Source of the DNA: Polyangia bacterium
Lineage (GTDB): Bacteria; Myxococcota_A; Polyangia; Nannocystales; Nannocystaceae
Direction: 5' to 3'
Assembly (NCBI GenBank): GCA_030430565.1
Contig: JAUIKS010000008.1
Coordinates: 111,225-175,224 of the forward strand
DNA: 64,000 nucleotides
Shown here: in pieces, positions 1 to 64,000 of the stretch
Layout of the letters: each line of letters begins with the position of its first letter
How positions within the stretch are numbered: the stretch's first letter is position 1
Notes under the pieces: model-generated
The model's database searches: none
Told to the model about the DNA's origin: nothing
Seen by the model: the letters and a program-made list of their open reading frames with translations, nothing else
Program-made: the position numbers and the translations under genes

Positions 1-326
1 ACAAGACCGGCTACTGGTGGCAGGGCACGGACTCGCGCTCCGACGCCGCCAGCTTCCGCTTCACGCTCGACGAGCCGGCGACCCTCAAGGTCGAGGGCTG
101 GTGGACCGCCGGCACGAACCGCTCCGACGCCGCGCCGTTCATCATGTACAACGCGCAGGGCGACAAGCTCGGGACCAAGCACGCCAACCAGCAGGTCAAC
201 GGTAAGCAGTGGGTCGAGCTCGGCACCTACGACTTCACGGCCGGCGAGAACCGGATCGACCTCTCGATCTGGGCCGCCAAGGGCAAGGTCGTGATCGCCG
301 ACGCGGTCCGCGTAAGCACGCCGTGA
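1..326 (+). CDS. 3'-partial CDS: C-terminal domain of a secreted protein (possible carbohydrate-binding / golvesin-C-like beta-sandwich)
   Basis: Open frame from window edge (first full codon at 3) to TGA 324-326. Translation ...KTGYWWQGTDSRSDAASFRFTLDEPATLKVEGWW...KGKVVIADAVRVSTP with GC3-rich codon usage. Domain identity is inference only. Confidence 0.5.
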   Translation, partial: KTGYWWQGTDSRSDAASFRFTLDEPATLKVEGWWTAGTNRSDAAPFIMYNAQGDKLGTKHANQQVNGKQWVELGTYDFTAGENRIDLSIWAAKGKVVIADAVRVSTP

Positions 327-1522
327 GCCGACGGTCGCGCATTTTCACCCTACGAGACGGCGCGTCGGTGTTCACCGGCGCGCTGCTCGTGCTCGTGGGC
401 TGCTCGCAGGGCGGCGACGCGCCGCCGGTGTCCGCCAAGCCAGCGAGTCCACACACCGCGCAGACGCCCTCCCCCGAGGTTGAGAAGCCGGCGCCGTCGA
501 AGCCCCCCTGCGGCGCGCTCGCCTTCGTCTCGGAGCGCGACGGCAACCCCGAGGTCTACACCCTCTCGCTCGCCGACGGGGCGCTGACGCGGCGCACGAG
601 CGACCCCGCGGGGGACTTCGCTACGCCGATCGTCGAGGCGGCGGAGGGGCAGCCCCCGGCGCTCCTGATGATCCGCGCGGAGCAGCTCGAGGGGGCCCAC
701 CGCGAGCGCCTCGCGCTGCTGTCCCTGCAAGCAGGTCCCCAGACCCCGCGCTTTCTCAGCGCGGCCGGGCGCGTCCGCAACCCGAGCGCGCCCGCGCGCG
801 GCGGTTGGGTCGTGTACGAGAGCGACCTCAACAGCTTCCGCGATCTCTACCGCCTCGACCTGCGCGACGCCGCCGCGACGCCTACGCGGCTGACGGACAA
901 CAAGCAGGGCAACTTCGAGCCCGCCGTCTCGCCCGACGGGCAGCGCGTCGCCTTCGTCTCGAGCCGCGACGGCGACGCGGAGCTCTACGTGATGAACGCG
1001 GACGGCTCCGAGCAGCGACGGCTGACCGAGCACCGCGGCGACGACTCAGCGCCGCAGTGGGCCCCCGACGGCGGCGCGCTGGCCTTCACGCGCGTCGAGG
1101 GTGGCAGCGAGCGCGCGTTCATCCTGCCGATGCAGGGCGCCCAAGCGAGCGGCCCGCCCAGGCCGCTTCGGCGGGTCGCCCCCAGCGAGCGCGGCGACGA
1201 TCGGGATCTCGCGTGGTCCCCCGACGGCACGAAGCTCGCGCTGACCGAGACGAAGCCCGGACGCGGCGAGGTCGTGGTCTTCGACGTCGTGACCGGCGAG
1301 GAGCTGCGCCGCTCGGGCGCGAGCAAGATCGATGAGCAGCCCGCCTGGGCGCCGCGCGGTCCGTGGCTCGTGTTCGTCTCGGATCGCGACGGTGACGCCG
1401 AGCTCTACCGCCTGCACGTCGAGACAGGCGAAACCGCGCGCCTGACCACATCACCAGGCCCGGACTGGCTCCCGCGCTGGTATTCCAACGCCTGCGACCC
1501 GTCGCGCACGGTGACCGGATAA
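323..1522 (+). CDS. TolB-like / PD40 beta-propeller repeat lipoprotein
   Basis: GTG 323 overlaps upstream stop (GTGA). N-terminus VSRRSRIFTLRDGASVFTGALLVLVGCSQ is a lipoprotein-type signal. Repeated PD40-like motifs (GNPEVYTLS, DGQRVAFVSSRDGDAELYVMNADGSEQRRLTEH, SPDGTKLALTE, LVFVSDRDGDAELYRLHVETGETARLTTSPG). Confidence 0.8.
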   Translation: MSRRSRIFTLRDGASVFTGALLVLVGCSQGGDAPPVSAKPASPHTAQTPSPEVEKPAPSKPPCGALAFVSERDGNPEVYTLSLADGALTRRTSDPAGDFATPIVEAAEGQPPALLMIRAEQLEGAHRERLALLSLQAGPQTPRFLSAAGRVRNPSAPARGGWVVYESDLNSFRDLYRLDLRDAAATPTRLTDNKQGNFEPAVSPDGQRVAFVSSRDGDAELYVMNADGSEQRRLTEHRGDDSAPQWAPDGGALAFTRVEGGSERAFILPMQGAQASGPPRPLRRVAPSERGDDRDLAWSPDGTKLALTETKPGRGEVVVFDVVTGEELRRSGASKIDEQPAWAPRGPWLVFVSDRDGDAELYRLHVETGETARLTTSPGPDWLPRWYSNACDPSRTVTG

Positions 1523-1628
1523 CCGGCGTTCGCCGACGCGCCCAGATTGTCCTGCGCGCCGCGGGCATCCGCGGGATACTGGCGCCAGCTCGCGCCCACA
1601 ACGAGCGGCGCGCGACGGAGGACGACGA

Positions 1629-2543
1629 ATGCGACGGTCTCGCTGGATACTTCAGACTCGAGCGGGCGCCGCGATCACCGTGGCCGCGCTCGGCGCCCTC
1701 ACGCTGTGCGCCTGCGGCACCCCGGCCGAACGCGACGGACAGGGGCGCGGCTTCGATCGCGCGTCGATGGTCGGCGGCGGCGGCTCCTCCTCCTCGGGCG
1801 CCAAGGGCACGGTCGCGGCCGAGCCGATCTCGTGGCTGGTCTCGTTCAACCGTCTGCACACGGCCGACGCGCTCGAGAAGGCGTTAAACAAGAAGCCCGG
1901 GCAATTCAGCTCGATCGACCAGGACCGAGACGGCGTCGTCGACCCGCTCGTGGTCCGCAAGCTCTCACACGACGACGGCCCGGCGTTTGAGTTGACGGCG
2001 CGCGCGGGCAACGGCAAGCAGCGCGTGGTCTCGACGCTGCTCTTCGACGACTCGTGGAGCTTCATGGGCAGCTACAACGGCGCGATGCCGGGCGCCCCCC
2101 CCCTGCCCGCGGCTCCGGCTCCGGCTCCGGCCCCCACCCCGGCCCCCGCGATCGCGGCCGCGCCCCCGGCCGCCCCGGCACCCGCGGGCGCGGGCGTCGG
2201 GACGCCGGCGCTCGCCGACACCAAGGATCACTCGAAAGACATCGCCATGGAGCCGATCTCGTGGCTGGTGCGCTTCAACAAGCTGCACACCGCGAAGTCG
2301 ATCGAGGAGGCGATCAACGGGACGCCGGGGCAGTTCAGCAAGGTCGACACGGACACCGACGGCGCGCCGGACTACATCTCGGTCGCCGAGAGGTCGCACA
2401 CGAAGGGCCGCGCGTTCGAGCTGCGCGCGAAGCCAGCCGCGAAGGCGAGCGCGAGCGCCAACGGCGTCGTCGTCGCGACGATGCTGTTCGACAACAGCTG
2501 GTCGCTGGTCGGCTGGTACAACGGCGTCGCGCCCTCGGGCTAG
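1629..2543 (+). CDS. Lipoprotein with two tandem copies of a ~90-aa domain separated by a Pro/Ala-rich linker (function unknown)
   Basis: ATG 1629 preceded by GGAGGA. Signal AALGALTLCACG. Domain copy 1 begins EPISWLVSFNRLHTADALEKALNKKPGQFSSIDQDRDG (from 1821) and copy 2 EPISWLVRFNKLHTAKSIEEAINGTPGQFSKVDTDTDG (from 2250); both end with MLFD(D/N)SWS..YNG. Linker APAPAPAPTPAP encoded by (gctccg)n. Confidence 0.7.
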   Translation: MRRSRWILQTRAGAAITVAALGALTLCACGTPAERDGQGRGFDRASMVGGGGSSSSGAKGTVAAEPISWLVSFNRLHTADALEKALNKKPGQFSSIDQDRDGVVDPLVVRKLSHDDGPAFELTARAGNGKQRVVSTLLFDDSWSFMGSYNGAMPGAPPLPAAPAPAPAPTPAPAIAAAPPAAPAPAGAGVGTPALADTKDHSKDIAMEPISWLVRFNKLHTAKSIEEAINGTPGQFSKVDTDTDGAPDYISVAERSHTKGRAFELRAKPAAKASASANGVVVATMLFDNSWSLVGWYNGVAPSG

Positions 2544-2747
2544 ACAAGCGACCACAACCTGCCCCTTGGGGCATCTACGCTATTTGGCGCAGGGTCGCTG
2601 CTTATCGCCAAGGGACCCTCCGGCTTCCGGGCGGCGAGCGTCTGACCCATCAAAGCGGACGAGCGCCCCCACGCTCGCCCTCAGCCGGCCGCGCCCTGGC
2701 TCGCGCGCGACCCTTGAGCTTCGATGATCCGTGCGCTCCTTCAGGCC

Positions 2748-2789
2748 GAGCGTCCGTATGACCAGCTCGCGCGCGACCTACAACTTCGC
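2748..2789. repeat. 42-bp direct repeat, copy 1 (gagcgtccgtatgaccagctcgcgcgcgacctacaacttcgc)
   Basis: Exact 42-nt identity with 2836-2877, period 88 bp (not a multiple of 3). Lies in the convergent intergenic region between the genes ending at 2543 (+) and 2886 (-). Confidence 0.8.
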
Positions 2790-2835
2790 TAAGCGTCATG
2801 GCTTCGTGAACCCCACGCCGAGCGCTCGCCACGGC

Positions 2836-2877
2836 GAGCGTCCGTATGACCAGCTCGCGCGCGACCTACAACTTCGC
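2836..2877. repeat. 42-bp direct repeat, copy 2
   Basis: Exact copy of 2748-2789; ends 9 nt before the stop of the minus-strand rhomboid gene. Confidence 0.8.
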
Positions 2878-2885
2878 GGCTCGAG

Positions 2886-4139
2886 CTACGGCGAGCTCGA
2901 CTTCGATCGACGCTCGCGCTCGCGGCGATCCTGGGCGCGCGCGCGCCGTACGAGCTCGGGCGGCTTGTTGAGGAAGAAGGCGGCCGAGGGGACGCGGACC
3001 TGCTCGGCGACGCGACGCTGCCGCCAGCGGACGACGACCGGGGTCAACGCGGCGCCGAACATGAAGCCGCCGATGTGCGCGTACCAGGCGAAGTTGGCCT
3101 CGCTCGAGATCACCGCCATCACCAGCTGGCAGCCGATCCAGACGCCGACGTAGACCCACGCGGGGATCTTGATCTGGATGAAGATGAACGGGACGGTCTG
3201 CAGCAGGCGCGCGCGCGGGAACAGCCACAGGTAGGCCGCGATCACGCCGGCGATCGCCCCCGAGGCGCCGATCACCGGCGCGCCGCCCTGGCGCGCGAGC
3301 AACACCTGAAGGAGCGCGCCGGAGAGCGCGGCGCCGAGCAGCAGCGCGACGAAGCGCAGACGGCCGAACAGGTGCTCGACGTTGTCGCCGAAGACGTACA
3401 GGAAGTAGAGGTTGACGAGCAGGTGGGCGACGTCGGCGTGGAACCAGACGTGCGTGAGCGCGGTGTAGAGGAGCCGGGGGTCGGCGCGCGCGGCCGCGCC
3501 GAGCAGCGCCCAGTCGCGCGCGTAGAGCACCCCGAACACCGAGAGCTGGTAGAGCACGAGCAGCGCGCCGCCGAAGAGGTACACGACCCAGGGGGTCCCG
3601 CGCGCCGGGTTCTCGACCTCGACGGGGAGCTGCGTGAGGATCTGCGCCGCCCAGATGAAGCCGCGCTTGGCGATCTTCATGCTGCGGTCCTCCTGCCCCT
3701 CGCGCGTCGACGAGGTCGCCAGCGCGTGGCGCTCGTCGCCGTCGAGCCACAGCCCGCGACAGCGCGGGCAGCGATCGATCGGCGTGCGGATCAACCCCGG
3801 CAGCGCGTGCTCGTTCATAAAGCCATGTCCCCTGGGACACATTCGGTGCGCGGAGCGACCGAGCAGGGTCTTGAGCAGCGCGGGGTCGACCTCGGCGTCG
3901 CCGAGCGTGTCGAGCTCGCCCTGGTCGAACCAGATCCCGAAGCACACCGGGCAGGCGTCGAGCTCGAGCGCGTCGTCCGGCAAGGCGTCGGGGTCCTTGA
4001 GCTGACGCCAGCGCCCGCGCTCGTCGCGGTGCAGGTAGACGGGCACGAGCTCGTGCAGGCTGCACGCGGGGCACTGGGCCGAGAGCCGTCGCGCCTCGCC
4101 GGCCGTCCGCTGCCGCTGCTGCTCGCTCGCTTCGCCCAT
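2886..4139 (-). CDS. Rhomboid-family intramembrane serine protease with N-terminal zinc-ribbon domain
   Basis: C-terminal rhomboid core with GASGAIAG (catalytic Ser) and AHIGGFMFG (catalytic His), and multiple TM helices. N-terminal CPAC...(~40 aa)...CPVCFGIWFDQGELD is a zinc-ribbon (TFIIB-type) motif. Start taken at ATG 4139 (MGEASEQ); alternative upstream ATG 4265. Confidence 0.8.
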   Translation of the reverse strand: MGEASEQQRQRTAGEARRLSAQCPACSLHELVPVYLHRDERGRWRQLKDPDALPDDALELDACPVCFGIWFDQGELDTLGDAEVDPALLKTLLGRSAHRMCPRGHGFMNEHALPGLIRTPIDRCPRCRGLWLDGDERHALATSSTREGQEDRSMKIAKRGFIWAAQILTQLPVEVENPARGTPWVVYLFGGALLVLYQLSVFGVLYARDWALLGAAARADPRLLYTALTHVWFHADVAHLLVNLYFLYVFGDNVEHLFGRLRFVALLLGAALSGALLQVLLARQGGAPVIGASGAIAGVIAAYLWLFPRARLLQTVPFIFIQIKIPAWVYVGVWIGCQLVMAVISSEANFAWYAHIGGFMFGAALTPVVVRWRQRRVAEQVRVPSAAFFLNKPPELVRRARAQDRRERERRSKSSSP

Positions 4140-4337
4140 GCTCCCTGAGCGAGCGTCGTCGATTCTCGAAGCGGTTGGCAAACGCCGGCGGCCCCGCCCC
4201 GGCGGCGCCAAAACTCCCGGGGGATCGAGACTGCTGACGCGCGCGCTTTCAGCCCGCGCGGGCAAGAACGAAACAATTCACGGAGCCCCCGCGTGCTATA
4301 GTGGCCACCCCTCCATGCCCTTGCGAGGTCTCACGCA

Positions 4338-6077
<1,740 letters not shown>

Positions 6078-6186
6078 CGGTCTCGACCGGCGGCGGCGGC
6101 GTGTCGTCCACCTCGTCGCGGCGCTGCGGCTGCGCCGAGCGGCTGAAGGTGTTCTCGCGGCCAGCTGAGCGCGGGGCGACGCTCGC

Positions 6187-7392
6187 TCAGCTCCGCGAGC
6201 CCGGGCGGGTGACGCCCAGCTCTACGTCCATCCCCAGCGCGAACGGGCTCCCCCCCGCGCTCATGCGGAGCTCGGTCTTTTGGGTCATCTTCAGCGAGCG
6301 CGGGAACATCTCGTCGAGGCGCACGCGCACGCGCCCCTCGCCCGTGGCCGCGAGCGACTCGAGGCGCACGCCCGCGCCGCGCGTCGCCTGCGGCCCGGCC
6401 GTCTGCGTGATCTCGAAGCGGAGCGTCAGCTCGTCGCCCTCGCGCGCCTCCAGGGTGTAGCGCTTGGTCTGATCGATGGAGGTCCCGTCGGGGCGCCTGA
6501 CCGTCGTCGCCACCGACCAGCGCGCCCCGACGCCGACCGGCTCCTCCGGCAGCGGGACCGTCAGCTGCGGGAAGGCCTCGCGCAGCCCGTCGAGCACGCC
6601 CTTGAGCTCGCGCGAGCGCTCGAGCGCGGCGGGGACGTCGAAGTCGCCCTCGCGCACCACCCCGCGCTCGTCGAACAGCAGGTAGCCGCGCACGTCGGCG
6701 AGCAGCGGGAAGCTGGCGCGCAGCGACCTGGCGACGGCGACGATCTGACCTGGCTCTTCGAGCACCATCCAGTCGACGAAGCCGAGCTCGCCGTGGCGCT
6801 CGCCCGCGCCGGTCTCGTCGCCCAGCACGAGCTCGGTGGTCAAGCGCGCGACGGGGAGCTTGAGCGTCGGGCCGTCGCTCGCGCCCGCGCCCGCGTGAAG
6901 CGCCACGCGCAGCTCGAACACCAGGGTCTGCGGCGTCCCCTCCGGCGCGCGAAAGCGCAGGTTGTCGAAGCCGCTGGCGCCGGCGCTGCCCCGCTCGATC
7001 AGCGTGATCTCGGGCTGGGGCGGGCGGTCGTCCTCGCGGTCACCCTCGGGCGCCTCTCCGCCCTCCCCCGCGCCGACGCCCTCGCGCGAGTCGCCGTCCT
7101 CGTCGCCCTCGTCATCGCCCGCGGGGCCCATCGCGACCTGCCGCGCCAGCGCGGCCGCACCCCGCCGCGCCCGCGCGCGCGCCCGTGTACGCGCGCCCTC
7201 GTCGTCGGCGCCGCGCGCCCCGTCGCGCGACGCCGCGGTCGACCCGCCGCCGCCGCCCGCGACGCCGGTGACCGAGGAGCGCGCGTCGGACTCCGGTCGA
7301 CCACCCGCCGACGCGCGCAGCCAGAGCAGCGCCGCGATCACCAGCAGCGAGCTGAGGACGACGATCGAGGCGAGCGCGCGGCGGGGCGACAT
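6187..7392 (-). CDS. Hypothetical membrane-anchored protein with acidic Gly/Asp/Glu-rich spacer
   Basis: N-terminal hydrophobic anchor ALASIVVLSSLLVIAALLWL. The C-terminal half has protein-like composition (LTLRFEITQTAGPQATRGAGVRLESL...). The antisense plus-strand ORF 6280-7401 is Arg/Ala-rich junk. Confidence 0.55.
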   Translation of the reverse strand: MSPRRALASIVVLSSLLVIAALLWLRASAGGRPESDARSSVTGVAGGGGGSTAASRDGARGADDEGARTRARARARRGAAALARQVAMGPAGDDEGDEDGDSREGVGAGEGGEAPEGDREDDRPPQPEITLIERGSAGASGFDNLRFRAPEGTPQTLVFELRVALHAGAGASDGPTLKLPVARLTTELVLGDETGAGERHGELGFVDWMVLEEPGQIVAVARSLRASFPLLADVRGYLLFDERGVVREGDFDVPAALERSRELKGVLDGLREAFPQLTVPLPEEPVGVGARWSVATTVRRPDGTSIDQTKRYTLEAREGDELTLRFEITQTAGPQATRGAGVRLESLAATGEGRVRVRLDEMFPRSLKMTQKTELRMSAGGSPFALGMDVELGVTRPGSRS

Positions 7393-7440
7393 GAACCTTG
7401 ATGCTACACCCAGTCGCGCGCCCGAGATATCCGCGGGGCG

Positions 7441-9705
7441 TCAGGTGCCGTCCACGCGCACCACCGTCGCCTCGCCGAGACCCTCCGTCAGCGCGTGCTC
7501 GATGCGCGTGGCCAAGCCGGTGTAGCGCCGGGCCGCGTCGCCGCGGCGCACGGCCTGCGAGATCGCCCGCGGGTCCCCCACGACCACGCAGAGCCGACGC
7601 GCGCGGGTGATCGCGGTGTACAGGAGGTTGCGCCGGAGCATCACGTGGTGCTCCCCGAGCAGCGGGACGATCACCGCCGGGAACTCGCTGCCCTGGCTCT
7701 TGTGGATCGAGATCGCGTAGGCGAGCTGCAGCGACGAGAGCTGCTTGTGATCGTAGGACAGCGGGACCCCGTCGACCTCGACAACGAGCGTGCGCTGCTC
7801 GGGGTCGACGTGCGAGACGACGCCGATGTCCCCGTTGAACACGCCGCGCTCGTGGTCGTTGCGGATCTGCATGACCCGATCGCCGACGCGAAAGCGCCGC
7901 GGCGGCTTGCGCCCGATGCCCGGCAGCTCGAGCTCGACCGCCCCCTCGGTGTGGTGGGCCTGCAGCGCCTGGTTGAAGGCGACGGTGCCGGCGCGGCCCT
8001 TGTGCATGGGGCAGAGGATCTGCACGTCGCTGCGGGCGTCGAGGCCGTAGGCCTCGGGCGCGCGCTCGACCGCGATCTTCATGACGAGCTCGTGCACGCG
8101 CTGGGGGTCGCGGGCGTTGATGACGAAGAACTCCCCCTCGGCGTCGCTGTCGGGGTCCGGCCGCTCGCCGCGGAGCACCCGGTGGGCGTTGCGGACGATC
8201 GACGAGCCCTCCGCCTGACGGAAGATCCGGTCGAGCCGGACCACGGGGATCGGCGAGCTCGGTCGCTCGGCCGCGGAGATCATGTCGCGCAAGACGTTGC
8301 CGGGGCCGACCGAGGGCAGCTGATCGATGTCGCCGACGATCAGCAGCCGGTGCTCGGGGGTCAGCGCCGAGAGCAGCGCCTCGGCGAGCGGGAGGTCGAG
8401 CATCGAGGCCTCGTCGATCACGACCAGGCCCTGCGGCAGCGGGTTGTTGGTGTGGTGCGCGAAGGCGCCGGTGTCGCCCTGGATCTCGAGCAGCCGGTGG
8501 ATCGTCGACGCGCGCTTACCGGTCGCTTCGGACAGCCGCTTCGCGGCCCGCCCGGTCGGCGCCGCGAGCAGCAGCTCGATCTCGTTGGCGACCGCGAGCT
8601 CGATGATCTGCCGCGTGACCGTGGTCTTCCCCGTGCCGGGACCGCCCGTCAAGATCGCCAACCCGGCCTCGGCGACCGCCTCGACCGCGCGCCGCTGACC
8701 GTCGCTCAGCGTCTCCGGCAGCGCGCCGACGGCCCAGGGCTTGTGCGGCGCGACGGCGAGCTGCGCGAGCGCCCGCGCGACCGACCGCTCGGCGTCGACG
8801 AAGCGCGCCGGGAACACCAAGAGCAGCGAGTCACCCCGCGCCTCCTGGATCAGCGCCTCCTCGGCGACCAGGCGCTCGACGCCCTCGCGAACCCGCGGAC
8901 CCGGCAGCTCGAGGATCTGCGCCGCGTTCATCACCAAGCGCTCGATCGGCAACGCGCAGTGCCCCTCCGACTCCGCGCGCTCGAGGGTGTAGAGCAGGCC
9001 GGCGTCGACGCGCTCGTCGGAGTCGAGCGAGACCCCGACCGCGCGCGCGACCCGGTCCGCGGTTAAAAACCCGATCCCGCGGATGTCTCGCGCCAGGCGG
9101 TACGGGTGCTCGCGGACCATCGTGATGGCCTCCTCGCCGTAGCGGCGAAAGATCCGACTGGCGTGATGAGCCGGGACCTCGAGCTCGATGAGCAGGTTCT
9201 CGACCGCAGCCTCGGGCCCGTGACGCGACTCGTGGTACTCGAGCACGCGCTCCAAGGTCTTCTCGCCGATCCCGCTGACCTCGAGCAGACGCCGCGGCTG
9301 GCGCTCCAGGATCGTGAGCGTGTCGGTGCCGAAGCGCTTGATGATCCGCTCCGCGCGATCGGGGCCGAGCCCGGGGTAGCGCTCGAGCCGGCGCTGGATC
9401 CCCTGGGTCGTCGTAGGCGCCTTGATCACCAAGCGGACGAAGCGAAACTGTCGCCCGTAGGTCGGGTGATCCGCCCACTCGCCCGCGGCTGAGACCTCCG
9501 CGTCCTCCTCGACCCCGCGGGTGCGGCCAACCCACGTCGCCACCTCCGAGACGCCCGGCGAGCGCACGCGCAGGATCGTGAAGCGCGAGTCGGCGAAGAA
9601 GCGCGCGCTGACGACGACGCCCTCGAGCTGCTCCTCGCCCTGCGCGCCGCGCTGCTCCGCGCGCCGAGACTGGCCGAAGCCGTGCATGAACCCCCCGCTC
9701 GCCAT
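7441..9705 (-). CDS. recD2: RecD2-type (RecD/TraA family) SF1 ATP-dependent DNA helicase
   Basis: Walker A GGPGTGKTT, LIVGDIDQLPSVGPG, HhH-like LLEVSGIGEKTLERVLEY, and C-terminal SH3-like/helicase motifs (KSQGSEFPAVIV, YTAITRAR). Start ATG 9705 chosen (alternatives 9687, 9765). Confidence 0.85.
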   Translation of the reverse strand: MASGGFMHGFGQSRRAEQRGAQGEEQLEGVVVSARFFADSRFTILRVRSPGVSEVATWVGRTRGVEEDAEVSAAGEWADHPTYGRQFRFVRLVIKAPTTTQGIQRRLERYPGLGPDRAERIIKRFGTDTLTILERQPRRLLEVSGIGEKTLERVLEYHESRHGPEAAVENLLIELEVPAHHASRIFRRYGEEAITMVREHPYRLARDIRGIGFLTADRVARAVGVSLDSDERVDAGLLYTLERAESEGHCALPIERLVMNAAQILELPGPRVREGVERLVAEEALIQEARGDSLLLVFPARFVDAERSVARALAQLAVAPHKPWAVGALPETLSDGQRRAVEAVAEAGLAILTGGPGTGKTTVTRQIIELAVANEIELLLAAPTGRAAKRLSEATGKRASTIHRLLEIQGDTGAFAHHTNNPLPQGLVVIDEASMLDLPLAEALLSALTPEHRLLIVGDIDQLPSVGPGNVLRDMISAAERPSSPIPVVRLDRIFRQAEGSSIVRNAHRVLRGERPDPDSDAEGEFFVINARDPQRVHELVMKIAVERAPEAYGLDARSDVQILCPMHKGRAGTVAFNQALQAHHTEGAVELELPGIGRKPPRRFRVGDRVMQIRNDHERGVFNGDIGVVSHVDPEQRTLVVEVDGVPLSYDHKQLSSLQLAYAISIHKSQGSEFPAVIVPLLGEHHVMLRRNLLYTAITRARRLCVVVGDPRAISQAVRRGDAARRYTGLATRIEHALTEGLGEATVVRVDGT

Positions 9706-9814
9706 GGACTGGCCTGGGTGACTGCTTACCACGACCGCGCCGCGCAGCCGCAGCGCGCAGCGCATGACGAATCGAACGCCTGGACCATGCGAGACCTTGG
9801 CGCCTGTTTCAGGC

Positions 9815-11641
9815 CTAGGGCGTCAGCCCGGGAGACGATCCTCCCTGCGGGTGCGGAATCCATCCATCCGCGCGATCACAGCCGTAGGCCAGGGCTGGGA
9901 GCGGCGACGTCACCACGCTCTGCCCGTTGTCCGCGAGCGACTCCGGCGGCGCGCCGCGGCTGTCGACGAGCACAGGATCCCCCGCTGGCACATTGATAAA
10001 AACCGACACCGGCTCGCCCGCGTTCTTGAGCCCGCCCTCGCCGATCGACGAGTCGAGCGTCACCACCGTCGCCGCCTCGGCCGGGTCCGGATCCGCCGGA
10101 TCGCCCCACACGTAGCCACTCCCGACGATCACCGTCCGCTGGCCCGGCTGCGTCGAGAACTCGGGGATCGCGTCGCCGGGTCGATCTTCGGCCAGGCTCG
10201 CCGCGACTTCCTCCCACCCGACATCCGCGATCTGTAGGCCGGCGACGATCACCGCGGCGCCCTGCTCGCGTCGATCCACCAGCTCGACGAATTCCTGCCC
10301 CGGCTCGGATCCGGCCGGATTGCCCAGGACTTCCGAGATCACGAGCGGCGGCGCGGCGAAGCTGTCCCCCGCCGCCACCGTGTAGACCTCACCGGCCGCG
10401 TTCCCGGCCAGGTCCCGCGCGTCCAGGGTGACCTCCAGCGCGTCTCCGGGCGCGATCGTCCCGTCATCGGGCAGTCGCAGCGCGAGCGTGAGCGACCCCT
10501 CCTCGAACACGCTGACCTGCGCGCCCGAGGCCAGTGACAACGAGACCACCAACGGCTCCTGCGCCTGCACGCGCCCGTACACGCAGCGACCGCGCAGCTC
10601 CACCGTCGCGCCCGCGAGCGTCGGTGGTTGCGTATCGGCCGCGCTCGACGTGGCGAACCAATCCGACGCCCCAGGCCGCGTCGCCGGTCGACCGTGACGG
10701 TCCCGTAGCGTCCCGCCGGCCACCCGGTACTGGACCGAGGGATCGAGCGCCCGCTCGGGTCGCCACTCGAGGCAGAACTCGGCCGGCCAGGCCGCGCAGC
10801 CGCGCGGCTCGATCAGCCGCAGGAGCCCGCCGCGGCTGTCCTCGAGCACCAGTGAGACCTCGCCGCCCTGGTCGCCGTCGAGCGCGACCGGGCGCGCGAA
10901 GCTCGTGACCACTCGCTGGAGGTTGATCGGCACCGCGGCCGCCCCGGAGGCCGGCTCGACCAAGCGCGGCTCCGGGCCCGAGGAGCCCTCGTGCGCCGTC
11001 ACGAGGTCTCGCCGCCAGCGGCTCGCCACCCCCTCCTCGTCGACCAGCGGCGCGCCCCCGCGATCACGCGCGCCCCCGACCACCACGCTATAGCGCCAGT
11101 GGGGCGTCAGCGGGCGCAGCGGCGCGATCTCGAGGCGGCTGTCCTCGCCCGCGTCCCCTGGACCGAGCGTCCAGCGCAGCGGGACGATCGCGTCCTCCGG
11201 CGTGTACGCGCCCCCATCGATCATGTCGAGATCACGACTCGACAGCGGGTCTTCTAGACAGCGACCGCGCTCGCACGAGCCGCGCTCGCACACCGGATCG
11301 ACGCGGCACTCGCCGACCTCCTCCCAGGGCGCGATCACGAGGCCGCCGGGCCCGAAGCCGGCCGGATCCATCGGCTCGGAGAACTCGATGACGACGCGCG
11401 GCAACACCTCGACCTCGACCGTCCGCGGCTTGTAGAGCGTCGACGCGACGATCGTCGGCCCCTCGACGTCAGCGTCCGGCGGCGCGAGGCATGCGACCAA
11501 CACGATCGACGCTACGAAGCCCGCGATCGCTTCGATGAACAACCTCGCCGGCAACCTCCCCGCGCCCCGTCGCCGACGCGCGTGAAGCCCGCGCCCTGCT
11601 CCGCTCGTCCCGCTCGTCCCGCTCATCCGCGCTTCTGCCAT
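9815..11641 (-). CDS. Secreted lipoprotein, probable Ig-like/beta-sandwich domains (function unknown)
   Basis: Signal RRRRGAGRLPARLFIEAIAGFVASIVLVACLAPPD. Pro/Gly/Val-rich beta-type composition. Start uncertain (ATG 11641 or 11626; ORF opens at 11677). Contains in-frame 9-bp repeat gctcgtccc x2 (GTSGTSG). Confidence 0.55.
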   Translation of the reverse strand: MAEARMSGTSGTSGAGRGLHARRRRGAGRLPARLFIEAIAGFVASIVLVACLAPPDADVEGPTIVASTLYKPRTVEVEVLPRVVIEFSEPMDPAGFGPGGLVIAPWEEVGECRVDPVCERGSCERGRCLEDPLSSRDLDMIDGGAYTPEDAIVPLRWTLGPGDAGEDSRLEIAPLRPLTPHWRYSVVVGGARDRGGAPLVDEEGVASRWRRDLVTAHEGSSGPEPRLVEPASGAAAVPINLQRVVTSFARPVALDGDQGGEVSLVLEDSRGGLLRLIEPRGCAAWPAEFCLEWRPERALDPSVQYRVAGGTLRDRHGRPATRPGASDWFATSSAADTQPPTLAGATVELRGRCVYGRVQAQEPLVVSLSLASGAQVSVFEEGSLTLALRLPDDGTIAPGDALEVTLDARDLAGNAAGEVYTVAAGDSFAAPPLVISEVLGNPAGSEPGQEFVELVDRREQGAAVIVAGLQIADVGWEEVAASLAEDRPGDAIPEFSTQPGQRTVIVGSGYVWGDPADPDPAEAATVVTLDSSIGEGGLKNAGEPVSVFINVPAGDPVLVDSRGAPPESLADNGQSVVTSPLPALAYGCDRADGWIPHPQGGSSPGLTP

Positions 11642-11743
11642 CACCGATCGCTCGGCCGCCCGCGCCGGTGGTTGCACCTACAAATTCCTGCTCTGGCCGC
11701 GCCGAGTTGAGCGCCATGGCGTTCCGTGCGACCGTCCTCGCCT

Positions 11744-13165
11744 ATGGCCAGCCGCCGCCAACGCGCGACGCGCGAGCGCTCGCCCGCGCGACGCCGCCTC
11801 GTCACGCTCGCGCTGCTGCTCGGCCCCGCGTCGGCCTGCTCTGAATCCAGCGCGACGACTCGGACTAGCTCTTCTGGGCAGGTCACCGGCGGCGACGCGA
11901 CGCCGCCCACGACCGAGGCGGAGCCCGCGACGACCGGCTCCGACGCGGCCACGACGACGACGACGACCAGCCACGACGAGCCGCCCGGCGACGCCGCGAC
12001 GACCGACGCCAAATTCGACGTCGGCGCGCAGCCCGATGTCGCCTCCCCGCCCGGGTGCCCCGGAGACGGCCCCGATCTCGTCTACAGCCACATCTGGGTC
12101 GCCAACTCGCCGGGCGGGACCGTGACCAAGATCGACACGCGCACGCGCGAGCAGCTCGCGCGCTACTTCACCGCGCCGAGCCACGCCGGCAACCCCTCTC
12201 GCACCTCGGTAAACCGCGCCGGCGATGTCGCCGTGGTCAACCGCGCCGGCGGTGTCGTCGCCTTCGCCGGTCGCCGCGCCCGCTGCGTCGACCGCGACGG
12301 CGACGGGCAGATCACGACCGCCCAGCCAGGCGCGCCGCCGCTGCCCTGGCCCGACGACGAGTGCCTCCTGTGGCACACGCCGCTGCCCCCCGACTCGCGC
12401 CCGGTCGCGTGGACCCCCGGCGAGATCGTCGAGGGCCCGACGCCGGACGAAGACGGCTGCGAGCTCGAGCTCGTGGGCGCGATGCTGTGGAGCTCCGCGC
12501 CTGTCGGATCCGACATCCACGTCTACCTGCTCGACGGCGAGAGCGGCGACATCGTCGACGCCGCGGTGATCCCCGATCGCGCGAGCGTGTTCGGGATCTA
12601 CGGCGCGGCGGTCAACAGCGCCGGCGACTTCTGGGGCGTGGTCTACCCCGAGGGCCCGCTCGTGCGCGTCGCCTTCGCCGACCTCGCGCACGAGGTCATC
12701 GAGCTCGAGCTCCCAAGCGCCTACGGCTTCACGGTCGACGGCTACGGTCGCCCCTGGGTCGGCGGCTTCGACGGCGCGCTGCAGCGGCTGCACCCGCCGT
12801 CGCACACCTGGGCGACCGTCGACACCGGGCTCAACAGCCTCCTGCGCGGCATGACCGAGGGGCCCGGCGGCGCGCTGTGGATCGCGACGCTCGCGCCCGC
12901 GGGCCTGCTGAAGGTCGACACGGGCTCGCTCGAGGTCCTGACGCATCTCGGCGACGAGGCGCTGCCAGGCGTCGACACCCCGACCGGCGCGAGCGTCGAC
13001 GGCGAGGGCAAGATCTGGCTCGTTGACCAGAACGCGGCGGGCGGCGGCGCGTTCGTCTACGACCCCGCAACCGCTGCGGTCGAGTTCATCGGCGGCCTCG
13101 AGGCGCCCTACACCTACTCCGACATGACGGGCTGGGCGCTGGGCAACGTCGCCGCGCCCGGGTAG
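11744..13165 (+). CDS. Secreted lipoprotein with beta-propeller-like domain (function unknown)
   Basis: ATG 11744. Signal MASRRQRATRERSPARRRLVTLALLLGPASACSES. Thr/Ser-rich linker, then repeats of the type GDVAVVNRAGGVVAF.. / AGDFWGVVYPEGPLVRVAF.. / GPGGALWIATLAPAGLLKVD. The antisense ORF 11678-13219 is junk. Confidence 0.65.
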   Translation: MASRRQRATRERSPARRRLVTLALLLGPASACSESSATTRTSSSGQVTGGDATPPTTEAEPATTGSDAATTTTTTSHDEPPGDAATTDAKFDVGAQPDVASPPGCPGDGPDLVYSHIWVANSPGGTVTKIDTRTREQLARYFTAPSHAGNPSRTSVNRAGDVAVVNRAGGVVAFAGRRARCVDRDGDGQITTAQPGAPPLPWPDDECLLWHTPLPPDSRPVAWTPGEIVEGPTPDEDGCELELVGAMLWSSAPVGSDIHVYLLDGESGDIVDAAVIPDRASVFGIYGAAVNSAGDFWGVVYPEGPLVRVAFADLAHEVIELELPSAYGFTVDGYGRPWVGGFDGALQRLHPPSHTWATVDTGLNSLLRGMTEGPGGALWIATLAPAGLLKVDTGSLEVLTHLGDEALPGVDTPTGASVDGEGKIWLVDQNAAGGGAFVYDPATAAVEFIGGLEAPYTYSDMTGWALGNVAAPG

Positions 13166-13236
13166 CCGCTGACGAGATCGCGGCGCGCCCGGGCGCGCTT
13201 CACCAGCCCGTGAAGACATGTCTTTATCGACCTGTT

Positions 13237-13272
13237 GAGCACGCGTGAGCGCGCGCGCGCTCGCGCGTGCTC
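13237..13272. terminator. 36-nt near-perfect GC-rich palindrome downstream of the 13165 stop (possible terminator hairpin or protein-binding site; no U-tail)
   Basis: gagcacgcg t gagcgcgcgcgcgctc g cgcgtgctc; the reverse complement is identical except for the central pair. Confidence 0.3.
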
Positions 13273-13429
13273 GCGCGCGCCTCGACCTCCAGCACGAGGC
13301 CGCCGCCGCGAGTGCTTCCGCCCCGCGCGGCGTCCTCCCTCACGCGCTCGCGCCGGCGCAGAGCCGCGCGCCGCGGGGGTGAAAATCAACCTGTTTGAGT
13401 GAACATGTCAGTGGCATGATTGAAGGGTC

Positions 13430-16964
<3,535 letters not shown>

Positions 16965-17087
16965 CGACGTCCGCGCTCGCGCGCGCCGCGACGAATCACA
17001 CATGTCTATGAGGTCATGTGTTATCGCGCTCGCGTACCATCCAGGTGTCGTCGTCATCGCGATGGCGCGCGGCGGGAGGTAGCGAAG

Positions 17088-19793
17088 ATGAAGGTCAAGA
17101 CAGACGAGGCGCTCGAGAACTTCTTGGGCGCGCCCGGGGAGGCGTGGTTCACCGGCGCCCGCATCAAGTCCGTGCGCGATCAGCCGCTCACGCCCGGCGG
17201 GCGCACGCGGCTCACGCTCTTCGAACGCGCCGACGCGTCCGGGCGCGCGCACCCGCGGATGCAGCTGAGCACGCCGCCGGCGACGGACCCCGACCCGCGC
17301 GAGCCGCTGCTCGACCCGAGCGTCGAGCTGACCGATCGGGCGAGCTTCACGGCGTGGGTCGAGGGCGCCCTGCGCACGCACGCGCGCTACCTCGCCGGGG
17401 ACGATCTCGCCAGGGGCCACGCGGCGGCCCAGGCCGGCAGCGCGCGCTTCCTCGTCAACAGCGTCCGCGGCCAGCGCGTCGCGGCGCTGTTTCGCGACGC
17501 GCGCGCGCGCCTGAGCGCGCTCGTCGAGCACCGCGGCTGGGACGAGGCCGAGCGCGTCGCCTGCGAGCGCGCGCTCGCGGTCCTCGAGGACGAGTCCTAC
17601 GCCGGCGACCTCGAGTACGACGACAGCGACACCGGCACCTACCACAGCTACGGCAAGGACCACCCCTTCGTCCACTACCTCGAGCGGATCCTCGACGGCC
17701 TGCCGCGCGAGGGGAGCAAGCCCTTCGTCTCGCTCGCGCCGGCGCAGCAGCTCGCGGTCCGCTCCCAGCGCGAGCAGGCGCGCCGCCACCTCGACCACCT
17801 GATGCGTCACAAGTACGCCTACGAGGGCGTGCGCGAGACCGACATCGAGCGCTCGGTCGGCGGCTTCTTGATCGACCGGCGCACGCGGAACATGGTCTCT
17901 GAGACACCTGAGAGCGCGGCCGGGCTCGTGCCCGCCTACGAGCTGCTGCGCGTCAAGCCGGGCGCCGACCGCCCGGACGCCGGCGCCTACCTCTACCGCG
18001 CGGGCGATCAGCTGCGGCGCTGCGAGGACCACCGCCTCGCCGAGGGGCTCTCGGCGGAGCAGCTGCGTCGCATCCCCGTCCCCGACGAGCGCCTCACCTT
18101 CCGGCGCGCGCCCAACGACGAGGCGCTGCGCGCCAACGTCCGCCTCGACTGGGATCGCAACGGCTACGTCCAGCCCGGCAAGATCGGCTGGGTCGGCTGG
18201 GCCGGCCACTGCGACATCAAGGCGATCATGGAGTCCCTCGGGCTCACGCTCCTCGACGCGCCCGAGGTCCACGAGTACCGCGCCGACACCGGCTCGGTCA
18301 CCCGCTTCACGCGCGCGCACCTCATCGAGATGCTCGCCAGCGTCATGGAGCTGGGCTCGGTCTATCAATACGCCGACGGCGGCGGGACGCTCGAGCGCGG
18401 CGTTCACCACTTCGGCGGCTTCCGCAACGACAGCCGCCCCGACCGGATCCAATTCCGCGGCCACGCGCGCGGCAAGCACTTCCGCTGGCCGCTCTCGGGG
18501 CGCCAGGACATCTTCGTCGTCAAGGCGATCGAGACCGCGGAGGGCGAGCGCCTCAACATGGACACGGTGTTCTTCCGCAACCTGCCTGACCTCGAGGCCA
18601 TCGACTTCGCCCCCAACCCCCGCTTCCTCAAGACCGTCGAGGGCGACTACAACCTCATCGACGTGACCGGCCACCTGCTGCACGCGGTCGCCAAGGTCGA
18701 CGAGATCGACGCCGGCGGCTACCCCGTGCAGCGCTCCGAGGCGGTGACGATCGACCTCCGCGCCGACGCCGAGCAGACCCGCTACTTCCTCGGCACGCAC
18801 ATCAAAGACGCCGCGAAGCGCGAGATCTACCGGCTCTACCTCGACCGCGCCGCCGGCTCGATCGTCGCCGAGCTGTTCCGGTGGACCGTCGGCGACGGCG
18901 CCGAGGGCTTCACCGCGACGCCCGTCCCCGGGGAGAACGTCACCATCCCGCTCGCCTCGCCCGTGAGCGCGACGCTGAGCCGCGAGATGAAGCGCGACGA
19001 CCCCTCCGCGTTCCGCAAGCTGCTCGAGCTCGCCACGCGCACAGGGCAGAGCATCTGCACGGACACGGACATGGAGGCCGAGGTCTGGAACGGCGTCGTC
19101 ACCCACATCCAGCTGCGCAAGCGCGGCGCGAACGAGGACGCCGGCGTCGAGCATTGGGAGGTGCACGTCAAGGCGCGCTTCGGCGAGGCCTCGCTCAAGT
19201 ACCTCGTGCGCCGCGACGCGCGCGGCGAGCCGTTCGCGTGGTGCCCGGCGATCGGCGAGGAGACCCGCGGGATGACCATCGACTTCCTCTGGCAGGACTT
19301 CCCCGATGTCGCGAGCAAGGGGATCGAGGACGGCGAGTGGGTCGTCAACAAGACCATGCTCGAGCGCGGCCTCGTCGAGCTGCGAGACGCGCCCCACGAG
19401 GAGGGCGGCTTCTACGTGACCGACGACCACATCAAGAACGTCTTCGAGCTGATCTTCTCGGGGCTCGCCGGCTATCGCCACACCATCGTCCACAACAACA
19501 AGCGCTACGGGTTCAAGGACGAGGCCTCGTGGCGCGAGGCGAAGCGGCGGCTTCGCGCGCTGCGCGACGCGCTCCAATTCGAGGGCCCAGGCGCCGACGA
19601 TCCGTGGCCCGCCTCGACCGCGCCCGAGCCCGAGCCCGAGCCTGCTGACGAAGCCGCTGATCAACCCGCCGATCAACCCGCCGATCAACCCGACGCCGAC
19701 CCCACGAACGAAGCCGAGGCTGACGCCCCAACAGGGGTGCAGGAGCCGGAGACGGGCGCCAGCGAGCCGCCCGAGGGCGCGTCCCCGAGCTGA
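17088..19793 (+). CDS. Large hypothetical protein (~900 aa) with GHC motif and acidic Pro/Glu/Ala/Asp-rich C-terminal tail
   Basis: ATG 17088 preceded by GGAGG. No recognisable domain by eye. Motif GWVGWAGHCDIKA. C-terminal EPEPEPADEAADQPADQPADQPDADP encoded by 12-bp tandem repeat gccgatcaaccc x3. The antisense 1770-aa ORF 14376-19688 is composition junk. Confidence 0.6.
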   Translation: MKVKTDEALENFLGAPGEAWFTGARIKSVRDQPLTPGGRTRLTLFERADASGRAHPRMQLSTPPATDPDPREPLLDPSVELTDRASFTAWVEGALRTHARYLAGDDLARGHAAAQAGSARFLVNSVRGQRVAALFRDARARLSALVEHRGWDEAERVACERALAVLEDESYAGDLEYDDSDTGTYHSYGKDHPFVHYLERILDGLPREGSKPFVSLAPAQQLAVRSQREQARRHLDHLMRHKYAYEGVRETDIERSVGGFLIDRRTRNMVSETPESAAGLVPAYELLRVKPGADRPDAGAYLYRAGDQLRRCEDHRLAEGLSAEQLRRIPVPDERLTFRRAPNDEALRANVRLDWDRNGYVQPGKIGWVGWAGHCDIKAIMESLGLTLLDAPEVHEYRADTGSVTRFTRAHLIEMLASVMELGSVYQYADGGGTLERGVHHFGGFRNDSRPDRIQFRGHARGKHFRWPLSGRQDIFVVKAIETAEGERLNMDTVFFRNLPDLEAIDFAPNPRFLKTVEGDYNLIDVTGHLLHAVAKVDEIDAGGYPVQRSEAVTIDLRADAEQTRYFLGTHIKDAAKREIYRLYLDRAAGSIVAELFRWTVGDGAEGFTATPVPGENVTIPLASPVSATLSREMKRDDPSAFRKLLELATRTGQSICTDTDMEAEVWNGVVTHIQLRKRGANEDAGVEHWEVHVKARFGEASLKYLVRRDARGEPFAWCPAIGEETRGMTIDFLWQDFPDVASKGIEDGEWVVNKTMLERGLVELRDAPHEEGGFYVTDDHIKNVFELIFSGLAGYRHTIVHNNKRYGFKDEASWREAKRRLRALRDALQFEGPGADDPWPASTAPEPEPEPADEAADQPADQPADQPDADPTNEAEADAPTGVQEPETGASEPPEGASPS

Positions 19794-19816
19794 TCAAGCG
19801 CAAAAACCGCCACAAC

Positions 19817-19855
19817 CGACGCGCGCGTCAACGCTCGACGCGCGCGTCGTTTTTG
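19817..19855 (+). terminator. Rho-independent terminator (13-bp perfect stem, 7-nt loop, T5)
   Basis: cgacgcgcgcgtc aacgctc gacgcgcgcgtcg ttttt, 24 nt after the 19793 stop. Confidence 0.7.
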
Positions 19856-20012
19856 CCGCCTGGGGCACAACGCCACAGGTTCAAAAATATCAAACACTTA
19901 CAAACGCAGACCCCGCATTCGACCGGCCGAGCCACGTTCTCCACAAGTTATCCACAGCGAATTTGCAGTGATTTGAAAAACATAAATTTCTTCTTCACAT
20001 CTCCTCCGTACG
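19856..20012. promoter_or_regulatory. AT-rich island (~45-50% GC in a ~70% GC background) in the 615-bp intergenic region upstream of the giant kinase gene
   Basis: ggttcaaaaatatcaaacacttacaaacgcag...aatttgcagtgatttgaaaaacataaatttcttcttcacat; no ORF with protein-like composition. Confidence 0.35.
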
Positions 20013-20408
20013 ACGCCTCCACGACGCCGGCGACGCGCGGAACATGTCCCAAAGACCTACTACGGCGTACATCGGCGCCGACCTCCCGGTGGCCGCGGGT
20101 GGACCTGCGCGGGCGACCGCGCGCTGGCCTCCCGCCCGCCCCCGCGCGCGGCAGATCTGTCCCCTGAGACACAGCTATTCGGAGCCCGCCGACGCGGCGG
20201 CTGGCCTGTGCACATACAACGACCGCCGCCGCGCGCGCGCTGAGGCCGGGCGACGCGATCGCCGGCGCGCCCGCGACCGCGCGAGCGCGCGACCGCCTCG
20301 CCCCGACCGCCCCCGAGCCCGCCGCGGGCCCGCGGGCGATCAGATCCAAATCTGTCCGATAAGACTCCTGAAAACGAGCGCCGAGAGCTCGCCTCGCGCG
20401 TTTTCGCG

Positions 20409-23400
20409 TTGACCCCCGTCGTCGCCCGCGACTCCCGGCGATTTCGCGGCGATGCGATGGGCGATAGACTATCGGCAGGAATGAGCCCGCCTCCTCCCGC
20501 TGCGGGCAGCGCCCCGCCCGATCGACCGGAGCACCCGCAACACATCGGGCACTTCTCCGTGCTGTACACGCTCGGCGAGGGCGGCATGGGCGTGGTCTAC
20601 GCGGCCCGCGACAACAAGCTCGGCCGCAAGGTCGCTATCAAGGTCGTCCACAAGGCGCCGGGTGACGAGTCGCGCGGACGCGCGCGGATGCTCCGCGAGG
20701 CCCAGGCGATGGCTCGCCTCTCGCACCCCAACGTCGTCCAGGTCTACGAGGTCGGGGAGCACGACGGGCAGGTCTACGTCGCCATGGAGTTCGTCAAGGG
20801 GCGAACGCTGCGCGACTGGCAGAACGAGTCGACGCGCTCGTGGAAGGAGATCCTCGAGCGCTACCTCGAGGCCGGGCGCGGGCTCGCGGCGGCCCACAAA
20901 AAAGGCCTCGTGCACTGCGACTTCAAGCCGCACAACGTCCTCGTCGACGACGAGGAGGGCCGCGTGCGGGTCCTCGACTTCGGGCTCGCGCGCACCTACC
21001 ACCAGCAGAGCGTCAACGTGAAGGCGCGCAAGGCCGCGGCGCTCGGCGCCCAGCGTGCCGGCCTCGAGACCCTCGAGACCTCGATGACGGTCTCGGACAC
21101 CGTGACCGGCACGCCCGCGTACATGTCCCCAGAGCAATACCAGGGCCGACGCGCGACGGCCTACAGCGACCAGTTCAGCTTCTGCGTCGCGATCTACGAG
21201 GGGCTCTACGGCGCGCGCCCGTTCTCGGGGCAGAACCCGGCCGCGCTCGCCTTCCAGGTCAGCGCCGGCGAGATCGAGGACCCGCCCCGCGACGCCAAGG
21301 TCCCGAGCTGGCTGCGCCGCGTGATCGTGCGCGGGCTCTCGCCGGATCCCGAGGAGCGCTGGCCGTCGATGGAGGCGCTGATGTCCGCGCTCCAGCGCGA
21401 CGCCGGCGCCGCGCGCCGCTTCCGGGTCCGCATCGAGGGCATCAACATCGAGCGCTTCAAGCTGCTGTCGTCGGCCGGCTACGAGCAGCTCAAGCCGTTC
21501 CGCGACGGGCAGGCGACGGTCGTCTACGCCGGGCTGCGGGCCGAGGACCACAAGCCGGTGCTCGTGAAGCTGCTGCGCAACGAGGCGCCGACGCCCAGCG
21601 AGCTCGCCCGCATGCGCCGCGAGCGGAGCCTGCTCGAGCGCTTCGATGACCCCGGCGTCGTGCGGGCGCTCCGCCTCGAGCACCACGGCCGCGGCCTCGC
21701 GCTCGCGCTCGAGAACTTCGGCGGCACCTCGCTGCGCCAGCGCATCGTCGAGACCGGCGGCCTCACGGTCGACGAGTTCCTGCGCTTCTCGACCAAGCTC
21801 GTCGACGCGCTCGCGGTCGTGCACGCCGAGGGCCTGGTCCACAAGGACATCAGCCCCGAGCACATCCTGTTCCACCGCGCGAGCGGCCGCGTCGCGCTGA
21901 TGGACTTCGACGTCGCCTCGGAGATCTCGGAGGAGGCGCCCTCGGTCGTCGACCCGGACCAGCTCGAGGGCACGCTCGCCTACATGGCGCCGGAGCAGAC
22001 CGGGCGGATGAACCGCAAGGTCGACTACCGCAGCGACTACTACGCGCTCGGCGTGACCTTCTACGAGGCGCTCACCGGGCAGCTGCCCTTCGAGACATCC
22101 CACCCGATGGAGCTGGTGCACGCCCACATCGCGCTCGCGCCGACGCCCCCCAGCGAGGTCTCCGCCAACGTCCCCGAGGCGCTCTCGCGGATCGTGCTGC
22201 GCCTGATGTCGAAGACGGCCGAGGATCGCTACCAGAGCGCCGACGGCCTCCGCCTCGATCTCGAGCGCTGCGCGCGGGAGTGGGACCGCCACGGCTGGAT
22301 CGAGGACTTCGAGCCCGGCGAGCACGACACCACCGACACCTTCCAGATCCCGCAGAAGCTCTACGGGCGCGAGCACAGCGTCAACCTGCTGATGGCGGCC
22401 TTCGAGCGCGCCGCCAGCGGCTCGACCGAGGTCATGCTGATCGCGGGGCCCTCCGGCATCGGCAAGTCGGCCGTGATCCGCGAGGTCCACAAGCCGATCG
22501 TCGCGCGCCGCGGCTACTTCATCTCCGGCAAGTCCGACCCGCTCAGCCGCGACGTGCCGTACACCGCGATCATCCAGGCCTTCCAGGACCTGTTCAAGCA
22601 GCTGCTGCGCGAGTCCGACGAGTCGCTGCAGCGCTGGCGCGACCGCCTGCTCAAGGCGCTCTCGGGGCAGGGGCAGGTGCTGGTCGACGTCGTGCCCGAG
22701 CTCGAGCTCATCATCGGCGCGCAGGCGCCGGTGCCCGGGCTGCCCCCCACCGAGTCCGCGAACCGCTTCCGCTCGCTGTTCAGCAAGCTGGTGCAGGTGT
22801 TCGCGCGCGAGGAGCACCCGCTCGTGCTGTTCCTCGACGATCTGCAGTGGAGCGACCTCGCCGCGCTCAAGCTGATCGAGCAGCTCGCGATCGACAACGA
22901 GCTCGCCAACCTCCTGATCCTCGGCGCCTACCGCGACCACGAGGTCCCGCCCGACCACCTGCTCAACCAGATCGTGCGCGCGATCGAGGAGGCCGGGCGA
23001 GAGATCGCGCGCCACACCCTGCAGCCGCTCGACCTCGAGCACACCGCGGCGCTGGTCCGCGACACGCTCACGCCGACCAAGCGCGACGCCGGCGAGCTCG
23101 TGCGCGTCATCCAGACCAAGACCGAGGGCAACCCCTTCTTCGTCCGCGTGCTGCTCAGCTCGCTCTACGAGCAGGGCGCGCTGCGCTTCGATCGATCCCA
23201 GGGCGGCTGGCTCTGGGATGACGCCGAGCTCGCCAGCGTGCGGCTCAGCGACGACATCGTCGCGCTCATGAGCTCGCGGATCGGCGAGCTCTCGCGGCCG
23301 GCCCGCGACGCGATCGAGCACGCGGCCTGCCTCGGCAACCGCTTCACCTTAGAGCTGCTCTCGATCATCACGGAGCAGCAGCCGCGGATCGTCGTGCGCG

Positions 23401-26400
23401 ACCTGTGGGAGGCGCTCGAGCGCGGCCTGATCCAGGCGCTCGGCGACTCCTACAAGTACGTCGGCGCGTCCTCCGAGGGCTCCTCGACCACGCTCAGCCT
23501 GCCCCACGACATCGAGTACCGCTTCGTCCACGACAAGGTGCAGCACGCCGCCTACTCGCGCCTCGACCCCCGGCGCCGCCAGGAGATCCACCTCCGCGTG
23601 GGCCGCCTGCTGCTCGCGCGCGCCGAGGCGGACGGCGAGGAGCTCGGCGACAAGCTCTTCACCGTCACCGCGCACCTCGCCGCCGCCGCGCCCTTGATCA
23701 ACGCGCCCGACGAGCGCCTCAACCTCGCGCGCCTCAACCTCGCCGCCGGGCGCCGCGCCAAGCTCGCGATCGCGTACCGCTCCGCGGTCAACCACCTGCG
23801 CAGCGGCGTCGACCTGCTGCCCGACGACGCGTGGCGCTCGCAGTACGAGCTGACCTTCGCGCTGCACCGCGAGCTGATGGAGTCGGAGTACCTCGGCGGC
23901 AACGTCGAGGCCGCGCTCGTGCTGTTTCAGCCGCTGGTCGACCGCGCGCGCACGGACCTCGAGCGCGCCGAGGTCTACGAGCTCAAGGTCTCGCTCGAGA
24001 CCTACCGCAAGCAGAACGCGCTCGCGCTCGCGACCGCCTTCGAGGGGCTCGCGCAGCTCGGCGTCCACCTCCCGCAGAGCGCGACCGTGCCGATCGTGCT
24101 GCTCGAGTTCCTGCGCGTGCAGCTCGCCCGCCGCTGGCGCGGCGCCGAGGAGCTGACGGGCTTGCCCGACCTCGACGAGCCGCGCAAGCGGCTGCTGCAG
24201 CGCCTGCTGACGACCGCCGCCCCGGCCGCGTACTTCGTCGACACCAAGCTCGCCGCGCTGATCCTGCTCAAGAGCGCCCGGATCTCGCTGCGAGATGGCT
24301 ATACGGACATGTCCGCCTTCGGCATCGCCGGCTACGGCTTCGTGCTCTCGGGCGTGTTCGGCCGGCACAAAGAGGCCTACGAGTTCGGCAAGCTCGCGCT
24401 GCGGCTCAACGAGCGCTTCAAGAACTCGTGGCTCGACGTGAAGCTGGACTTCCTCGTCGGCCTGTTCATCGCCAACTGGGTCGAGCCGTTCGCGGCCGCG
24501 CGCCGTCGCCTGCACCGCAGCTACCAGCAGGGCATCGGCCAGGGCGACCTCGCCTTCGCGCTCTACAGCGGCGTCATGTACACCAACGTCGCGCTCGTGC
24601 AGGGGCAGACGGTCGACCGGATCTACGGGCTCGCCGAGAGCATGGAGCCCACGGCCCAGCGCGCCGGCGAGATCGACGGCATCGCCATGCTCACGTCGAT
24701 CAAGCGCATGTGCATGGCGCTGCGCGGCCAGACGCTGCAGCCCACGCGCTTCGACACCGTCGACTGGAGCGAGCAGGACTTCGAGCGCGGCCTCGACGAC
24801 AAGACGACGCCGCAGGCGATGTTTTATTACAACCTGCACAAGCTGATCGCGCTGTACCTGTTCGGCGAGTACGAGGCCGCCCGCGCCGTCAGCACCCGCC
24901 TCGAGCAGCGCCTCGAGACCGTGCTCGCGCAGCCGGCGAGCGCGGACTTCGTGTTCTACGACGCGCTCACGGCCGCCGCGCGCTACGGCGCCGCGACGCG
25001 CCGGGATCGCGGCCGGATCCGCGGGGCGCTCGCGCGCGCGACCAAGAAGCTGCAGCGCTGGAGCGGCTTCTGCCCCAACAACTTCGCCGCGCGCCTGCTG
25101 ATCGTCCGCGCGGAGCAGGCCCGCGTGCTCGGCCGCCGCGACACCTTTATCCTCTACAACCAGGCGATCCAGACCGCGCGCACCCACGAGTCGATCATCT
25201 GCGAGGCGCTCGCGCTCGAGCTCACGGCGCGCTACGCCCTGGGCGCGGGCTACGACGTCGCGGTCGAGTCCTACGCGACCGCGGCCTGCGACGCCTACCG
25301 GCGCTGGGGCGCGCGCGCCAAGGTCGAGCAGCTCAGCCACGAATTCGGCGACCACTTCCCGATGTACGCGCTCCCGCCCGCGCTCGAGGAGCCCGAGCCG
25401 GCCGCCTCCGCCTCCGCGACCATGACGAGCACGGCGCAGGACCTCGACCGCGTCAGCCGCACCTTCCAGTCGATCGTCCACGACCTCAACCTCGACGGCC
25501 TGCTGACCAACATGACGCAGACGCTCACGGAGTTCACCGGGGCGCGCCACTGCGTGGTCCTGCTCGAGCGTGACGGCGCGCTCACGGTCGAGGCCGAGGG
25601 CGGGCTGCCGCCGATGTCGGTGCAGCTCGGGCGCGGGCGCGCGCCGGTCGAGTCCGGGATGCTGTGCGAGACGATCGTCAACTACGTCGCCCGGACCCAC
25701 CAGCCGGTGCTGCTCACGAACGCGGCGGAGCTCGGCGACTTCACCGACGACCCCTACATCAAGCGCGGCTCGGTGCGCTCGGTCCTGTGCGCGCCGATGA
25801 TGCTGCGACGCGATGATCTCGTGGGCGTCGTCTACCTCGAGAACGGCCTCACCCCCGACGTGTTCCGGCACGAGCACGTCGCCTCGCTCGCCCAGCTGCT
25901 GCCGCCCGTCGCCGTCGCGATCAGGACCGCGATGCGCGCCAACTCGTATCGACGCTTCGTGCCCCACGCCGCGCTCGAGCGGCTCGCCACGCGGATGCGC
26001 CGCGAGCTGCGACCCGGCGACCACATCAACCTCGAGGGCACCGTGCAGGCGCTCGCGCTGCGGGGCACCGCCGCGCTGGTCGGCGACGGTCGGGGCATGC
26101 GCAGCGCGCTCACGGTCCTCAACCGCTTCTTCGACGCCGCCGCGTCGATCGCCGAGCGCAACGGCGGCTTCATCGGGGAGCGCGCGAGCGACTCGATGAT
26201 CATCTGCTACCCCGGCGGCTCGGGCCCCGCGCTGACGGCCGCGACCGAGCTGCTCGAGGTCGGCCACGAGCTGTTTATCCGCAGCGAGCACGCCAGCAAC
26301 TACGCCGGCGTCGACGTCGGCGTCGCGCTGCACGCCGGCTCCGTGACGATCGGCGCGGTCGGCAGCGACCACGAGCTCTCGCTCGTCACGCTCTCGCGCA

Positions 26401-26708
26401 CGGTCACGATCGCGAAGACGCTCGCGCGCCGCTGCGACAGCTACGGCGCGCCGCTGCTCATCAGCGAGACCGTCCGGGCCCAGCTCCCCGAGACCGGGAA
26501 CCTCGAGATCCGCGCGCTCAACCGCCTCGACCCCGAGGACGGCATGGGCTCCCTCGGGATCTTCGAGGTCTTCTCGGAGCTTCCGAGCGACGCGCGAGGC
26601 GCGTCGGCGGACGACCAGGCGGGGGAGCGCTACGCGGAGCGGCTCGCGGGCGAGCTGCGCGAGACGCTCACGGACTCGCGCGCAGACCTACCCGTCGAGC
26701 GCTCGTGA
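20409..26708 (+). CDS. Giant multidomain signalling protein: Ser/Thr kinase - atypical second kinase-like domain - AAA/STAND P-loop NTPase - long helical (TPR-like) region - GAF - degenerate class III cyclase-homology domain
   Basis: Kinase 1: LGEGGMGVVYAARD, VAIKVV, HCDFKPHNVLV, DFGLAR, GTPAYMSPEQ. Kinase 2: no Gly loop (FRDGQATVVYAG), VHKDISPEHILF, DFDVASEI, GTLAYMAPEQTGRM. P-loop IAGPSGIGKSAV. GAF: GARHCVVLLERDGALTVEAEGG...VLCAPMMLRRDDLVGVVYLENG. CHD-like: ..FIGERASDSMIICYPGG..DVGVALHAGSVTIGAVGS..LSRTVTIAKTLAR..LLISETV. Alternative starts 20457, 20481. Confidence 0.85.
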   Translation: MTPVVARDSRRFRGDAMGDRLSAGMSPPPPAAGSAPPDRPEHPQHIGHFSVLYTLGEGGMGVVYAARDNKLGRKVAIKVVHKAPGDESRGRARMLREAQAMARLSHPNVVQVYEVGEHDGQVYVAMEFVKGRTLRDWQNESTRSWKEILERYLEAGRGLAAAHKKGLVHCDFKPHNVLVDDEEGRVRVLDFGLARTYHQQSVNVKARKAAALGAQRAGLETLETSMTVSDTVTGTPAYMSPEQYQGRRATAYSDQFSFCVAIYEGLYGARPFSGQNPAALAFQVSAGEIEDPPRDAKVPSWLRRVIVRGLSPDPEERWPSMEALMSALQRDAGAARRFRVRIEGINIERFKLLSSAGYEQLKPFRDGQATVVYAGLRAEDHKPVLVKLLRNEAPTPSELARMRRERSLLERFDDPGVVRALRLEHHGRGLALALENFGGTSLRQRIVETGGLTVDEFLRFSTKLVDALAVVHAEGLVHKDISPEHILFHRASGRVALMDFDVASEISEEAPSVVDPDQLEGTLAYMAPEQTGRMNRKVDYRSDYYALGVTFYEALTGQLPFETSHPMELVHAHIALAPTPPSEVSANVPEALSRIVLRLMSKTAEDRYQSADGLRLDLERCAREWDRHGWIEDFEPGEHDTTDTFQIPQKLYGREHSVNLLMAAFERAASGSTEVMLIAGPSGIGKSAVIREVHKPIVARRGYFISGKSDPLSRDVPYTAIIQAFQDLFKQLLRESDESLQRWRDRLLKALSGQGQVLVDVVPELELIIGAQAPVPGLPPTESANRFRSLFSKLVQVFAREEHPLVLFLDDLQWSDLAALKLIEQLAIDNELANLLILGAYRDHEVPPDHLLNQIVRAIEEAGREIARHTLQPLDLEHTAALVRDTLTPTKRDAGELVRVIQTKTEGNPFFVRVLLSSLYEQGALRFDRSQGGWLWDDAELASVRLSDDIVALMSSRIGELSRPARDAIEHAACLGNRFTLELLSIITEQQPRIVVRDLWEALERGLIQALGDSYKYVGASSEGSSTTLSLPHDIEYRFVHDKVQHAAYSRLDPRRRQEIHLRVGRLLLARAEADGEELGDKLFTVTAHLAAAAPLINAPDERLNLARLNLAAGRRAKLAIAYRSAVNHLRSGVDLLPDDAWRSQYELTFALHRELMESEYLGGNVEAALVLFQPLVDRARTDLERAEVYELKVSLETYRKQNALALATAFEGLAQLGVHLPQSATVPIVLLEFLRVQLARRWRGAEELTGLPDLDEPRKRLLQRLLTTAAPAAYFVDTKLAALILLKSARISLRDGYTDMSAFGIAGYGFVLSGVFGRHKEAYEFGKLALRLNERFKNSWLDVKLDFLVGLFIANWVEPFAAARRRLHRSYQQGIGQGDLAFALYSGVMYTNVALVQGQTVDRIYGLAESMEPTAQRAGEIDGIAMLTSIKRMCMALRGQTLQPTRFDTVDWSEQDFERGLDDKTTPQAMFYYNLHKLIALYLFGEYEAARAVSTRLEQRLETVLAQPASADFVFYDALTAAARYGAATRRDRGRIRGALARATKKLQRWSGFCPNNFAARLLIVRAEQARVLGRRDTFILYNQAIQTARTHESIICEALALELTARYALGAGYDVAVESYATAACDAYRRWGARAKVEQLSHEFGDHFPMYALPPALEEPEPAASASATMTSTAQDLDRVSRTFQSIVHDLNLDGLLTNMTQTLTEFTGARHCVVLLERDGALTVEAEGGLPPMSVQLGRGRAPVESGMLCETIVNYVARTHQPVLLTNAAELGDFTDDPYIKRGSVRSVLCAPMMLRRDDLVGVVYLENGLTPDVFRHEHVASLAQLLPPVAVAIRTAMRANSYRRFVPHAALERLATRMRRELRPGDHINLEGTVQALALRGTAALVGDGRGMRSALTVLNRFFDAAASIAERNGGFIGERASDSMIICYPGGSGPALTAATELLEVGHELFIRSEHASNYAGVDVGVALHAGSVTIGAVGSDHELSLVTLSRTVTIAKTLARRCDSYGAPLLISETVRAQLPETGNLEIRALNRLDPEDGMGSLGIFEVFSELPSDARGASADDQAGERYAERLAGELRETLTDSRADLPVERS

Positions 26709-26897
26709 GCGCCGACGCCACCCGCACCGCGGCTCGTCGCCCCCGAATGAGGACGCCGCCCCCCGGCGCGAGGCGCCCGCGCGGCGCGGAGATACGACAT
26801 GCCTTTAAAGACACATATTTGAAACACGCGGACGACGCGATCCGCTGTCCGCCCGCCGATAAAGCCGCTATCCTCGGGCCCTGAGTTGGAGGGTCGA

Positions 26898-29297
26898 ATG
26901 ACGCGTACTACCAGAGGGCGACTCCTTGGAAGCACCTCGCTCGCGCTCGGGCTCGTGGCCGCGCTGGCCGCGAGCGGCTGCAGCGGCGACGACGGCGCGG
27001 AGACCACCGCCGGGAGCGACTCGAGCCCCCAGGGCGAGACGACCGAGGGCCCCGATCCGAGCACCGGCACGAGCAGCGGCGGAACGACCGAGGACGAACC
27101 CGAGGAGACCACCGGCGAACCCGTCGAGTGCACGCCCACCCGCGAGTTCTTCGTCGAGGAGGTCTGGCCGCTGATGGGTCAGGTCTGCATCCAGTGCCAC
27201 GACCCGACGGGCGTCGCGGCCGAGCAGTTCGCCGACTTCCTGCTGCTGCCGCCGATCTACCCCGGCTTCATCGACGCCAACCTCGAGAACATCCGCGCGA
27301 TCCAGGGCTACCAGTACGACGGCGTGCCGCTGCTGCTCGCCAAGCCCGCCGGGCTCACCGACCACGGCGGCGGCGACATCCTCCCCGAGGAGAGCGAGGA
27401 GTACGCGGCCATCGTCGAGCTGCTCGCGCAGCTCGACGATCCGCTGCAGTGCCCGCCCCCGGAGTCCGACGCGAGCTTCGCCGACGTCGACATGCTCGAC
27501 GCCTACGAGACCCTGCGCAAGGCGGCGCTGCACCTCAACGGCCGCCTGCCGACCGAGGAGCAGCTCGGCCTCCTCGAGTTCGGCGGGGGCACCGACGAGG
27601 CGCTCGAGCTCGCGCTCGACTCGCTGCTCGCCGACCCGGCCTTCGAGACGCGGCTCGTCGAGCTGTTCAACGACGTGTTCCTGACGGACCAGTACATCGC
27701 CAACAACTCGGCGAGCCGCGCGGCCCAGAACCTCAACAACACGCAGTGGCCCAACCGCACGCCGTTCGTGCAGAACCAGCTGATGCTGCCGACCGATGAG
27801 CGGCGCCGGATCAACAAGGCGATCGCCCGCGAGCCGCTCGACCTGATCCGCTACATCGTCCGCTACGACCGGCCGTTCACCGAGATCCTGACCGCGACGT
27901 ACATGGTCTTCACGCCCGACACGGCGTGGTTCTACGACGTCGACATCGCCTTCGATAACCCCGACGATCCCGACGAGCTGCAGCCGGGCCTGCTGACCAC
28001 CGCGAACCTGCCCGACGTGCCCTGGCCGCACTCCGGCATCCTCAGCTCGCCGATGTGGCTCAACCGCTTCCCGACGTCGAGCACCAACCGCAACCGCCAC
28101 CGCTCGCGGATGATCTACCAGCACTTCCTGGCGACCAACGTGCTCGAGCTCGCCAGCCAGGCGATCGACCCCGAGGCGGGCTCCTCGATCTTCAACCCGA
28201 CGCGCAACAACCCGGTCTGCGCCAAGTGCCACCGGAGCATGGACCCGATCGCGGGCGCGTTCCAGATGTTCTCAGAGACAGACAACGAGCGCCTGCTCGC
28301 TGAGCCCGCCTGGCACGGGGAGATGTTCAGCCCCGGCTTCGGGACCGAGGAGATGCCGCCGACGGAATTCGCCAACGGTATCCAGTGGCTCGCGCAGCGC
28401 GTCGTCGAGGACCCGCGCTTCTCGCTCTCGATGGTCTTCCACGCCTACAAGGGCCTCACCGGCGCCGACGCGATCAAGTACCCCACCGACCCGGGCCAGC
28501 CGGGCTACGAGGGCCTGCAGATCGCGTGGGAGAACCAAGACGCGTTCTTCCGCAGCGTCGCCTCGGACTTCGAGCTCAGCAACTACAACATCAAGACGAT
28601 CTTCAAGGCGATCGTCATGAGCCCGTACTACCGCGCGCGCGACATGGCGAGCGCGCCCAACGAGGCGCGCGCCTACGAGCTGACGGACGTCGGCACCGCG
28701 CGCCTCTCCACGCCGGAGCTGCTCGCGCGCAAGATCGAGGCGACGGTCGGCGTCACCTGGGATGTCCTCCTGACGGACTACGTGATCCTCTACGGCGGCA
28801 TGGACTCGGACGAGATCACCAACCGCCTCCCCGACGTGAATCACATCATGACGCAGGTCGCGATGCGCATGGCCAACGAGGTCGCGTGCAAGGCGACGGC
28901 CTTCGACTTCACGAAGCCGCAGCCCGAGCGCCTGCTGTTCCCCCACGTCGAGCTCTCGGACACCCCGCTCGTCTCCGAGGACGCGATCAAGCAGAACATC
29001 CAGCACCTCTACGCGCGCCTGCTCGGCGAAGAGCTCGAGCTTGACGACCCCGACATCGAGCGCGCGTTCACGCTGTTCGCGGACACCCAGTTCGAGGGCG
29101 CCCTCAGCGTCGCCAGCGACGAGCCCGAGAGCGAGACCCTCGCGATCATCTCGACCTGCCGCGCGACGAAGGACCCCAACACGGGCGTGGACCTGCCCGA
29201 GGAGCAGCAGATCATCAACGACGGCACCTACACCGTCCGCGCCTGGATGGCCGTGCTCACCTACATGCTGATGGACTACCGGTTCCTGTACGAGTGA
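26898..29297 (+). CDS. Lipoprotein with N-terminal CxxCH (heme-c-type) motif; DUF1592/DUF1549-DUF1553-like family
   Basis: GGAGGG then ATG 26898. Signal LALGLVAALAASGCSGDD. CIQCHDP motif ~30 aa after an acidic Thr/Glu/Gly linker. Large C-terminal helical domain. Paired with a Tat-secreted partner gene 30 nt downstream. Family assignment is inference. Confidence 0.75.
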   Translation: MTRTTRGRLLGSTSLALGLVAALAASGCSGDDGAETTAGSDSSPQGETTEGPDPSTGTSSGGTTEDEPEETTGEPVECTPTREFFVEEVWPLMGQVCIQCHDPTGVAAEQFADFLLLPPIYPGFIDANLENIRAIQGYQYDGVPLLLAKPAGLTDHGGGDILPEESEEYAAIVELLAQLDDPLQCPPPESDASFADVDMLDAYETLRKAALHLNGRLPTEEQLGLLEFGGGTDEALELALDSLLADPAFETRLVELFNDVFLTDQYIANNSASRAAQNLNNTQWPNRTPFVQNQLMLPTDERRRINKAIAREPLDLIRYIVRYDRPFTEILTATYMVFTPDTAWFYDVDIAFDNPDDPDELQPGLLTTANLPDVPWPHSGILSSPMWLNRFPTSSTNRNRHRSRMIYQHFLATNVLELASQAIDPEAGSSIFNPTRNNPVCAKCHRSMDPIAGAFQMFSETDNERLLAEPAWHGEMFSPGFGTEEMPPTEFANGIQWLAQRVVEDPRFSLSMVFHAYKGLTGADAIKYPTDPGQPGYEGLQIAWENQDAFFRSVASDFELSNYNIKTIFKAIVMSPYYRARDMASAPNEARAYELTDVGTARLSTPELLARKIEATVGVTWDVLLTDYVILYGGMDSDEITNRLPDVNHIMTQVAMRMANEVACKATAFDFTKPQPERLLFPHVELSDTPLVSEDAIKQNIQHLYARLLGEELELDDPDIERAFTLFADTQFEGALSVASDEPESETLAIISTCRATKDPNTGVDLPEEQQIINDGTYTVRAWMAVLTYMLMDYRFLYE

Positions 29298-29327
29298 GCC
29301 GCCGGGACGAAGCGAAGGAGTAACAAG

Positions 29328-30665
29328 ATGGACCGCCGCAAATTTCTCAAGCTCGCCGCGATGACCGGGCTCTCGGTCGTCTCCCCGGTGTTCTCCCGTC
29401 CGGCCCGCGCCGCCGAGACCTACCCCGGCCCGTTCTACGTGCTGATCAGCGCGCGCGGGGCCTGGGACCCGACCTACTACTGTGACCCGAAGACGCCGGG
29501 CGCCTACAACAACGGCATCTACGCGAACCCGGCCACGGCCGGCAACATCGCGTACGCGCCGATCGGGATCACGCAGGCCGGCATCGGGCTCAACGACCCG
29601 ATGTCGATGGGCTTCGTGATGTCGAACCAGGCGTTCTTCAACGCGCACAGCGACAAGCTGCTCGTCGTCAACGGCATCAACATGGAGACGAACAATCATC
29701 TCCGTGGCGTGACGACGATCTGGAGCGGGCGCGGCTCGGAGGGCTACCCCTCGCTGGGCGCGCTGCTCGCCGCCGCCAAGGGTCCCGCGCTGCCGCTCGC
29801 CTTCATCAGCAGCGGGGGCTACGACGCGACCGAGAAGCTCGTGCCCGTCACGCGCCTCAGCAGCGTCACGCCCTTCCGCAAGATCGCGCAGCCGAACCGG
29901 ATCGTCCCGACCGACCCGGAGAACCTCGCGCAGTACCACATGTCCTCGACCTTCGACCGCATCCGCGCCGCGCAGGGCGAGCGCCTGCAGGCCCAGGTCG
30001 ACGACTTCAACCTCCCCGCGCTCCGGCAGTCCGGCAGCGCGCTGTACATGGCCCGCCAGGGCGACGACACGCTCGCCAGCGTGCCGCTGCCCGACACGCT
30101 GATCACGATGCCCACGGAGATGCGCGACCTCCAGCGCATGTGCCAGCAGATCCAGTTCGCGCTCGCGGCCTTCGAGGCCGGCCTCGCCGTCGCCGTCAAC
30201 GTCGAGCTGAGCGGCTTCGACACCCACGGCAACCACGACCGCGACCAGGTGCGCCAGCTCGCCAAGCTGAACTTCGGCATCGACTTCCTCATCGCCGAGG
30301 CCCAGGCCAAGGGCCTCGACGGCGACCTGATCACGATGGTCGGCTCGGACTTCGGGCGCGGCAAGGGCTACAACGGCCCCAACGCGGCCGACGGCAAGGA
30401 TCACTGGCCGGTCGGCAGCGCGATGTTCTTCGGCGCGGGCGTCACCGGCGACCGCGTCGTCGGCGGGACCGACGAGCTCGACCAGCTGCCCCGGCTCATC
30501 GACCCCGCGACCCTCGAGATCACGGACGACGAAGAGGCCGGCGTCGAGCTGAAGTGCGCCGACCTGCACGTCGCGCTGCGCGACTTCACCGGCGTCTCCG
30601 GCAGCGACGAGGCCGGCCGGTACCCGCTGCTCGGCGCCGAGCTCGGGAACCTCTTCACCGGCTGA
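29328..30665 (+). CDS. Tat-secreted DUF1501/DUF1552-like (sulfatase/phosphatase-fold-like) protein
   Basis: MDRRKFLKLAAMTGLSVVSPVFSRPARAAE twin-arginine signal. ...FYVLISARGAWDPTYYCDPK... Gene order directly after the CxxCH lipoprotein, as in known pairs. Confidence 0.75.
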   Translation: MDRRKFLKLAAMTGLSVVSPVFSRPARAAETYPGPFYVLISARGAWDPTYYCDPKTPGAYNNGIYANPATAGNIAYAPIGITQAGIGLNDPMSMGFVMSNQAFFNAHSDKLLVVNGINMETNNHLRGVTTIWSGRGSEGYPSLGALLAAAKGPALPLAFISSGGYDATEKLVPVTRLSSVTPFRKIAQPNRIVPTDPENLAQYHMSSTFDRIRAAQGERLQAQVDDFNLPALRQSGSALYMARQGDDTLASVPLPDTLITMPTEMRDLQRMCQQIQFALAAFEAGLAVAVNVELSGFDTHGNHDRDQVRQLAKLNFGIDFLIAEAQAKGLDGDLITMVGSDFGRGKGYNGPNAADGKDHWPVGSAMFFGAGVTGDRVVGGTDELDQLPRLIDPATLEITDDEEAGVELKCADLHVALRDFTGVSGSDEAGRYPLLGAELGNLFTG

Positions 30666-30671
30666 GCGCGG

Positions 30672-30696
30672 CTCGACTCGACTCGACTCGACTCGA
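30672..30696. repeat. (CTCGA)5 pentanucleotide tandem repeat
   Basis: ctcgactcgactcgactcgactcga, intergenic between the convergent genes ending at 30665 (+) and 30752 (-). Confidence 0.8.
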
Positions 30697-30704
30697 GAAA
30701 CAAA

Positions 30705-30735
30705 GACCCGCCGGGCGCGCCCGGCGGGTCTTTTG
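30705..30735. terminator. Bidirectional intrinsic terminator (11-bp GC stem, 4-nt loop; TTTTG on the plus side, TTTGTTT on the minus side)
   Basis: gacccgccggg cgcg cccggcgggtc ttttg; on the reverse strand it reads aaagacccgccgggcgcgcccggcgggtctttgttt. Serves both convergent genes. Confidence 0.65.
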
Positions 30736-30751
30736 TACATGGCCCTACGGC

Positions 30752-39774: not shown

Positions 39775-42700
39775 TCAGTCGGCCGACTCACGGAGCTCGC
39801 TGTCGCTGGGTCGCTCGCCCCCCGCGGCCTCGGACTCGCTCGCGTCCTCAGACGCGACGGGGGCGGGTAGGTCCGCAGATGGGGCGACCTCCGCCTCACC
39901 GTCTCCGCCGTCACTCGCCTCCTCCACGACCTCGGCGGCCGGGTCCGCGTGCTCAACGACCGCCGGCGCCGACGCTTCCTCAACTGCGCCCTCGACAGCT
40001 TCCCCCACGTCGGCGGCGCTCGCCTCCGTGGTTTCGACAGCCTCCGCGTCGGCCGGTGACGCGGCGGCCTCCTCGACCTGCGCTTCGGCGTTCTCCGCTG
40101 GCGAGGCTGCTTCAAGCTGGTCCTCGGGCGCCGCTTCGCCACCTGCCTCCGCCGACTCCCCGGCGACCTCCTCCGACATCACCTCGCCGGCTTCCTCGGG
40201 CTCCGAGATGGTCTCCTCCGCCGCTTCGCCGACCTCCTCCGCGGACCCCTGGGGCTCCTCGACGGCCTCCTCCGCCGCGTCGCTGGTCTCCGATGACGAC
40301 GCTTCGTCGGCCCCCTCGGGCTCCTCGACTGTCACCCTCGCGGTATCCACGGCCTCCTCCGGCGCCGCTTCAACGGGCCGCGACTCCTCCACCTCCGGGG
40401 CGGCTTCTGGACCGCTCACGACCTCGCCCGCGTCGACAACCTGCGCGGGGCCGTCGTCGCTCGCCGCGAAGCTCGTGAGCTCAACCTCCGCCGTCGCCGG
40501 ATCGGACACGGCCGCCTCGGCCCTCGCCAGCTTCGCGGCGAGCTCGAGGTCAAGGAGCCTCGCGCGACCGATCGTCGGATCGTCGCTCAGCAGGCGCTCG
40601 TAGGCCAGCGGATCGCCGCGCTCCAGCTCGCCCGGCTCGGCGTCGCCGAGCAGCTGACGGACGCCGCGTCGCGAGCCGTAGTAGTTGCCGCGGTTGTGGT
40701 CCGCGTCGGTGTTGCACTTGCGGACCAGCGAGCGCGAGATCGGCGGGAGGTTCAGCATGTCGAGCGCGCGCTCCCACAGCTGACCGAGGCGGTTCTGATC
40801 TGCCGGGTACTCGAGCAGGCTCGCCAGCAGCAGCAACAAGCCGCCGCGCTGCCCCGCGATCGTGTCGATGGGCTCACGCCCGCCGAGGTGCCCGAGGTCG
40901 ACCGCGCGCCACCAGGCGTCGGCGGCGATCAGCAGTCGCTTCAGCTCCTGCGGCGTGTGGCTGAGCCACGAGTTGTACATGACCTCCGCGACCAGGCCGC
41001 CCGGCGCCGCGGGATCCTTTAGATAGCGAACAACCGCCGGGAGCCGCCCGAGCTCCTGCGCCGGCCCGTCGCCGGTCGGCACGTCGCTGGGCGGGTGCGC
41101 GGGGCTGTAGAAGCCCGCGCCGCGAAACGCGTAGAAGCGCTCCGCCTCGCCGGGCAGCTCATCCCACAGCTCGCTGTACTGCGTCACCCGGTTGAGGCTC
41201 CCAGCCGACCAGCCGAGCCCGCGCGCGGCGGCGCCGCTGACCTGTGACGCCGCGACCCCGGGGTCGCGCGGGACAGCCCCCTCGCGCGTGTCCTCGGCGA
41301 TCTCGATCAGCGTGAAGTCGAGGAAGCCGTCGTAGTAATCGGCCTTGCCGTCGTGGTTGATGTCCTCGTAGCGCGCGACGACGCTGCGGTGCGCGGGCCC
41401 GACGAATTGCACGAAGCCCTCGACGCGGTTCTGCTTGTGATACCACTGGGCTTCGCGGATCCGCGCGTCGATCTGGACGAAGCTCTCGCCGGCGGCGAAG
41501 CCCTGCAGGATCGCGTGAAAGCAGTCGCAGGCCTCCGACTCGATGATCTTGTGGCTCCCGTCGGTGCGGAAGTAGGTCGAGTCCCACGACGAGTAGATGT
41601 CGGCCTCGGGGAACATCCGCGAGATCGCGAAGCGCGTGGTCAAGCCGGCGCACTGACAGTTGATCTGCAGCTTGTACCCGCGCTGCTCGACGGCGACGGT
41701 CGAGGCCGCCATGTCGTTCGAACCGAGGTTGGCGTGCCGGCTGATGCAGTGCCCGACGAAGTACGCCTCGCCCATCTCGAAGTTCTCGCTGCGCGGGCTC
41801 GTCGCGCGCAGCAGCAGCTGGATCTTCTGTCCCTTGGGCCCGGTAAAGGGCGCCTCGAGGGCCTTGTAGCCGCGGTAGCCCGGCGGCGCGGGGGCGTCCT
41901 CCGGGACCTCGATCTCGGCGAAGCTGTACTTGTCGCGCATGACCTCGTACTCGCCGGGGTGAAAGTCGTAAGCGCTCGCGAAGGCGAAGCGCCAGGTGTC
42001 GCCGAGCTCGTCGTAGGGCGGCGCCTCGCGCAGGTAGCCGCGCTGCAGCGCGACGACCCGCGCGCGGTCTTCCTCCGACAGCGCCGGGCCGCGCTGCGAG
42101 AGCAGCTGGATCGCGTGGGCGCGCAGCTCGGGCCGCGCCCCCGCCCCGACCTCCGCGTCGATCAGCGCGAAGATCATCGCCGCGGCCCGGTCCGCGAGCG
42201 CGCGAAACCCCGGGTCCTTCAGCGCCGTCGCGAGCACGTGCGAGAGCACCGTCAGGACCGCCGAGCGCAGCTGCACCGCGTCGACCCCGGCCGCCCGCGC
42301 CTCCTCGCGCGTCGGCGCGGCCGCCCGCGAGATCGCCTCGAGCTGTCCCAAGAGACCTTCGCCCTGCGCGGGCGAGAGCCGGTCGGCGCGGCGCGCCTGC
42401 TCGGGGTGAAAGGCGCTCGGCGGGAACAGGCACTCGAAGCTCGTCGTGCGTCGCGACGAGACCCAGCGCGCGGCGTTGACCATGACGTCGAGCGCGTCGA
42501 GCCCACGCGGCGCCGCGCCCTCCTCGCTCGCCGCGAGCGTGCCGTCGGCGCGCAGCAGCAGCGGCGCCGCGCCGAACATCCCCTCGGTCAGGTTGAGCGC
42601 GGGCGGCTCATCGCGCAGCAGCCCGCGCCCCGCGGCCTCGCGGAGGCGACAGCGCAGACCGGCGCGCCCTTCGAACTCAACCAGCACGCGTCGACCGATG

Positions 42701-42927
42701 GCGCCCTGCACGAGCGCGCGGCGGTCGTCACCGAGCGTGACGAGCGAGCGAAGATGGAACGAGCGCGCGCCGGCGCACAGCAGCTGCGCCCCCTCAGCGC
42801 CCCGGGCCTGCTCAAAGCTCGAGCCCGCCTCGTCGCCCGAGGCGACCACCTCGACGGAGATCGCGACTCGCTCGTCGTCACCGGCGCCGCGCGGAGCGGG
42901 CACCCAAAGCTTCACTTCGTTCGCCAT
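39775..42927 (-). CDS. Large hypothetical protein (1050 aa) with GHC motif and ~250-aa acidic Glu/Ala-rich C-terminal tail
   Basis: ATG 42927 preceded by GAAGGAAG. Central region with GEAYFVGHCISRHANLG...CQCAGLTTRF...ACDCFH. C-terminal low-complexity EEAVEEPQGSAEEVGEAAEETISEPEEAGE.... The antisense Pro/Arg-rich ORF 39678-40478 is junk. Confidence 0.65.
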   Translation of the reverse strand: MANEVKLWVPAPRGAGDDERVAISVEVVASGDEAGSSFEQARGAEGAQLLCAGARSFHLRSLVTLGDDRRALVQGAIGRRVLVEFEGRAGLRCRLREAAGRGLLRDEPPALNLTEGMFGAAPLLLRADGTLAASEEGAAPRGLDALDVMVNAARWVSSRRTTSFECLFPPSAFHPEQARRADRLSPAQGEGLLGQLEAISRAAAPTREEARAAGVDAVQLRSAVLTVLSHVLATALKDPGFRALADRAAAMIFALIDAEVGAGARPELRAHAIQLLSQRGPALSEEDRARVVALQRGYLREAPPYDELGDTWRFAFASAYDFHPGEYEVMRDKYSFAEIEVPEDAPAPPGYRGYKALEAPFTGPKGQKIQLLLRATSPRSENFEMGEAYFVGHCISRHANLGSNDMAASTVAVEQRGYKLQINCQCAGLTTRFAISRMFPEADIYSSWDSTYFRTDGSHKIIESEACDCFHAILQGFAAGESFVQIDARIREAQWYHKQNRVEGFVQFVGPAHRSVVARYEDINHDGKADYYDGFLDFTLIEIAEDTREGAVPRDPGVAASQVSGAAARGLGWSAGSLNRVTQYSELWDELPGEAERFYAFRGAGFYSPAHPPSDVPTGDGPAQELGRLPAVVRYLKDPAAPGGLVAEVMYNSWLSHTPQELKRLLIAADAWWRAVDLGHLGGREPIDTIAGQRGGLLLLLASLLEYPADQNRLGQLWERALDMLNLPPISRSLVRKCNTDADHNRGNYYGSRRGVRQLLGDAEPGELERGDPLAYERLLSDDPTIGRARLLDLELAAKLARAEAAVSDPATAEVELTSFAASDDGPAQVVDAGEVVSGPEAAPEVEESRPVEAAPEEAVDTARVTVEEPEGADEASSSETSDAAEEAVEEPQGSAEEVGEAAEETISEPEEAGEVMSEEVAGESAEAGGEAAPEDQLEAASPAENAEAQVEEAAASPADAEAVETTEASAADVGEAVEGAVEEASAPAVVEHADPAAEVVEEASDGGDGEAEVAPSADLPAPVASEDASESEAAGGERPSDSELRESAD

Positions 42928-43106
42928 ACTTCTTCCTTCGCTCAGGTCGGCGGCCCGTCCCCGCGATAGCGCTTCGAGGCGGCGGCGGGACCCTCCCGGC
43001 AGGTCGCGAAGCTATCACAACAGACTCGCGGAATCGGTCGTCATCGGGCAGCTCCGCGCGGGCAAAAAGATTGCGTCCTGCGCGATCGAGACGGCGGCGC
43101 GGAGCG

Positions 43107-43997
43107 CTACGAGGGGCCGCCCTCGCCGCGCGCGACGGCGTCGATGTACTCGCGGTACGCGTGCAGCAGACGCCGCGTCACCGGCCCGACCGCGCCGTCC
43201 TTGACCGCCACGCCGTCGAGCCGCGTCACCGGCATCACGCCGCGGACCGACGAGGTCAGGAACACCTCGTCGGCGGCGCGCAGCTGGTCGGGCATGATCG
43301 TCGTCTCGAGCACCTCGAGACCCTGCGACTCCGCGAGCTCGACGACGACCGTCCGCGTGATGCCCTTCAGCAGCCCGGTCTCAAAGCTGGGCGTCAACAC
43401 GCGCCCGCCGCTCACCATGAACACGTTGCTGGTCGCCCCCTCCGCGACCGCCCCCGCCGCGTTACAGAGGATCGCGTCCTCGGCGTCACCGTCGATGGCC
43501 TCTTGCAGCGCGAGGATGCTGTTGAGGTAGTTGCCGGTCTTGAGCGAGGGGTCGAGCTGGCGGCGACCCGGCTTCAGCACGTCGACGATCGCGGCCGAGA
43601 TGCCGCGCTCGTACAGCGCGAGCGGGGGCTGCTTCAGCACCTTGACGATCACCACCAGCTGCGGATCTCCAGAGACGCGGGGGTCGATCATCAGCGCCCC
43701 GGTCCCGCGGGTGAGGACGATGCGGATGTAGGAGTCGGGGTTCGCGGCGGCCTCGCAGGTCTCGCGCACGATCCGCCGGATCTCCTGATCCGTGTACGGC
43801 ACCTCGAGCCCGATGCCCGCGGCGCTCGTGCGCAGCCGCTCGAGATGCCGGCGCATATCGACGAACGCGCCGCCCGCCGTCCGCAGCGTCTCGTAGACGC
43901 TGTCGCCGTAGAGGAAGCCGCGATCGAACACGCTGATGGTCGCCTCCGCCGGATCGAGCGGTCTCCCCGCTGTCGACATGTAGACTTTGATCGCCAT
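43107..43997 (-). CDS. Class IV PLP-dependent aminotransferase (branched-chain amino acid aminotransferase-like)
   Basis: DRGFLYGDSVYET, SLKTGNYLNSILALQEA, GATSNVFMV; 296 aa. Confidence 0.85.
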   Translation of the reverse strand: MAIKVYMSTAGRPLDPAEATISVFDRGFLYGDSVYETLRTAGGAFVDMRRHLERLRTSAAGIGLEVPYTDQEIRRIVRETCEAAANPDSYIRIVLTRGTGALMIDPRVSGDPQLVVIVKVLKQPPLALYERGISAAIVDVLKPGRRQLDPSLKTGNYLNSILALQEAIDGDAEDAILCNAAGAVAEGATSNVFMVSGGRVLTPSFETGLLKGITRTVVVELAESQGLEVLETTIMPDQLRAADEVFLTSSVRGVMPVTRLDGVAVKDGAVGPVTRRLLHAYREYIDAVARGEGGPS

Positions 43998-44196
43998 GCG
44001 CCGTGCTCGCGCCGCGAGGACACACCAATGCAGGTGTCCTCAAGGCCTCTTCGTGATCGCGAGTGCTTCGCGCCGGATTCTGCGCCCACGCGTGCGGGCT
44101 GTAAAGCCAGGTTGAGCGTGTGTGCGGCTCCTGATAGCATGCGCGACGAAAACCCGGTAACGCTCCTCTCCGGTCGATCCGAACACGGGAATCACG

Positions 44197-44817
44197 TTGC
44201 GAAAAATCCGCTGCCACTATCCGTCCGGTCAGGCGTTCCTCGACGCCCTGGAGGCGCCTAAAGAGCCCAATTCGCTTCAGGTCTACACGACAGAGCGATT
44301 TGAGCCGGGCGAGGAGATCCTCGTTGAGGTGTTCTATTCGGGTCTGCCTTCGAAGGTGATGATCAGGGCGATCGGGATGCGCTGGCACACCGCGCGCCCG
44401 CGCCTGCGCGTTCGCGCAGGTGGCGTGCTCCGCTGCACCGGCAGCGAGTGGCGAAAGCTGCAGTTCATCCGCGAAGTCGCGATCGGCTCCACCGAGCTCA
44501 CGCAGCGTCGTCGCCACCTTCGCCACCCGGTGCTCGTCGAGATCCGCTGGCGGCGCACCGGAGACCGCGAGTTCACGCGGGGCACGATCACCGAGCTGTC
44601 CGAGACCGGCGCGCTCCTGCTGACCGAGACGCGCCCGGGCAATCAAGAGGAGCTGATCATCGAGATCACGCCGCCGGGCAGCGCGCGGCCCCTCGAGGTC
44701 CTCTCGGTCGTGCGCAACAACGACAACGAGCACGGCGCCGGCGTCGAGTTCATGGCCCGCGACATGGGCGGCGTGCACCGCATCCGCGAGGTCATCCGCC
44801 GGATCGTCGACGAGTAG
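44197..44817 (+). CDS. PilZ-domain protein
   Basis: C-terminal half RRRHLRHPVLVEIRWRR...ITELSETGALLLTE (RxxxR and DxSxxG PilZ motifs). TTG start tentative. Confidence 0.65.
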   Translation: MRKIRCHYPSGQAFLDALEAPKEPNSLQVYTTERFEPGEEILVEVFYSGLPSKVMIRAIGMRWHTARPRLRVRAGGVLRCTGSEWRKLQFIREVAIGSTELTQRRRHLRHPVLVEIRWRRTGDREFTRGTITELSETGALLLTETRPGNQEELIIEITPPGSARPLEVLSVVRNNDNEHGAGVEFMARDMGGVHRIREVIRRIVDE

Positions 44818-44823
44818 CGCCCG

Positions 44824-45225
44824 CTACTCGCAGCGAGCCCGGTCCGCGACGCGGAGCTTGAGCGGCTCCGCGACCGTCACGTGCAGCTCGCGCCCGCGGC
44901 GAGCGTGCACGCGTCGACGCGCCTCGCCCCCCGGGGTCCCGCCGTCGCGCACCGTGACCTTAATAGATCCGCCGCGCCCGCCGGCTGGGCCCTCCGCGCA
45001 CTCCCCCGGGACCAGCTCGGCTCCGCCGACGCCGAACACTAGGGGCCGATCTGGCGCGACGTCGACGCAGACCCGCGGCGGTCCGTCGGCCTCGCAATTC
45101 CGGGCGCTCGTGCGCTGCCAGCCCGTCGCGCTCGCGCAGGAGCTTGCCACGAGCATCAGCGCGACCCCAGCGAGCGCGTGCACGAGCTCGCGCGCCCTAC
45201 CGCGTCGATCTCGCGCGTGGCACAC
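44824..45225 (-). CDS. Small secreted Cys-containing protein (hypothetical)
   Basis: GTG 45225. Signal ELVHALAGVALMLVASSCASA^TGW. 133 aa. Only 9 nt from the divergent DUF721 start, so one of the two starts may be wrong. Confidence 0.35.
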   Translation of the reverse strand: MCHARDRRGRARELVHALAGVALMLVASSCASATGWQRTSARNCEADGPPRVCVDVAPDRPLVFGVGGAELVPGECAEGPAGGRGGSIKVTVRDGGTPGGEARRRVHARRGRELHVTVAEPLKLRVADRARCE

Positions 45226-45234
45226 TCGTGCGTC

Positions 45235-45777
45235 ATGCGACGTCCGTGGCGACATCGACGACGTGATCGGGGGAAGGAGCTCGCGCGCCGAGGTCCGGTC
45301 AACATCACGTCCTCGACCTGGACGCTCCTGCACCGTCTCGTCCCGCCGCACGTGATCCAGATGCTCCGGATCCGTGACGCCTGGCCGCGCGTCGCCCGGG
45401 GACGCCTGCGCGAGTACACGTGGCCGGCGAAGGTCGACGGGACAACCTTGATCGTCAACGTCCATGACAATCAGTGGCTACACGAGATGCAGTACTTACG
45501 CCAGGCGCTGACCGAGCGCCTTCAAGCGGTGTGCCCGAAGGCCGGGGTCGAGGCGATCCAGCCGCGTCTCGCCCCGCGCCAGCCGCAGCCCGAGCTGCCG
45601 CCCGCTCCGCCCGCGCCGCCCGATCCTGTCCCGCCGCCGCTGCTCCCCGAGGAGCCCGATGAAGGCACGCTGCGCGCCCTCGAAGAGGTCCACGATCCCC
45701 AGCTCAAGCATCTGCTCGCGCGGGTGCGCGTGATGCTGAGTCGCACGCCCGAGCGCAACCGTCACGGCCAAGGGTGA
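45235..45777 (+). CDS. DUF721 (DciA-like) protein
   Basis: WTLLHRLVPPHVIQMLRIRDAWPRVARGRLREYTWPAKVDGTTLIVNVHDNQWLHEMQYLRQALTERL is the DUF721 signature, followed by a Pro-rich tail. ATG 45235. Confidence 0.6.
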   Translation: MRRPWRHRRRDRGKELARRGPVNITSSTWTLLHRLVPPHVIQMLRIRDAWPRVARGRLREYTWPAKVDGTTLIVNVHDNQWLHEMQYLRQALTERLQAVCPKAGVEAIQPRLAPRQPQPELPPAPPAPPDPVPPPLLPEEPDEGTLRALEEVHDPQLKHLLARVRVMLSRTPERNRHGQG

Positions 45778-45933
45778 CTCGAGAGCACAGACGCCGTAAT
45801 TTCGCGCCTCGCCCTGGCGGTTGCGCGATTTCACGGCGGCCTGCATGATCCCAGCCCAGCGCGTACATTCGCGACGCTGCGCCCCTGCGCAACGCGTCGG
45901 CGCTCGCGCGGAAAGACTCGCGGAATCACAGCC

Positions 45934-47673
45934 ATGGACGCCTTCCTCGACGCCATGAACGAGTTCCTGACGGCCGTCAACGGCGTCATCTGGAGCGACT
46001 TCGTCCTGTACGCGGTGCTCGCCACCGGCCTGCTGTTCACCGTGTGGTCGGGCTTTTGTCAGTACCACGCGCTCGCCCACGGGAGCGCGGTCGTGCTGGG
46101 GCGCTACGACGAGCACGACGACCCCGGCGCGATCAACCACTTCCAGGCGCTGTCCGCCGCGCTCTCGGCGACCGTCGGCCTCGGCAACATCGGCGGCGTC
46201 GCGGTCGCCATCGCCTTGGGTGGCCCGGGGGCCATGTTCTGGATGTGGGTCGTCGGCCTCGTCGGCATGGCGCTGAAGACCACCGAGGTCACGCAGGCGA
46301 TGATCTTCCGCAACACGGACGACCCCGACAACCCGCACGGCGGGCCGATGTGGGTCGTCGACCGCGGGATCCGCGAGCACTTCCCCGCGCTCGAGGCGCT
46401 CGCCCGCCCGCTCGGGATCCTGTTCTGCATCACGCTGCTGATCGCGACGATCACCGGCGGCAACATGTTCCAGGCCTGGAACGTCGGCGTCGTCACGAAT
46501 AAGGCGATCCCGAGCTTCCCCGTGCCGGTCGTCGGCTTCGTGCTCGCGCTGCTCGTGGGTCTCACGATCCTCGGCGGTATCAAGCGCATCGGCGCCGTCG
46601 CCGGCCGCGTGGTCCCGCTGATGTGCGCGCTCTACCTGATCGCCGCGACCTACGTCCTGTTCGTCAACGCCGACAAGCTGCCCGACACCATCCGCCTCAT
46701 CTTCACCTCGGCGTTTAATCCCGCCGAGGCCCAGAACGCGTTCATCGGCGGCACCTTCGGCCTCGCGTTCCTGTGGGGCATGAAGCGCGCGCTGTTCTCG
46801 AGCGAGGCGGGTCAGGGCTCCTCCCCGATCGCGCACTCCGCCGCGAAGACCAACGAGCCCGTGCGCGAGGGCGTCGTCGCCGGCCTCGAGCCCTTCATCG
46901 ACACGATCGTCGTCGCCACCCTCACCTCCCTCGTGATCCTCAGCAGCGGCGCCTGGAACCGCGACGGCGAGGCGACGCTCACCGAGGTCCCCAGCTTCAC
47001 GGCCGCGCAGGAGCAGGGCGCCTGGTCGCTGCCTGAGACCGAATTGCCCGCCAAGAGCCCGGAGGCTGAGCGCGTCAGCGGGCCGTGGGCGCCCGACGAC
47101 AACGTGTTCCTGGTCGCGCGCTACGGCGAGATCGACGAGGAGACCGGCGACAGCCTCCACCGCGTCAACGGCGTCGTGCGGCGAGCCGACGACGGGCAGC
47201 TGCGCGTCCGGTGGGAGGCCGTCGGGGACGCGGACGACGCCATCTCGGAGGCTCCGAAGGTCGAGCACCCGGTCGTCTACCGCGACTACCCCGGCGCCGC
47301 GCTGACGAGCTACGCCTTCGACCTCGCCGCGCCTGGCCTCGGGACCTGGCTCGTGATGATCGCGTCGTGGCTGTTCGCGATCTCGACGATGATCTCGTGG
47401 TCCTACTACGGCGAGCAGGGCGTCGTGTACATCGCCGGCGAGGGCGCGGTCCTCCCGTACAAGGTGCTCTACTGCCTCTTCATCCTGGCCGCGTGCAGCG
47501 GCTACATCACCACGGACTCCGACCTGGATAACCTCACCGCGCTGGGCACCGGCGTGATGCTCTGGGTGAACATCCCGATCATGCTGCTGTTCGGCGTCGT
47601 CGCGATGCGGGCGTACAAAGACTACTTCAAGCGCCTCAAGAACGACGAGTTCGCGCCGGCCAAGAAGAAGTAG
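45934..47673 (+). CDS. Sodium:alanine symporter family (AGCS) transporter with a ~120-aa hydrophilic insertion
   Basis: FQALSAALSATVGLGNIGGVAVAIALGGPGAMFWMWVVGLVGMALK (AGCS signature), ~10 TM helices, SSEAGQGSSPIAHSAAKT. The antisense 590-aa ORF is junk. Confidence 0.85.
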   Translation: MDAFLDAMNEFLTAVNGVIWSDFVLYAVLATGLLFTVWSGFCQYHALAHGSAVVLGRYDEHDDPGAINHFQALSAALSATVGLGNIGGVAVAIALGGPGAMFWMWVVGLVGMALKTTEVTQAMIFRNTDDPDNPHGGPMWVVDRGIREHFPALEALARPLGILFCITLLIATITGGNMFQAWNVGVVTNKAIPSFPVPVVGFVLALLVGLTILGGIKRIGAVAGRVVPLMCALYLIAATYVLFVNADKLPDTIRLIFTSAFNPAEAQNAFIGGTFGLAFLWGMKRALFSSEAGQGSSPIAHSAAKTNEPVREGVVAGLEPFIDTIVVATLTSLVILSSGAWNRDGEATLTEVPSFTAAQEQGAWSLPETELPAKSPEAERVSGPWAPDDNVFLVARYGEIDEETGDSLHRVNGVVRRADDGQLRVRWEAVGDADDAISEAPKVEHPVVYRDYPGAALTSYAFDLAAPGLGTWLVMIASWLFAISTMISWSYYGEQGVVYIAGEGAVLPYKVLYCLFILAACSGYITTDSDLDNLTALGTGVMLWVNIPIMLLFGVVAMRAYKDYFKRLKNDEFAPAKKK

Positions 47674-47684
47674 CTCGCCGCCGC

Positions 47685-48779
47685 TCAGGTCGCCTGCGCC
47701 TGGACGCCGGAGCCGCTCTCGCTCGGGTCGCTCAGCGTCGTCTCAGCTGGCGTAACGGTCATGTCGTCGAGTTGACCCTCGCCCGCGTCGAGCATGTCCG
47801 TCTCCATCGTGCGCGCGGCGATGTCGGGGTGCAGGAACCAAGCGCTCGCGGTGCGCTCCGAGAGCATGAAGTCGAACAACAGCCCGGCGACCTTCTCGCG
47901 ACCGCTCGGCGAGGGGTGAACGCCGTCCCAGATCAAGTCGTCGCGGGTGTAGCGGAGCCCGTTGTCCTTGCGAGGCACGACGCCGTCCGCCCAGAGGTAC
48001 GGGCCCCACTGGATCCACGGGCTGCGCACCTCGCCCTTCGAGGGGTCGTAGTTCAGCTCCGGCTTGCCCGCGATCTGATCACGCACGAGCCACTTCACGG
48101 CGAAGCCGCTCTCGTAGGCGTGCGGCTCCGGGCTGAGCGGGATCTCGGAGTAGCCGCCGTAGGCGCGGCTGGAGATGTACGCGACCGCGAGGTTCGGGTA
48201 GCGCTCCGCGAGGATGTGCATCGTGTTGACGAGGCAGCCGTAGAGCTTCTCGACCTCGGCCGGGAACGGCTTGTTCGGCTGCTTGACCGAGCTCTTGATC
48301 CAGACGGCCTGGACCTGCTCGTTGGTGAGGCCCGACTGCTTGACGCGCCGATCGACGGTCGGCCAGTAGTTCGAACGCAGCGTCTCCATGATCTCGGCGG
48401 ACTTACGCGGCTGCGCGCCGTTGACGACCACGAGCGCCGGGTTGACGGCTTCGAACTCCGAGACCAGGTGCATAAACACCTGAAACTCGCTGTTGGTGTT
48501 GGACAGCCCGATCCCGATCAAGCCGATCTTGCCGTCCTCAGCCGGCGCGCCGTCCGGGCCGCGCGGCACGACCTTCGCGATGCGCTCGAGCCCCGCCCCG
48601 TAGTGCTCCGGAGGCGGGTGATTCTGCCCTCCGGGATAGAGCCCGCCCTCCTCGCCGCAGTACTCAGCGCCCTTGAGCTCGAGTAGCGGCGAACAACCAA
48701 TAGATTCGCGTGGTGGATTCTTGCGCGCGAATTCCACCATGAACTTCGGCCGTCGCTTTGGTGCCCGGTTCAAGGTCAT
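47685..48779 (-). CDS. Hypothetical protein, possible SGNH/GDSL-like hydrolase fold
   Basis: IGLIGIGLSNTNSEF (GxSx block I-like) and DGVHPSPSG (DxxH block V-like). The 5' 100 nt lie in a local low-GC patch. Start 48779 (alternative 48740). Confidence 0.5.
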   Translation of the reverse strand: MTLNRAPKRRPKFMVEFARKNPPRESIGCSPLLELKGAEYCGEEGGLYPGGQNHPPPEHYGAGLERIAKVVPRGPDGAPAEDGKIGLIGIGLSNTNSEFQVFMHLVSEFEAVNPALVVVNGAQPRKSAEIMETLRSNYWPTVDRRVKQSGLTNEQVQAVWIKSSVKQPNKPFPAEVEKLYGCLVNTMHILAERYPNLAVAYISSRAYGGYSEIPLSPEPHAYESGFAVKWLVRDQIAGKPELNYDPSKGEVRSPWIQWGPYLWADGVVPRKDNGLRYTRDDLIWDGVHPSPSGREKVAGLLFDFMLSERTASAWFLHPDIAARTMETDMLDAGEGQLDDMTVTPAETTLSDPSESGSGVQAQAT

Positions 48780-48876
48780 CAGCGAGTCGCGGTAAACGAT
48801 ACCAGATGTACCAAGGGGCACGTGACGTGCCCCCGCGCATCTCGTACCCACTCAAGAGAGCGGCGCCGGCGTCGTC

Positions 48877-50031
48877 TCAGAGACCGAGCCACCGCGCGAT
48901 TATATTGCGCTGGATCTCAGATGTCCCGGAGTAAATGGTGCTGGCCACAGAATCGCGCAAGATCCTCTCTACGCCAGACTCCGACATGTACCCGTAGGCG
49001 CCCATGATCTGGACCGTGTCGAGCGCCGACTGGATCAGCGCCTCGCTGACGAAGACCTTCGTCATCGAGGCCTCCAAGGTGGCGTTTCGGCCCTGACTTA
49101 AACGCCAGGCGGCCCGATATGTGAGCAACCGCGCAGCCTCGAGCTTGATGCGCATATCGGCGACGCGATGAGATATCGCCTGATACTTGCCGATCTTGCT
49201 GCCGAACTGCGAGCGCGAACGCGCGTGCTCGACCGCCCGCGTCAGCAGCCGCTCGATCTGCCCGACGTGGCTGGCGAAGATGCCGACCCGCTCCCAGTCC
49301 ATCGAGCGCGTGAACTCAGCCGAGCCGGCGCCCTCGACCCCGAGCACCGCCGAGGCGGGCACGTAGGCCTCTTCGAAGACCAGCTCGCCCATGGGAGATG
49401 TCCGAAGGCCCATCTTCGACATCGAGCGCGTCGCGGTCACGCCCTTCGTGTCGGCGTCGACGAGGAAGGTCGTGATGCCGCCGTGGTAGCCCTTGTCCGG
49501 GTCCGTCACCGCGAACACGACGTAGAGATCGCCGATCGGCCCGTTGGTGCTGAAGGTCTTGGAGCCGGAGATCCGGTAGCCGTCGCCGTCACGAACCGCG
49601 CGCATCTTCATCGAGAACGCGTCTGAGCCGGACGAGGGCTCCGTCATCCCGTTGACCGCGATCAGGCTGCCGTCCGAGAGCCCCGGCAGGTAGCGGCGCC
49701 GCTGCTCCTCGTTGCCCGACTTCCAGATCGGGACGACGCAGGAGAACAGGTGCGCGCCGAGCGAGAACAGCAGGCCGCCGTCGTCGCAGTAGCGCCCGAG
49801 CGTCTCGAACGCCATGATCGCGCTGAGCGCGTCGAGACCCGCGCCGCCGTACTCGGTCGGCACCACGAGGCCGGGCAAGCCCATCTCGCCGCACTTCACC
49901 CACAGCTCCCGCGAGAAGGTCTGCTCGTGGTCTCGCGCGAGCTCGGAGCCGTCGTTGAGGTGCTCCTGACAAAAGCGCTTGATCGTGCGCTTGAGGTCTT
50001 TCTGCTCTCGGGTGGGGTTGAAGTCCATCAC
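48877..50031 (-). CDS. Acyl-CoA dehydrogenase-family flavoprotein (probable acyl-/aminoacyl-carrier-protein oxidase)
   Basis: Full ACAD fold; GMTEPSSGSDAF, catalytic-base region IYSGTSEIQRNIIARWLGL. Third gene of the ACP - adenylation - ACAD string on the minus strand. Confidence 0.85.
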   Translation of the reverse strand: MMDFNPTREQKDLKRTIKRFCQEHLNDGSELARDHEQTFSRELWVKCGEMGLPGLVVPTEYGGAGLDALSAIMAFETLGRYCDDGGLLFSLGAHLFSCVVPIWKSGNEEQRRRYLPGLSDGSLIAVNGMTEPSSGSDAFSMKMRAVRDGDGYRISGSKTFSTNGPIGDLYVVFAVTDPDKGYHGGITTFLVDADTKGVTATRSMSKMGLRTSPMGELVFEEAYVPASAVLGVEGAGSAEFTRSMDWERVGIFASHVGQIERLLTRAVEHARSRSQFGSKIGKYQAISHRVADMRIKLEAARLLTYRAAWRLSQGRNATLEASMTKVFVSEALIQSALDTVQIMGAYGYMSESGVERILRDSVASTIYSGTSEIQRNIIARWLGL

Positions 50032-50077
50032 AGACCCTCTCGCCGTCAGAGGCTACACGCTCGGCGTCCTTTGGGCA

Positions 50078-51676
50078 TTAGCCGCGACGCTTCAACGCTT
50101 GATAGTCGACCTTGTCGGTCGAGGTCTTGGGCAAGCGCTCCAGCACCTCCACGCGGTCCGGGAGCATGTAGAGCGGCACGTGCTCGGCGCAGAATTGCTT
50201 GATTGCGAGCAGCGTGAGTGACGCCGAGGGGTCCCCGGCGACGATGAAGGCCTTGATCCGCACGCCGGCGTCCTCGCTCGGGAACGCGAGCACGGCCGCC
50301 TCCGCGATGTGCTCGTGGCGGTAGAGCGCCGACTCGATCTCGCCGAGCTCGACCCGGTACCCGCGCCGCTTGACCATTCGGTCACGTCGTCCGATGAACA
50401 CGAGCGCGCCCGCGGCGTCCGCCGAGGCGATGTCGCCCGTTCGATACCAGCCGTCGTCGGTAAACGCGGCAGATGTACGTTCAGGCAGGTTCCAGTAGCC
50501 CTGGGTGACACCGGGACCCTTGACCTGCACCTCTCCCTCCTCGCCCGCGGCGACCGGCCGGCCGTCCGCGTCGGCGAGGCGGACGTCGAGATGCGAGCAC
50601 GCGCGCCCGATCGGGTACGGCTGCTCGCGCGCCGCCGGCACCTCCGCGGGGATCTCGTGATACGTGCAGACGTTGGTCTCGGTCGGCCCGTAGAGGTTGT
50701 AGTAGCGCGCCTGCGGCCAGAGAGCCTTGAGCGCGCGCAGGTGCTTGACCGGGAACACCTCGCCGGCGAACAGCACCATCCGCAGCGCGCTGAAGTCGTA
50801 GCGCTTGAGGCGTCCGTAGTGCGCGAGCATCGTGAGGATCGACGGCGCCGAGTACCACACGGTGATCCCGTGGCGCGAGATCCACTGTCCGAGCGCGCGC
50901 GGCTCTCGCGACGCGAGCGGCTCCACGAGCACCAGCGTCGCGCCCGCGCTGAGGCAGACGTAGAGGTCGAGGATCGAGAGGTCGAAGTGCAGCGGCGCGT
51001 GGGACGAGAACTTGTCCTCGGGGACCGGCTGGACCAGCGCGCGCGCCCACTCGACGAAGCTCACCGCGTTCTCGTGGGTGAGCATCACGCCCTTGGGGCG
51101 CCCCGTGGATCCCGAGGTGTAGAGGATGTACGCGAGCTCGTCGGGCTCGCTCCGCTCGCTCGTCGCGTCCTCGCCCGCGCGCGCGTGGCCCTCGAGCGCG
51201 GCCCGCAGGCCGTCGCCGCCGCCGACCGCGTCGATCGTGATGAACACCGGCTCCGCGCCGCCCGCCTCCCCGCCCCCAGCAGCTCGCAGGGCCGCGAGCT
51301 CGGCGCGCAGCGCCGGCTCGAGCGAGGCCTCGACGAACACGGCCGCGAGCTCGCAGTCGAACGCGATGTACGCGCCCCTCGACATCGGCGCGCCGGGATC
51401 GATCGGGACGTACGCGGCGCCCGCCCGCAGGATCCCGAGCAGCGTCGCCACCGCGTCGATCGACTTTGAGACGCACAAGCCGACGCGCGCGCCCCGGCCG
51501 ATCCGGAGCGCGCGCAATACGTCACATGTTTTTTTAGACAGATCTTCGAGCTCGCCGTACGTCACGCGACGATCGACGCGCGGCTCCTCGATCGCGATCC
51601 GCTCGGAGAACGCCGCGGCGGCCTGCAGGACGAGGCCGTGGAGCGACTCTCGCTTCCACCGGGGGGCCTCCATCAC
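50078..51676 (-). CDS. Stand-alone adenylation enzyme (ANL superfamily, amino-acid-activating type)
   Basis: A3 YTSGSTGRPKGV, A4 HFDLSI (Asp retained = alpha-amino acid substrate), A5 NLYGPTETNV, A7 YRTGD, A10 LPKTSTDKVDYQAL. 532 aa, no C/T domains. Confidence 0.85.
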   Translation of the reverse strand: MMEAPRWKRESLHGLVLQAAAAFSERIAIEEPRVDRRVTYGELEDLSKKTCDVLRALRIGRGARVGLCVSKSIDAVATLLGILRAGAAYVPIDPGAPMSRGAYIAFDCELAAVFVEASLEPALRAELAALRAAGGGEAGGAEPVFITIDAVGGGDGLRAALEGHARAGEDATSERSEPDELAYILYTSGSTGRPKGVMLTHENAVSFVEWARALVQPVPEDKFSSHAPLHFDLSILDLYVCLSAGATLVLVEPLASREPRALGQWISRHGITVWYSAPSILTMLAHYGRLKRYDFSALRMVLFAGEVFPVKHLRALKALWPQARYYNLYGPTETNVCTYHEIPAEVPAAREQPYPIGRACSHLDVRLADADGRPVAAGEEGEVQVKGPGVTQGYWNLPERTSAAFTDDGWYRTGDIASADAAGALVFIGRRDRMVKRRGYRVELGEIESALYRHEHIAEAAVLAFPSEDAGVRIKAFIVAGDPSASLTLLAIKQFCAEHVPLYMLPDRVEVLERLPKTSTDKVDYQALKRRG

Positions 51677-51683
51677 CGCGTCC

Positions 51684-51965
51684 TCAGGCGTCGCTTGGGT
51701 CGCGCTTCTTCACGACGAAGCTCGCTATCCGCGAGATCGTGCTGAGGTGCGTCACGAGCACGTCCTCGGGCAGGATCTCGATGTCGTACTCGTCCTCGAG
51801 CCACGAGAACATCTTCAAGGCGGCCATCGAGTCGAGCGTGCCGCTCTCGACCAGCGAGGTCTCGTCTGTCAGCTTCGACGCGTCCTCGCCGTCGAAGAAC
51901 TGCTCGAGGATGTACTTTCGGACTTCCAGCCTTACCTCATCCATCTTCGCCGAACTCTCGTCCAT
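51684..51965 (-). CDS. Stand-alone carrier protein (PCP/ACP)
   Basis: GGTGGAG then ATG 51965. Ppant site ESGTLDSMAALKMFSWLEDEY. 8 nt upstream of the adenylation gene. Confidence 0.8.
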   Translation of the reverse strand: MDESSAKMDEVRLEVRKYILEQFFDGEDASKLTDETSLVESGTLDSMAALKMFSWLEDEYDIEILPEDVLVTHLSTISRIASFVVKKRDPSDA

Positions 51966-52362
51966 GTCGTCTGCTCCACCCGCCCGGTTGGTCATCTAGC
52001 GGCGCCAGGCGTTTACGCGGTTCAATGATTATGTGTCGCGGATTGACGTTTGCAAAGGTTCGATACCGCTGCGCACGATTCCACGATGCTCAGCTGCGCG
52101 CCTCCGCGAGGCGCGATCCGGTGCCCGCTCCGCGCGCCCGCGCCGGCGCGTCGCCGCGGCGCTCGATTTCCGCGTGACGAGTTCGCGCGGCGGACAGGTG
52201 CACACACAACCGAGGACCTCGGGCCGCGCCGCGCGGCGCCGCGAAGGTGTCCGTTCGTTCACGCTCAACCTTCCGCTAGCTGCGACCGCTTGATCTTGCT
52301 ACCATCGCCACCTGTCGCGCAGCTTCGCTCGCGCGACGGCTGGGCGAAGGGCTCGCGCAACC

Positions 52363-53346
52363 ATGACCCAAAGTCTCGATCGGATCGACGTGCACGCCCA
52401 CGGATTCCCGGAGGCCTACCTTCGGAGCCTGTGCAAGCGATACCCGCAGAAGGCGTCGCTGCAAGAGCCCTGCGACGGGAAGCCGCTGATCGCGTACTGG
52501 TCACGAGCGCCGATCCCCGCCTGGGACACGACGATCCGCCTCCGCGAGATGGAGCGCGATCGCGTGGTCACCGAGGTCCTCTCGGCGCCGACGATCTACA
52601 CGCACCTCGACGACGAGAGCCCGAGCTACTGCCGGATGCTCAACGACTTCCAGGCCGAGCTCGCGCGCGCGTCCCCGGGGCGATTTCGCTCCCTGCTTCA
52701 CCTGCCCGTGAACTCGATCCCCGCGTCGCTCGAGGAGCTCGCGCGCTGGAAGGGGCGCTCCGAGGCCGCCGGCGTCGTGTTCGGCTCCAACATGGGCGGC
52801 GTGTACCCAGGCGACACCTCGCTCCTGCCGATCTGGGAGGCCATCGACAAGCTCTCGATGCCGGTCCTGGTCCACCCGGTCACGCCCCCCGCGCTCTACG
52901 GGCCGGTCGTGCCGACCATCCTCCAGTTCCCGCTGGACTCCGTGACGGCGGCCGCGTCGATCCTCTACTCAGGCCTGTTCGAGCGCTTCCCCGGCCTGAA
53001 GATCATCATTCCGCACCTCGGCGGCTTCCTCCCCTTCGTCCGTACCCGCCTCGACATGGCCGCAGACATCGCGGGCTTTCCCCCGGGGCAGGGCCAAGAC
53101 CTCCCGAAGAAGCCGAGCGCCTACGTCGACCGTTTCTACTTTGATATGGCGCAGGGCTTTCATCGCGAGTCCTTCGACTGCTGCCGCTCGGTCGCGGGGA
53201 TCGACCACATCCTCTACGGCACGGACCACTTCTTCCTCGACGATCCGTGGCGTCCGCGGCTCAACGCGTTCATCGACGATCTCCCGCTGAGCATCCGTGA
53301 CCGCATCGCGCTGTTGAGCGGCAACGCCGAGCGCATCTTGCGGTGA
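52363..53346 (+). CDS. Amidohydrolase-2 family (ACMSD-type) metal-dependent decarboxylase/hydrolase
   Basis: IDVHAHGFPEAY (HxH), IIPHLGG, ILYGTDHFF (D-H). 327 aa. Divergent from the carrier-protein operon across a ~400-bp intergenic region. Confidence 0.8.
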   Translation: MTQSLDRIDVHAHGFPEAYLRSLCKRYPQKASLQEPCDGKPLIAYWSRAPIPAWDTTIRLREMERDRVVTEVLSAPTIYTHLDDESPSYCRMLNDFQAELARASPGRFRSLLHLPVNSIPASLEELARWKGRSEAAGVVFGSNMGGVYPGDTSLLPIWEAIDKLSMPVLVHPVTPPALYGPVVPTILQFPLDSVTAAASILYSGLFERFPGLKIIIPHLGGFLPFVRTRLDMAADIAGFPPGQGQDLPKKPSAYVDRFYFDMAQGFHRESFDCCRSVAGIDHILYGTDHFFLDDPWRPRLNAFIDDLPLSIRDRIALLSGNAERILR

Positions 53347-53436
53347 GGACCCCCGCGCGCGAGCGCCGGTCGATTGATCGCGCTCGCCGGCGACTGGTAG
53401 GCTCGCCTGCGCCCGCGTCCTGGCGCGAGAGAGAAC

Positions 53437-55152
53437 ATGTACGAGGTGACGGAGCCGGATGTCCTCGTCGTCGGCGCGGGGCCGACCGGCCTCACGCTCG
53501 CGTGCGAGCTCGCCCGACACGGCGTGAGCTGTCGGCTGATCGAGCGCGCGAGCACACCCGCCGAGCCGCGCGCCGCCGCGGAGCTGCTGCCGCGCACGCA
53601 GGAGGTCCTCGCCGCGATCGGCGTGCTCGAGCGCGTCGAGGAGCGAGCGCAGGCGCTCCGCTCCATGAACGTCTACGCCGTCGACGGCGCCCGCCGGCTC
53701 GCGCGCCTCGAGTACGCGCAGCTCGACGCTCCCTTCGCGCGGGTCCTCGGCGCCACCCCCAGCGCGCTGACGACGGCGCTCCGCGATCGCGCGCGCGAGC
53801 TCGGCGTCGAGCTCGAGTGTGGTGTTGAGCTGATGGAGCTAGAGCCCGGCGCCGACGACGAGCCGACCCGCGCCCGGCTGCGCCACGCTACCGATCAGGA
53901 TCAGCAGCAGCGCGAAGAGCACGCGCGCGCGCGCTGGGTCGTCGGCTGTGACGGCGCGCAGAGCGTGGTCCGCCGCGCGCTGAACATCCCCTTCGACGCG
54001 CTCTCGACCGCCGAGCAGTACTGGCTGGCGGATGTTGAGCTCGAGTGGGAGATGCCGGAGGACGACCAGTACATCTTCCTGGGCGAGCGCGGCTTCGTCT
54101 TGCTGGTGTCGCTGCCGGGCGAGCGTCGCTATCAGCTCGTGCTCGAGCAACCATCCGCGCAGGAGTCCGCGCCGACCCTCGCCGAGCTGCGTGAGCAATT
54201 CTGTCGCAGAGTTCATATTCGCGGCGAGCTGCACAGCGCCCGCTGGATCGCGCGAGAGCGCGTCCACCCGCGGCTCGCCTCGCGCTTCCGCGCCGGCCCC
54301 GTGTTTCTCGCAGGCGACGCCGCCCACCGGCACAGCCCGCTGAACGGGCACGGGCTCAACGCCGGGATCCAAGACGTGCACAACCTCGCGTGGAAGCTGG
54401 GCCTCGTGAAGCGCGGGCTCGCCCGCCCGGCGCTGCTCGAGACCTACGACGAAGAGCGCCGCGACGCCGGGCTGCATATCTCGCGGGGAGATCCGGATCG
54501 AACCAGCCGCGCGCTCCGCCTGCGCGGATCGCTCGCGCGCGGGATCCGAGACGCGCTCACGCCGGTGCTCGCCAGCGTCGAGTCGATCAACCGCCGCGTC
54601 GCGCGAGCGTTCAGCGAATTCGAGGTCAGCTACCGCGGGAGCTCGCTGGTCGAGGAGCACCACACGCCGCTGCTCAGCGCGCGCCTGACCCACAGCGACC
54701 GCAGCGAGCAGGCCAGCCTCGCCGATCGCCGCGAGTTCGCCGCGGCGCCGGCGGCCGGCGACCGCGCCCCGCACGTGGTGTTCCGCGACCGCGAGGGCGC
54801 GTCGCGGCAGCTGTTCGATCTGACCTCTAGTACATGTCACACCCTGCTGCTCTTCGACGGTCACGCGCCCACCCCGGCCGGGTACCGAAACCTCGCCGAG
54901 ATCGCGAAGGCGACCCGTGACCAGTACGGCGATCTCGTGCGCGCCCACGTCGTGATCCCGGCCGCGCGCGCGCCGACCGAGCTCGCGTGGGACGGGCCGA
55001 TCATCCTGGACCACGACGGCGAGCTCCACCGACGCTTCGGCGCGCGCGCCGAGTGTCAGTACCTGATCCGCCCCGACCATCACGTCGCGTTCCGCAGCCA
55101 GCCCGCGAGTCGCCACCTGCTGGTCGAGTACCTCCGGCGCGTGTTGATCTAG
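53437..55152 (+). CDS. Class A FAD-dependent aromatic monooxygenase (PheA/TfdB-like)
   Basis: VLVVGAGPTGLTLACELARHGVSCRLIER (GxGxxG), RWVVGCDGAQSVVRRAL, FLAGDAAHRHSPLNGHGLNAGIQDVHNLAWKL. No halogenase WxWxIP motifs seen. Confidence 0.85.
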   Translation: MYEVTEPDVLVVGAGPTGLTLACELARHGVSCRLIERASTPAEPRAAAELLPRTQEVLAAIGVLERVEERAQALRSMNVYAVDGARRLARLEYAQLDAPFARVLGATPSALTTALRDRARELGVELECGVELMELEPGADDEPTRARLRHATDQDQQQREEHARARWVVGCDGAQSVVRRALNIPFDALSTAEQYWLADVELEWEMPEDDQYIFLGERGFVLLVSLPGERRYQLVLEQPSAQESAPTLAELREQFCRRVHIRGELHSARWIARERVHPRLASRFRAGPVFLAGDAAHRHSPLNGHGLNAGIQDVHNLAWKLGLVKRGLARPALLETYDEERRDAGLHISRGDPDRTSRALRLRGSLARGIRDALTPVLASVESINRRVARAFSEFEVSYRGSSLVEEHHTPLLSARLTHSDRSEQASLADRREFAAAPAAGDRAPHVVFRDREGASRQLFDLTSSTCHTLLLFDGHAPTPAGYRNLAEIAKATRDQYGDLVRAHVVIPAARAPTELAWDGPIILDHDGELHRRFGARAECQYLIRPDHHVAFRSQPASRHLLVEYLRRVLI

Positions 55153-55311
55153 CCCCCGTGGCTCTCCACGTCTCGACGCGAGATCGGCGAGCGGGAACCG
55201 TTTGAAGAGTGAACGAGGCGCACGAACCGACACGCTCGGCGCGATGAGAGGGGCCCGCGGTAGCTCGTGCGCTCGTCGTTCGCAGCAGAACCCTGGTGCG
55301 TGCCATGGCGG

Positions 55312-56271
55312 CTAGCTGCGCTCGGGCCCTGAGACGGGGACCGAGAGCACGTCCGCGAGCGCCAGCGGGTGGTCGTCGATCATCGGCAGCGTCTCGACGC
55401 AGCGGATCCGGAGCGACGCGGCGGGCGGCTGGCGCAGCGCGAGCGCGACGCGGTGCGCCGGGTCTGGGCGCAGCAGGCGAAAGCTCCACTCGCCCGGGCG
55501 CTCGTCCGCGAGCGTCCCAGCGAACGCGATGCGGATCCCCTCTGGGCCGACGGGCGCGCGCCCGTCCCCCAGCTTGTAGACGAAGTCCCGCAGCGGGATC
55601 GCGAGCCCCATCCCGCGCGCCTTGATGTACGCCTCTTTCAGCGTCCAGTAGTCAAAGAAGCGTGACTTCGCCAGCGCGTCGCCGTGGACGCCGGCGAAGG
55701 CGAGCAGCTCCTCGACCTCAGCCGGCGCGAAGAAGTGCTCGGCGATGTTGAGGCCGCTGGTCCGCCGGGTGATGTCCTCGACGTCGACGCCGAGATCCCC
55801 GCGGCCGACGAGCATGACCACGAGACCATCCGTGTGCGAGAGGTTAAATCGCACCGGACCCAGACCGTGGGACAGGTCGAGATCCGGTCGGCCGTGCTCA
55901 TTAAACGCGAAGCGCAGCGCCGCCGGCGAGCACGGCGCGCCGGCCCCGGCGACGTAGCGCGCGAGCGTGACCCGCACGAGCGCGCGCGCGACGAGGAACA
56001 GATGGCGATGCCGCGCGAACAAGAACCGCCCGTGACGCTCGCGCTCCGTCTCGTTCAGCACGGACGCGTAGGCCTCTAGTAGATCGGGGTCGATCGCGGC
56101 GGCGGGGCGCGCCCACCAGAGGTGCAGCTCGCCTCGCTCGGGGGGCGTGAGCGCGTCCGTGGCGCGAGCTCGGGGGTCGACATCGCTGTGCACGCGCGGT
56201 GATCGTTGCACGCGCGGAGAGCCCCAGGTCAAGCGCTCGCGACGCTTGCCAGGAGCGCGATCGCGGGTCAC
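55312..56271 (-). CDS. Sfp-type 4'-phosphopantetheinyl transferase
   Basis: FNLSHTDGLVVMLVGRGDLGVDVE and WTLKEAYIKARG. GTG start at 56271 is tentative; the real start may be internal. Confidence 0.75.
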   Translation of the reverse strand: MTRDRAPGKRRERLTWGSPRVQRSPRVHSDVDPRARATDALTPPERGELHLWWARPAAAIDPDLLEAYASVLNETERERHGRFLFARHRHLFLVARALVRVTLARYVAGAGAPCSPAALRFAFNEHGRPDLDLSHGLGPVRFNLSHTDGLVVMLVGRGDLGVDVEDITRRTSGLNIAEHFFAPAEVEELLAFAGVHGDALAKSRFFDYWTLKEAYIKARGMGLAIPLRDFVYKLGDGRAPVGPEGIRIAFAGTLADERPGEWSFRLLRPDPAHRVALALRQPPAASLRIRCVETLPMIDDHPLALADVLSVPVSGPERS

Positions 56272-56315
56272 GCTGCCGTTGGCGCCGCCGGTGCCCTCCC
56301 GCGAATTGTGACCCC

Positions 56316-57386
56316 ATGACCGCCTCCTCCGCAGTCGACAAGACCGGCGCGCTGCTCATCAACCTCGGCACCCCCGAGGCGCCCGAGCCTGGACCCGTCC
56401 GCCGATACCTGCGCGAGTTCCTCTCGGATCCGCGCGTGATCGACATCAACCCGATCGGCCGCTGGTTGTTGCTCAACCTGATCATCTTGCCGTTCCGCCC
56501 GGCCCGCTCGGCCGCCGCCTACCGCAAGGTGTGGACGCCGAAGGGCTCCCCCCTGCTCGTGCACGGCCGCGAGCTCACGGCCGCGGTGCAGCGGCGGCTC
56601 CCAGACTGGGAGGTCCGCCTCGCCATGCGCTACGGCGAGCCGTCCCTGCGCGACGGCCTCACCGCGCTGCGGGCGGCCGGCTGCGACCGCATCGTCGCCA
56701 TGCCGCTGTATCCGCAGTTCGCCTCCAGCTCCACGGGCTCGACGGTCGAGGCGCTCTACGCCGAGGTCGGTCGCCACTGGAACACGCCCTTCGTCACGGT
56801 CGTGCCGCCGTTCTACGAGCACCCCGACTTCATCGAGGCCCTCGCGGCGCGCGGTCGGCCCGTGCTCGACGATCTCGACCCCGAGCACGTGCTGTTCAGC
56901 TTCCACGGGCTCCCAGTGCGTCACGTCACCAAGAGCGCGCCGAGCGGCTGCTGCCGCGTCGACGACGAGTGCTGCGCGCGGATCTCGATCGAGAACCAAA
57001 ATTGCTACCGCGCGCAATGCTTCGCGACGGCGCGCGCGCTCGCCACGGCGCTCGGCCTTGAAACACCTGACTACACGGTCAGCTTCCAGTCGCGCCTCGG
57101 CCGGACCGAGTGGATCAAGCCGTACACGGACATCGTGATCGAGGAGCTCGGCAAGCGCGGCGTGAAGCGGCTCGCGGTGTTCTGCCCGGCGTTCGTCGCC
57201 GACTGTCTCGAGACCTTGGAGGAGATCGGGATCGCGGCCGCCGAGAGCTTCCGCGAGGCCGGCGGAGACCGCCTCGAGCTGGTCCCCGCCGTCAACGCGA
57301 CGGATCGCTGGGCCGACGGCGTGGCGGCGATCCTCCAGGCGAGCGAGCCCCCGGCGAGCCGCCGCCAGCTGCCCGTCGTCACCTAG
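56316..57386 (+). CDS. hemH: Ferrochelatase
   Basis: ATG 56316. LLINLGTPEAPEPGPVRRYLREFLSDPRVIDI, MRYGEPS, FSFHGLP, CPAFVADCLETLEEI. The upstream extension of the ORF to 56199 is junk. Confidence 0.9.
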   Translation: MTASSAVDKTGALLINLGTPEAPEPGPVRRYLREFLSDPRVIDINPIGRWLLLNLIILPFRPARSAAAYRKVWTPKGSPLLVHGRELTAAVQRRLPDWEVRLAMRYGEPSLRDGLTALRAAGCDRIVAMPLYPQFASSSTGSTVEALYAEVGRHWNTPFVTVVPPFYEHPDFIEALAARGRPVLDDLDPEHVLFSFHGLPVRHVTKSAPSGCCRVDDECCARISIENQNCYRAQCFATARALATALGLETPDYTVSFQSRLGRTEWIKPYTDIVIEELGKRGVKRLAVFCPAFVADCLETLEEIGIAAAESFREAGGDRLELVPAVNATDRWADGVAAILQASEPPASRRQLPVVT

Positions 57387-58093
57387 GCCCGCGCCTGGGG
57401 ACGCGTCGCGCTCGACGCGGCGCCGCGCTTTCTCCGACGCGGCCCGCGACGCGCGCCCGCCAGCGTGAGCACGTGCTCGAAGTGGGCGCGCTGGACCGGC
57501 TGAATCGAGAGTCGCTGGCCGCGCTGCACGACGAGCATCTCGGCGAGCGCGAGCTCGGCCTTCAACGCCTCGAGCGACACCGGATCCGCGAACTTCTCGA
57601 CGAACTCGACATCGACCATGACCCACCGCGGGTTCGCGGGGTCGGACTTTGGATCGTGGTACTTGCTGCCCGGATCGAAGGCGGTGTGGTCGGGATACGC
57701 GGTCTTGCAGACCCGCGCGAGGCCGACCACGCCGGGGGGCTTGGCGTTGGAGTGGTAGAAGAACACCCAGTCGCCGACGCGCATGTCGTCGCGCATAAAA
57801 TTACGCGCCTGGTAGTTGCGGATCCCGTCCCACTCGGCGCTCTTGTCCCGCGCGAGGTCGTCGATCGAGTACGCGTCGGGCTCGCTCTTCATGAGCCAGT
57901 AGCCGGTGGCCGCGAGGGCCGGGTTCTTCACCGGAGGCTTCTTCGCCGCCTTCTTCTTCGTGGCCTTCTTCGTGGCCTTCTTCGTGACCTTCTTCGCCGC
58001 CTTCTTCGTCGCCGGCTTCTTCGTCACCGGCTTCTTCGTGGCCTTCTTCGCCGCCTTCTTCGTCGCCTTCTTCGTCTTCCGTGTCGCCGGCAT
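57383..58093 (-). CDS. EVE (PUA-like) domain protein with N-terminal histone-H1-like Lys/Ala/Thr-rich repeat tail
   Basis: ATG 58093. Tail MPATRKTKKATKKAAKKATKKPVTKKPATKKAAKKVTKKATKKATKKKAAKK encoded by a ~12-bp tandem repeat (acgaagaaggcc). EVE core GYWLMKSEPDAYSIDDL...WDGIRNYQARNFMRDDMRVGDWVFFYHS...GVVGLARV...RWVMVDVEF. Confidence 0.8.
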   Translation of the reverse strand: MPATRKTKKATKKAAKKATKKPVTKKPATKKAAKKVTKKATKKATKKKAAKKPPVKNPALAATGYWLMKSEPDAYSIDDLARDKSAEWDGIRNYQARNFMRDDMRVGDWVFFYHSNAKPPGVVGLARVCKTAYPDHTAFDPGSKYHDPKSDPANPRWVMVDVEFVEKFADPVSLEALKAELALAEMLVVQRGQRLSIQPVQRAHFEHVLTLAGARRGPRRRKRGAASSATRPQARA

Positions 58094-58149
58094 CGCCGGA
58101 TTCGTGCCCGGTTTTTCCGTCGCGCGCAAGGCTCCGCGAAAGCCTGATA

Positions 58150-59268
58150 ATGTCGTGGCGCGTGAAGGGAACCCGCAGCGTCACCGCGGCAGTCGGCGCG
58201 CGGCTCGTGCAGTCGAGCTGGGTGCGACGACTCGGGCGGATCAGCTTCCTCGGGACGCTGGACTATCACCCCGGCAGCACGGCCGCGAGCACGCGCCTCG
58301 AGCACTCCATGGGCGTCGCCCGGCTGGGCGTGGAGATCGCCGAGTCCCTCGAGCTCGATCGCGCGACCACCCGCAGCTTCGTCGCCGCCTGCCTGCTCCA
58401 CGACATCGGGCACTTCCCGCTCTCGCACGCGGCCGAGCCAGGCTTCGCGCGCGCCCTAGGCGTGGCTCATCACGGCGTCTCCGAGTGGATCATCCTCGGC
58501 AACGGGCCGATCCCCCGCGCGCTCTCGCTGCGCCCGCTGCTCGAGGCCGAGGGCCTCGAGCCCGCGCTGCTGTGGGCGCTCATCACCGGCGACGCGGACA
58601 ACCTGAGCCCGCTGCAGCGTAGCCTGTCGCGCCTGCTGCTGGCGCCGATCAACCTCGACACGCTCGACGGCATCGTCCGGGCCGCGCGCGCCTTCGGGAT
58701 CCGCGGGGTTCGTCTGCGCGAGCCGCTGTTTGTCCGCGCGGGCGCCGAGGTCGCTATTCGACCCGAGGCGGTCCCGATCCTCGATCGCTTCTGGGCGCTC
58801 AAGGATCGGGTCTACTGCGACGTCATCAACCTGCCGTCGAACATCGTCTGCGAGGCGCGTCTCTCGTCGGCGGTCGCCCGACGCTACGACCGCGCGATCT
58901 TCGGCGGCTTCGAGCGCTTCGACGATCACGTGCTGGCGTCGCTGCTCGAGGAGCACCTGCGCGACAGCGGGCTGCTCGAGGGCCGCGACGATCCCTTCCA
59001 GTTCCGCCGCGACTCGGACGAGCGCGCCGACGCGGCGCTGCACCTGCGCCGCGCCCGAAAGCGATACTTCGTCGATCACACCGTGCTGCCCGACGAGCGC
59101 GGCCTCCGGCTCGAGCAGTGGCCGCGTCGCTATCGACACGAGCGCCAGATCATGTACCTCGTCCCCCGCCGCGCGAGCCGTCAGCTCGTGCTGCCCGGGC
59201 TCGCGCTCGACAAGGACGACGCCCCCCCGATCCCCGGGTACTCCGCCGTCGACGGACCCGACATCTGA
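58150..59268 (+). CDS. HD-domain phosphohydrolase
   Basis: ATG 58150. HSMGVARL...CLLHDIGHFPLSH (H..HD metal motif), ..DGIVRAARAFG. 372 aa. Confidence 0.75.
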   Translation: MSWRVKGTRSVTAAVGARLVQSSWVRRLGRISFLGTLDYHPGSTAASTRLEHSMGVARLGVEIAESLELDRATTRSFVAACLLHDIGHFPLSHAAEPGFARALGVAHHGVSEWIILGNGPIPRALSLRPLLEAEGLEPALLWALITGDADNLSPLQRSLSRLLLAPINLDTLDGIVRAARAFGIRGVRLREPLFVRAGAEVAIRPEAVPILDRFWALKDRVYCDVINLPSNIVCEARLSSAVARRYDRAIFGGFERFDDHVLASLLEEHLRDSGLLEGRDDPFQFRRDSDERADAALHLRRARKRYFVDHTVLPDERGLRLEQWPRRYRHERQIMYLVPRRASRQLVLPGLALDKDDAPPIPGYSAVDGPDI

Positions 59269-59291
59269 CTCGCCCTCGCCCGCGCTTCGTT

Positions 59292-60332
59292 ATGACCATC
59301 GAGCCAGCGATCGACGCGACGCCCTACGACTACGCCGCGCTGCTCCCCGAGCTCGGGATGTCCGAGGGCGAGCTGCCGGCGATCCGCGCGGCCTCGCGTC
59401 GCTCGTGGGCGACGATTCAGCGCGCGCGCGCCCAGCTCGCGCCGCTGCGAGCGCAGCGACACCTGGTGGGTCTCGCGATCTTCGCGGTCGGCTCGGTCGG
59501 CCGCTTTGAGTCGTCCGAGCGCAGCGATCTCGACCTCGCGGTGCTCCGCGTCCGCGCGCCGCCGAGCGCGGACGCGGCCGAGGAGGCGCGCGCGCGCGTC
59601 GTCAGCCGGCTCCGCGCGCTCACGCTCGACGTGACTGAAAAGACATTTCGACGCGTCATCGATCTGCGCGCGCTCCTCCGCGACATCGGCGGCAGCGCGG
59701 ACAACAATGACCACCTGACCTACCGCGCGCTGCTGCTCACCGAGGGCGCGTGGCTGGCGGAGGCCGACGCCAGCGCCCTCTCGCTGACCCGCATGTTCGA
59801 CGCGTACACCCGCGGGCGCATCGCGCCGGGCCGCTACTTCACCGCGCTCAGCAACGACCTCCACCGCTACTACCGGACGCTCTGCGTCGACTACCGCTTC
59901 AAGGTCGAGGAGGCCAACAAGCGCTGGGCCGTCCGGCTGCTCAAGCTCCGTCACTCACGCAAGCTCTGGCACCTCGCCAACATCGCGACCTACTGCGCCG
60001 CCGCCCAGGTCGACGACGCGTCCCGCGAGTCGCTGCTGCGCCGCGAGCTCGGCGAGCCGCCGCTGTGGCGCCTCGTCAAGAGCATGCGCCGACTCGACGG
60101 CCTGCCCCTGTGCCCGCCGATCCTCCGCAGCTACGATCGCTTCCTCGCCGCGCTCGCCGACGCGAACGCGCGCGCCGAGCTCGATCGGCTGGCCCACGAC
60201 GACCGACACCAGAGCCCGGTGTTTTGCGCCCTCTACAGCAACGCGGATGAGTTCACCCAGGCGACGCACGCGATCATCGAGCACCTGTGGGATCGCTGTC
60301 ACGATCACCTGCTGCGCTACGGGATCCTCTAG
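59292..60332 (+). CDS. Pol-beta-superfamily nucleotidyltransferase with C-terminal helical domain
   Basis: ATG 59292, 23 nt after the HD gene. LAIFAVGSVGRFESSERSDLDLAVL (GS...G......SD.D signature), downstream LTLDVTE (candidate third carboxylate). Helical C-terminal half. Confidence 0.7.
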   Translation: MTIEPAIDATPYDYAALLPELGMSEGELPAIRAASRRSWATIQRARAQLAPLRAQRHLVGLAIFAVGSVGRFESSERSDLDLAVLRVRAPPSADAAEEARARVVSRLRALTLDVTEKTFRRVIDLRALLRDIGGSADNNDHLTYRALLLTEGAWLAEADASALSLTRMFDAYTRGRIAPGRYFTALSNDLHRYYRTLCVDYRFKVEEANKRWAVRLLKLRHSRKLWHLANIATYCAAAQVDDASRESLLRRELGEPPLWRLVKSMRRLDGLPLCPPILRSYDRFLAALADANARAELDRLAHDDRHQSPVFCALYSNADEFTQATHAIIEHLWDRCHDHLLRYGIL

Positions 60333-60413
60333 GAGCGTGTCTGAGATACCGGCGCGGCGTCAGGTGCCGTCAGGTGTCGCGCTCGAGGAGCTGAACGGGC
60401 TGTACACGCGCTC

Positions 60414-62324
60414 CTAGCCGCCGCGCGGGACTTCGAACTTCGTCACGACGCCCTCCTCGGGGTCGATCTCGACGTTCTCGCTGTTGTTGGCCTTCTTGGT
60501 CGTCTTCTTGAGCGTCAGCTTGAGCGGCTTGGGCTTCTTGCCCTCGGCCAGCGTGACCGTCTTCTTGCTCGATCGATAGCCGGAGAGCTTGAGCGAGATC
60601 TTGTACTCGCCGGGCGCGAGCTCGAGCTCGAGCGGGGTCTTGCCCTTGCTCTCACCGTCGATCTTCACCTCGGCGCCCTTCGGGCTGCTCTCGATCTTGT
60701 ACGAGATCAACGCGGGCTCAGGCGGCGTGTCGCCGGTGGGATCGACGACACCCGAGTCGACGCCCGCAGTCGGATCAGGCGCGCCGGACTCGTCCGCGCC
60801 GGTGGGATCGGGCTCAGCGAGCCGGGCCTTGATCGCCTCCGCGCGCGCGCGCGCCTCGGCGTTGCTCGGGTCACGCGCGAGCACCTCCTCGTAGGCCTCG
60901 AGCGCGTCGCTCAGCTCGCCGGCGCCTTCCTTCGCCTGGGCCTCCGCGAGCATCGCTACCACGGGATCTTCGGCCGGCTCGGCGGTCTCCTCGGCCGCCG
61001 AGTCCGCGACGACGGCGGGCTGCTTCGCAGGATCTCCAGCTTTCTTCTCGTCGGCCGCGCCCGCCGTGACCCGGGAGATCGTCGGCGCCTTCGCGGGACG
61101 CTTGGCGATCGCGGGGCCACCCGCCGGGGAGACCTGGCCGCCGCCGAGGAAGGGCAGCTGCCCCTGGCTGTAGAGATACGCGCCGACCCCACCGAGCGCG
61201 AGCAGCAGCAGCACGATGATCAGGCCGCCGCCGCCCTTGCCCTCGCTCGCCTCCGCGCTCTGGGCCTCTACCACCGGCGCCGGGGATGGCGCCGGCGGCT
61301 CGACCTCCGCGACGGGGCGCGGATCGGCGGCGGGCGCGGGCGCGCTTGGTTGACGTGCGACGACGATCGGCGCGACGGGGCGTGACTCGCGGGCCGCCGT
61401 TGGCGTCGGCATGGCCACGACCCCCTCGGGCTTGCGCGGCGCCGCCTTCGGCAGCCGGAACATGGACGCCGGGACCGAGTCGATCAGGAACTCGACGATC
61501 TCGTTGGCGTCGATCGGGCGCTCGTCTGGATTCTTCGACAAGCACGCGCCGACCAGCTCGATGACGCCCTTGGGGATCGTATGTCCCGAGGGCAACGCGG
61601 TGGCGAGCGAGGTCGGCTGGTCGTTGACGATCTTGTACAGGACCTGCGCGTCGGTCCCCTCGTAGGGCTTCCGGCCCGCGAGCATGGTGTAGAAGAGCAC
61701 GCCGATGCCGTAGACATCGGTCCGCGGGTCGAGCGGACCCTGCTGCACCTGCTCGGGGGCCCAAAACCCCGCCGACGCCTCCGCGTTGGCCTGGTCGGCG
61801 ACATCGCCGAAGATCTGCATCAGGCCGAGATCACAGATCTTTACGAAATTCGCGCGGCCTTTCTCCTCGATCAACAGGATATTCGAGGGCTTGAGCGCGC
61901 GGTGCAGCAGTCCGCGGGCGTGCGCCGCACCCATGGCTTTGAGGACCTGCGCGGCGATCGGCACGAACACTTCGATCGGCAGCGGGCCCTCGCGACCGAG
62001 GAAGTTGTCCAGCGACATCCCCTCGACGTACTCGACGACGACATAGGCGCCGAATTCGGCGGAGAAGCCGTAGTCGTGCACCGCAGTGATGTTGGGGTGC
62101 TCTAGCCCCTGCAGCGCCCTGGCCTCGCGTTCAAAGCGCTGACGGGACTCTGGGGTGCTGGCGACAGCCTCGGGGAGCAGCTTGAGCGCGACGGTTCGAT
62201 GCAGCGTCCGATGGCTCGACAAGTAGACGCGGCCCTTGACCCCGGACCCGAGCAGCCGCTCGAGCGTGTAGTGCGAGCCAACGGTCCGGCCGAGCAGCGG
62301 ATCGGTCTTCGCGGCGACCTTCAT
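60414..62324 (-). CDS. Hanks-type Ser/Thr protein kinase with TM segment, TPR-like segment and C-terminal PEGA domain
   Basis: AAGGAAC then ATG 62324. LLGSGVKGRVYL, VALKLL, HRALKPSNILL, DLGLMQ, GFWAPEQ. TM GGGLIIVLLLLALGGVGAYLY. PEGA YKIESSPKGAEVKIDGESKGKTPLELELAPGEYKISLKLSGY. Confidence 0.85.
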   Translation of the reverse strand: MKVAAKTDPLLGRTVGSHYTLERLLGSGVKGRVYLSSHRTLHRTVALKLLPEAVASTPESRQRFEREARALQGLEHPNITAVHDYGFSAEFGAYVVVEYVEGMSLDNFLGREGPLPIEVFVPIAAQVLKAMGAAHARGLLHRALKPSNILLIEEKGRANFVKICDLGLMQIFGDVADQANAEASAGFWAPEQVQQGPLDPRTDVYGIGVLFYTMLAGRKPYEGTDAQVLYKIVNDQPTSLATALPSGHTIPKGVIELVGACLSKNPDERPIDANEIVEFLIDSVPASMFRLPKAAPRKPEGVVAMPTPTAARESRPVAPIVVARQPSAPAPAADPRPVAEVEPPAPSPAPVVEAQSAEASEGKGGGGLIIVLLLLALGGVGAYLYSQGQLPFLGGGQVSPAGGPAIAKRPAKAPTISRVTAGAADEKKAGDPAKQPAVVADSAAEETAEPAEDPVVAMLAEAQAKEGAGELSDALEAYEEVLARDPSNAEARARAEAIKARLAEPDPTGADESGAPDPTAGVDSGVVDPTGDTPPEPALISYKIESSPKGAEVKIDGESKGKTPLELELAPGEYKISLKLSGYRSSKKTVTLAEGKKPKPLKLTLKKTTKKANNSENVEIDPEEGVVTKFEVPRGG

Positions 62325-62727
62325 CTTAGTTCCTTGCATCGTGCGCCCGTCGTGGTCACTGCCCGGGAAAGACTGTGTGCTTTCTTTGTAAAGCGGCCCA
62401 CAACCCGGAGCGGCTGCACGCGACGTCTCAAAAAATAACACACGCACGAACGACGCCAGCGCTCTCCCACGAGTGAGCGAACGTTTTCGCTCAAACTAGC
62501 CCACACAGACGCACCCGGCGCCGATCCGGTTTGTTGCCCTACCGCATTCGCGCACCGGACCTCGGGAATAATGCGCGATCAACCTTACGATACGCGCGTT
62601 GCCACGCGTCAACGCCCGGACCGCTGGACATCCGTGCACAACCTCATGCAGTGACGTTGCGCCGATCGAGACCAGTCCGTAGCCTCAGACGCGGATATTC
62701 GACGAGCTCGTGGTAGATTTAAACGAC

Positions 62728-64000
62728 ATGGCCTTAAGGACAACCGTCACCTCGCGCGGCGCAGAACGCGTGCGCGGTATCGGTGTTGGTTTCGCGTCGC
62801 TATCGCGCGCGACGTTCGGCGCGACGCTCGTCACCGCCCTGAGCCTTTCCGCGTGCGTCGATCCCCACCCGACGCCCGAGACCGACGCGATCGTCACGAC
62901 CTCCGGATCCGAGCCGCACGCGAGCACCTTCAACACCGTCACCTCCGACAGCGGCTCCGTCGGCGTCGACTCGTCCGGAACCGCGCCCGAGTGCGTCGAG
63001 GGCACGATCGGCTGTCAGTGCTCACCGAGCGGCACGTGCAGCGAGGGGCTCACCTGCATCGAGGCGGTGTGCATCCCCGAGTCCTGCGGCAACGGTGACA
63101 TCGAGCCCGAGAACGGCGAGGAGTGCGACCCCGGCGACGGCGACGATCCCACGTGCGATGTCGACTGCACGCTGCTCCCGGTCTGCGGCGACGGCGTGCT
63201 CGACAACAACGAGGAGTGCGACGACGGCAACAGCTCCAACGACGACGCCTGCCTCAACACCTGCGAGGAGAACACCTGCGGCGACGGGCACATCTGGTCG
63301 ACGCAGGAGGAGTGCGACGACGGGCCCGACAACAGCTTCACCGGCGCGTGCCTCGAGACCTGCGAGACCGCGAAGTGCGGCGACGGCTACACCTGGGCGG
63401 ATCACGAGGAGTGTGACGACGCCGATCGCGACAACAACGACGCGTGCCTCAACACCTGCGTCGCGGCGAGCTGCGGCGACGGCTTCGTCTGGAGCGGCTC
63501 CGAGGAGTGCGACGACGCGAACGACGTCAACGACGACAGCTGCGCGAACGACTGCACGCAGCCGCCGACCGATTTCGACGCGTGCGGCTTCGCGGCCGAC
63601 GACGGGGTGTGGATCGAGTTCGAGTGGGCGAGCCAGAACCAGCCCGAGGACCCGGTCCTCAGCTACTCAAGCACGCCCGGCTGGGGCGCCTCGCAGTGGG
63701 CCTACGACAACAACGCCTCGGCCGAGGCCAAGGACCTGTTCGGCATGATCATGGCCGGCAACGATCCGATCGGCTGGGTGCTGCGGATCGACAACTCCGA
63801 CACGCTCCAGCTCCGCTTCGGGACCAGCGGCCTGACCTACGACACCGCGACCGTGTGTGTCACGGGCCGCAGCAGCACGACCGAGTTCGGCGTCGCCTTC
63901 GAGGTCAGCAACCCGCTCAACAATGACTGCGGCGGCACCGGGAACTTCAGCGCCGAGTGGGTCGTGCAGGCCGACGGCTTCGAACTCCCGAACAACTGCG
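62728..64000 (+). CDS. 5'-partial (runs off window) secreted lipoprotein with six or more Myxococcus cysteine-rich repeats and a C-terminal beta domain
   Basis: ATG 62728. Signal ATLVTALSLSACVD. Repeats CGNGDIEPENGEECDPGDGDDPTCDVDC / CGDGVLDNNEECDDGNSSNDDACLNTC / CGDGHIWSTQEECDDG... / CGDGYTWADHEECDDADRDNNDACLNTC / CGDGFVWSGSEECDDANDVNDDSCANDC. Open in frame to 64000; not in the supplied ORF table because it has no stop. Confidence 0.85.
   Translation, partial: MALRTTVTSRGAERVRGIGVGFASLSRATFGATLVTALSLSACVDPHPTPETDAIVTTSGSEPHASTFNTVTSDSGSVGVDSSGTAPECVEGTIGCQCSPSGTCSEGLTCIEAVCIPESCGNGDIEPENGEECDPGDGDDPTCDVDCTLLPVCGDGVLDNNEECDDGNSSNDDACLNTCEENTCGDGHIWSTQEECDDGPDNSFTGACLETCETAKCGDGYTWADHEECDDADRDNNDACLNTCVAASCGDGFVWSGSEECDDANDVNDDSCANDCTQPPTDFDACGFAADDGVWIEFEWASQNQPEDPVLSYSSTPGWGASQWAYDNNASAEAKDLFGMIMAGNDPIGWVLRIDNSDTLQLRFGTSGLTYDTATVCVTGRSSTTEFGVAFEVSNPLNNDCGGTGNFSAEWVVQADGFELPNNC

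Follow-up and report, generated by a model that had tools for sequence, protein, structure and literature searches.

A single unbroken open reading frame (ORF) occupies positions 20409..26708 on the plus strand of the window, the whole stretch of 64,000 nucleotides that was analysed. It contains 2099 codons counted from TTG 20409, and all residue numbers given here count from this TTG. GC3 is 0.97 over the whole ORF. Every 300-nt segment from ~20560 to 26708 has a value of 0.94-1.00 without a change of frame, including the junction of the two kinase domains (K1 and K2) at 21350-21430. The first-pass annotation had described one uninterrupted 6.3-kb ORF with uniform codon usage; both points are borne out, and the ORF is one real gene. 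Translation most likely starts at ATG 20481 (ORF residue 25), giving a protein of 2075 aa, because the 89%-identical orthologue P0275 begins exactly there and the alignment with the orthologue P0002 begins there too. The NCBI call, P0001, places the start further downstream at GTG 20559. A terminator-like hairpin lies 3′ of the upstream gene, so that the gene studied here probably forms its own transcription unit with an upstream region of ~630 nt. No Rfam families were found in 19700-20600. The neighbouring genes are of housekeeping type (signalling and DUF1501/DUF1588), their order is syntenic between genomes, and no defence island or mobile elements were seen among them. The features are as follows.

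19817..19849, plus strand: terminator-like hairpin (13-bp stem with 11 G-C pairs, then TTTTTG)
20481..26708, plus strand: probable coding sequence (2075 aa and stop; GC3 in one frame, alignment to P0275 and P0002)
20526..21413, plus strand: K1, canonical Hanks Ser/Thr kinase, residues 40-335 (Pfam Pkinase, motifs, PDB relatives)
21414..21470, plus strand: K1-K2 linker, residues 336-354, RVRIEGINIERFK..., in frame, strongly conserved in the orthologues
21471..22283, plus strand: K2, the family's native kinase domain, degenerate, residues 355-625 (Pfam, motif comparison)
22326..23438, plus strand: NOD, AAA_16/STAND P-loop NTPase, residues 640-1010 (Pfam, Walker motifs, AF2/Foldseek)
22446-22469, plus strand: Walker A of the NOD, G680PSGIGKS
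22821-22841, plus strand: Walker B of the NOD, L805VLFLDD
23436..25388, plus strand: helical array (HEL), all-alpha and TPR-like, residues 1010-1660 (phmmer, AF2)
25446..25958, plus strand: GAF domain, residues 1680-1850 (Pfam)
25953..26618, plus strand: predicted pseudo-cyclase, ‘RFVP’ linker and class III cyclase-homology fold, residues 1849-2070 (alignments, profiles, AF2)
26619..26705, plus strand: acidic C-terminal tail, residues 2071-2099, poorly conserved

From the sequence, the module order is confirmed as K1 - K2 - AAA_16/STAND NTPase - ~650-aa helical array - GAF - cyclase-homology domain (CHD), and Pfam, profile and fold evidence agree with the six-module order proposed earlier. Pfam found Pkinase twice in the ORF (residues 51-324 and ~366-610), AAA_16 and GAF, and gave no match for the CHD. 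No transmembrane segment was found in the protein.

K1 is a canonical kinase, as had been proposed. As an isolated segment it matches Pfam Pkinase with an E-value of 8.3e-46, and its motifs are complete: G56-x-G-x-x-G, K78 (VAIK), E97, H-C-D171-F-K173-P-H-N176, D190-F-G and S-P-E242. Between DFG and SPE lie 50 aa, an unusually long activation segment. The closest PDB sequences are PknB, StkP and PknA (E 7e-37), and more than 579 Myxococcota kinase loci match the K1 motifs. K2 had been called kinase-like, which fits a Pkinase match (E 1.3e-35) with degenerate motifs. In a comparison with 74 family kinases, the Gly-rich loop is absent from K2, where the site reads R-D-G-Q-A-T. In the catalytic loop, S482 stands in place of the Lys and H485 in place of the Asn, and DFG has become D499-F-D. 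On the other hand, K387, E405, H-K-D480 and APE are retained. With the beta3 Lys, alphaC Glu, catalytic Asp and DFG Asp kept and the domain as a whole under strong purifying selection, K2 could have atypical activity.

The STAND assignment of the P-loop module holds, and the module is intact. AAA_16 matches residues 650-837 with an E-value of 9.5e-41, both Walker motifs are present, and helical and winged-helix-like subdomains follow Walker B. The AF2 model of the NOD (pLDDT 86) has 6mfv (STAND-TPR), Apaf-1, Cdc6/Orc1, MalT, CED-4 and plant NLRs as its top Foldseek matches. The helical array that follows is conserved family-wide and matches more than 200 relatives in phmmer. AF2 shows its first part, to residue 1250, as helical. 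Its match to Pfam TPR_CHK1 is weak (E 7e-5, below the Pfam cut-off), and no solved structure related to it by sequence was found. GAF matches residues 1694-1838 above the cut-off (E 6.9e-13).

The STAND fold, which resembles Apaf-1, NLRs and MalT, also raises the idea of an anti-phage or conflict system in which an Avs/NLR-like sensor acts through a kinase effector, much as tandem kinases pair with NLRs in plants but on a single chain. Plant tandem kinases signal via NLRs (10.1101/2024.08.30.610185), which provides a precedent, and the kinase domains match PADLOC kinase models such as PD-T4-6, mad6 and MkoA. However, these PADLOC/NCBIfam matches reflect generic kinase similarity far below the family cut-offs, the neighbourhood is of the housekeeping type described above, and the family is one of mainstream signalling that extends to cyanobacteria and fungi. 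We consider a defence role highly improbable.

Within a large, already known family, the gene represents a rare variant. About 70 of the 120 matches listed begin with K2-NOD-HEL-GAF, as do at least 111 of the best 149 cluster representatives; judged by these relatives, the kinase domain native to the family is K2. The core thus defined falls by sequence within a very large modular family, among whose members are the cyanobacterial HstK-type ‘dual kinases’ and fungal Chk1, Mak2 and Mak3. In this family a variable output module sits after GAF. The first-pass annotation had stated that the core is known with a histidine-kinase or no output. This does not stand, since the K2-AAA_16-helical-GAF core carries HK, sigma54-AAA+, SpoIIE/PP2C, GGDEF/EAL, STAS, a C-terminal Hanks kinase or a PF00211 cyclase. 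The usual position of the output after GAF counts against K1 as the output.

K1 is an addition to this core. In an NJ tree of NOD and HEL, the protein clusters with P0002 and P0003, and the tree together with the K1 motif matches places the gain of K1 in the ancestor of a small Myxococcota clade. Three orthologues have the same K1-K2 fusion. P0275 (~89% identity, syntenic locus L083) and P0002 (56% identity, two independent assemblies) both have the order K1-K2-NOD-HEL-GAF-CHD-like. That an assembly or sequencing error joined a kinase gene to an adjacent K2-STAND gene is next to impossible. No support for an artefact was found, apart from single-kinase relatives being far commoner. The frame and GC3 are continuous over 21350-21470, the linker, its frame unchanged, shares 95% identity with P0275 and 89% with P0002, and the fusion occurs in four independent assemblies (the window, GCA_020633295.1, GCA_030429545.1 and Logan ERR3428548). 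The check for a fusion artefact near 21350-21430 was thus negative.

Several known systems share parts of this architecture. A cyanobacterial class of HstK-type ‘dual protein kinases’ has been described (PMC1262709). Such proteins, named ‘trifunctional serine/threonine-protein kinase/ATP-binding protein/sensor histidine kinase’ by NCBI (e.g. P0006, P0041, P0089), are collinear over K2, AAA_16 NOD, ~650-aa helical array and GAF, with 35-53% identity over ~850-1300 residues; the nearest single-kinase relative is P0125 (53%). Their C-terminus is HisKA/HATPase, in some cases accompanied by PAS or REC, whereas the protein studied here ends in an apparently dead cyclase fold and carries the extra canonical kinase at its front. 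Fungal group X hybrid histidine kinases (C. albicans Chk1p, S. pombe Mak2/Mak3) have the same S_TKc-like, AAA_16, GAF core (PMC9069115). A fungal protein, P0088, is among the family matches, and the weak TPR_CHK1 match falls in the helical array. These eukaryotic kinases carry long N-terminal extensions and an HK-REC output, and lack a second kinase and a cyclase fold. The TOMM system kinase/cyclase fusion protein (TIGR03903) combines kinase, cyclase and AAA_16/TPR modules and is the second-best NCBIfam match. The match scores 264, below the cut-off of 705.75; the order of that protein differs, with the cyclase before the NTPase, and no TOMM genes lie near the gene. Other likenesses are analogies only, the architectures not being homologous. 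Animal receptor guanylyl cyclase GC-A couples a pseudokinase to a cyclase fold, and plant tandem kinase-pseudokinases are coupled to a STAND NTPase. In the present protein not only a kinase but also the cyclase appears dead, and all modules are on one bacterial polypeptide.

The K2-AAA_16-GAF-PF00211 members (P0026, P0062, P0132 and others; JGI ‘predicted ATPase/class 3 adenylate cyclase’) share the core, the ‘RFVP’ linker and the ‘D[IL]R.FT’ CHD subtype. They have a single N-terminal kinase and retain both metal Asp, Asn, Arg and the KGK/KGR loop. The combination had been called unusual. It is a rare variant, but the same six-module order (Pkinase x2 - AAA_16 - GAF - Guanylate_cyc) already exists in the metagenomic proteins P0127 and P0152 (2111 and 2119 aa), which come from two unrelated clusters. 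Their N-terminal kinase is of a different subtype, and their core, at 38-39% identity, is no closer than the generic family. The CHD of P0127 is intact and belongs to another, class IIIa-like subtype whose linker is HNOBA-like; that of P0152, read by eye, looks degenerate too. This architecture looks like an independent, convergent fusion.

The homology of the C-terminal region to class III cyclases is real. The last ~240 aa gave no Pfam match even at E<=10, but BLASTP matched them to the PF00211 domain of P0026 (E 1e-15), the best eight matches in a PDB sequence search (phmmer) are all class III cyclases, and a search of 5.8 billion proteins returned only PF00211 matches. A profile of 20 canonical family CHDs scores 98.5 bits (E 3.5e-30). 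The AF2 model has a pLDDT of 79, its input alignment holding true cyclases and thus a bias towards the cyclase fold. The top 50 Foldseek/PDB matches to this model are exclusively class III cyclases (E 2e-14 to 1.6e-10), including the GC-A intracellular domain 9bcs. In the alignment, hydrophobic core residues and Gly positions are conserved. Metal Asp2 is retained (D1928), and the substrate-specifying positions are E1924 and V1993. In contrast, metal Asp1 is A1883, the transition-state Asn is T2000 and the Arg is T2004; ‘GD’ has become ‘SR’ and the KGK/KGR loop DGMG. Each of the 16 CHDs from family members with a single kinase keeps both Asp, Asn and Arg, which is not so in this protein, P0145/P0275 or P0002. 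The loss of catalytic residues differs among the orthologues, P0002 retaining both metal Asp. The domain is accordingly classed, on these residues, as a putative pseudo-cyclase. The proposed class III cyclase output is thus supported as to fold and not supported as to cyclase function.

Selection differs between the modules: dN/dS is 0.11 for K1, 0.17 for K2 and GAF, 0.24 for HEL, 0.39 for NOD and 0.60 for the CHD. The CHD shares 29% identity with that of P0002, versus 56-69% for the N-terminal modules. The CHD is the least constrained and fastest-diverging module. With Asp1, Asn and Arg replaced, the domain below Pfam detection and its evolution nearly neutral, cNMP synthesis is unlikely. The earlier count of four nucleotide-binding modules is not supported either, since K2 lacks the Gly-rich loop, the Lys and Asn of the catalytic loop and the Gly of DFG, and the CHD half its site; only K1 and the P-loop module look fully competent.

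It is quite improbable that all four modules are active and that GAF, STAND and both kinases control a CHD which works as a cyclase output. The fold and Asp2 are kept, the Glu at a substrate-specifying position resembles guanylyl cyclase Cya2, and intact cyclases occur on relatives with the same core (~10% of the closest cluster representatives carry one; among the best 149, at least 16 have a CHD with a strong family-profile match). However, besides the substitutions and rapid divergence, residues are missing from both halves of the site, which cannot be complemented in a homodimer. Class III cyclases are obligate dimers, and asymmetric heterodimers are known. The degenerate CHD might act in trans by forming a heterodimer with an intact CHD protein from another locus, in the manner of mammalian C1/C2 or sGC alpha/beta, and regulate or complete that enzyme. 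Structures of sGC and tmAC are among the fold matches, and P0002 could provide a ‘C1-like’ half. Against this, no second CHD is encoded in the 64-kb window, neither complete half is available from a domain lacking Asp1, Asn and Arg, and rapid divergence speaks against a conserved partner interface; we regard action in trans as improbable.

Alternatively, the C-terminal domain may be a functionless, decaying remnant, the protein working as a K1-K2-STAND-helical-(GAF) kinase like P0003. P0003, of the same clade, stops after the helical array; it and P0072 lack GAF and CHD. The CHD has the highest dN/dS, and the C-terminal tail is unconserved (45% identity to P0275, missing in P0002, low pLDDT). 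Yet three lineages, as little as 56% identical overall, retain the full-length fold uninterrupted by stops or frameshifts, core positions of the domain are conserved, and its dN/dS remains below 1 (p ~0.02, a rough two-proportion estimate from the dN/dS values), which suggests that the CHD retains some function. A mere remnant thus seems unlikely.

The explanation that we favour, with moderate confidence, is a soluble cytoplasmic signalling protein of Myxococcota (Polyangia/‘Myxococcales’) with a STAND switch, K1 as live output and K2 and the dead CHD as scaffolds. The output slot of this lineage is filled by a family-type class III cyclase domain, since stripped of catalytic residues and now weakly constrained. 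A canonical Hanks kinase of the type expanded in Nannocystales/Polyangia has joined the N-terminus before K2, and K2 has degenerated. In the proposed mechanism, GAF and the helical array may sense a ligand or protein signal, which would drive a nucleotide-dependent STAND switch from an ADP-bound closed state to an ATP-bound oligomer. The oligomer would gather K1 domains for trans-autophosphorylation on their long Thr/Ser-rich activation segment and then for substrate phosphorylation, with K2 and the dead CHD presumably serving as allosteric or dimerisation scaffolds and producing no cAMP or cGMP. The core has experimental support from C. albicans Chk1, whose S_TKc/AAA_16 and GAF modules are required for function and modulate it (PMC9069115).

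The target gene is a single open reading frame, 20409..26708 (+), of 2099 codons counted from TTG, and its translation contains no internal stop. At a window G+C of about 70%, spurious long reading frames are common, and several of them overlap the target on both strands. Codon-position composition was therefore checked. In the target frame, GC1, GC2 and GC3 are 0.71, 0.45 and 0.97, and GC3 stays at 0.94-1.00 across all 300-nt windows from about 20560 to 26708, including the suspected junction (21309-21608). The gene is real and occupies one reading frame throughout, as the first-pass annotation had described it. The same annotation feared a fusion of two adjacent genes by sequencing or assembly error near 21350-21430. 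Such an artefact is ruled out by the continuous frame and GC3 profile and by four independent assemblies. GenBank already lists the gene under the name 'protein kinase' (P0275, MCB9752595.1), and it is unstudied. The TTG at 20409, from which all residues are numbered here, is probably not the true start. P0275, an orthologue with 89% identity, begins at a methionine equivalent to the ATG at 20481, the alignment with the more distant orthologue P0002 begins there too, and the first ATG, at 20457, is followed by two rare codons. A start at ATG 20481 would yield a protein of 2075 amino acids. A strong hairpin follows the upstream gene, so that transcription of the target probably starts from a promoter region of its own:

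19817-19849, terminator-like hairpin, 3′ of the upstream gene

No Rfam match was found in the long upstream region.

The modules of the protein were assigned with Pfam and by structure searches. Pfam annotation recovered two Pkinase matches (residues 51-324 and approximately 366-610), AAA_16 and GAF, but returned no Guanylate_cyc match for the C-terminal tail, either in the full protein at E ≤ 1 or in the isolated 279 residues at E ≤ 10, where nothing at all was matched. The N-terminal kinase (K1), searched as a separate segment, scores 156.9 bits against PF00069 (cut-off 31.7) and has every Hanks motif: G56xGxxG, K78, E97, HCD171-F-K173-PH-N176, D190FG and SPE242. By its sequence it qualifies as a Hanks-type Ser/Thr kinase, whose sole unusual trait is a 50-residue activation segment. 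This segment runs from DFG to SPE (20976-21134, +), compared with 28 residues in the second kinase (K2), and carries a basic, Ala-rich insert; the inserts at this place in P0002 and in the clade relative P0003 are also long, but non-homologous. K2 has a kinase fold as well (123.5 bits against PF00069, cut-off 31.7), and PknB is the nearest solved structure for both kinases (E 3e-33 for K2 in the PDB search). The full catalytic motif set is absent from K2: RDGQAT stands in place of the Gly-rich loop, in the catalytic loop, HKDISPEH, S482 replaces Lys and H485 replaces Asn, and the DFG motif is DFD. Retained are the beta3 Lys K387, the alphaC Glu E405, the catalytic Asp D480, D499 and APE. In the target, P0002 and P0003 alike, K1 is canonical and the K2 behind it degenerate; the K2 motif state of P0002 is as in the target, and that of P0003 is further degenerated.

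Downstream of the kinases, the STAND P-loop proposed from the sequence was borne out. AAA_16 matches residues 650-837 (E 9.5e-41, 140.5 bits, cut-off 32.6), and both Walker A (GPSGIGKS at 680) and Walker B (LVLFLDD at 805) are intact. A PDB sequence search with this AAA_16/STAND module (NOD) and the helical array gave no match at E ≤ 0.01, and a fold search was used instead. Residues 640-1250 were modelled with AF2 (pLDDT 86). The best Foldseek match of the model is 6mfv (E 3.5e-8), a crystallised STAND protein whose sensor is a TPR; Apaf-1, Cdc6/Orc1, MalT, CED-4 and plant NLRs come next. The low TM-scores (0.25-0.43) are what a multi-domain model would be expected to give. The modelled likeness to these proteins supports the STAND label. 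On family behaviour alone, the NOD would be expected to act as a nucleotide-dependent oligomerisation switch. The helical stretch of about 650 amino acids contains a CHK1-like TPR match below the Pfam threshold, and GAF (PF01590) covers residues 1694-1838 (E 6.9e-13, 49.7 bits, cut-off 22.4). No hydrophobic segment reaches transmembrane values, so the protein is predicted to be cytoplasmic.

Because Pfam was silent on the tail, the proposed cyclase-homology domain (CHD) was examined by BLASTP, phmmer against the PDB, a protein-database search, a custom profile, and AF2 with Foldseek. BLASTP aligned 217 residues of the tail with P0026, a single-kinase family member with a Pfam Guanylate_cyc tail, at E 1e-15. 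In the PDB, eight of nine phmmer matches, the best eight, are class III cyclases, with Cya2 (2w01) at the top (E 1.1e-3). A search of 5.8 billion proteins returned four, all of them PF00211 adenylate cyclases (best E 2.9e-9); absence from this word-indexed search is weak evidence, as it missed the tail-containing P0001 (the NCBI call of the target) and P0002. Searches of this kind may index the C-terminal ends of very long proteins poorly. A profile of 20 canonical CHDs covered the whole domain with 98.5 bits (E 3.5e-30). The AF2 model of the tail (pLDDT 79), whose input alignment included real cyclases, gave class III cyclases as all top 50 Foldseek/PDB matches (E 2e-14 to 1.6e-10). By fold and ancestry, the tail is thus a CHD, and this part of the first-pass claim stands. 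Pfam likewise finds only GAF, and no PF00211, in the orthologue P0145.

Cyclase function is a different matter, as the catalytic residues are replaced. The first metal-binding Asp is A1883 in the target and Ser in P0145/P0275, whereas the second is retained as D1928; P0002 has both. The VNxASR motif reads VT2000-I-A-K-T2004, with T2000 for the transition-state Asn and T2004 for the Arg; these positions are Thr and Ala in P0145/P0275 and Ser and Ala in P0002. In addition, the 'GD' preceding the Asn is SR and the KGK/KGR loop is DGMG. All four catalytic residues (both metal Asp, Asn and Arg) are kept in 20 of 20 comparators, namely 16 single-kinase family CHDs and four stand-alone cyclases. Substrate-specifying pairs of class III cyclases are K/D or K/T for ATP and E/C or E/G for GTP. 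In the target the pair is E1924 and V1993, of which the Glu is guanylate-cyclase-like and the Val fits no known pair. Active sites of class III cyclases form across the dimer; because residues are missing on both sides, a homodimer would not be able to compensate. Residual or trans-complemented cyclase activity is an unlikely alternative reading. The retained second metal Asp speaks for residual activity; against a partner in trans, a CHD profile search found no other CHD in the 64-kb window. From the residues present, we conclude that the tail is a pseudo-cyclase. To call this CHD fold a cyclase in an annotation would be wrong; conversely, Pfam overlooks the domain entirely.

To place the protein in its family, residues 1-1200 were searched exhaustively against 1.84 billion cluster representatives. 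At E ≤ 1e-30, 227,739 proteins were found, a count that takes in every kinase and AAA_16 protein. The collinear K2-NOD-helical-GAF order, or the covered part of it, is present in all 149 top representatives, and a full-length search gave about 70 proteins with E 1e-180 to 1e-280 at 70% query coverage. These alignments show a very large family built on a conserved K2-NOD-helical-GAF core. What follows GAF differs among the best matches: HisKA/HATPase (with or without PAS and REC), sigma54 AAA+ with HTH_8, SpoIIE, GGDEF/EAL, STAS, a C-terminal Hanks kinase or a cyclase. The earlier statement that this architecture is known with histidine-kinase or no output was therefore too narrow. The CHD profile matches 19 of the 149 best representatives (P0125-P0273, P0003 apart) at E ≤ 1e-3, 16 of them strongly. 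Pfam finds neither HisKA nor HATPase_c in the target, which has the CHD fold in that place. A histidine kinase forms the C-terminal end of P0125, the nearest single-kinase relative (53% identity, Nannocystis-type). In P0164 and P0265 a Hanks kinase follows GAF (K2-AAA_16-GAF-kinase), and thus an extra kinase is possible at either end of the core.

K2 is the kinase native to the family and K1 is the added module, in line with the proposal that a canonical Hanks kinase had been prepended. A genome-collection scan found the best-conserved K1 peptides, MLREAQAM and HPNVVQVY, at 579 or more kinase loci in Nannocystales, Polyangia and other Myxococcota. Their wide distribution indicates that K1 was recruited from the local kinase expansion. 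Myxobacterial genomes are known for Ser/Thr-kinase repertoires that are very large and shuffled. The scan was keyed on K1 motifs, returned mostly unrelated Myxococcota kinases and did not include the window's own genome among its species representatives; within it, the full architecture is found at the P0002 locus (L003) only. In a neighbour-joining tree of NOD and helical array, the target, P0002 and P0003, which stops after the helical array, form one clade. The deep branches are star-like; the target CHD may or may not share its ancestor with the CHDs of P0026 and P0062, another single-kinase member with a working cyclase tail. All six modules were found in the following orthologues:

Proteins with the six-module order of the target
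P0001, the window's own protein, NCBI call
P0275 and its fragment P0145, approximately 89% identical, Myxococcales MAG HK-STAS-MYXO-17, annotated 'protein kinase'
P0002, 56% identical, Polyangia MAG, also in a Logan assembly

The combination had been called unusual. The six-module order is indeed rare, but recurrent, since Pfam also finds two Pkinase domains, AAA_16, GAF and PF00211 in the metagenomic clusters P0127 and P0152. Unlike the target, these have an N-terminal kinase of another subtype, and their core is no nearer to it than the family at large, so that their order looks like an independent fusion. The CHD of P0127 is intact and class IIIa-like, with an HNOBA-like linker. The P0152 CHD (residues approximately 1940-2119) gives a partial Pfam match (E 1.9e-11), and the canonical metal and transition-state residues are apparently missing when the sequence is read by eye. 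An extra kinase may thus have become combined with a decayed cyclase on two occasions, in the target lineage and in P0152. The target differs from the TOMM kinase/cyclase fusion TIGR03903, scoring 264 bits, under the equivalog cut-off of 705.75.

Constraint on the individual modules was estimated by codon comparison with the syntenic orthologue at the P0275 locus (L083).

dN/dS per module
K1, 0.11
K2, 0.17
GAF, 0.17
Helical array, 0.24
NOD, 0.39
CHD, 0.60

K1, with the lowest ratio, is the most constrained module. On these values, K2 is clearly functional even though its motifs are degenerate. In K1, K2 and NOD the target is 64-69% identical to P0002; the figure drops to 40% for GAF and to 29% for the CHD. 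As an alternative, the CHD might be a pure remnant; judged from the codon comparison, it is the least constrained module, yet not collapsed.

The target lies between the following features, in a locus with which L083 is syntenic:

Features flanking the target, and counterparts of the downstream pair
13424-16964 (+), FIST/FIST_C protein and PAS-HisKA-HATPase-REC(-REC) hybrid kinase, ends overlapping, upstream
17016-19793 (+), 925-aa ORF without Pfam or PADLOC match, upstream
26886-29297 (+), PSCyt3/DUF1588- or PSD-like protein, downstream
29328-30665 (+), DUF1501 protein, downstream
30752-34885 (-), major-vault-protein (MVP)-like gene, 1377 aa, downstream on the opposite strand
L001 6615-9689 (-), PSD/DUF1501 pair in the genome of the distant orthologue
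L083 16375-20169 (+), PSD/DUF1501 pair

The FIST and hybrid kinase genes are conserved as a pair in L083 and are likely to form a separate two-component module. The 925-aa ORF, which separates the target from the hybrid histidine kinase, has high GC3; at its position L083 has no called gene and a gap of about 940 nt. The MVP-like protein matches Pfam MVP_shoulder (E 9.4e-28) and, weakly, Vault_3, and an MVP_shoulder gene occupies the syntenic position in L083. The PSD/DUF1501 pair adjoins the target gene in three of three genomes. The pair of the distant orthologue is only 22-30% identical to that of the window and lies in the opposite orientation; the pairs are thus probably paralogous and were not taken as functional linkage, and the association may be chance. 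A defence role was considered as a further alternative and rejected: the PADLOC and NCBIfam matches reflect generic kinase similarity, and PADLOC gave none for the neighbours.

By analogy with STAND proteins, we propose that signal perception would lie with the C-terminal helical array and GAF, which would free the NOD for nucleotide exchange and oligomerisation, and that the resulting proximity would switch on the N-terminal effector. K1, by sequence the only fully competent effector, could undergo trans-autophosphorylation of its long Thr/Ser-rich activation segment, with K2 as an allosteric partner. The dead CHD, a naturally dimerising fold, would serve as a dimerisation or regulatory module. 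In C. albicans, genetic work on Chk1 shows that function depends on, and is modulated by, the S_TKc/AAA_16 and GAF modules of the homologous core (PMC9069115). The literature searched contained no study of a bacterial family member with a cyclase tail, and nothing directly applicable was found on PknK/MalT-type kinases and inactive bacterial CHDs.

Nothing here overturns current views. The target is a variant within a known, highly modular family, of moderate interest chiefly for pseudoenzyme and domain-rewiring questions. A more far-reaching reading, which we regard as improbable, is that an output swap is under way, in which a STAND ATPase with a dead cyclase output was rescued by an active Hanks kinase fused at the far end, leaving pseudokinase and pseudocyclase as regulatory scaffolds. 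If true, bacteria would here have a one-chain equivalent of tandem kinase-pseudokinase and NLR modules, which could show how pseudoenzymes come to be recruited in bacterial signalling. On this reading, the unrelated P0152, where an additional N-terminal kinase also accompanies a CHD that looks degenerate, would be a case of convergence and not of coincidence. If the proposed mechanism holds, the protein would be a compact natural case of a pseudokinase and a pseudocyclase flanking a STAND switch, with the live output moved to a newly fused kinase, and would be useful for the rewiring of modular bacterial signalling proteins and for pseudoenzyme biology.

Follow-up and report, generated by a model that had tools for sequence, protein, structure and literature searches.

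Stand-alone triads of the PltF/L/E type are classically used to supply a starter unit to an assembly line. The triads of pyoluteorin (PltF/PltL/PltE), RedM/O/W, PigI/G/A, and CloN4/5/3 each feed a PKS/NRPS or an acyltransferase in the same cluster, and AnaB/AnaC/AnaD make the anatoxin-a starter, in which AnaB performs a two-electron oxidation and the unit is passed to a PKS. Bmp1-Bmp4 of marine Pseudoalteromonas (tetrabromopyrrole/pentabromopseudilin) are independent of an assembly line and end in hydrolytic release and carboxyl loss, the decarboxylation being driven by the fourth bromination. PltA/Bmp2-type halogenases take pyrrolyl-S-carrier proteins as their substrate. PMC10849742 outlines the standard logic of thiotemplated pyrrole formation, and ChmF provides a precedent for a thiotemplated pyrrole acid that is freed by hydrolysis (PMC10849742).

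Here, we describe a locus within a 64,000-nucleotide stretch of DNA (the window) that is related to compact Bmp-like halopyrrole cassettes with the same Amidohydro_2 clade but has no halogenase. We read it, giving this reading about an even chance, as a proline-to-pyrrole pathway that is independent of an assembly line and includes release, decarboxylation, and optional hydroxylation. An earlier note on this DNA had claimed seven genes at 47685-56271, and all of them were found at their coordinates, listed here together with a promoter match:

47685..48779 (ORF to 48851), minus strand: SGNH-fold hydrolase, 364 aa from the MTLNR start
48877..50028 (or 50031), minus strand: prolyl-carrier-protein dehydrogenase of ACAD fold, 383 aa, three ACAD Pfam domains
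50078..51673 (or 51676), minus strand: stand-alone, PltF-like L-proline adenylation enzyme, 531 aa
51684..51965, minus strand: stand-alone carrier protein, 93 aa, Pfam PP-binding 1.4e-6
52028..52056, minus strand: sigma-70-like promoter match (consensus only) between the two divergent units, ahead of the carrier-protein gene
52363..53346, plus strand: Amidohydro_2 metalloenzyme of the ACMSD family, putative pyrrole-2-carboxylate decarboxylase, 327 aa, Pfam 102 bits
53437..55152, plus strand: FAD-dependent aromatic monooxygenase of class A, 571 aa, FAD_binding_3 and Rng_hyd_C, with a thioredoxin-like domain at the C-terminus
55312..56193 (ORF open to 56271), minus strand: Sfp-type 4'-phosphopantetheinyl transferase (PPTase), 293 aa as called, ACPS and AASDHPPT_N

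The triad is nearly contiguous, with 7-10 nt between the carrier-protein and adenylation genes (8 nt as previously given) and the 46 nt already described between the adenylation and ACAD genes; it is transcribed divergently from the Amidohydro_2/monooxygenase pair. The promoter match agrees with the consensus at 9/12 positions, and three sites were found in the region versus 0.5 expected. A gene of carrier-protein size is also called in a 16 kb Logan assembly of the same sequence. Translation of the SGNH-like ORF (47685-48851) probably begins at 48779, or else at 48740.

Predicted loading and oxidation of proline

Strong sequence evidence points to the first three steps of the proposed pathway, i.e., priming, proline loading on the carrier protein, and oxidation of prolyl-S-PCP to pyrrolyl-2-carboxyl-S-PCP. 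The PP-binding domain at 51684-51965 agrees with the PCP claimed there, and its phosphopantetheine-attachment residue, Ser46, lies within 'GTLDSM' at 51828-51830. The 93-aa carrier protein is presumed to be activated by the Sfp-type PPTase, whose earlier assignment stands on ACPS (2.4e-14) and AASDHPPT_N matches and a WTLKEA motif; its best NCBIfam match is HetI, and it is kept at the same position in four related loci (L005, L007, L008, and L010).

The adenylation enzyme, which would load L-proline onto the carrier protein, matched AMP-binding (4e-86) and AMP-binding_C in Pfam. It contains 'APLHFDLSILD', i.e., the A4 motif HFDLSI with the alpha-amino-binding Asp that had been read before (Asp235-equivalent at 50981-50983), and a Lys517-equivalent at 50111-50113. 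The best single-domain solved relative is PltF (PDB 6o6e; E 6.6e-102, full length). A 10-residue specificity code, DLLYLALVCK, was read from the enzyme, and in the HMMER alignment to the proline ligase PltF, where nine code positions are visible, it is identical to PltF at 9/9 of these pocket positions.

The ACAD matched all three ACAD Pfam domains (E 3e-45 to 3e-24), and its four best solved relatives in the PDB are thiotemplated prolyl dehydrogenases: AnaB (4irn; E 4e-105, 46% identity), PigA (5zw0/6af6; 1.5e-88), and Bmp3 (6cxt; 3.7e-88), the last identified as Bmp3 in PMC10849742. Among the NCBIfam models it scores 429 bits on PigA and 420 on RedW, below the equivalog cut-offs of both models, and any other ACAD family gives ≤291. 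The catalytic Glu, which is essential in AnaB and Bmp3 (PMC10849742), is Glu246 in 'MDWER' (49291-49293), and Ser367 in 'IYSGTSE' occupies the position of the canonical MCAD-type Glu. The window ACAD thus carries the clade signature of M-x-W-E-R plus (Y/F)SGT instead of the canonical YEG, and a motif comparison did not find this prolyl-dehydrogenase signature in ordinary ACADs from other loci. In the tree, the ACAD groups with AnaB, PigA, Bmp3, and the cassette ACADs, with the catalytic-Glu signature in common, so that the kinship drawn in the earlier note holds; it is not specifically sister to AnaB.

The generic AMP-binding and ACAD Pfam matches, as well as lower-scoring matches to many NCBIfam acyl-CoA ligase subfamilies, would also suit a fatty-acyl or aryl-acid ligase beside an ordinary beta-oxidation enzyme, with no link to proline. 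This explanation is effectively refuted, and we give it almost no weight: the adenylation enzyme passes the TIGR01733 amino-acid adenylation model (365 bits versus a cut-off of 317) with Asp235 and Lys517 present, its code equals that of PltF at the visible positions, and the ACAD bears the signature of prolyl dehydrogenases and no canonical catalytic Glu.

The AnaB/PigA/Bmp3-type flavoprotein would then convert prolyl-S-PCP to pyrrolyl-2-carboxyl-S-PCP, most likely in a four-electron oxidation. Amidohydro_2 decarboxylases need an electron-rich aromatic acid. If the ACAD stopped after two electrons like AnaB, its single best solved relative (by the identity and E-value given above), it would yield not a pyrrole but a dehydroproline unit in the form of a pyrroline-carboxyl thioester; however, the tree does not place it specifically with AnaB, the PigA and RedW models fit it equally well, related cassettes with the same Amidohydro_2 clade have pyrrole halogenases, and the decarboxylase would be left without the aromatic acid that it would need. 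We consider a two-electron stop very improbable.

The Amidohydro_2 enzyme and its clade

The ACMSD-type amidohydrolase-2 proposed earlier scored 102 bits on the Amidohydro_2 Pfam model versus a cut-off of 26.4. A profile search of the PDB returned ACMSD first (4.6e-45) and then further decarboxylases, among them LigW, gamma-resorcylate, and IDCase. The best solved relatives, to about E 1e-19, are decarboxylases or uncharacterised proteins, and hydratases and hydrolases come only after these. The metal and catalytic residues (H11, H13, H171, H218, and D288) are all kept, and so are both substrate arginines, R59 and R229, which are in invariant columns.

The protein belongs to a narrow clade in which members of 44-60% identity lie directly beside A/ACAD/carrier and halogenase genes. 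Such cassette-linked genes were found in Nostocaceae (L012), in deltaproteobacterial MAGs (L013 and L014), and in metagenomes including soil contigs (L057, L059, L063, L064, and L100), i.e., in at least seven separate lineages or contigs; in L012, L014, and L057, the Amidohydro_2 gene and the proline cassette form a co-directional operon with gaps <150 nt. In a neighbour-joining tree, the members with a cassette are spread across the clade's deep branches, and none of about 65 sister-clade members has a proline cassette beside it. A new finding is that this Amidohydro_2 gene repeatedly accompanies, in other phyla, (halo)pyrrole cassettes that have no assembly line. The sister cassettes carry pyrrole-type (PltA/Bmp2-type) halogenases and usually also an alpha/beta-hydrolase. 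The clade is not restricted to pyrrole chemistry, since two of its sub-clades have no proline cassette (L055, L056, L011, and L074); their neighbours are CoA-transferases, enoyl-CoA hydratase, and luciferase-like or FMO-type monooxygenases.

We infer release, decarboxylation, and hydroxylation from the chemistry of the enzyme families and from the genes that lie next to each other in other lineages. The putative substrate of the Amidohydro_2 metalloenzyme is free pyrrole-2-carboxylate, which would lose its carboxyl group. In the literature found by our search, no pyrrole-2-carboxylate decarboxylation was assigned to the Amidohydro_2 family, and those decarboxylases with an identifiable family were prFMN/UbiD only, e.g., HudA/PA0254.

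The monooxygenase gene is 90 nt downstream of the Amidohydro_2 gene on the same strand. The class A FAD aromatic monooxygenase of the earlier note is borne out by FAD_binding_3 (1e-66) and Rng_hyd_C and by GxGxxG, DG, and GD motifs, with rifampin/pentachlorophenol monooxygenase and PgaE as its neighbours in the PDB. It is a member of a very large generic family and is poorly conserved (74% identical in L007, about 35% in L005, L009, and L010, and absent in L008). It is probably an accessory tailoring enzyme that could optionally hydroxylate the acid or the pyrrole, and the pathway would end in a small pyrrole or hydroxypyrrole that is diffusible or volatile.

It is also conceivable, though improbable in our view, that two unrelated units lie side by side, i.e., a cassette turning proline into free or carrier-bound pyrrole-2-carboxylate and a decarboxylase with a hydroxylase that act on some unrelated aromatic acid, comparable to the pair of gamma-resorcylate decarboxylase and resorcinol hydroxylase. 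The divergent transcription of the two, the non-conserved monooxygenase from a huge generic family, and the clade members without proline cassettes beside CoA-transferases, ECH, and other monooxygenases would fit such an arrangement; the repeated adjacency of clade and cassette, often in one operon and absent from the sister clade, argues against it.

Putative product release and assembly lines

Pfam found no condensation, ketosynthase, or acyltransferase domain in positions 1-64000 among the ORFs retained by a coding filter on third-position GC, and a six-frame motif scan of the 64 kb found no HHxxxDG, DTACSS, or GHSxG and a single adenylation core motif, in the 50078..51673 gene; the absence of condensation and ketosynthase domains from the window had been reported before. 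The stretch so inspected covers 47 kb on one side of the cassette and about 8 kb on the PPTase side. No halogenase was found in the window by tblastn with pyrrole halogenases from related loci, and the window has no dedicated alpha/beta-type thioesterase.

A candidate for hydrolysis of the thioester is the adjacent cytoplasmic SGNH-fold hydrolase, which may free the pyrrole acid; it is uncertain whether this protein belongs to the pathway. The ORF has no Pfam or NCBIfam match; the putative SGNH-like fold is supported by an AlphaFold model (pLDDT 88), for which Foldseek matched SGNH esterases and acyltransferases, e.g., PatB, CE3, PlaA, and SsfX3, and S80, D272, and H275 are invariant. The family has >2000 proteins, mostly secreted and in carbohydrate-esterase contexts elsewhere; homologues from other phyla have a signal peptide, which is absent from the window protein. 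A promoter-like site (consensus match) lies just upstream, and the gene may have its own promoter. Release before decarboxylation fits the separate alpha/beta-hydrolase of L012 and L057 and the Bmp1-like ACP-TE fusion of L014.

The window represents a halogenase-free version. Five loci, from Nannocystaceae, Polyangia, and Myxococcales MAGs, have this version in synteny, with the same gene set in the same housekeeping neighbourhood. Synteny alone does not define the cluster borders, since the Nannocystaceae synteny also takes in housekeeping genes. No PKS/NRPS is among the genes listed for these five loci or among the flanking ORFs Pfam-scanned in L012-L014 and L057.

The triad may instead supply its pyrrolyl-2-carboxyl-S-PCP starter in trans to a KS or C domain of a PKS/NRPS encoded elsewhere, with the Amidohydro_2 and monooxygenase as tailoring enzymes or bystanders. 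This would be the classical role of PltF/L/E-type triads and would agree with the missing alpha/beta-type thioesterase; the cassette-adjacent PPTase would serve assembly lines too, and only 8 kb were inspected on its side. We nevertheless find it rather unlikely: no C, KS, or AT occurs within the inspected stretches on either side, the syntenic myxobacterial loci list no assembly line, and Amidohydro_2 recurs in compact proline-cassette loci that have their own thioesterase and no assembly line among the ORFs scanned. Of the two fates considered in the earlier note, the comparative evidence thus favours release of a small heterocycle, and hand-over to a distant assembly line is less favoured. 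A small free pyrrole compound is the probable product since the triad is paired with a cassette-associated decarboxylase instead of an assembly line.

Comparison with known systems

The window resembles the Plt, Red, Pig, and Clo systems in its stand-alone Pro adenylation enzyme, carrier, and prolyl-S-carrier ACAD, the catalytic signature of which is shared, but C, KS, and AT are missing from the 64 kb, and the triad has an ACMSD-type decarboxylase attached to it instead. The proline loading logic is also common to AnaB/AnaC/AnaD, and AnaB ranks first among the solved relatives of the ACAD, whereas the window has no PKS to receive the unit. The ChmF-J N-hydroxypyrrole module of chalkophomycin likewise has a carrier-bound proline-derived pyrrole, a further flavoenzyme, and hydrolysis to free pyrrole-2-carboxylic acid; there, the extra flavoenzyme is ACAD-like (ChmG), release is by an alpha/beta-hydrolase, and an NRPS is loaded anew with the acid (PMC10849742), whereas the window has a class A monooxygenase and a decarboxylase.

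Bmp1-Bmp4 are likewise assembly-line-independent; the four top-ranking solved relatives of the window ACAD include Bmp3, and the sister loci L014, L012, and L057 have a halogenase, a thioesterase, an A enzyme, and an ACAD in a Bmp-like set. In contrast to Bmp, the window has neither a halogenase nor an ACP-TE fusion, and a dedicated Amidohydro_2 enzyme is predicted to carry out the decarboxylation. This enzyme has the metal ligands (HxH, H, and D), the catalytic His, and the two substrate arginines of the ACMSD/gamma-resorcylate/LigW/IDCase decarboxylases, but its predicted substrate is a pyrrole-2-carboxylate.

The locus and its surroundings

The locus consists of three closely spaced genes on the minus strand, a divergent gene pair, and two flanking genes, which agrees with the layout described in the earlier note. 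The genes were called by third-position GC bias, and the calls were cross-checked against an independent 16-kb Logan assembly of the same sequence.

Features of the locus
47685-48779/48851, minus: ORF without annotation, putative SGNH fold, flanks the group
48877-50028/50031, minus: ACAD-fold protein, 383 aa
50078-51673/51676, minus: adenylation (A) enzyme, 531 aa
51684-51965, minus: carrier protein (PCP), 93 aa
52363-53346, plus: Amidohydro_2 protein, divergent from the triad
53437-55152, plus: FAD_binding_3 and Rng_hyd_C monooxygenase, starts 90 nt past the Amidohydro_2 gene
55312-56193/56271, minus: PPTase, flanks the group

The triad genes are separated by 7-10 nt and 46 nt. The G+C content of the window is ~70% and its genes are closest to those of Myxococcota MAGs, the nearest locus found (L007) being in a MAG labelled Myxococcales bacterium HK-STAS-MYXO-17, with 74-95% amino acid identity over ten compared genes. 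The syntenic order, PPTase-(monooxygenase)-Amidohydro_2 divergent from PCP-A-ACAD-SGNH, is common to five loci from Nannocystaceae, Polyangia, and Myxococcales MAGs (L004, L005/L009, L007, L008, and L010), and the gene group is bordered by ferrochelatase/EVE on one side and by a Na/Ala symporter, DciA, PilZ, and a class IV aminotransferase on the other. In L008 (Nannocystaceae MAG ABC2.134, 7821-9341), ~170 codons in the middle of the A gene are out of frame, the aligned frame contains an in-frame stop, and the locus has no flavin monooxygenase; the cause is either faulty assembly or a decaying cassette. In its close relative L004, the A gene is in frame over the part covered.

A Pfam scan of the ORFs passing the coding filter over the whole window gave kinases, a RecD2 helicase, a vault-like protein, transporters, and housekeeping genes, with no condensation, ketosynthase, or acyltransferase domain, and a six-frame motif scan of the window found no HHxxxDG, DTACSS, or GHSxG and a single adenylation core motif, the A gene's own. 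Both scans bear out the initial reading that condensation and ketosynthase domains are absent from the window. No alpha/beta-hydrolase, either as an ACP-TE fusion or as a discrete thioesterase, was found in the window, leaving the SGNH-fold protein as the sole candidate; no UbiD/UbiX domain was found in the ORFs scanned across the window, and an Rfam scan of the entire window gave no match. Three sigma-70 consensus matches occur in 9 kb versus 0.5 expected from shuffles: two overlapping ones at 52028-52056 (minus), upstream of the carrier-protein gene, and one at 48899-48927 (minus), within the 3' end of the ACAD gene and just upstream of the SGNH gene, which may therefore be transcribed on its own.

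Several other genes of the window deserve mention. A bacterial counterpart of the eukaryotic major vault protein seems to be encoded at 30752-34885 (minus), where a 1377-aa ORF matches Pfam MVP_shoulder (9e-28) and, weakly and below threshold, Vault_3. A Ser/Thr kinase of 2154 aa (20244-26708, plus) carries AAA_16 (STAND) and GAF domains and is followed by a PSCyt3/DUF1588-DUF1501 gene pair (26823-30665, plus), such pairs being more typical of Planctomycetes. Four ORFs have strong coding GC3 bias and no Pfam match: 16965-19793 (plus, 942 aa), 39775-43011 (minus, 1078 aa), 9815-11677 (minus, 620 aa), and 11711-13165 (plus, 484 aa).

The triad and its flanking PPTase and putative SGNH-fold protein

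The A enzyme passes the NCBIfam amino-acid adenylation model TIGR01733 (365 bits, cut-off 317), and its best single-domain solved relative is PltF, the L-proline-[L-prolyl-carrier protein] ligase (6o6e), which aligns over the full length with E 6.6e-102. The alpha-amino-binding Asp235 and Lys517 are both present. Stachelhaus positions were set from the pocket alignment to PltF by the FDxS, xLPP, AG, and YGPTE landmarks, with GrsA positional numbering. The resulting specificity code, DLLYLALVCK, whose comparison with PltF had been proposed in the earlier note, has the same residues as PltF at 9/9 pocket positions visible in the HMMER alignment to 6o6e; in 7thn, another prolyl ligase of known structure, the code is DLFYIAWVC. 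The carrier protein matches PP-binding (Pfam, 1.4e-6) and has its phosphopantetheine-attachment Ser46 in GTLDSM. Its best NCBIfam match is the OlsHI ornithine-lipid ACP, at 76 bits where the cut-off is 130; the OlsHI pathway employs a GH3-type ligase and an alpha/beta-hydrolase (PMC12971839), and this lead was dropped because both are absent from the window.

Among solved structures, the ACAD is closest to four: AnaB (4irn, 4e-105, 46% identity), PigA (5zw0 and 6af6), and 6cxt chain B, a structure of Bmp3 (PMC10849742). Among the NCBIfam models, those of PigA and RedW score 429 and 420 bits, and every other ACAD family scores ≤291; the equivalog cut-offs (500 and 650, respectively) are both missed, and by these scores the ACAD is a member of the clade, equivalog of neither. 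It shares with AnaB, PigA, Bmp3, and the cassette ACADs elsewhere the signature M-x-W-E-(R/K) plus (Y/F)SGT replacing the canonical YEG (in the window protein, Glu246 within MDWER, and YSGT), whereas the corresponding motifs are L-x-x-G-R and Y(D/E)G in ordinary ACADs that adjoin other Amidohydro_2 genes. Counting offsets along the alignment to 4irn places the Glu of WER at AnaB Glu244, and both AnaB and Bmp3 require a conserved catalytic Glu (PMC10849742). In clustering, the window ACAD falls with the reference prolyl dehydrogenases, apart from ordinary ACADs. The earlier note had called for this comparison, and the grouping with AnaB, PigA, and Bmp3, together with the prolyl code of the A enzyme, is the reverse of the refuting case it had named, i.e., an A enzyme among fatty-acyl or aryl ligases and an ACAD among beta-oxidation enzymes. 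A non-proline reading of the locus is effectively excluded, and the triad, judged by its sequences, is a genuine proline-to-pyrrole cassette.

The PPTase contains AASDHPPT_N and ACPS, the two-lobed architecture of the Sfp type to which it had been assigned at the outset, and has the W/FxxKE motif as WTLKEA at residue 183; its best NCBIfam match is HetI, under the equivalog cut-off. The unannotated ORF on the other flank matches nothing in Pfam, in NCBIfam, or among PDB sequences, and its family profile against PDB sequences gave nothing significant. Its AlphaFold model (24 homologues, mean pLDDT 88) has Foldseek top matches that are all SGNH esterases/acyltransferases, at probability 1.0 with TM-scores of only 0.36-0.62, and Ser80, Asp272, and His275 are invariant, so that several lines point to an SGNH hydrolase, a candidate thioesterase of the pathway. 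The family is huge (>2000 homologues), and its homologues outside Nannocystaceae have signal peptides and lie among carbohydrate-active genes; on these grounds, the protein was ruled out as a defining cluster member. At ≥50% identity the family extends across Acidobacteria, Planctomycetes, Sumerlaeota, and others (homologues P0033, P0051, P0062, and P0095), with no Pfam model. The Nannocystaceae copies beside the ACAD have no signal peptide, and their GAQGGQ block is altered to GAQPRKSA; they begin at the catalytic domain and are therefore probably cytoplasmic.

The Amidohydro_2 clade, the flavin monooxygenase, and halogenated relatives

The Amidohydro_2 protein matches PF04909 with 102 bits (gathering score 26.4). 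Its metal ligands (HxH...H...D) and catalytic His, namely H11, H13, H171, H218, and D288, do not vary within the clade and align to ACMSD H9, H11, H177, H228, and D294; two arginines are also invariant or conserved. The protein belongs to a narrow group of ~60 sequences (50-78% identity) with a sharp drop in similarity below. Against solved structures, the group profile finds ACMSD first (E 4.6e-45), then LigW, gamma-resorcylate decarboxylase, IDCase, 2,3-dihydroxybenzoate decarboxylase, and salicylate decarboxylase, with hydratases/hydrolases at E 1e-18 and weaker only. Family membership and gene neighborhood lead us to infer a decarboxylase acting on pyrrole-2-carboxylate.

The clade profile was scanned against one genome per species and JGI metagenomes, and the 125 returned loci were then searched with the window proteins.

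Proline cassettes beside Amidohydro_2 clade members in other lineages
L012, 2549-13383, Nostocaceae MAG: two Trp_halogenase-family genes, ACAD, A, PCP, PLP enzyme, methyltransferase, alpha/beta-hydrolase, all on one strand
L013, 3203-12747, deltaproteobacterial MAG: halogenase, ACAD, A, and PCP divergent from Amidohydro_2; GMC oxidoreductase, cytochrome c protein
L014, 3321-14239, second deltaproteobacterial MAG: A, ACAD, Bmp1-like ACP-alpha/beta-hydrolase fusion, halogenase
L057, 5705-11838, soil contig: halogenase-ACAD-A-PCP-Amidohydro_2-alpha/beta-hydrolase
L059, L063, L064, L100, short contigs: pieces of the same arrangement

The A-enzyme codes in the cassette loci are of the pyrrole-type Pro kind (DLLYLALVCK, DILYLALVCK, DLFYIAFVCK, and DLFYVAYVCK). 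L012, L013, L014, and L057, each with a Trp_halogenase-family enzyme, are probably uncharacterized halopyrrole pathways. No PKS/NRPS domain was found around these cassettes in the larger flanking ORFs (flanks up to ~10 kb). For the window locus, the pyrrolyl unit could still go to a PKS/NRPS encoded farther away, the stretch inspected beyond the PPTase being only ~8 kb.

In a neighbor-joining tree, the deep branches of the clade are cassette-linked members, and two derived sub-clades occur in other contexts (CoA-transferases, enoyl-CoA hydratase, luciferase-like or FMO-type monooxygenases). Clade members of 46-58% identity at L055 (10001-13704), L056 (8848-13154), L011 (1120-2952), and L074 (8385-12750) have no proline cassette; their neighbors are two family III CoA-transferases, enoyl-CoA hydratase, luciferase-like monooxygenase, alpha/beta-hydrolases, or nitronate/FMO-type monooxygenases. 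The cassette-free sub-clades suggest a second, CoA-linked use of the enzyme. Of ~65 sister-clade members (34-43% identity, chiefly from Binatia and Acidobacteria), none has a proline cassette. The association is therefore recurrent and phylogenetically broad, not universal.

No pyrrole halogenase was found in the window by tblastn with the L012 and L014 halogenases as queries, the sole match, a weak one (E 9e-4, 33 bits), being to the FAD-binding N-terminus of the flavin monooxygenase, which is the only flavoenzyme by Pfam apart from the ACAD-fold protein; the halogenase motif WxWxIP does not occur in the window. The monooxygenase was also considered as a disguised halogenase and rejected for the Trp_halogenase type, having neither a Trp_halogenase Pfam match nor WxWxIP; it may still conceivably be of the Bmp5-like single-component type. 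It has class A fingerprints (GAGPTG at residue 13, DGAQS at 172, and GDAAH at 293) and matches PF01494 (FAD_binding_3, 1e-66) and Rng_hyd_C. Its homologues, at ~40% identity, form a huge generic family whose names are uninformative and give no hint of the substrate. The enzyme is 74% identical in L007, ~35% identical in L005, L009, and L010, and absent from L008, and is best regarded as an optional tailoring enzyme. The decarboxylase and the hydroxylase could instead be an unrelated aromatic-acid pair; the recurrent placement of the clade beside proline cassettes favors a role for the putative decarboxylase in pyrrole formation.

Proposed pathway and comparison with known systems

In the pathway that we propose, the PPTase would prime the carrier protein, onto which the A enzyme very probably loads proline, as its code and closest relatives strongly indicate. 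The prolyl unit would then be oxidized to pyrrolyl-2-carboxyl-S-PCP; the enzyme class is strongly indicated by the ACAD signature, and a four-electron outcome is expected because sister cassettes bear halogenases. The ACAD could also stop after two electrons, like AnaB. Following four-electron oxidation, the thioester might be hydrolyzed by the SGNH protein, hydrolytic release of a thiotemplated pyrrole acid having a precedent in ChmF (PMC10849742). Family chemistry and the recurrent neighborhood suggest that the Amidohydro_2 enzyme would then carry out metal-dependent decarboxylation, and the flavin monooxygenase might conceivably add a hydroxyl group to the pyrrole acid or to free pyrrole.

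Many antibiotics and marine halopyrroles are built from proline-derived pyrroles, and to our knowledge nearly all known proline-to-pyrrole cassettes supply assembly lines. Our tentative proposal, which could well prove wrong, is that free pyrrole or hydroxypyrrole is made from proline, along a thiotemplated route without PKS/NRPS, in Nannocystaceae and, as halogenated versions, in some cyanobacteria and soil bacteria, the last step being due to an unrecognized family of metal-dependent pyrrole-2-carboxylate decarboxylases of the Amidohydro_2/ACMSD fold, mechanistically unrelated to the prFMN/UbiD enzyme and to the Bmp pathway, in which decarboxylation is driven by bromination; the strict chromosomal conservation across Nannocystaceae would suggest that the compound serves physiology, as a signal or volatile, and is not an antibiotic of single strains. 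If true, thiotemplated pyrrole pathways would gain a new accessory enzyme family, metal decarboxylases that act on pyrrole acids with simple cofactor needs and might serve in biocatalytic (de)carboxylation of heteroaromatics, and a conserved, possibly signaling, pyrrole metabolite would be indicated in marine and soil Nannocystaceae. It would also give a mining signature for small free (halo)pyrroles, i.e., A, ACAD, carrier, and Amidohydro_2 clade, with or without halogenase and thioesterase, to be sought in cyanobacteria, Myxococcota, and soil metagenomes. Should the proposal prove wrong, the locus would reduce to another orphan starter-unit cassette. The combination of the triad with the putative decarboxylase clade is a concrete genome-mining lead, open to testing.

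The pyrrole-2-carboxylate decarboxylase characterized in detail in the accessible portion of the literature, HudA/PA0254, is a prFMN/UbiD protein, whereas the window candidate has a different fold. Our literature search, of incomplete coverage, met no Amidohydro_2 enzyme with this activity, which is absence of evidence only, and found nothing on the specificity code or on Amidohydro_2 in pyrrole clusters. Bmp-type halopyrrole cassettes resemble the window in having no PKS/NRPS partner in the locus, but they have a Trp_halogenase-family enzyme and a thioesterase, and the window has neither. What the earlier note observed, and how it read the triad, are both borne out. The triad alone is a further member of the well-known PltF/L/E-type systems; new here is its combination with a putative ACMSD-type decarboxylase clade, halogenase-free, assembly-line-free, and syntenic across myxobacterial MAGs.

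Follow-up and report, generated by a model that had tools for sequence, protein, structure and literature searches.

Judged from its sequence, the product of a gene on the minus strand of the window (the whole stretch of DNA that was analysed, 64 kb) is a THYN1/PSPTO5229-type stand-alone EVE protein with a canonical core, preceded by a long lysine-rich tail that is almost certainly translated. In the explanation that we consider probable, this tail was acquired by an otherwise ordinary EVE protein and would serve as a polycationic tether, giving a weak base-flipping reader a stronger hold on nucleic acid. Because similar basic tails arose repeatedly in the EVE family, we regard the tailed protein as a real but modest finding. 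The gene and its parts lie in the window as follows:

57383..58093, minus strand: whole gene for the 236-aa tail plus EVE protein, from ATG 58093 to the stop codon TAG at 57385-57383.
57902..58093, minus strand: disordered basic N-terminal region, residues 1-64 (pI 11.8; 26 K+R, 0 D/E; disorder from pLDDT).
57938..58075, minus strand: tandem repeat block T7-K52, of TKKA-type 12/15/24-nt units (Tandem Repeats Finder and codon-level parsing).
57929..57931, minus strand: internal GTG (V55), by sequence the sole plausible alternative start that would omit the tail.
57464..57901, minus strand: EVE domain, residues 65-210, a PUA-like beta-barrel (Pfam, AF2, Foldseek).
57386..57457, minus strand: arginine-rich disordered C-terminal tail, residues 213-236 (ARRGPRRRKRG...; 9 K+R, 0 D/E; pLDDT ~58-60).
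58094..58149, no strand: divergent intergenic region of 56 bp from the EVE ATG to the HD-gene ATG, containing an in-frame TTG at 58129.

Stand-alone EVE proteins occur from bacteria and marine archaea through humans (THYN1), and the usual ortholog is a single domain of about 150-165 aa. The EVE assignment made in an earlier note on this DNA was borne out by the profile search, where Pfam EVE PF01878 matched at an E value of 1.3e-58 with a score of 197.5 bits (cut-off 23) and an alignment spanning positions 2-144 of the 145 in the profile, and by sequence matches in the PDB to 2eve (6.6e-43) and human THYN1 5j3e (2.9e-37). The core was modeled by AF2 with a pLDDT >90, and Foldseek matched this model with a probability of 1.00 to 2eve, 2g2x, 2ar1, 5j3e, 3eop, 1zce, and 2gbs (for 2eve, TM 0.92 normalised to the target and rmsd 1.6 Å); identity to the solved EVE proteins was 42-50% in the structural alignments. 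PSPTO5229 and PP5205 (2EVE, 2G2X) are 49-50% identical over the whole domain (TM 0.92-0.93, rmsd 1.4-1.6 Å), and the EVE core of human THYN1/Thy28 (5J3E, 3EOP) is 42-47% identical. The binding-pocket residues, whose loss the earlier note had considered, appear to be kept: By sequence alignment, W88 and Y145 correspond to the pocket residues W26 and Y82 of 2eve, the latter equivalent to W82 of VcaM4I (PMC7897488), and W88 is invariant across a 32-sequence alignment. Neither Pfam nor the AF2 model revealed a second globular domain, and NCBIfam and PADLOC searches with the protein gave no matches. A defence-associated EVE fusion (EVE-HNH, EVE-McrBC) was ruled against, as there is no nuclease/NTPase fusion and no PADLOC match, and we infer that the protein stands outside any defence system. 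What sets it apart are its ends. PSPTO5229 and PP5205 comprise about 150-157 aa and begin 2-3 residues before YWLMKSEP, whereas the window protein carries about 63 extra N-terminal and 24 extra basic C-terminal residues; since about 63 residues precede Y65 in place of the usual short start, it represents a variant architecture of its orthologous group. The core itself is net-acidic (pI 5.7), and the C-terminal tail is partly common to the protein of a sister genome described below (P0121).

The N-terminal region carries a net charge of +26 and is predicted by AF2 to lack secondary structure (pLDDT ~50). Its tail consists of 48% K, 22% A, and 8% P, with no D/E, and lysine accounts for 24 of its 50 residues, as compared to 2.5% of the ~18,600 residues in the other GC3-supported open reading frames of the window (binomial P about 3e-25), where arginine stands at 8.8%. 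Across all six frames of the 64 kb, there was no second stretch as lysine-rich, with a much weaker one in a kinase tail. Tandem Repeats Finder detected a repeat of period 12 with 9.8-10.7 copies at 57938-58076 (score 109-138), in agreement with the roughly ten copies of a 12-bp unit described earlier. Read in frame, the block parses as TKKA / TKKAAKKA / TKKPV / TKKPA / TKKAAKKV / TKKA / TKKA / TKKKAAKK, with parsed unit lengths of 12, 24, 15, 15, 24, 12, and 12 nt, i.e., ~10 units over T7-K52; the units have diverged (78-80% matches), and the block contains a 26-nt exact duplicate at an offset of 54. The claim of ~65 residues of K/A/T repeats ahead of the EVE domain thus stood as to length (about 63 residues precede Y65-W66) but not as to extent, as the repeats are confined to T7-K52.

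The description of this tail as histone-H1-like holds for composition and disorder and fails for descent. The C-terminal domain of linker histone H1 is likewise disordered, with about 40-50% K, about 20% A, and no acidic residues. The window tail, however, comes without the winged-helix domain, has T and V in place of much of the P and S, and sits N-terminal to an unrelated fold. No linker-histone globular domain was found in the protein (Pfam, E ≤ 0.01; EVE the sole match), and the tail has no S/TPKK motifs, its motifs being TKKA and TKKP. A homology search with the tail alone against 5.8 billion proteins returned no match at E ≤ 0.001, and a tail-only Pfam search at E ≤ 10 gave one chance match (DUF6465 at E 6.6), so that the tail can be assigned to no family; nor was a sequence relationship to bacterial H1-like nucleoid proteins (Hc1/Hc2, AlgP-type) detected in Pfam or among the 5.8 billion proteins. 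These comparisons indicate that the H1 likeness is convergent and compositional only. Pseudomonas PhaF and AlgP and chlamydial Hc2 share the H1-like composition of the window tail without sequence homology to it, and their repeat number differs between species or strains (PMC12818456, PMC2848022), comparable to the EVE tails P0252 and P0390 discussed below. Moreover, an H1-like tail does not imply chromatin, since the KPAA repeats of PhaF bind RNA, including specific mRNAs (PMC12818456), and the H1-like AlgP associates with polyphosphate granules (PMC9239181, PMC12818456).

Basic tails proved to be recurrent when we surveyed the EVE family, as the earlier note had proposed to do. The start of the EVE domain could be located in 116 cluster representatives, and 42 of these carried N-terminal extensions of at least 25 aa, mostly net positive; the survey is biased towards tailed proteins because the query contained the tail. 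The tails were built from different units: ATAKK in 15/27-nt units in P0013, KKAAP in 15-nt units in P0125 (the same protein from two sequencing runs, with a gene that differs by one nucleotide), and HKSAV ×4 at locus L015, while that of P0124 is non-repetitive at the DNA level. P0252 and P0390 fall into one 90% cluster yet differ in repeat structure and length, which makes the suggested variation of repeat number between strains plausible. The extension of P0355 has a net charge of -17, and basic character is thus not universal. Conversely, of 69 genome-representative loci that could be scored, 67 were without the tail, and almost every one of the 120 best homologs is of the short type that begins 3-8 residues before YWLMKSEP. 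The family comparison therefore shows a fusion of tail and EVE domain that is rare among close relatives and not unique across the family, and basic tails that, as their differing units indicate, were gained independently and repeatedly.

The architecture fits a class, though not a homologous family, in which a tandem K/A-rich disordered tail is attached to a globular nucleic-acid-binding domain. In Streptomyces TopA, lysine repeats stabilise the enzyme-DNA complex (PMC5714199); in Mycobacterium smegmatis Ku, PAKKA repeats modulate DNA binding (PMC3553676); and the N-terminal domain of Streptomyces DdbA is H1-like (PMC3643593). The TopA C-terminal domain, the Ku PAKKA tail, DdbA (an H1-like N-domain plus DksA), and HupS/HupB likewise carry K/A/(P,T) repeat tails in high-GC bacteria, and tails of the TopA/Ku/DdbA type increase either the affinity for DNA or the processivity (PMC5714199, PMC3553676, PMC3643593). 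The window protein differs from TopA, Ku, and DdbA in that its tail is joined to a modified-base reader, its repeats are built from TKKA instead of PAKKA/KPAA, and its host belongs to Myxococcota instead of Actinobacteria. Within the EVE family, human THYN1 has a basic low-complexity region ahead of its core that is unlike the window tail, being eukaryotic, of independent origin, free of tandem repeats, and far less lysine-dense. AT-hooks are present on fungal THYN1 homologs (PMC7641849), and these fusions provide a precedent for joining a nonspecific nucleic-acid-binding peptide to EVE. The repeated polycationic tails on the EVE N-terminus parallel both, and their recurrence offers comparative evidence that the EVE core works on polyanionic nucleic acid and profits from extra nonspecific affinity.

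On the tether explanation, the N-terminal tail and the arginine-rich C-terminal tail would together form a sequence-nonspecific electrostatic tether to polyanionic nucleic acid, be it DNA or structured RNA. By analogy with the tails above, this would concentrate a weakly binding EVE core locally and prolong its residence. In relatives of this PUA-like beta-barrel, a conserved hydrophobic pocket receives the flipped-out modified base, and a longer residence would allow the pocket to sample flipped modified bases. For the target, RNA is as plausible as DNA.

A narrower interpretation places the protein on chromatin or the nucleoid, where it would read a DNA modification (e.g., 5mC or 5hmC), with the tail acting like the C-terminal domain of a linker histone, and we hold this only tentatively. 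It would accord with human THYN1, which was co-crystallised with 5mC double-stranded DNA (PDB 5j3e) and is a reported 5mC/5hmC reader (PMC7641849), with the EVE domain of VcaM4I, which flips 5mC/5hmC in both single- and double-stranded DNA (PMC7897488), and with the lysine and alanine content that the tail shares with the H1 C-terminal domain. The missing linker-histone domain, S/TPKK motifs, and Pfam or homology matches of the tail argue against it. So does the surrounding DNA: The earlier note had pointed to methyltransferase or base-hypermodification genes as something to look for, and no DNA methyltransferase, hypermodification, or restriction gene was found among 33 open reading frames (Pfam, E ≤ 1e-5) in the 64-kb window. 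In addition, the EVE family is annotated (IMG names) and hypothesised (Bell 2020) as RNA-binding. Improbable, in our estimate, is the full version of an epigenetic chromatin reader, in which the chromosomal DNA would be coated or compacted by the tail, the EVE pocket would recognise a DNA modification, and repeat length would tune nucleoid binding between strains; if true, basic-tailed EVE proteins would amount to a class of nucleoid-associated proteins, widespread and so far overlooked, that are sensitive to modification.

That RNA is specifically the target is an equally tentative proposition, and here genomic context speaks on both sides. Bell et al. described a 6S RNA gene in the ZapA/5-FTHF cyclo-ligase neighbourhood, with ZapB-ZapA-ssrS-(FAU1)-EVE conserved in beta/gamma-proteobacteria, and proposed modified RNA as the EVE ligand (PMC7641849). 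We found the ZapA/5-FTHF cyclo-ligase context at gamma-proteobacterial EVE loci only, and it is absent at the window locus. At another locus (L083), the gene for the tail-bearing P0124 overlaps the start of Dus (tRNA dihydrouridine synthase) in an apparent operon, which, together with the mRNA binding of the PhaF repeats, favors RNA. The Dus association is single, however; no RNA gene or RNA-modification enzyme adjoins the EVE gene in the window or in the sister genome; and the experimental EVE-ligand structures to date are all with DNA. The actual neighbours are hemH and PPTase, HD, and NTase-like genes. The reported geometry was reproduced, with a 56-bp divergent gap to the HD gene (whose ATG 58150 agrees with the 372-aa public call) and a CTAG common to the convergent stops of hemH (TAG, 57384-57386) and EVE (CTA on the plus strand, 57383-57385). 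The HD/NTase-like pair adjoins EVE divergently in an arrangement kept only in one sister genome. When six neighbour genes were compared by tblastn to 80 EVE loci, they were present in the sister genome only, and all-against-all clustering of EVE-locus neighbours yielded only lineage-specific contexts. Accordingly, a functional link to the HD and NTase genes or to hemH found no support beyond synteny with that one genome.

This sister, a Myxococcales metagenome-assembled genome (MAG; GCA_020633295.1, locus L002, protein P0121), has a fully syntenic gene order and a 79%-identical EVE ortholog that is tail-less. The two loci share the upstream DNA and the start ATG-xxx-GCG-ACA-CGG-AAG, and a gap-tolerant global alignment placed a net 156-nt (52-codon) insertion in the window, i.e., a start region of 58 codons versus 6 in the sister. 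At the sequence level, we regard it as established that the tail originated when a 12-nt unit, ACG-AAG-AAG-GCS (T-K-K-A), was amplified in tandem and in frame. This unit was seeded in an ancestral short basic N-terminus (M-x-A-T-R-K) once the lineage had diverged from its nearest sequenced relative. The tailed protein and its tail-less syntenic ortholog form a natural pair that offers a clean contrast for the contribution of the tail; beyond this, we view the tail as a lineage-specific elaboration and not a new system.

The same comparison raises the alternative that the tail, though translated, has no functional effect, having arisen by slippage in a disordered N-terminus that is dispensable and tolerates it. 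Since it is missing in the closest relative, at a locus that is otherwise identical, and in almost all of the 120 best homologs, the tail must be dispensable for the family core function and could be neutral; its absence from almost all scorable loci and the varying repeat number of P0252/P0390 point in the same direction. Nevertheless, we consider neutrality unlikely, given that the units have diverged and yet remain in frame, lysine-rich, and without acidic residues, that lysine runs contrary to the arginine bias of the genome, and that EVE proteins repeatedly acquired basic tails at this very terminus from unrelated units. Another polyanion or condensate as the target of the tail (polyphosphate granules, ribosomes, or phase-separated nucleoprotein bodies) finds a parallel in AlgP but is very improbable, with no polyphosphate-related gene nearby in the window Pfam search and a nucleic-acid base reader as the attached domain.

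The tether explanation requires a translated tail, and the coding signal is strong. The open reading frame at 57383-58093 on the minus strand was confirmed with ATG 58093 and 236 aa, while the open-reading-frame listing and the public gene call extended the start to TTG 58129 (248 aa); in the sister MAG, the TTG lies 34 nt from the ATG and is hence out of frame. GC content by codon position is 0.68/0.46/0.91 in the EVE core, GC3 reaches 0.97 in the lysine frame of the tail, where every K codon is AAG, and this frame runs for 64 codons without a stop. Because of this GC3, because each repeat unit has a length divisible by 3, and because the sister MAG has the same ATG followed by the same five codons, with the upstream DNA in common as well, we conclude that the tail is almost certainly translated, a point on which the earlier note had seen its proposal as vulnerable. 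Shine-Dalgarno pairing was uninformative: It did not exceed background at TTG 58129, ATG 58093, GTG 58027, GTG 57931, or ATG 57892, and the conserved ATG of the sister MAG is also without a Shine-Dalgarno sequence. A sigma-70 scan of 57200-58400 found no promoter. A start at GTG 57931 (V55), which would yield a canonical protein of ~182 aa with the repeat in the 5′ leader, lies at a near-usual 10 codons before Y65 and pairs slightly better with the anti-Shine-Dalgarno sequence (-5.3 versus -2.5 kcal/mol for ATG 58093, both within the background distribution), but is highly improbable in view of the coding signal, an ATG and five codons orthologous to the sister's only possible start ahead of the conserved WLMKSEP strand, and similar tails on independently called homologs.

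Two terminator-like matches, inside the repeat or leader and on the wrong strand, were dismissed. Antisense open reading frames across the repeat (57906-58622, plus strand, "FFAAFF..."; 57110-58147, plus strand, "LLRR...") were rejected because their high GC3 mirrors the sense frame and because they continue beyond the repeat across the HD gene in a different reading frame. As the sequence comes from a metagenome assembly, the copy number of the 140-bp repeat may be imprecise; an independent Logan assembly yielded an identical EVE protein.

The EVE gene converges on one neighbor and diverges from two others, arranged as follows.

Features of the EVE locus (window coordinates)
57383-58093, minus strand: EVE gene with tail, an open reading frame of 236 residues from ATG 58093
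56316-57386, plus strand: hemH (ferrochelatase), converging on the EVE gene, stop codons overlapping by 4 nt
58150-59268, plus strand: HD protein gene, with a dGTPase/SAMHD1-like HD motif only
59292-60332, plus strand: NTase-like gene, 346 aa, matching the PADLOC candidate-defence model PDC-M70A at full length (E 1.1e-35)

The EVE identity proposed in the earlier note was borne out by profile search: Pfam EVE (PF01878) matched residues 65-210 with E 1.3e-58, spanning 143 of the profile's 145 positions and scoring 197.5 bits where the gathering threshold is 23, and the solved EVE proteins 2eve (6.6e-43), 2g2x, 2ar1, 5j3e (human THYN1; 2.9e-37), 3eop, 1zce, and 2gbs were all matched by sequence. 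No PADLOC or NCBIfam model matched the protein. An AlphaFold2 model built from 32 homologs reached pLDDT >90 over residues 61-220 and superposed on 2eve with a TM score of 0.92 (rmsd 1.6 Å). For the EVE pocket, W26 and Y82 of 2eve were originally stressed, and the pocket was later confirmed in VcaM4I as the holder of flipped 5mC/5hmC (PMC7897488). By alignment, the equivalents are kept as W88 and Y145, with W88 invariant among 32 sequences. Taken together, the profile match, superposition, and aligned residues point to a canonical EVE core with, by alignment, an intact pocket.

Ahead of Y65-W66 lie 63 residues with a pI of 11.8 and 26 K+R, which the earlier note had accurately described as a lysine-rich tail built from a 12-bp repeat. 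Tandem Repeats Finder placed ~10 copies of a 12-nt unit at 57938-58076, and T7-K52 can be parsed in frame as TKKA, TKKAAKKA, TKKPV, TKKPA, TKKAAKKV, TKKA, TKKA, and TKKKAAKK, with unit lengths of 12, 24, 15, 15, 24, 12, and 12 nt, each divisible by three. Within the block, a 26-nt stretch recurs unchanged 54 nt away, a sign of higher-order duplication. Lysine accounts for 48% of residues T7-K56, followed by A (22%), T (16%), P (8%), and V (6%); acidic residues are absent. Such lysine density is far beyond chance (24 lysines in 50 residues, P ~3e-25), because in this window of 70.5% GC lysine makes up 2.5%, and arginine 8.8%, of the residues in the other GC3-supported ORFs; no comparable lysine-rich stretch was found elsewhere in the 64 kb in six frames. 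The tail was modeled at pLDDT ~50 without secondary structure, the EVE core is net acidic (pI 5.7), and an arginine-rich C-terminal tail of 24 residues adds nine further positive charges. Our analysis shows an orthodox EVE reader domain between two disordered polycationic tails.

An untranslated tail was the main objection foreseen in the earlier note, and five lines of evidence say that the tail is in all likelihood translated. First, GC by codon position in the lysine frame is 0.42/0.52/0.97 (EVE core: 0.68/0.46/0.91), which is how coding sequence looks in this genome, and all 25 lysine codons of the tail are AAG. Second, all indels between repeat units are multiples of three. Third, a global alignment with the sister MAG, whose EVE protein (P0121) begins MAATRKSRAPRCWLMK, shows conservation of the ATG, the DNA before it, and the five codons after it (ATG-xCx-GCG-ACA-CGG-AAG); this ATG is the sister's start, because no other start codon precedes the conserved first strand there, and ATG 58093 is its ortholog. 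Fourth, the TTG from which the mechanical ORF list and the public gene call begin lies 36 nt upstream of the ATG in the window (TTG 58129) and 34 nt upstream in the sister, and is therefore not conserved in frame; the comparison indicates ATG 58093 as the true start, and the public call probably begins 12 codons too early. Fifth, analogous tails occur on other EVE proteins. It is very improbable that the tail is left untranslated by a start at GTG 57931 (V55), the only alternative able to skip it, whose Shine-Dalgarno pairing is not above background; pairing is no better than background at every candidate start and cannot discriminate between them. The public call (P0001) has 248 aa and includes the extra stretch 58094-58129 (minus strand). 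Antisense ORFs across the repeat were rejected as mirror-image artefacts of sense-strand GC3; one of these, at 57906-58622 (plus strand, 238 aa), mirrors the KKA repeat with equally high GC3, opens with F/A/V-rich FFAAFFVAFF, and could be mistaken for a membrane protein in annotation.

In a clustered search, the closest relative was P0121 (MCB9752620.1; 79% identical) from the sister, the Myxococcales MAG GCA_020633295.1. Gene order is identical in the two (kinase, NTase-like, HD, EVE, ferrochelatase, PPTase, FAD monooxygenase, then amidohydrolase, ACP, AMP-ligase, and acyl-CoA dehydrogenase). A net 156-nt block (52 codons) is present in the window only, after which the sister alignment picks up again at TGG-CTC-ATG-AAG. 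The comparison shows that the N-terminal tail arose by an in-frame repeat expansion postdating the split from the sister lineage. The EVE/HD intergenic region of the sister (L002 7915-7950) carries a small tandem repeat, GTCTTGTCGTG, in ~3 copies, that is missing from the window.

Among close relatives, the tail-EVE fusion is rare. Nearly all of the best 120 homologs have 150-170 aa and start 3-8 residues before YWLMKSEP, frequently with a short basic N-terminal peptide (e.g., MARRKRRYWLMK in Nannocystineae), and a long N-extension occurred in 2 of 69 scorable species-representative genomes: a K/A/S-rich one of 49 aa in Isosphaeraceae (L010) and HKSAV x4 in L015. The latter, at ~5890-6003 of L015 and N-terminal on the EVE ortholog of a permafrost proteobacterial MAG, is an unrelated repeat with a 15-nt unit.

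Over the whole EVE family, tail gain is recurrent. A HMMER search run exhaustively over 1.84 billion cluster representatives yielded 5,426 relatives at E ≤0.001, and the WLMKSEP-type start motif could be located in 116 of the best 150. Extensions of at least 25 aa occurred in 42 of these 116 (most net positive, eight with at least 20% lysine), a sample biased upward, as the query contained the tail and divergent tails split clusters. The tails are of independent origin: P0013 has 15/27-nt ATAKK units on a contig of 72% GC; P0125, found in two separate sequencing runs with genes differing by one nucleotide, has 15-nt KKAAP units; and the P0124 tail, from a genome of 62% GC, is non-repetitive at the DNA level. 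The window tail is the most lysine-dense of those compared. P0252 and P0390, members of one 90%-identity cluster, have tails of different length and repeat structure (AAKKPAAKKPAAKPAAKAKAKAKAK and AAKKPAAKKPAAKKPAAKKPAAKAKAKAK), direct evidence that EVE tails of this kind change by slippage, in support of the earlier idea that copy number may vary. Their tails consist of AAKKP units, in proteins of 205 and 209 aa.

Separated by a 23-nt gap, the HD and NTase-like genes form a probable two-gene operon, kept in the sister at 83% and 78% identity. Their divergent arrangement with the EVE gene, pointed out earlier, is real; the functional link it might imply found no support, because the pair adjoins EVE only in the sister and contexts are lineage-specific. 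The HD/NTase pair, hemH, PPTase, and kinase all adjoin EVE only in the sister and were absent beside EVE at 80 other loci, including other Myxococcota (tblastn), and clustering of all neighboring ORFs returned lineage-specific contexts only. In Gammaproteobacteria, ZapA and 5-formyl-THF cyclo-ligase lie upstream, which is the neighborhood that Bell et al. describe (PMC7641849). The hemH and EVE stops do overlap in CTAG, an overlap that is not conserved (60-nt gap in the sister); Bell et al. 2020 reported EVE genes beside heme-biosynthesis operons in Alphaproteobacteria. A Pfam search of 33 ORFs across the 64-kb window, bearing on the modified-base part of the proposal, found no DNA/RNA methyltransferase, hypermodification, or restriction gene. 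On a 62% GC contig (L083 6001-7640), the gene of P0124, which has a KKA-type tail, runs 4 nt into the start of a gene for Dus (tRNA dihydrouridine synthase), and the two may form an EVE-tRNA-modification operon; another Dus gene follows after 2 kb.

Mechanistically, both tails may tether the protein to nucleic acid by nonspecific electrostatic attraction, which would prolong the residence of the net-acidic, presumably weakly binding core and could let its pocket interrogate flipped bases. Such a tether has precedents: lysine repeats stabilise the complex of TopA with DNA (PMC5714199), mycobacterial Ku has PAKKA repeats (PMC3553676), DdbA has an H1-like N-domain (PMC3643593), and fungal THYN1 homologs occur fused to AT-hooks (PMC7641849). 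The target may be DNA or RNA. The THYN1 and VcaM4I structures contain DNA; in favor of RNA, Bell et al. make a case for 6S RNA or modified tRNA, the tail-bearing homolog P0124 shares its apparent operon with Dus, and recent work found that the KPAA repeats of PhaF bind specific mRNAs (PMC12818456). The earlier proposal of a chromatin-associated reader is thus partly supported: its EVE core and H1-like composition stand, and its chromatin part found no support, with no linker-histone globular domain, S/TPKK motif, or homolog of the tail detected. "H1-like" is best read as a compositional label rather than as chromatin evidence, because the PhaF repeats bind RNA and the H1-like AlgP associates with polyphosphate granules (PMC9239181).

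The tail resembles the known class of lysine-repeat extensions, and the fusion is an architectural variant of a known, widespread family, reached via a known evolutionary mechanism. The literature searched contained no description of bacterial EVE proteins with such tails. That basic tails were gained repeatedly and independently on this domain argues that the still uncharacterised stand-alone EVE proteins act on polyanionic nucleic acid, and the syntenic tail-bearing and tail-less pair of window and sister offers a clean experimental contrast.

Elsewhere in the window, four large GC3-supported ORFs of 479-1050 aa (9815-11677, minus; 11726-13165, plus; 17016-19793, plus; 39775-42927, minus) matched no Pfam family at E ≤1e-5. 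A protein of 1333 aa (30752-34753, minus) has the "shoulder" domain of major vault protein (PF11978, E 9e-28) as its sole Pfam match, and one of 2099 aa (20409-26708, plus) combines an AAA_16 ATPase and a GAF domain with two Ser/Thr kinase domains. Further kinases are encoded at 4338-6077 (plus) and 60414-62447 (minus), the latter with a PEGA domain and a moderately lysine-rich C-terminus at 60510-60608.

Follow-up and report, generated by a model that had tools for sequence, protein, structure and literature searches.

Depletion of dNTPs by SAMHD1-like enzymes is an antiviral strategy common to animals and bacteria, and how cells keep their own replication from being starved by these enzymes is an active question. 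Clover provided the first bacterial answer, a partner nucleotidyltransferase (NTase) that makes an inhibitory dinucleotide, but it did so for a Dgt-type enzyme. The locus analysed here, a gene for an HD-domain hydrolase followed by one for a Pol-beta-type NTase in a member of the Nannocystaceae, raises the question of what two such proteins do together and whether the NTase likewise restrains its partner. New in this case is the coupling of a predicted dNTPase of the SAMHD1/EF1143 type to a GlnE/DrrA-shaped NTase, which recurs in at least four phyla.

The gene pair and its chromosomal setting

The features below are numbered within the window, i.e., the whole 64-kb stretch of DNA that was analysed.

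57383-58129, minus strand: EVE (PUA-like) gene with a Lys/Ala-rich N-terminal tail (Pfam EVE, E 1.6e-58), divergent, its start about 20 nt from the HD start; context only
58150-59268, plus strand: HD gene (ATG 58150, TGA 59266-59268), 372 aa, homologue of SAMHD1/EF1143-type (COG1078-like) dNTP triphosphohydrolases
58303-58305, plus strand: HD metal ligand His52, invariant in 32 family and 18 superfamily members, enteric and fused forms included
58399-58437, plus strand: HD catalytic block H84-D85-I-G-H88-F-P-L-S-H93-A-A-E96 (LLHDIGHFPLSHAAE), invariant
58657-58659, plus strand: fourth HD metal ligand Asp170 (INLDTLDG), invariant
59050-59139, plus strand: basic C-terminal beta region of the HD protein, R301-x-x-K304-R305-Y306 ... 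W324-x-x-R327-Y328-R-H330, family-specific and invariant among Nannocystaceae
59269-59291, plus strand: intergenic spacer of 23 nt (CTCGCCCTCGCCCGCGCTTCGTT) between the HD stop and the NTase ATG, with no terminator-like site
59292-60332, plus strand: NTase gene (ATG 59292, TAG 60330-60332), 346 aa, Pol-beta nucleotidyltransferase of GlnE/DrrA architecture, PADLOC PDC-M70A family
59490-59534, plus strand: NTase active-site motif G67-S68-x2-R71-x-E73-x4-S78-D79-L-D81; in 64 superfamily members G67, S68, R71, S78 and D79 are invariant and D81 is conserved in at least 90%
59742-59744, plus strand: Glu151 of the NTase (LLLTEG strand), invariant across the superfamily, putative third catalytic carboxylate by the Pol-beta fold pattern
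59853-59960, plus strand: NTase helical-domain block NDLHRYYRTLCVDYRFKVE...KxWAxRxLKLRHSR (R192, R195, R215, K218, R223), invariant or near-invariant
60414-62447, minus strand: Ser/Thr kinase gene with TPR and PEGA domains (Pfam), convergent; context only

The HD and NTase genes are real, native genes. Full-length homologues at E < 1e-70 number more than 100 for each, both start codons are backed by homologue alignments, and their GC3 values (0.91 for HD, 0.93 for the NTase) are the same as those of the neighbouring genes. Recent horizontal acquisition in this genome was rejected, as the pair has the GC and GC3 of its neighbours and lies in conserved synteny. Given their common strand and the short, terminator-free gap, the two genes are presumably co-transcribed, and the first-pass annotation had correctly described the two-gene operon arrangement with its 23-nt gap. 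Its assignments of an HD hydrolase with an H..HD..D motif and of a Pol-beta NTase with a GS...SDxD signature were also borne out, the former by H52...H84-D85...D170 and a Pfam HD match to the 372-aa protein (E 2.6e-8), the latter by LAIFAVGSVGRFESSERSDLDLAVL at residues 61-85. Both proteins stand alone as it had stated, with no ACT, GlnD, RelA/SpoT or other extra domain found in either by Pfam.

The island-like setting that the same annotation had read from the EVE and kinase genes was not confirmed. The window neighbourhood consists of ordinary metabolic genes (aminotransferase, Na/Ala symporter, acyl-CoA dehydrogenase and ligase, amidohydrolase, FAD monooxygenase, PPTase and ferrochelatase), gene order around the pair is conserved across Nannocystis-type genomes, and the PADLOC matches of the kinase are generic. 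The EVE gene adjoins HD in Nannocystis-type loci only, and the kinase is syntenic in many of these. Homologues of the HD protein are present throughout the Nannocystaceae, where the pair is a fixed, vertically inherited chromosomal operon in housekeeping synteny and not part of a defence island. No HAD or CYTH gene was found within the window, whose pair is without a phosphatase. Family-wide synteny of this kind is unusual for defence systems.

Two predicted enzymes

Judged by its residues and its modelled structure, the HD protein is a complete homologue of the SAMHD1/EF1143-type dNTPases. The AlphaFold2 model (mean pLDDT 89.3) aligned full-length to BT4208, EF1143 and SAMHD1 in Foldseek (TM 0.60-0.66, E 5e-11 to 1e-9), with about 400 columns for each of 2q14, 4lrl/3irh/2o6i, SAMHD1 and 2hek, and the best 50 fold matches were of the SAMHD1/EF1143 type; the family profile likewise matched PDB 2hek, 2q14, EF1143 (2o6i) and SAMHD1. 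Sequence identity to SAMHD1, EF1143, BT4208 and Aq_1910 (COG1078-type HD proteins) is about 15-18%, with the fold and the H...HD..H....H..E/D...D residues in common. The complete dNTPase catalytic set (H52, H84, D85, H88, H93, E96, H107/H108 and D170) is invariant from the Nannocystaceae to E. coli, Salmonella, Klebsiella, Pseudomonas and Aliarcobacter, including fused forms. The enzyme thus probably destroys dNTPs, the building blocks of DNA and its presumed substrates. Unlike these four homologues, the present HD protein always comes with a dedicated NTase partner, and it is shorter and carries its own C-terminal beta/basic region, of which an R-Y dipeptide is retained in nearly all distant partners in the 18-member superfamily alignment. 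This region may be a regulatory or ligand site. We take the catalytic block to resemble the SAMHD1 motif HDIGHGPFSH, and the SAMHD1 allosteric-site residue R145 is, by manual alignment, apparently not conserved.

Other HD families fitted less well. Cas3-HD and HD-GYP/HDOD were rejected, their marginal matches being confined to the HD motif. A dGTPase of the CloA/Dgt type was rejected as well: the HD protein scores 26.7 bits against a cut-off of 400 with the NCBIfam model antiphage_dGTPase, and the N-terminal 80-100 residues alone align, as seen also in the PADLOC dGTPase match (residues 17-97 only) and in that of the HD profile to PDB 9p8w (SpdGTPase; E 2.8e-4 over about 80 residues). Because the HD protein is not of the CloA/Dgt type, the allosteric sites of CloA cannot be assumed in it.

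The NTase joins its catalytic domain to a helical substrate-binding domain, so that an architecture of the GlnE/GlnD/DUF294 type is present within 346 aa (AlphaFold2 mean pLDDT 91.8). With active-site residues conserved over 64 diverse members, it is predicted to be an active enzyme. The nearest solved folds are DrrA and GlnE, which are protein AMPylases and not oligonucleotide synthases, and identity to the GlnE adenylyltransferase and to the AMPylation domain of Legionella DrrA/SidM is 10-13%; the present NTase differs from these in consisting of one module only and in lacking any PII- or GS-related context. Pfam scores remained below gathering thresholds (GlnE, PF03710, 18.6 bits vs. 24; DUF294, PF03445, 16.3 bits vs. 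21), and a precomputed PF03445 match exists for some homologues. MntA of the type VII toxin-antitoxin system MntA-HepT and HalB of Hailong are likewise Pol-beta NTases that neutralise or restrain a partner effector, but alignment is limited to the core NTase subdomain (TM about 0.2 on the query in Foldseek) and their partners differ. The MNT/HEPN-partner, aminoglycoside NTase, CCA/polyA polymerase and RelA/SpoT families were rejected on the same pattern of weak alignment over the core subdomain alone. Membership in the CD-NTases (cGAS/DncV-like) was rejected on this pattern too, with no PADLOC cyclase match for the window NTase and no CD-NTase among its top fold matches; cyclase matches in NTase relatives are marginal.

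PADLOC PDC-M70A covers the NTase from end to end, at 121.6 bits (E 1.1e-35) and over positions 16-354 of the 355 in the model. Every NTase relative tested matched it at 1e-24 to 1e-57, with scores of 84-191 bits on the 355-position model and none above 191 among relatives of about 355 aa, which suggests that none of the matching NTases comes from the seed subfamily of PDC-M70A. PDC-M70B gave no match for the HD protein (at E <= 1), the relatives' HD partners tested or the EVE and kinase neighbours. PDC-M70 itself is a computational candidate only, likened to the present pair by this NTase match, and a literature search by its name found no papers in the library covered.

Linkage and settings across relatives

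With the conserved NTase helical block as search pattern, 41 genomic loci were recovered, L045 being a mere 541-bp fragment. In 39/40 informative loci the gene immediately before the NTase, on the same strand, encodes HD, and in most the two genes overlap or are at most about 120 nt apart. All other gammaproteobacterial, campylobacterial and metagenomic loci retrieved through protein look-ups have the same order. The exceptions, both without HD, are L006, on a Rhizobium plasmid, and L036. Both domains are fused in a single polypeptide in some metagenomic proteins (P0281, P0290, P0304 and P0322), and HD and NTase co-diverge (pairwise identities r = 0.92, Mantel 0/2000). Adjacency extends over Myxococcota, Acidobacteriota, Pseudomonadota and Campylobacterota, a breadth that rests on protein searches, as the genome scan by alignment A1 covered the Nannocystaceae-type subfamily only. 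From linkage, fusions and co-divergence we infer that HD and NTase are a functional couple. A third gene in relatives is often a phosphatase of the HAD or histidine-phosphatase kind, and the module takes the form of separate genes, of fusions and of versions with either of these two unrelated phosphatases. The first-pass annotation had called for a check of neighbourhood conservation, which the linkage count answers, and had held that a dNTPase-like HD protein combined with absent linkage would count against the finding: the HD protein does prove dNTPase-like, the linkage is present, and the finding stands.

Mobile and defence settings are found in several relatives. In enterobacteria the pair sits between the tail-fibre and tail genes of a P2-like prophage and in an integrase island, and it is the sole cargo of the 4.5-kb E. 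coli plasmid pISHS7_5. In enteric relatives it also lies beside Hachiman (HamA plus helicase) or beside MNT-HepT and AbiE. When three enteric versions were compared by blastn with 5426 complete E. coli genomes, pISHS7_5 was the only hit (1/5426), and because it alone was found, E. coli Clover is not close to the present subfamily at the DNA level. Plasmid tblastn returned 4-5 records, tblastn of phage records gave no match to the module, and viral contigs scanned with the enteric alignment yielded no confirmed locus. The defence connection raised in the first-pass annotation has support outside this genome, through the PDC-M70A match and the prophage, integrase-island, Hachiman and plasmid settings, but not in the window.

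Proposed mechanism and alternatives

The closest characterised analogue of the pair appears to be Clover, an anti-phage system of a dGTPase, CloA, and an NTase, CloB (Yamaguchi et al., bioRxiv 2025; PMC12265719). CloB makes the dinucleotide p3diT, which holds CloA off until phage-driven dTTP overrides the inhibition (PMC12265719). Both systems are two-gene operons with an HD dNTPase first and a Pol-beta NTase second; the HD-x7-H-x2-E spacing is equal (H84-D85/H93-x2-E96 vs. H117-D118/H126/E129 in CloA; PMC12265719); the [D/E]h[D/E]...h[D/E]h active site of the NTase is represented here by D79-L-D81 and E151 (64 sequences); and enteric relatives of the present pair, though not the window pair itself, are located in mobile elements and defence hotspots. 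A plasmid that carries the pair and nothing else would moreover fit toxin/antidote-like behaviour. The differences lie mainly in the effector. CloA is a Dgt-type protein of more than 450 residues (H69/H117/D118/D242) with an octameric assembly, is about 33% similar to Shewanella dGTPase and bears a dTTP site in its C-terminal helical bundle (PMC12265719), whereas the present HD protein is a 372-aa protein of the SAMHD1/EF1143 type with a beta-rich, basic C-terminus and a spacing of 32 from H52 to H84 (48 in CloA). Many relatives add a phosphatase gene, and the pair in this genome is chromosomal, syntenic and family-wide. CloB membership was defined by BLAST E < 0.005 to the Salmonella or C. 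difficile CloB (PMC12265719), and we liken the NTase to CloB by description only. With these qualifications the pair may be regarded as a Clover-like variant. The first-pass annotation had assigned it to no described system; it can now be placed near the PDC-M70A candidate, with Clover as analogue.

Our leading reading, to which we assign a probability of roughly 45%, is that HD and NTase act as a single functional unit, a dNTPase regulated by the NTase in the manner of Clover. The HD protein would be the effector, a triphosphohydrolase of the SAMHD1/EF1143 type that removes (d)NTPs, and the NTase, through its GS...DxD...E active site, would produce a ligand derived from nucleotides whose binding to the HD protein determines the activity of the latter. 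By analogy the NTase probably keeps the HD enzyme in check, presumably through a small nucleotide. In the many relatives with a HAD or histidine phosphatase, that enzyme could trim or remove the ligand or its phosphates. Enterobacteria carry the module as mobile cargo, on prophages, on islands and on a small plasmid, whereas in Nannocystaceae it is a fixed operon; its role in this organism may be antiviral or one of dNTP homeostasis.

Regulation might be covalent instead. In such a toxin-antitoxin-like arrangement, which we consider unlikely, the NTase would AMPylate or UMPylate the HD protein itself, keeping a toxic dNTPase inactive until a phosphatase or HD chemistry reverses the modification. 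Precedents exist, as MntA modifies HepT and GlnE modifies glutamine synthetase; the NTase has weak MntA matches, the fusion proteins hold both domains in one chain, and a small plasmid that carries nothing but the pair is consistent with an addiction module. However, no invariant tyrosine was identified on the surface of the HD protein (the best candidate, Y328, is replaced by Phe in one natural member, and Y222 belongs to a core helix), a separate phosphatase gene better suits a small-molecule ligand, and the one characterised dNTPase-NTase pair makes a free dinucleotide and does not modify protein (PMC12265719). The first-pass annotation had invoked the synthesis and degradation of a nucleotide signal or nucleotidyl modification; in the one-signal version the NTase would make a second messenger that the HD protein degrades, following the logic of GlnD, RelA/SpoT or CD-NTase/phosphodiesterase pairs. 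Some HD-domain enzymes are indeed signal phosphodiesterases, the HD protein shows weak HDOD and HDIG similarities, and the two genes are tightly linked, yet its whole-length match is to dNTP triphosphohydrolases with the residue set H..HD..H....H..E...D, not an HD-GYP or PDE pattern, and no messenger sensor or effector is conserved beside the pair in the loci examined. Since it is a complete dNTPase homologue of the SAMHD1/EF1143 type, the HD protein is more likely a dNTP effector with the NTase as regulator, as in Clover, than a hydrolase of the NTase product, and we consider the one-signal scheme very unlikely.

Several relatives lie inside or beside polysaccharide-biosynthesis clusters, and HD, NTase and phosphatase could accordingly make or recycle a nucleotide-linked metabolite (a glycan or secondary-metabolite precursor, or in nucleoside salvage) with no part in immunity and no mutual regulation. 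In Aliarcobacter butzleri an HD-NTase-His_Phos_1 trio, overlapping the next gene by 8 nt, sits inside a glycan cluster (aminotransferases, epimerase, formyltransferase and glycosyltransferase); on a soil contig a trio is followed by epimerase, sugar NTP-transferase and glycosyltransferase genes; and on the Rhizobium plasmid NTase and His-phosphatase lie among glycosyltransferases and MFS transporters. The phosphatases resemble, below threshold, the alpha-ribazole-5'-phosphate phosphatase CobC, and the metabolic neighbours and conserved synteny in the window point the same way. Nevertheless, neither a phosphatase nor glycan genes accompany the pair on the prophage, island and plasmid, surface-polysaccharide loci are in their own right variable regions that receive mobile genes, the dNTPase catalytic set is fully conserved, and no biosynthetic pathway with a SAMHD1-type triphosphohydrolase is known to us; on balance a purely metabolic module seems unlikely. 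That a housekeeping dNTPase merely adjoins an NTase by chance would suit the housekeeping character of the surrounding synteny but is hardly credible, being contradicted by adjacency in four phyla, fusions and co-divergence.

The regulated-dNTPase reading can be extended to the history of the pair, though we regard this extension as quite unlikely. The ancestral Nannocystaceae would have taken up a mobile defence-type module and turned it into a core operon, in effect a bacterial SAMHD1 gated by a dedicated NTase-made nucleotide ligand other than p3diT. Its task would be to control dNTP pools or to restrict viruses constitutively, and it may be connected with the EVE (modified-base reader) and CYTH genes found beside the pair in Nannocystis. 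Were this so, the pair would stand for a second class of dNTPases gated by a nucleotide signal, distinct in structure, in which an optional phosphatase erases the signal. If the Clover-like proposal itself is right, NTase gating of dNTPases would be a general design, a new nucleotide ligand or a protein-nucleotidylylation switch would be likely, and the Nannocystaceae would provide a rare instance of a defence-type module that an entire bacterial family has fixed as a core operon. The versions from enteric bacteria, in a Klebsiella prophage, a Salmonella island and the E. coli plasmid pISHS7_5, are directly clonable.

The gene pair and its conservation

Two genes of the window, encoding an HD-domain hydrolase (HD) and a Pol-beta-type nucleotidyltransferase (NTase), very probably form one functional module (probability about 0.9).

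Genes of the pair in the window
58150-59268, +, HD gene: ATG 58150, TGA 59266-59268, 372 aa
59269-59291, +, spacer between HD and NTase: 23 nt
59292-60332, +, NTase gene: ATG 59292, TAG 60330-60332, 346 aa

Coordinates, composition, homologues and structure models all bear out the two genes proposed in the first-pass annotation. GC3 of both frames is 0.91–0.93, as in neighbouring genes (G+C of the entire window, 70.5%); each protein has well over 100 full-length homologues, alignments with homologues back both start codons, and AlphaFold2 models are confident (pLDDT: HD 89.3, NTase 91.8). The NTase peptide and the H...HD...D residues quoted there were found in the translated 346-aa and 372-aa proteins, respectively. 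No terminator-like site was found in the 23-nt gap, and the genes are likely co-transcribed.

A family-specific motif scan over a single genome from each species yielded 41 loci, including Nannocystis pusilla, N. exedens, N. punicea, N. bainbridge and N. radixulma, Plesiocystis pacifica, three Enhygromyxa salina strains, strain ST9, many MAGs and two Acidobacteriota/Thermoanaerobaculia MAGs. Conservation of the gene neighbourhood had been suggested as a check, and the pair is kept: with HMMs built from the Nannocystaceae-type NTase alignment and the HD alignment, 39 of 40 informative loci have HD directly upstream of the NTase and on the same strand, at an estimated spacing that mostly ranges from a 7-nt overlap to about 120 nt. 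In the exception (E. salina SWB005, L036) the NTase is preceded by a giant kinase gene, without HD. The ~1900-aa kinase-containing ORF of that locus (2089-8990) ends just before the NTase; a separate 9-kb contig of an E. salina genome carries an HD homologue (P0195). Across the 39 loci, pairwise identities of HD and NTase are strongly correlated (r = 0.92; 0 of 2000 permutations as high), and in four metagenomic proteins of 664–693 aa an N-terminal HD of the same type is fused to a C-terminal NTase of the type described by PDC-M70A, a PADLOC candidate-system model.

In about half of the Nannocystis-type loci the gene after the NTase encodes a HAD-IA hydrolase; one Acidobacteriota MAG has it too, and so does a distant lineage, in which it shares 4 nt with the end of the NTase gene, stop included. 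Pseudomonas, Aliarcobacter, one soil contig and a plasmid of Rhizobium instead have a histidine phosphatase at this position (best similarity, sub-threshold, to alpha-ribazole-5'-phosphate phosphatase). This swap of two phosphatase folds at one position argues that the module would include a phosphatase activity. Neither gene is present in the 64-kb window, nor is there a phosphatase gene in the enteric versions (prophage, island and plasmid).

Properties of the two proteins

Pfam recognizes the core HD motif alone in HD (E 2.6e-8), and the NCBIfam and PADLOC dGTPase models cover just residues ~17–97, with scores far under their cut-offs (26.7 bits vs. 400 for the NCBIfam anti-phage dGTPase model). 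A profile built from 32 family members matched 2hek (Aquifex), 2q14 (Bacteroides BT4208), 2o6i (Enterococcus EF1143, a dNTP triphosphohydrolase) and fungal and human SAMHD1 in the PDB. The predicted HD structure matches the same proteins over its whole length (TM 0.60–0.66, E about 1e-10), and Dgt-type enzymes are absent from its best fifty structure matches. Residues H52, H84-D85, H88, H93, E96, H107-H108 and D170 are invariant among the 32 members and remain so in a set of 18 sequences that also covers partners from Salmonella, Klebsiella, E. coli, Pseudomonas, Aliarcobacter and metagenomes as well as the four fusion proteins. The block LLHDIGHFPLSHAAE has the spacing HD-x7-H-x2-E, the same as that of the catalytic HD motif and HE dyad in CloA, the dGTPase of the anti-phage system Clover (PMC12265719). 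We conclude that HD is an intact SAMHD1/EF1143-type triphosphohydrolase, with dNTPs as the presumed substrate. Its basic, beta-rich C-terminal region (R301, K304, R305, Y306, W324, R327) is family-specific.

Pfam matches of the NTase (GlnE, DUF294, MdcG) are all sub-threshold, and a sequence search of the PDB gave zero matches. PDC-M70A aligns to residues 25–345 over model positions 16–354 of 355 (E 1.1e-35) and matches all relatives tested (1e-24 to 1e-57). When 1.84 billion representatives were searched exhaustively with HMMER, 988 clusters matched at E ≤ 1e-3, 430 of them at E ≤ 1e-10, with lengths mostly of 310–350 aa. An alignment of 64 diverse members shows no variation at G67, S68, R71, S78, D79, R145, E151, R192, R195 or R215 and almost none at D81, so the catalytic set GS...DxD...E is intact. 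The shape of the protein is GlnE/DrrA-like, and protein AMPylases are its only structural relatives of any strength. With CD-NTases, MNT antitoxins, aminoglycoside NTases and Hailong HalB, alignment is confined to a small core subdomain.

Relatives outside Myxococcota and possible mechanism

Salmonella carries the pair on an island with integrases, and Klebsiella pneumoniae (L051–L053, 6954-9011) within a P2-like prophage, flanked by a tail-fibre gene and a gpU/tape-measure/tube/sheath block; the Klebsiella prophage protein is identical in dozens of assemblies. The pair adjoins HamA and a DEAD helicase, i.e., Hachiman, on an enteric contig, comes after MNT-HepT and AbiEi-AbiEii on an Isoalcanivorax-like contig, and occurs also in Pseudomonas, Aliarcobacter and a soil contig. 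The module is present in 1 of 5426 complete E. coli genomes. The 4.5-kb, ColE1/Rop-type E. coli plasmid pISHS7_5 (L005, NZ_CP092257.1) has the pair as its sole cargo besides Rop and would be a handy natural construct for experiments.

The pair on pISHS7_5
4119-4499 and 1-684: HD, crossing the record origin
711-1706: NTase, starting 26 nt later

Both plasmid genes are annotated in RefSeq; the PLSDB gene table omits HD because it spans the origin. Trios of HD, NTase and histidine phosphatase lie in or abut glycan-biosynthesis clusters in Aliarcobacter butzleri (L054/L055, 6963-9477), where the trio overlaps an adjacent formyltransferase gene by 8 nt, and at L060 (728-3240); a Rhizobium locus (L006, 5854-7549) has NTase and phosphatase without HD in such a setting.

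In Clover, CloA is toxic by itself; p3diT, the product of the NTase CloB, binds CloA and inhibits it, an inhibition that phage-induced dTTP overcomes (PMC12265719). The best-supported reading of the present pair is that HD would be a dNTPase under regulation by the same logic, a possibility that we put at slightly below even odds. Both systems have the same gene order and the catalytic signatures of a dNTPase and an NTase, relatives of the pair likewise reside in mobile or defence contexts, and its position as sole cargo of a small plasmid would fit a toxin checked by its neighbour. However, CloA belongs to another dNTPase clade than HD, and its allosteric pockets are therefore not transferable; the optional phosphatase, too, is a feature of this module, unlike Clover.

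Covalent nucleotidylylation of HD by the NTase is a serious rival because of the structural kinship with AMPylases. In the HD alignments, no tyrosine qualified as an invariant target; Y328 is replaced by Phe in one member. The synthesis and degradation of one signal by NTase and HD, respectively, as first proposed, is less likely since HD is a complete dNTPase, unlike a signal phosphodiesterase. A metabolic role is kept alive by polysaccharide clusters, which hold or adjoin four of roughly ten non-myxobacterial contexts.

NTase-partnered dNTPases as a kind of system have been known since 2025, and PADLOC has already flagged this NTase family as a candidate. Our literature search found no characterisation of a SAMHD1/EF1143-type HD combined with a GlnE/DrrA-shaped NTase; this combination, the optional phosphatase, the fusion forms and its establishment as a fixed, syntenic operon within a single bacterial family set the module apart.

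Surroundings in this genome

Neighbouring genes in the window
57383-58129, -, EVE (PUA-like) gene
60414-62447, -, Ser/Thr kinase gene: long Pro/Ala-rich linker, TPR segment, C-terminal PEGA domain
62683-64000, +, DUF4215 ORF: Cys-rich repeats (Pfam E 2.8e-16), runs off the window end

The order PPTase, ferrochelatase, EVE (minus strand), HD, NTase and convergent Ser/Thr kinase is shared by Nannocystis-type loci, often with CYTH beside EVE and HAD after the NTase. The stop codons of kinase and NTase are ~80 nt apart, and many related loci keep the kinase in synteny; its matches to PADLOC PD-T4-6 look like generic kinase-domain similarity. Farther upstream lie genes for an aminotransferase, a PilZ protein, an Na/Ala symporter, an acyl-CoA dehydrogenase, an acyl-CoA ligase, an amidohydrolase and an FAD monooxygenase, none of which matched a PADLOC model. 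The locus is not a defence island, and the defence or signalling setting suggested by the first-pass annotation does not hold for the window; it is relatives of the pair that lie in mobile or defence contexts (prophage, integrase island, Hachiman, MNT-HepT/AbiE). The window showed no signs of recent transfer of the pair, and the closest named relative, at about 80% identity, is a Myxococcales MAG.

EVE and HD start about 20 nt apart on opposite strands, which leaves them one very short divergent promoter region in common. Their adjacency is kept in Nannocystis-type loci and not in Enhygromyxa-type or non-myxobacterial ones. The EVE protein has a Lys/Ala/Thr-rich, histone-H1-like N-terminal tail of ~70 residues (KKATKKAAKKATKKPVTKK...). 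In most Nannocystis-type loci (L004, L013–L026) a gene for CYTH, a triphosphate tunnel metalloenzyme, lies beside EVE, about 1–2 kb upstream of HD; the window lacks it. Triphosphates are what CYTH enzymes act on and also the by-product of dNTP triphosphohydrolases; this connection could be coincidence. Neither of two long minus-strand ORFs with GC3 of 0.88–0.90, 39778-43011 (1078 aa) and 47688-48851 (388 aa), matched a Pfam or PADLOC model at E ≤ 1e-5. The stretch 62683-64000 is highly repetitive on both strands.
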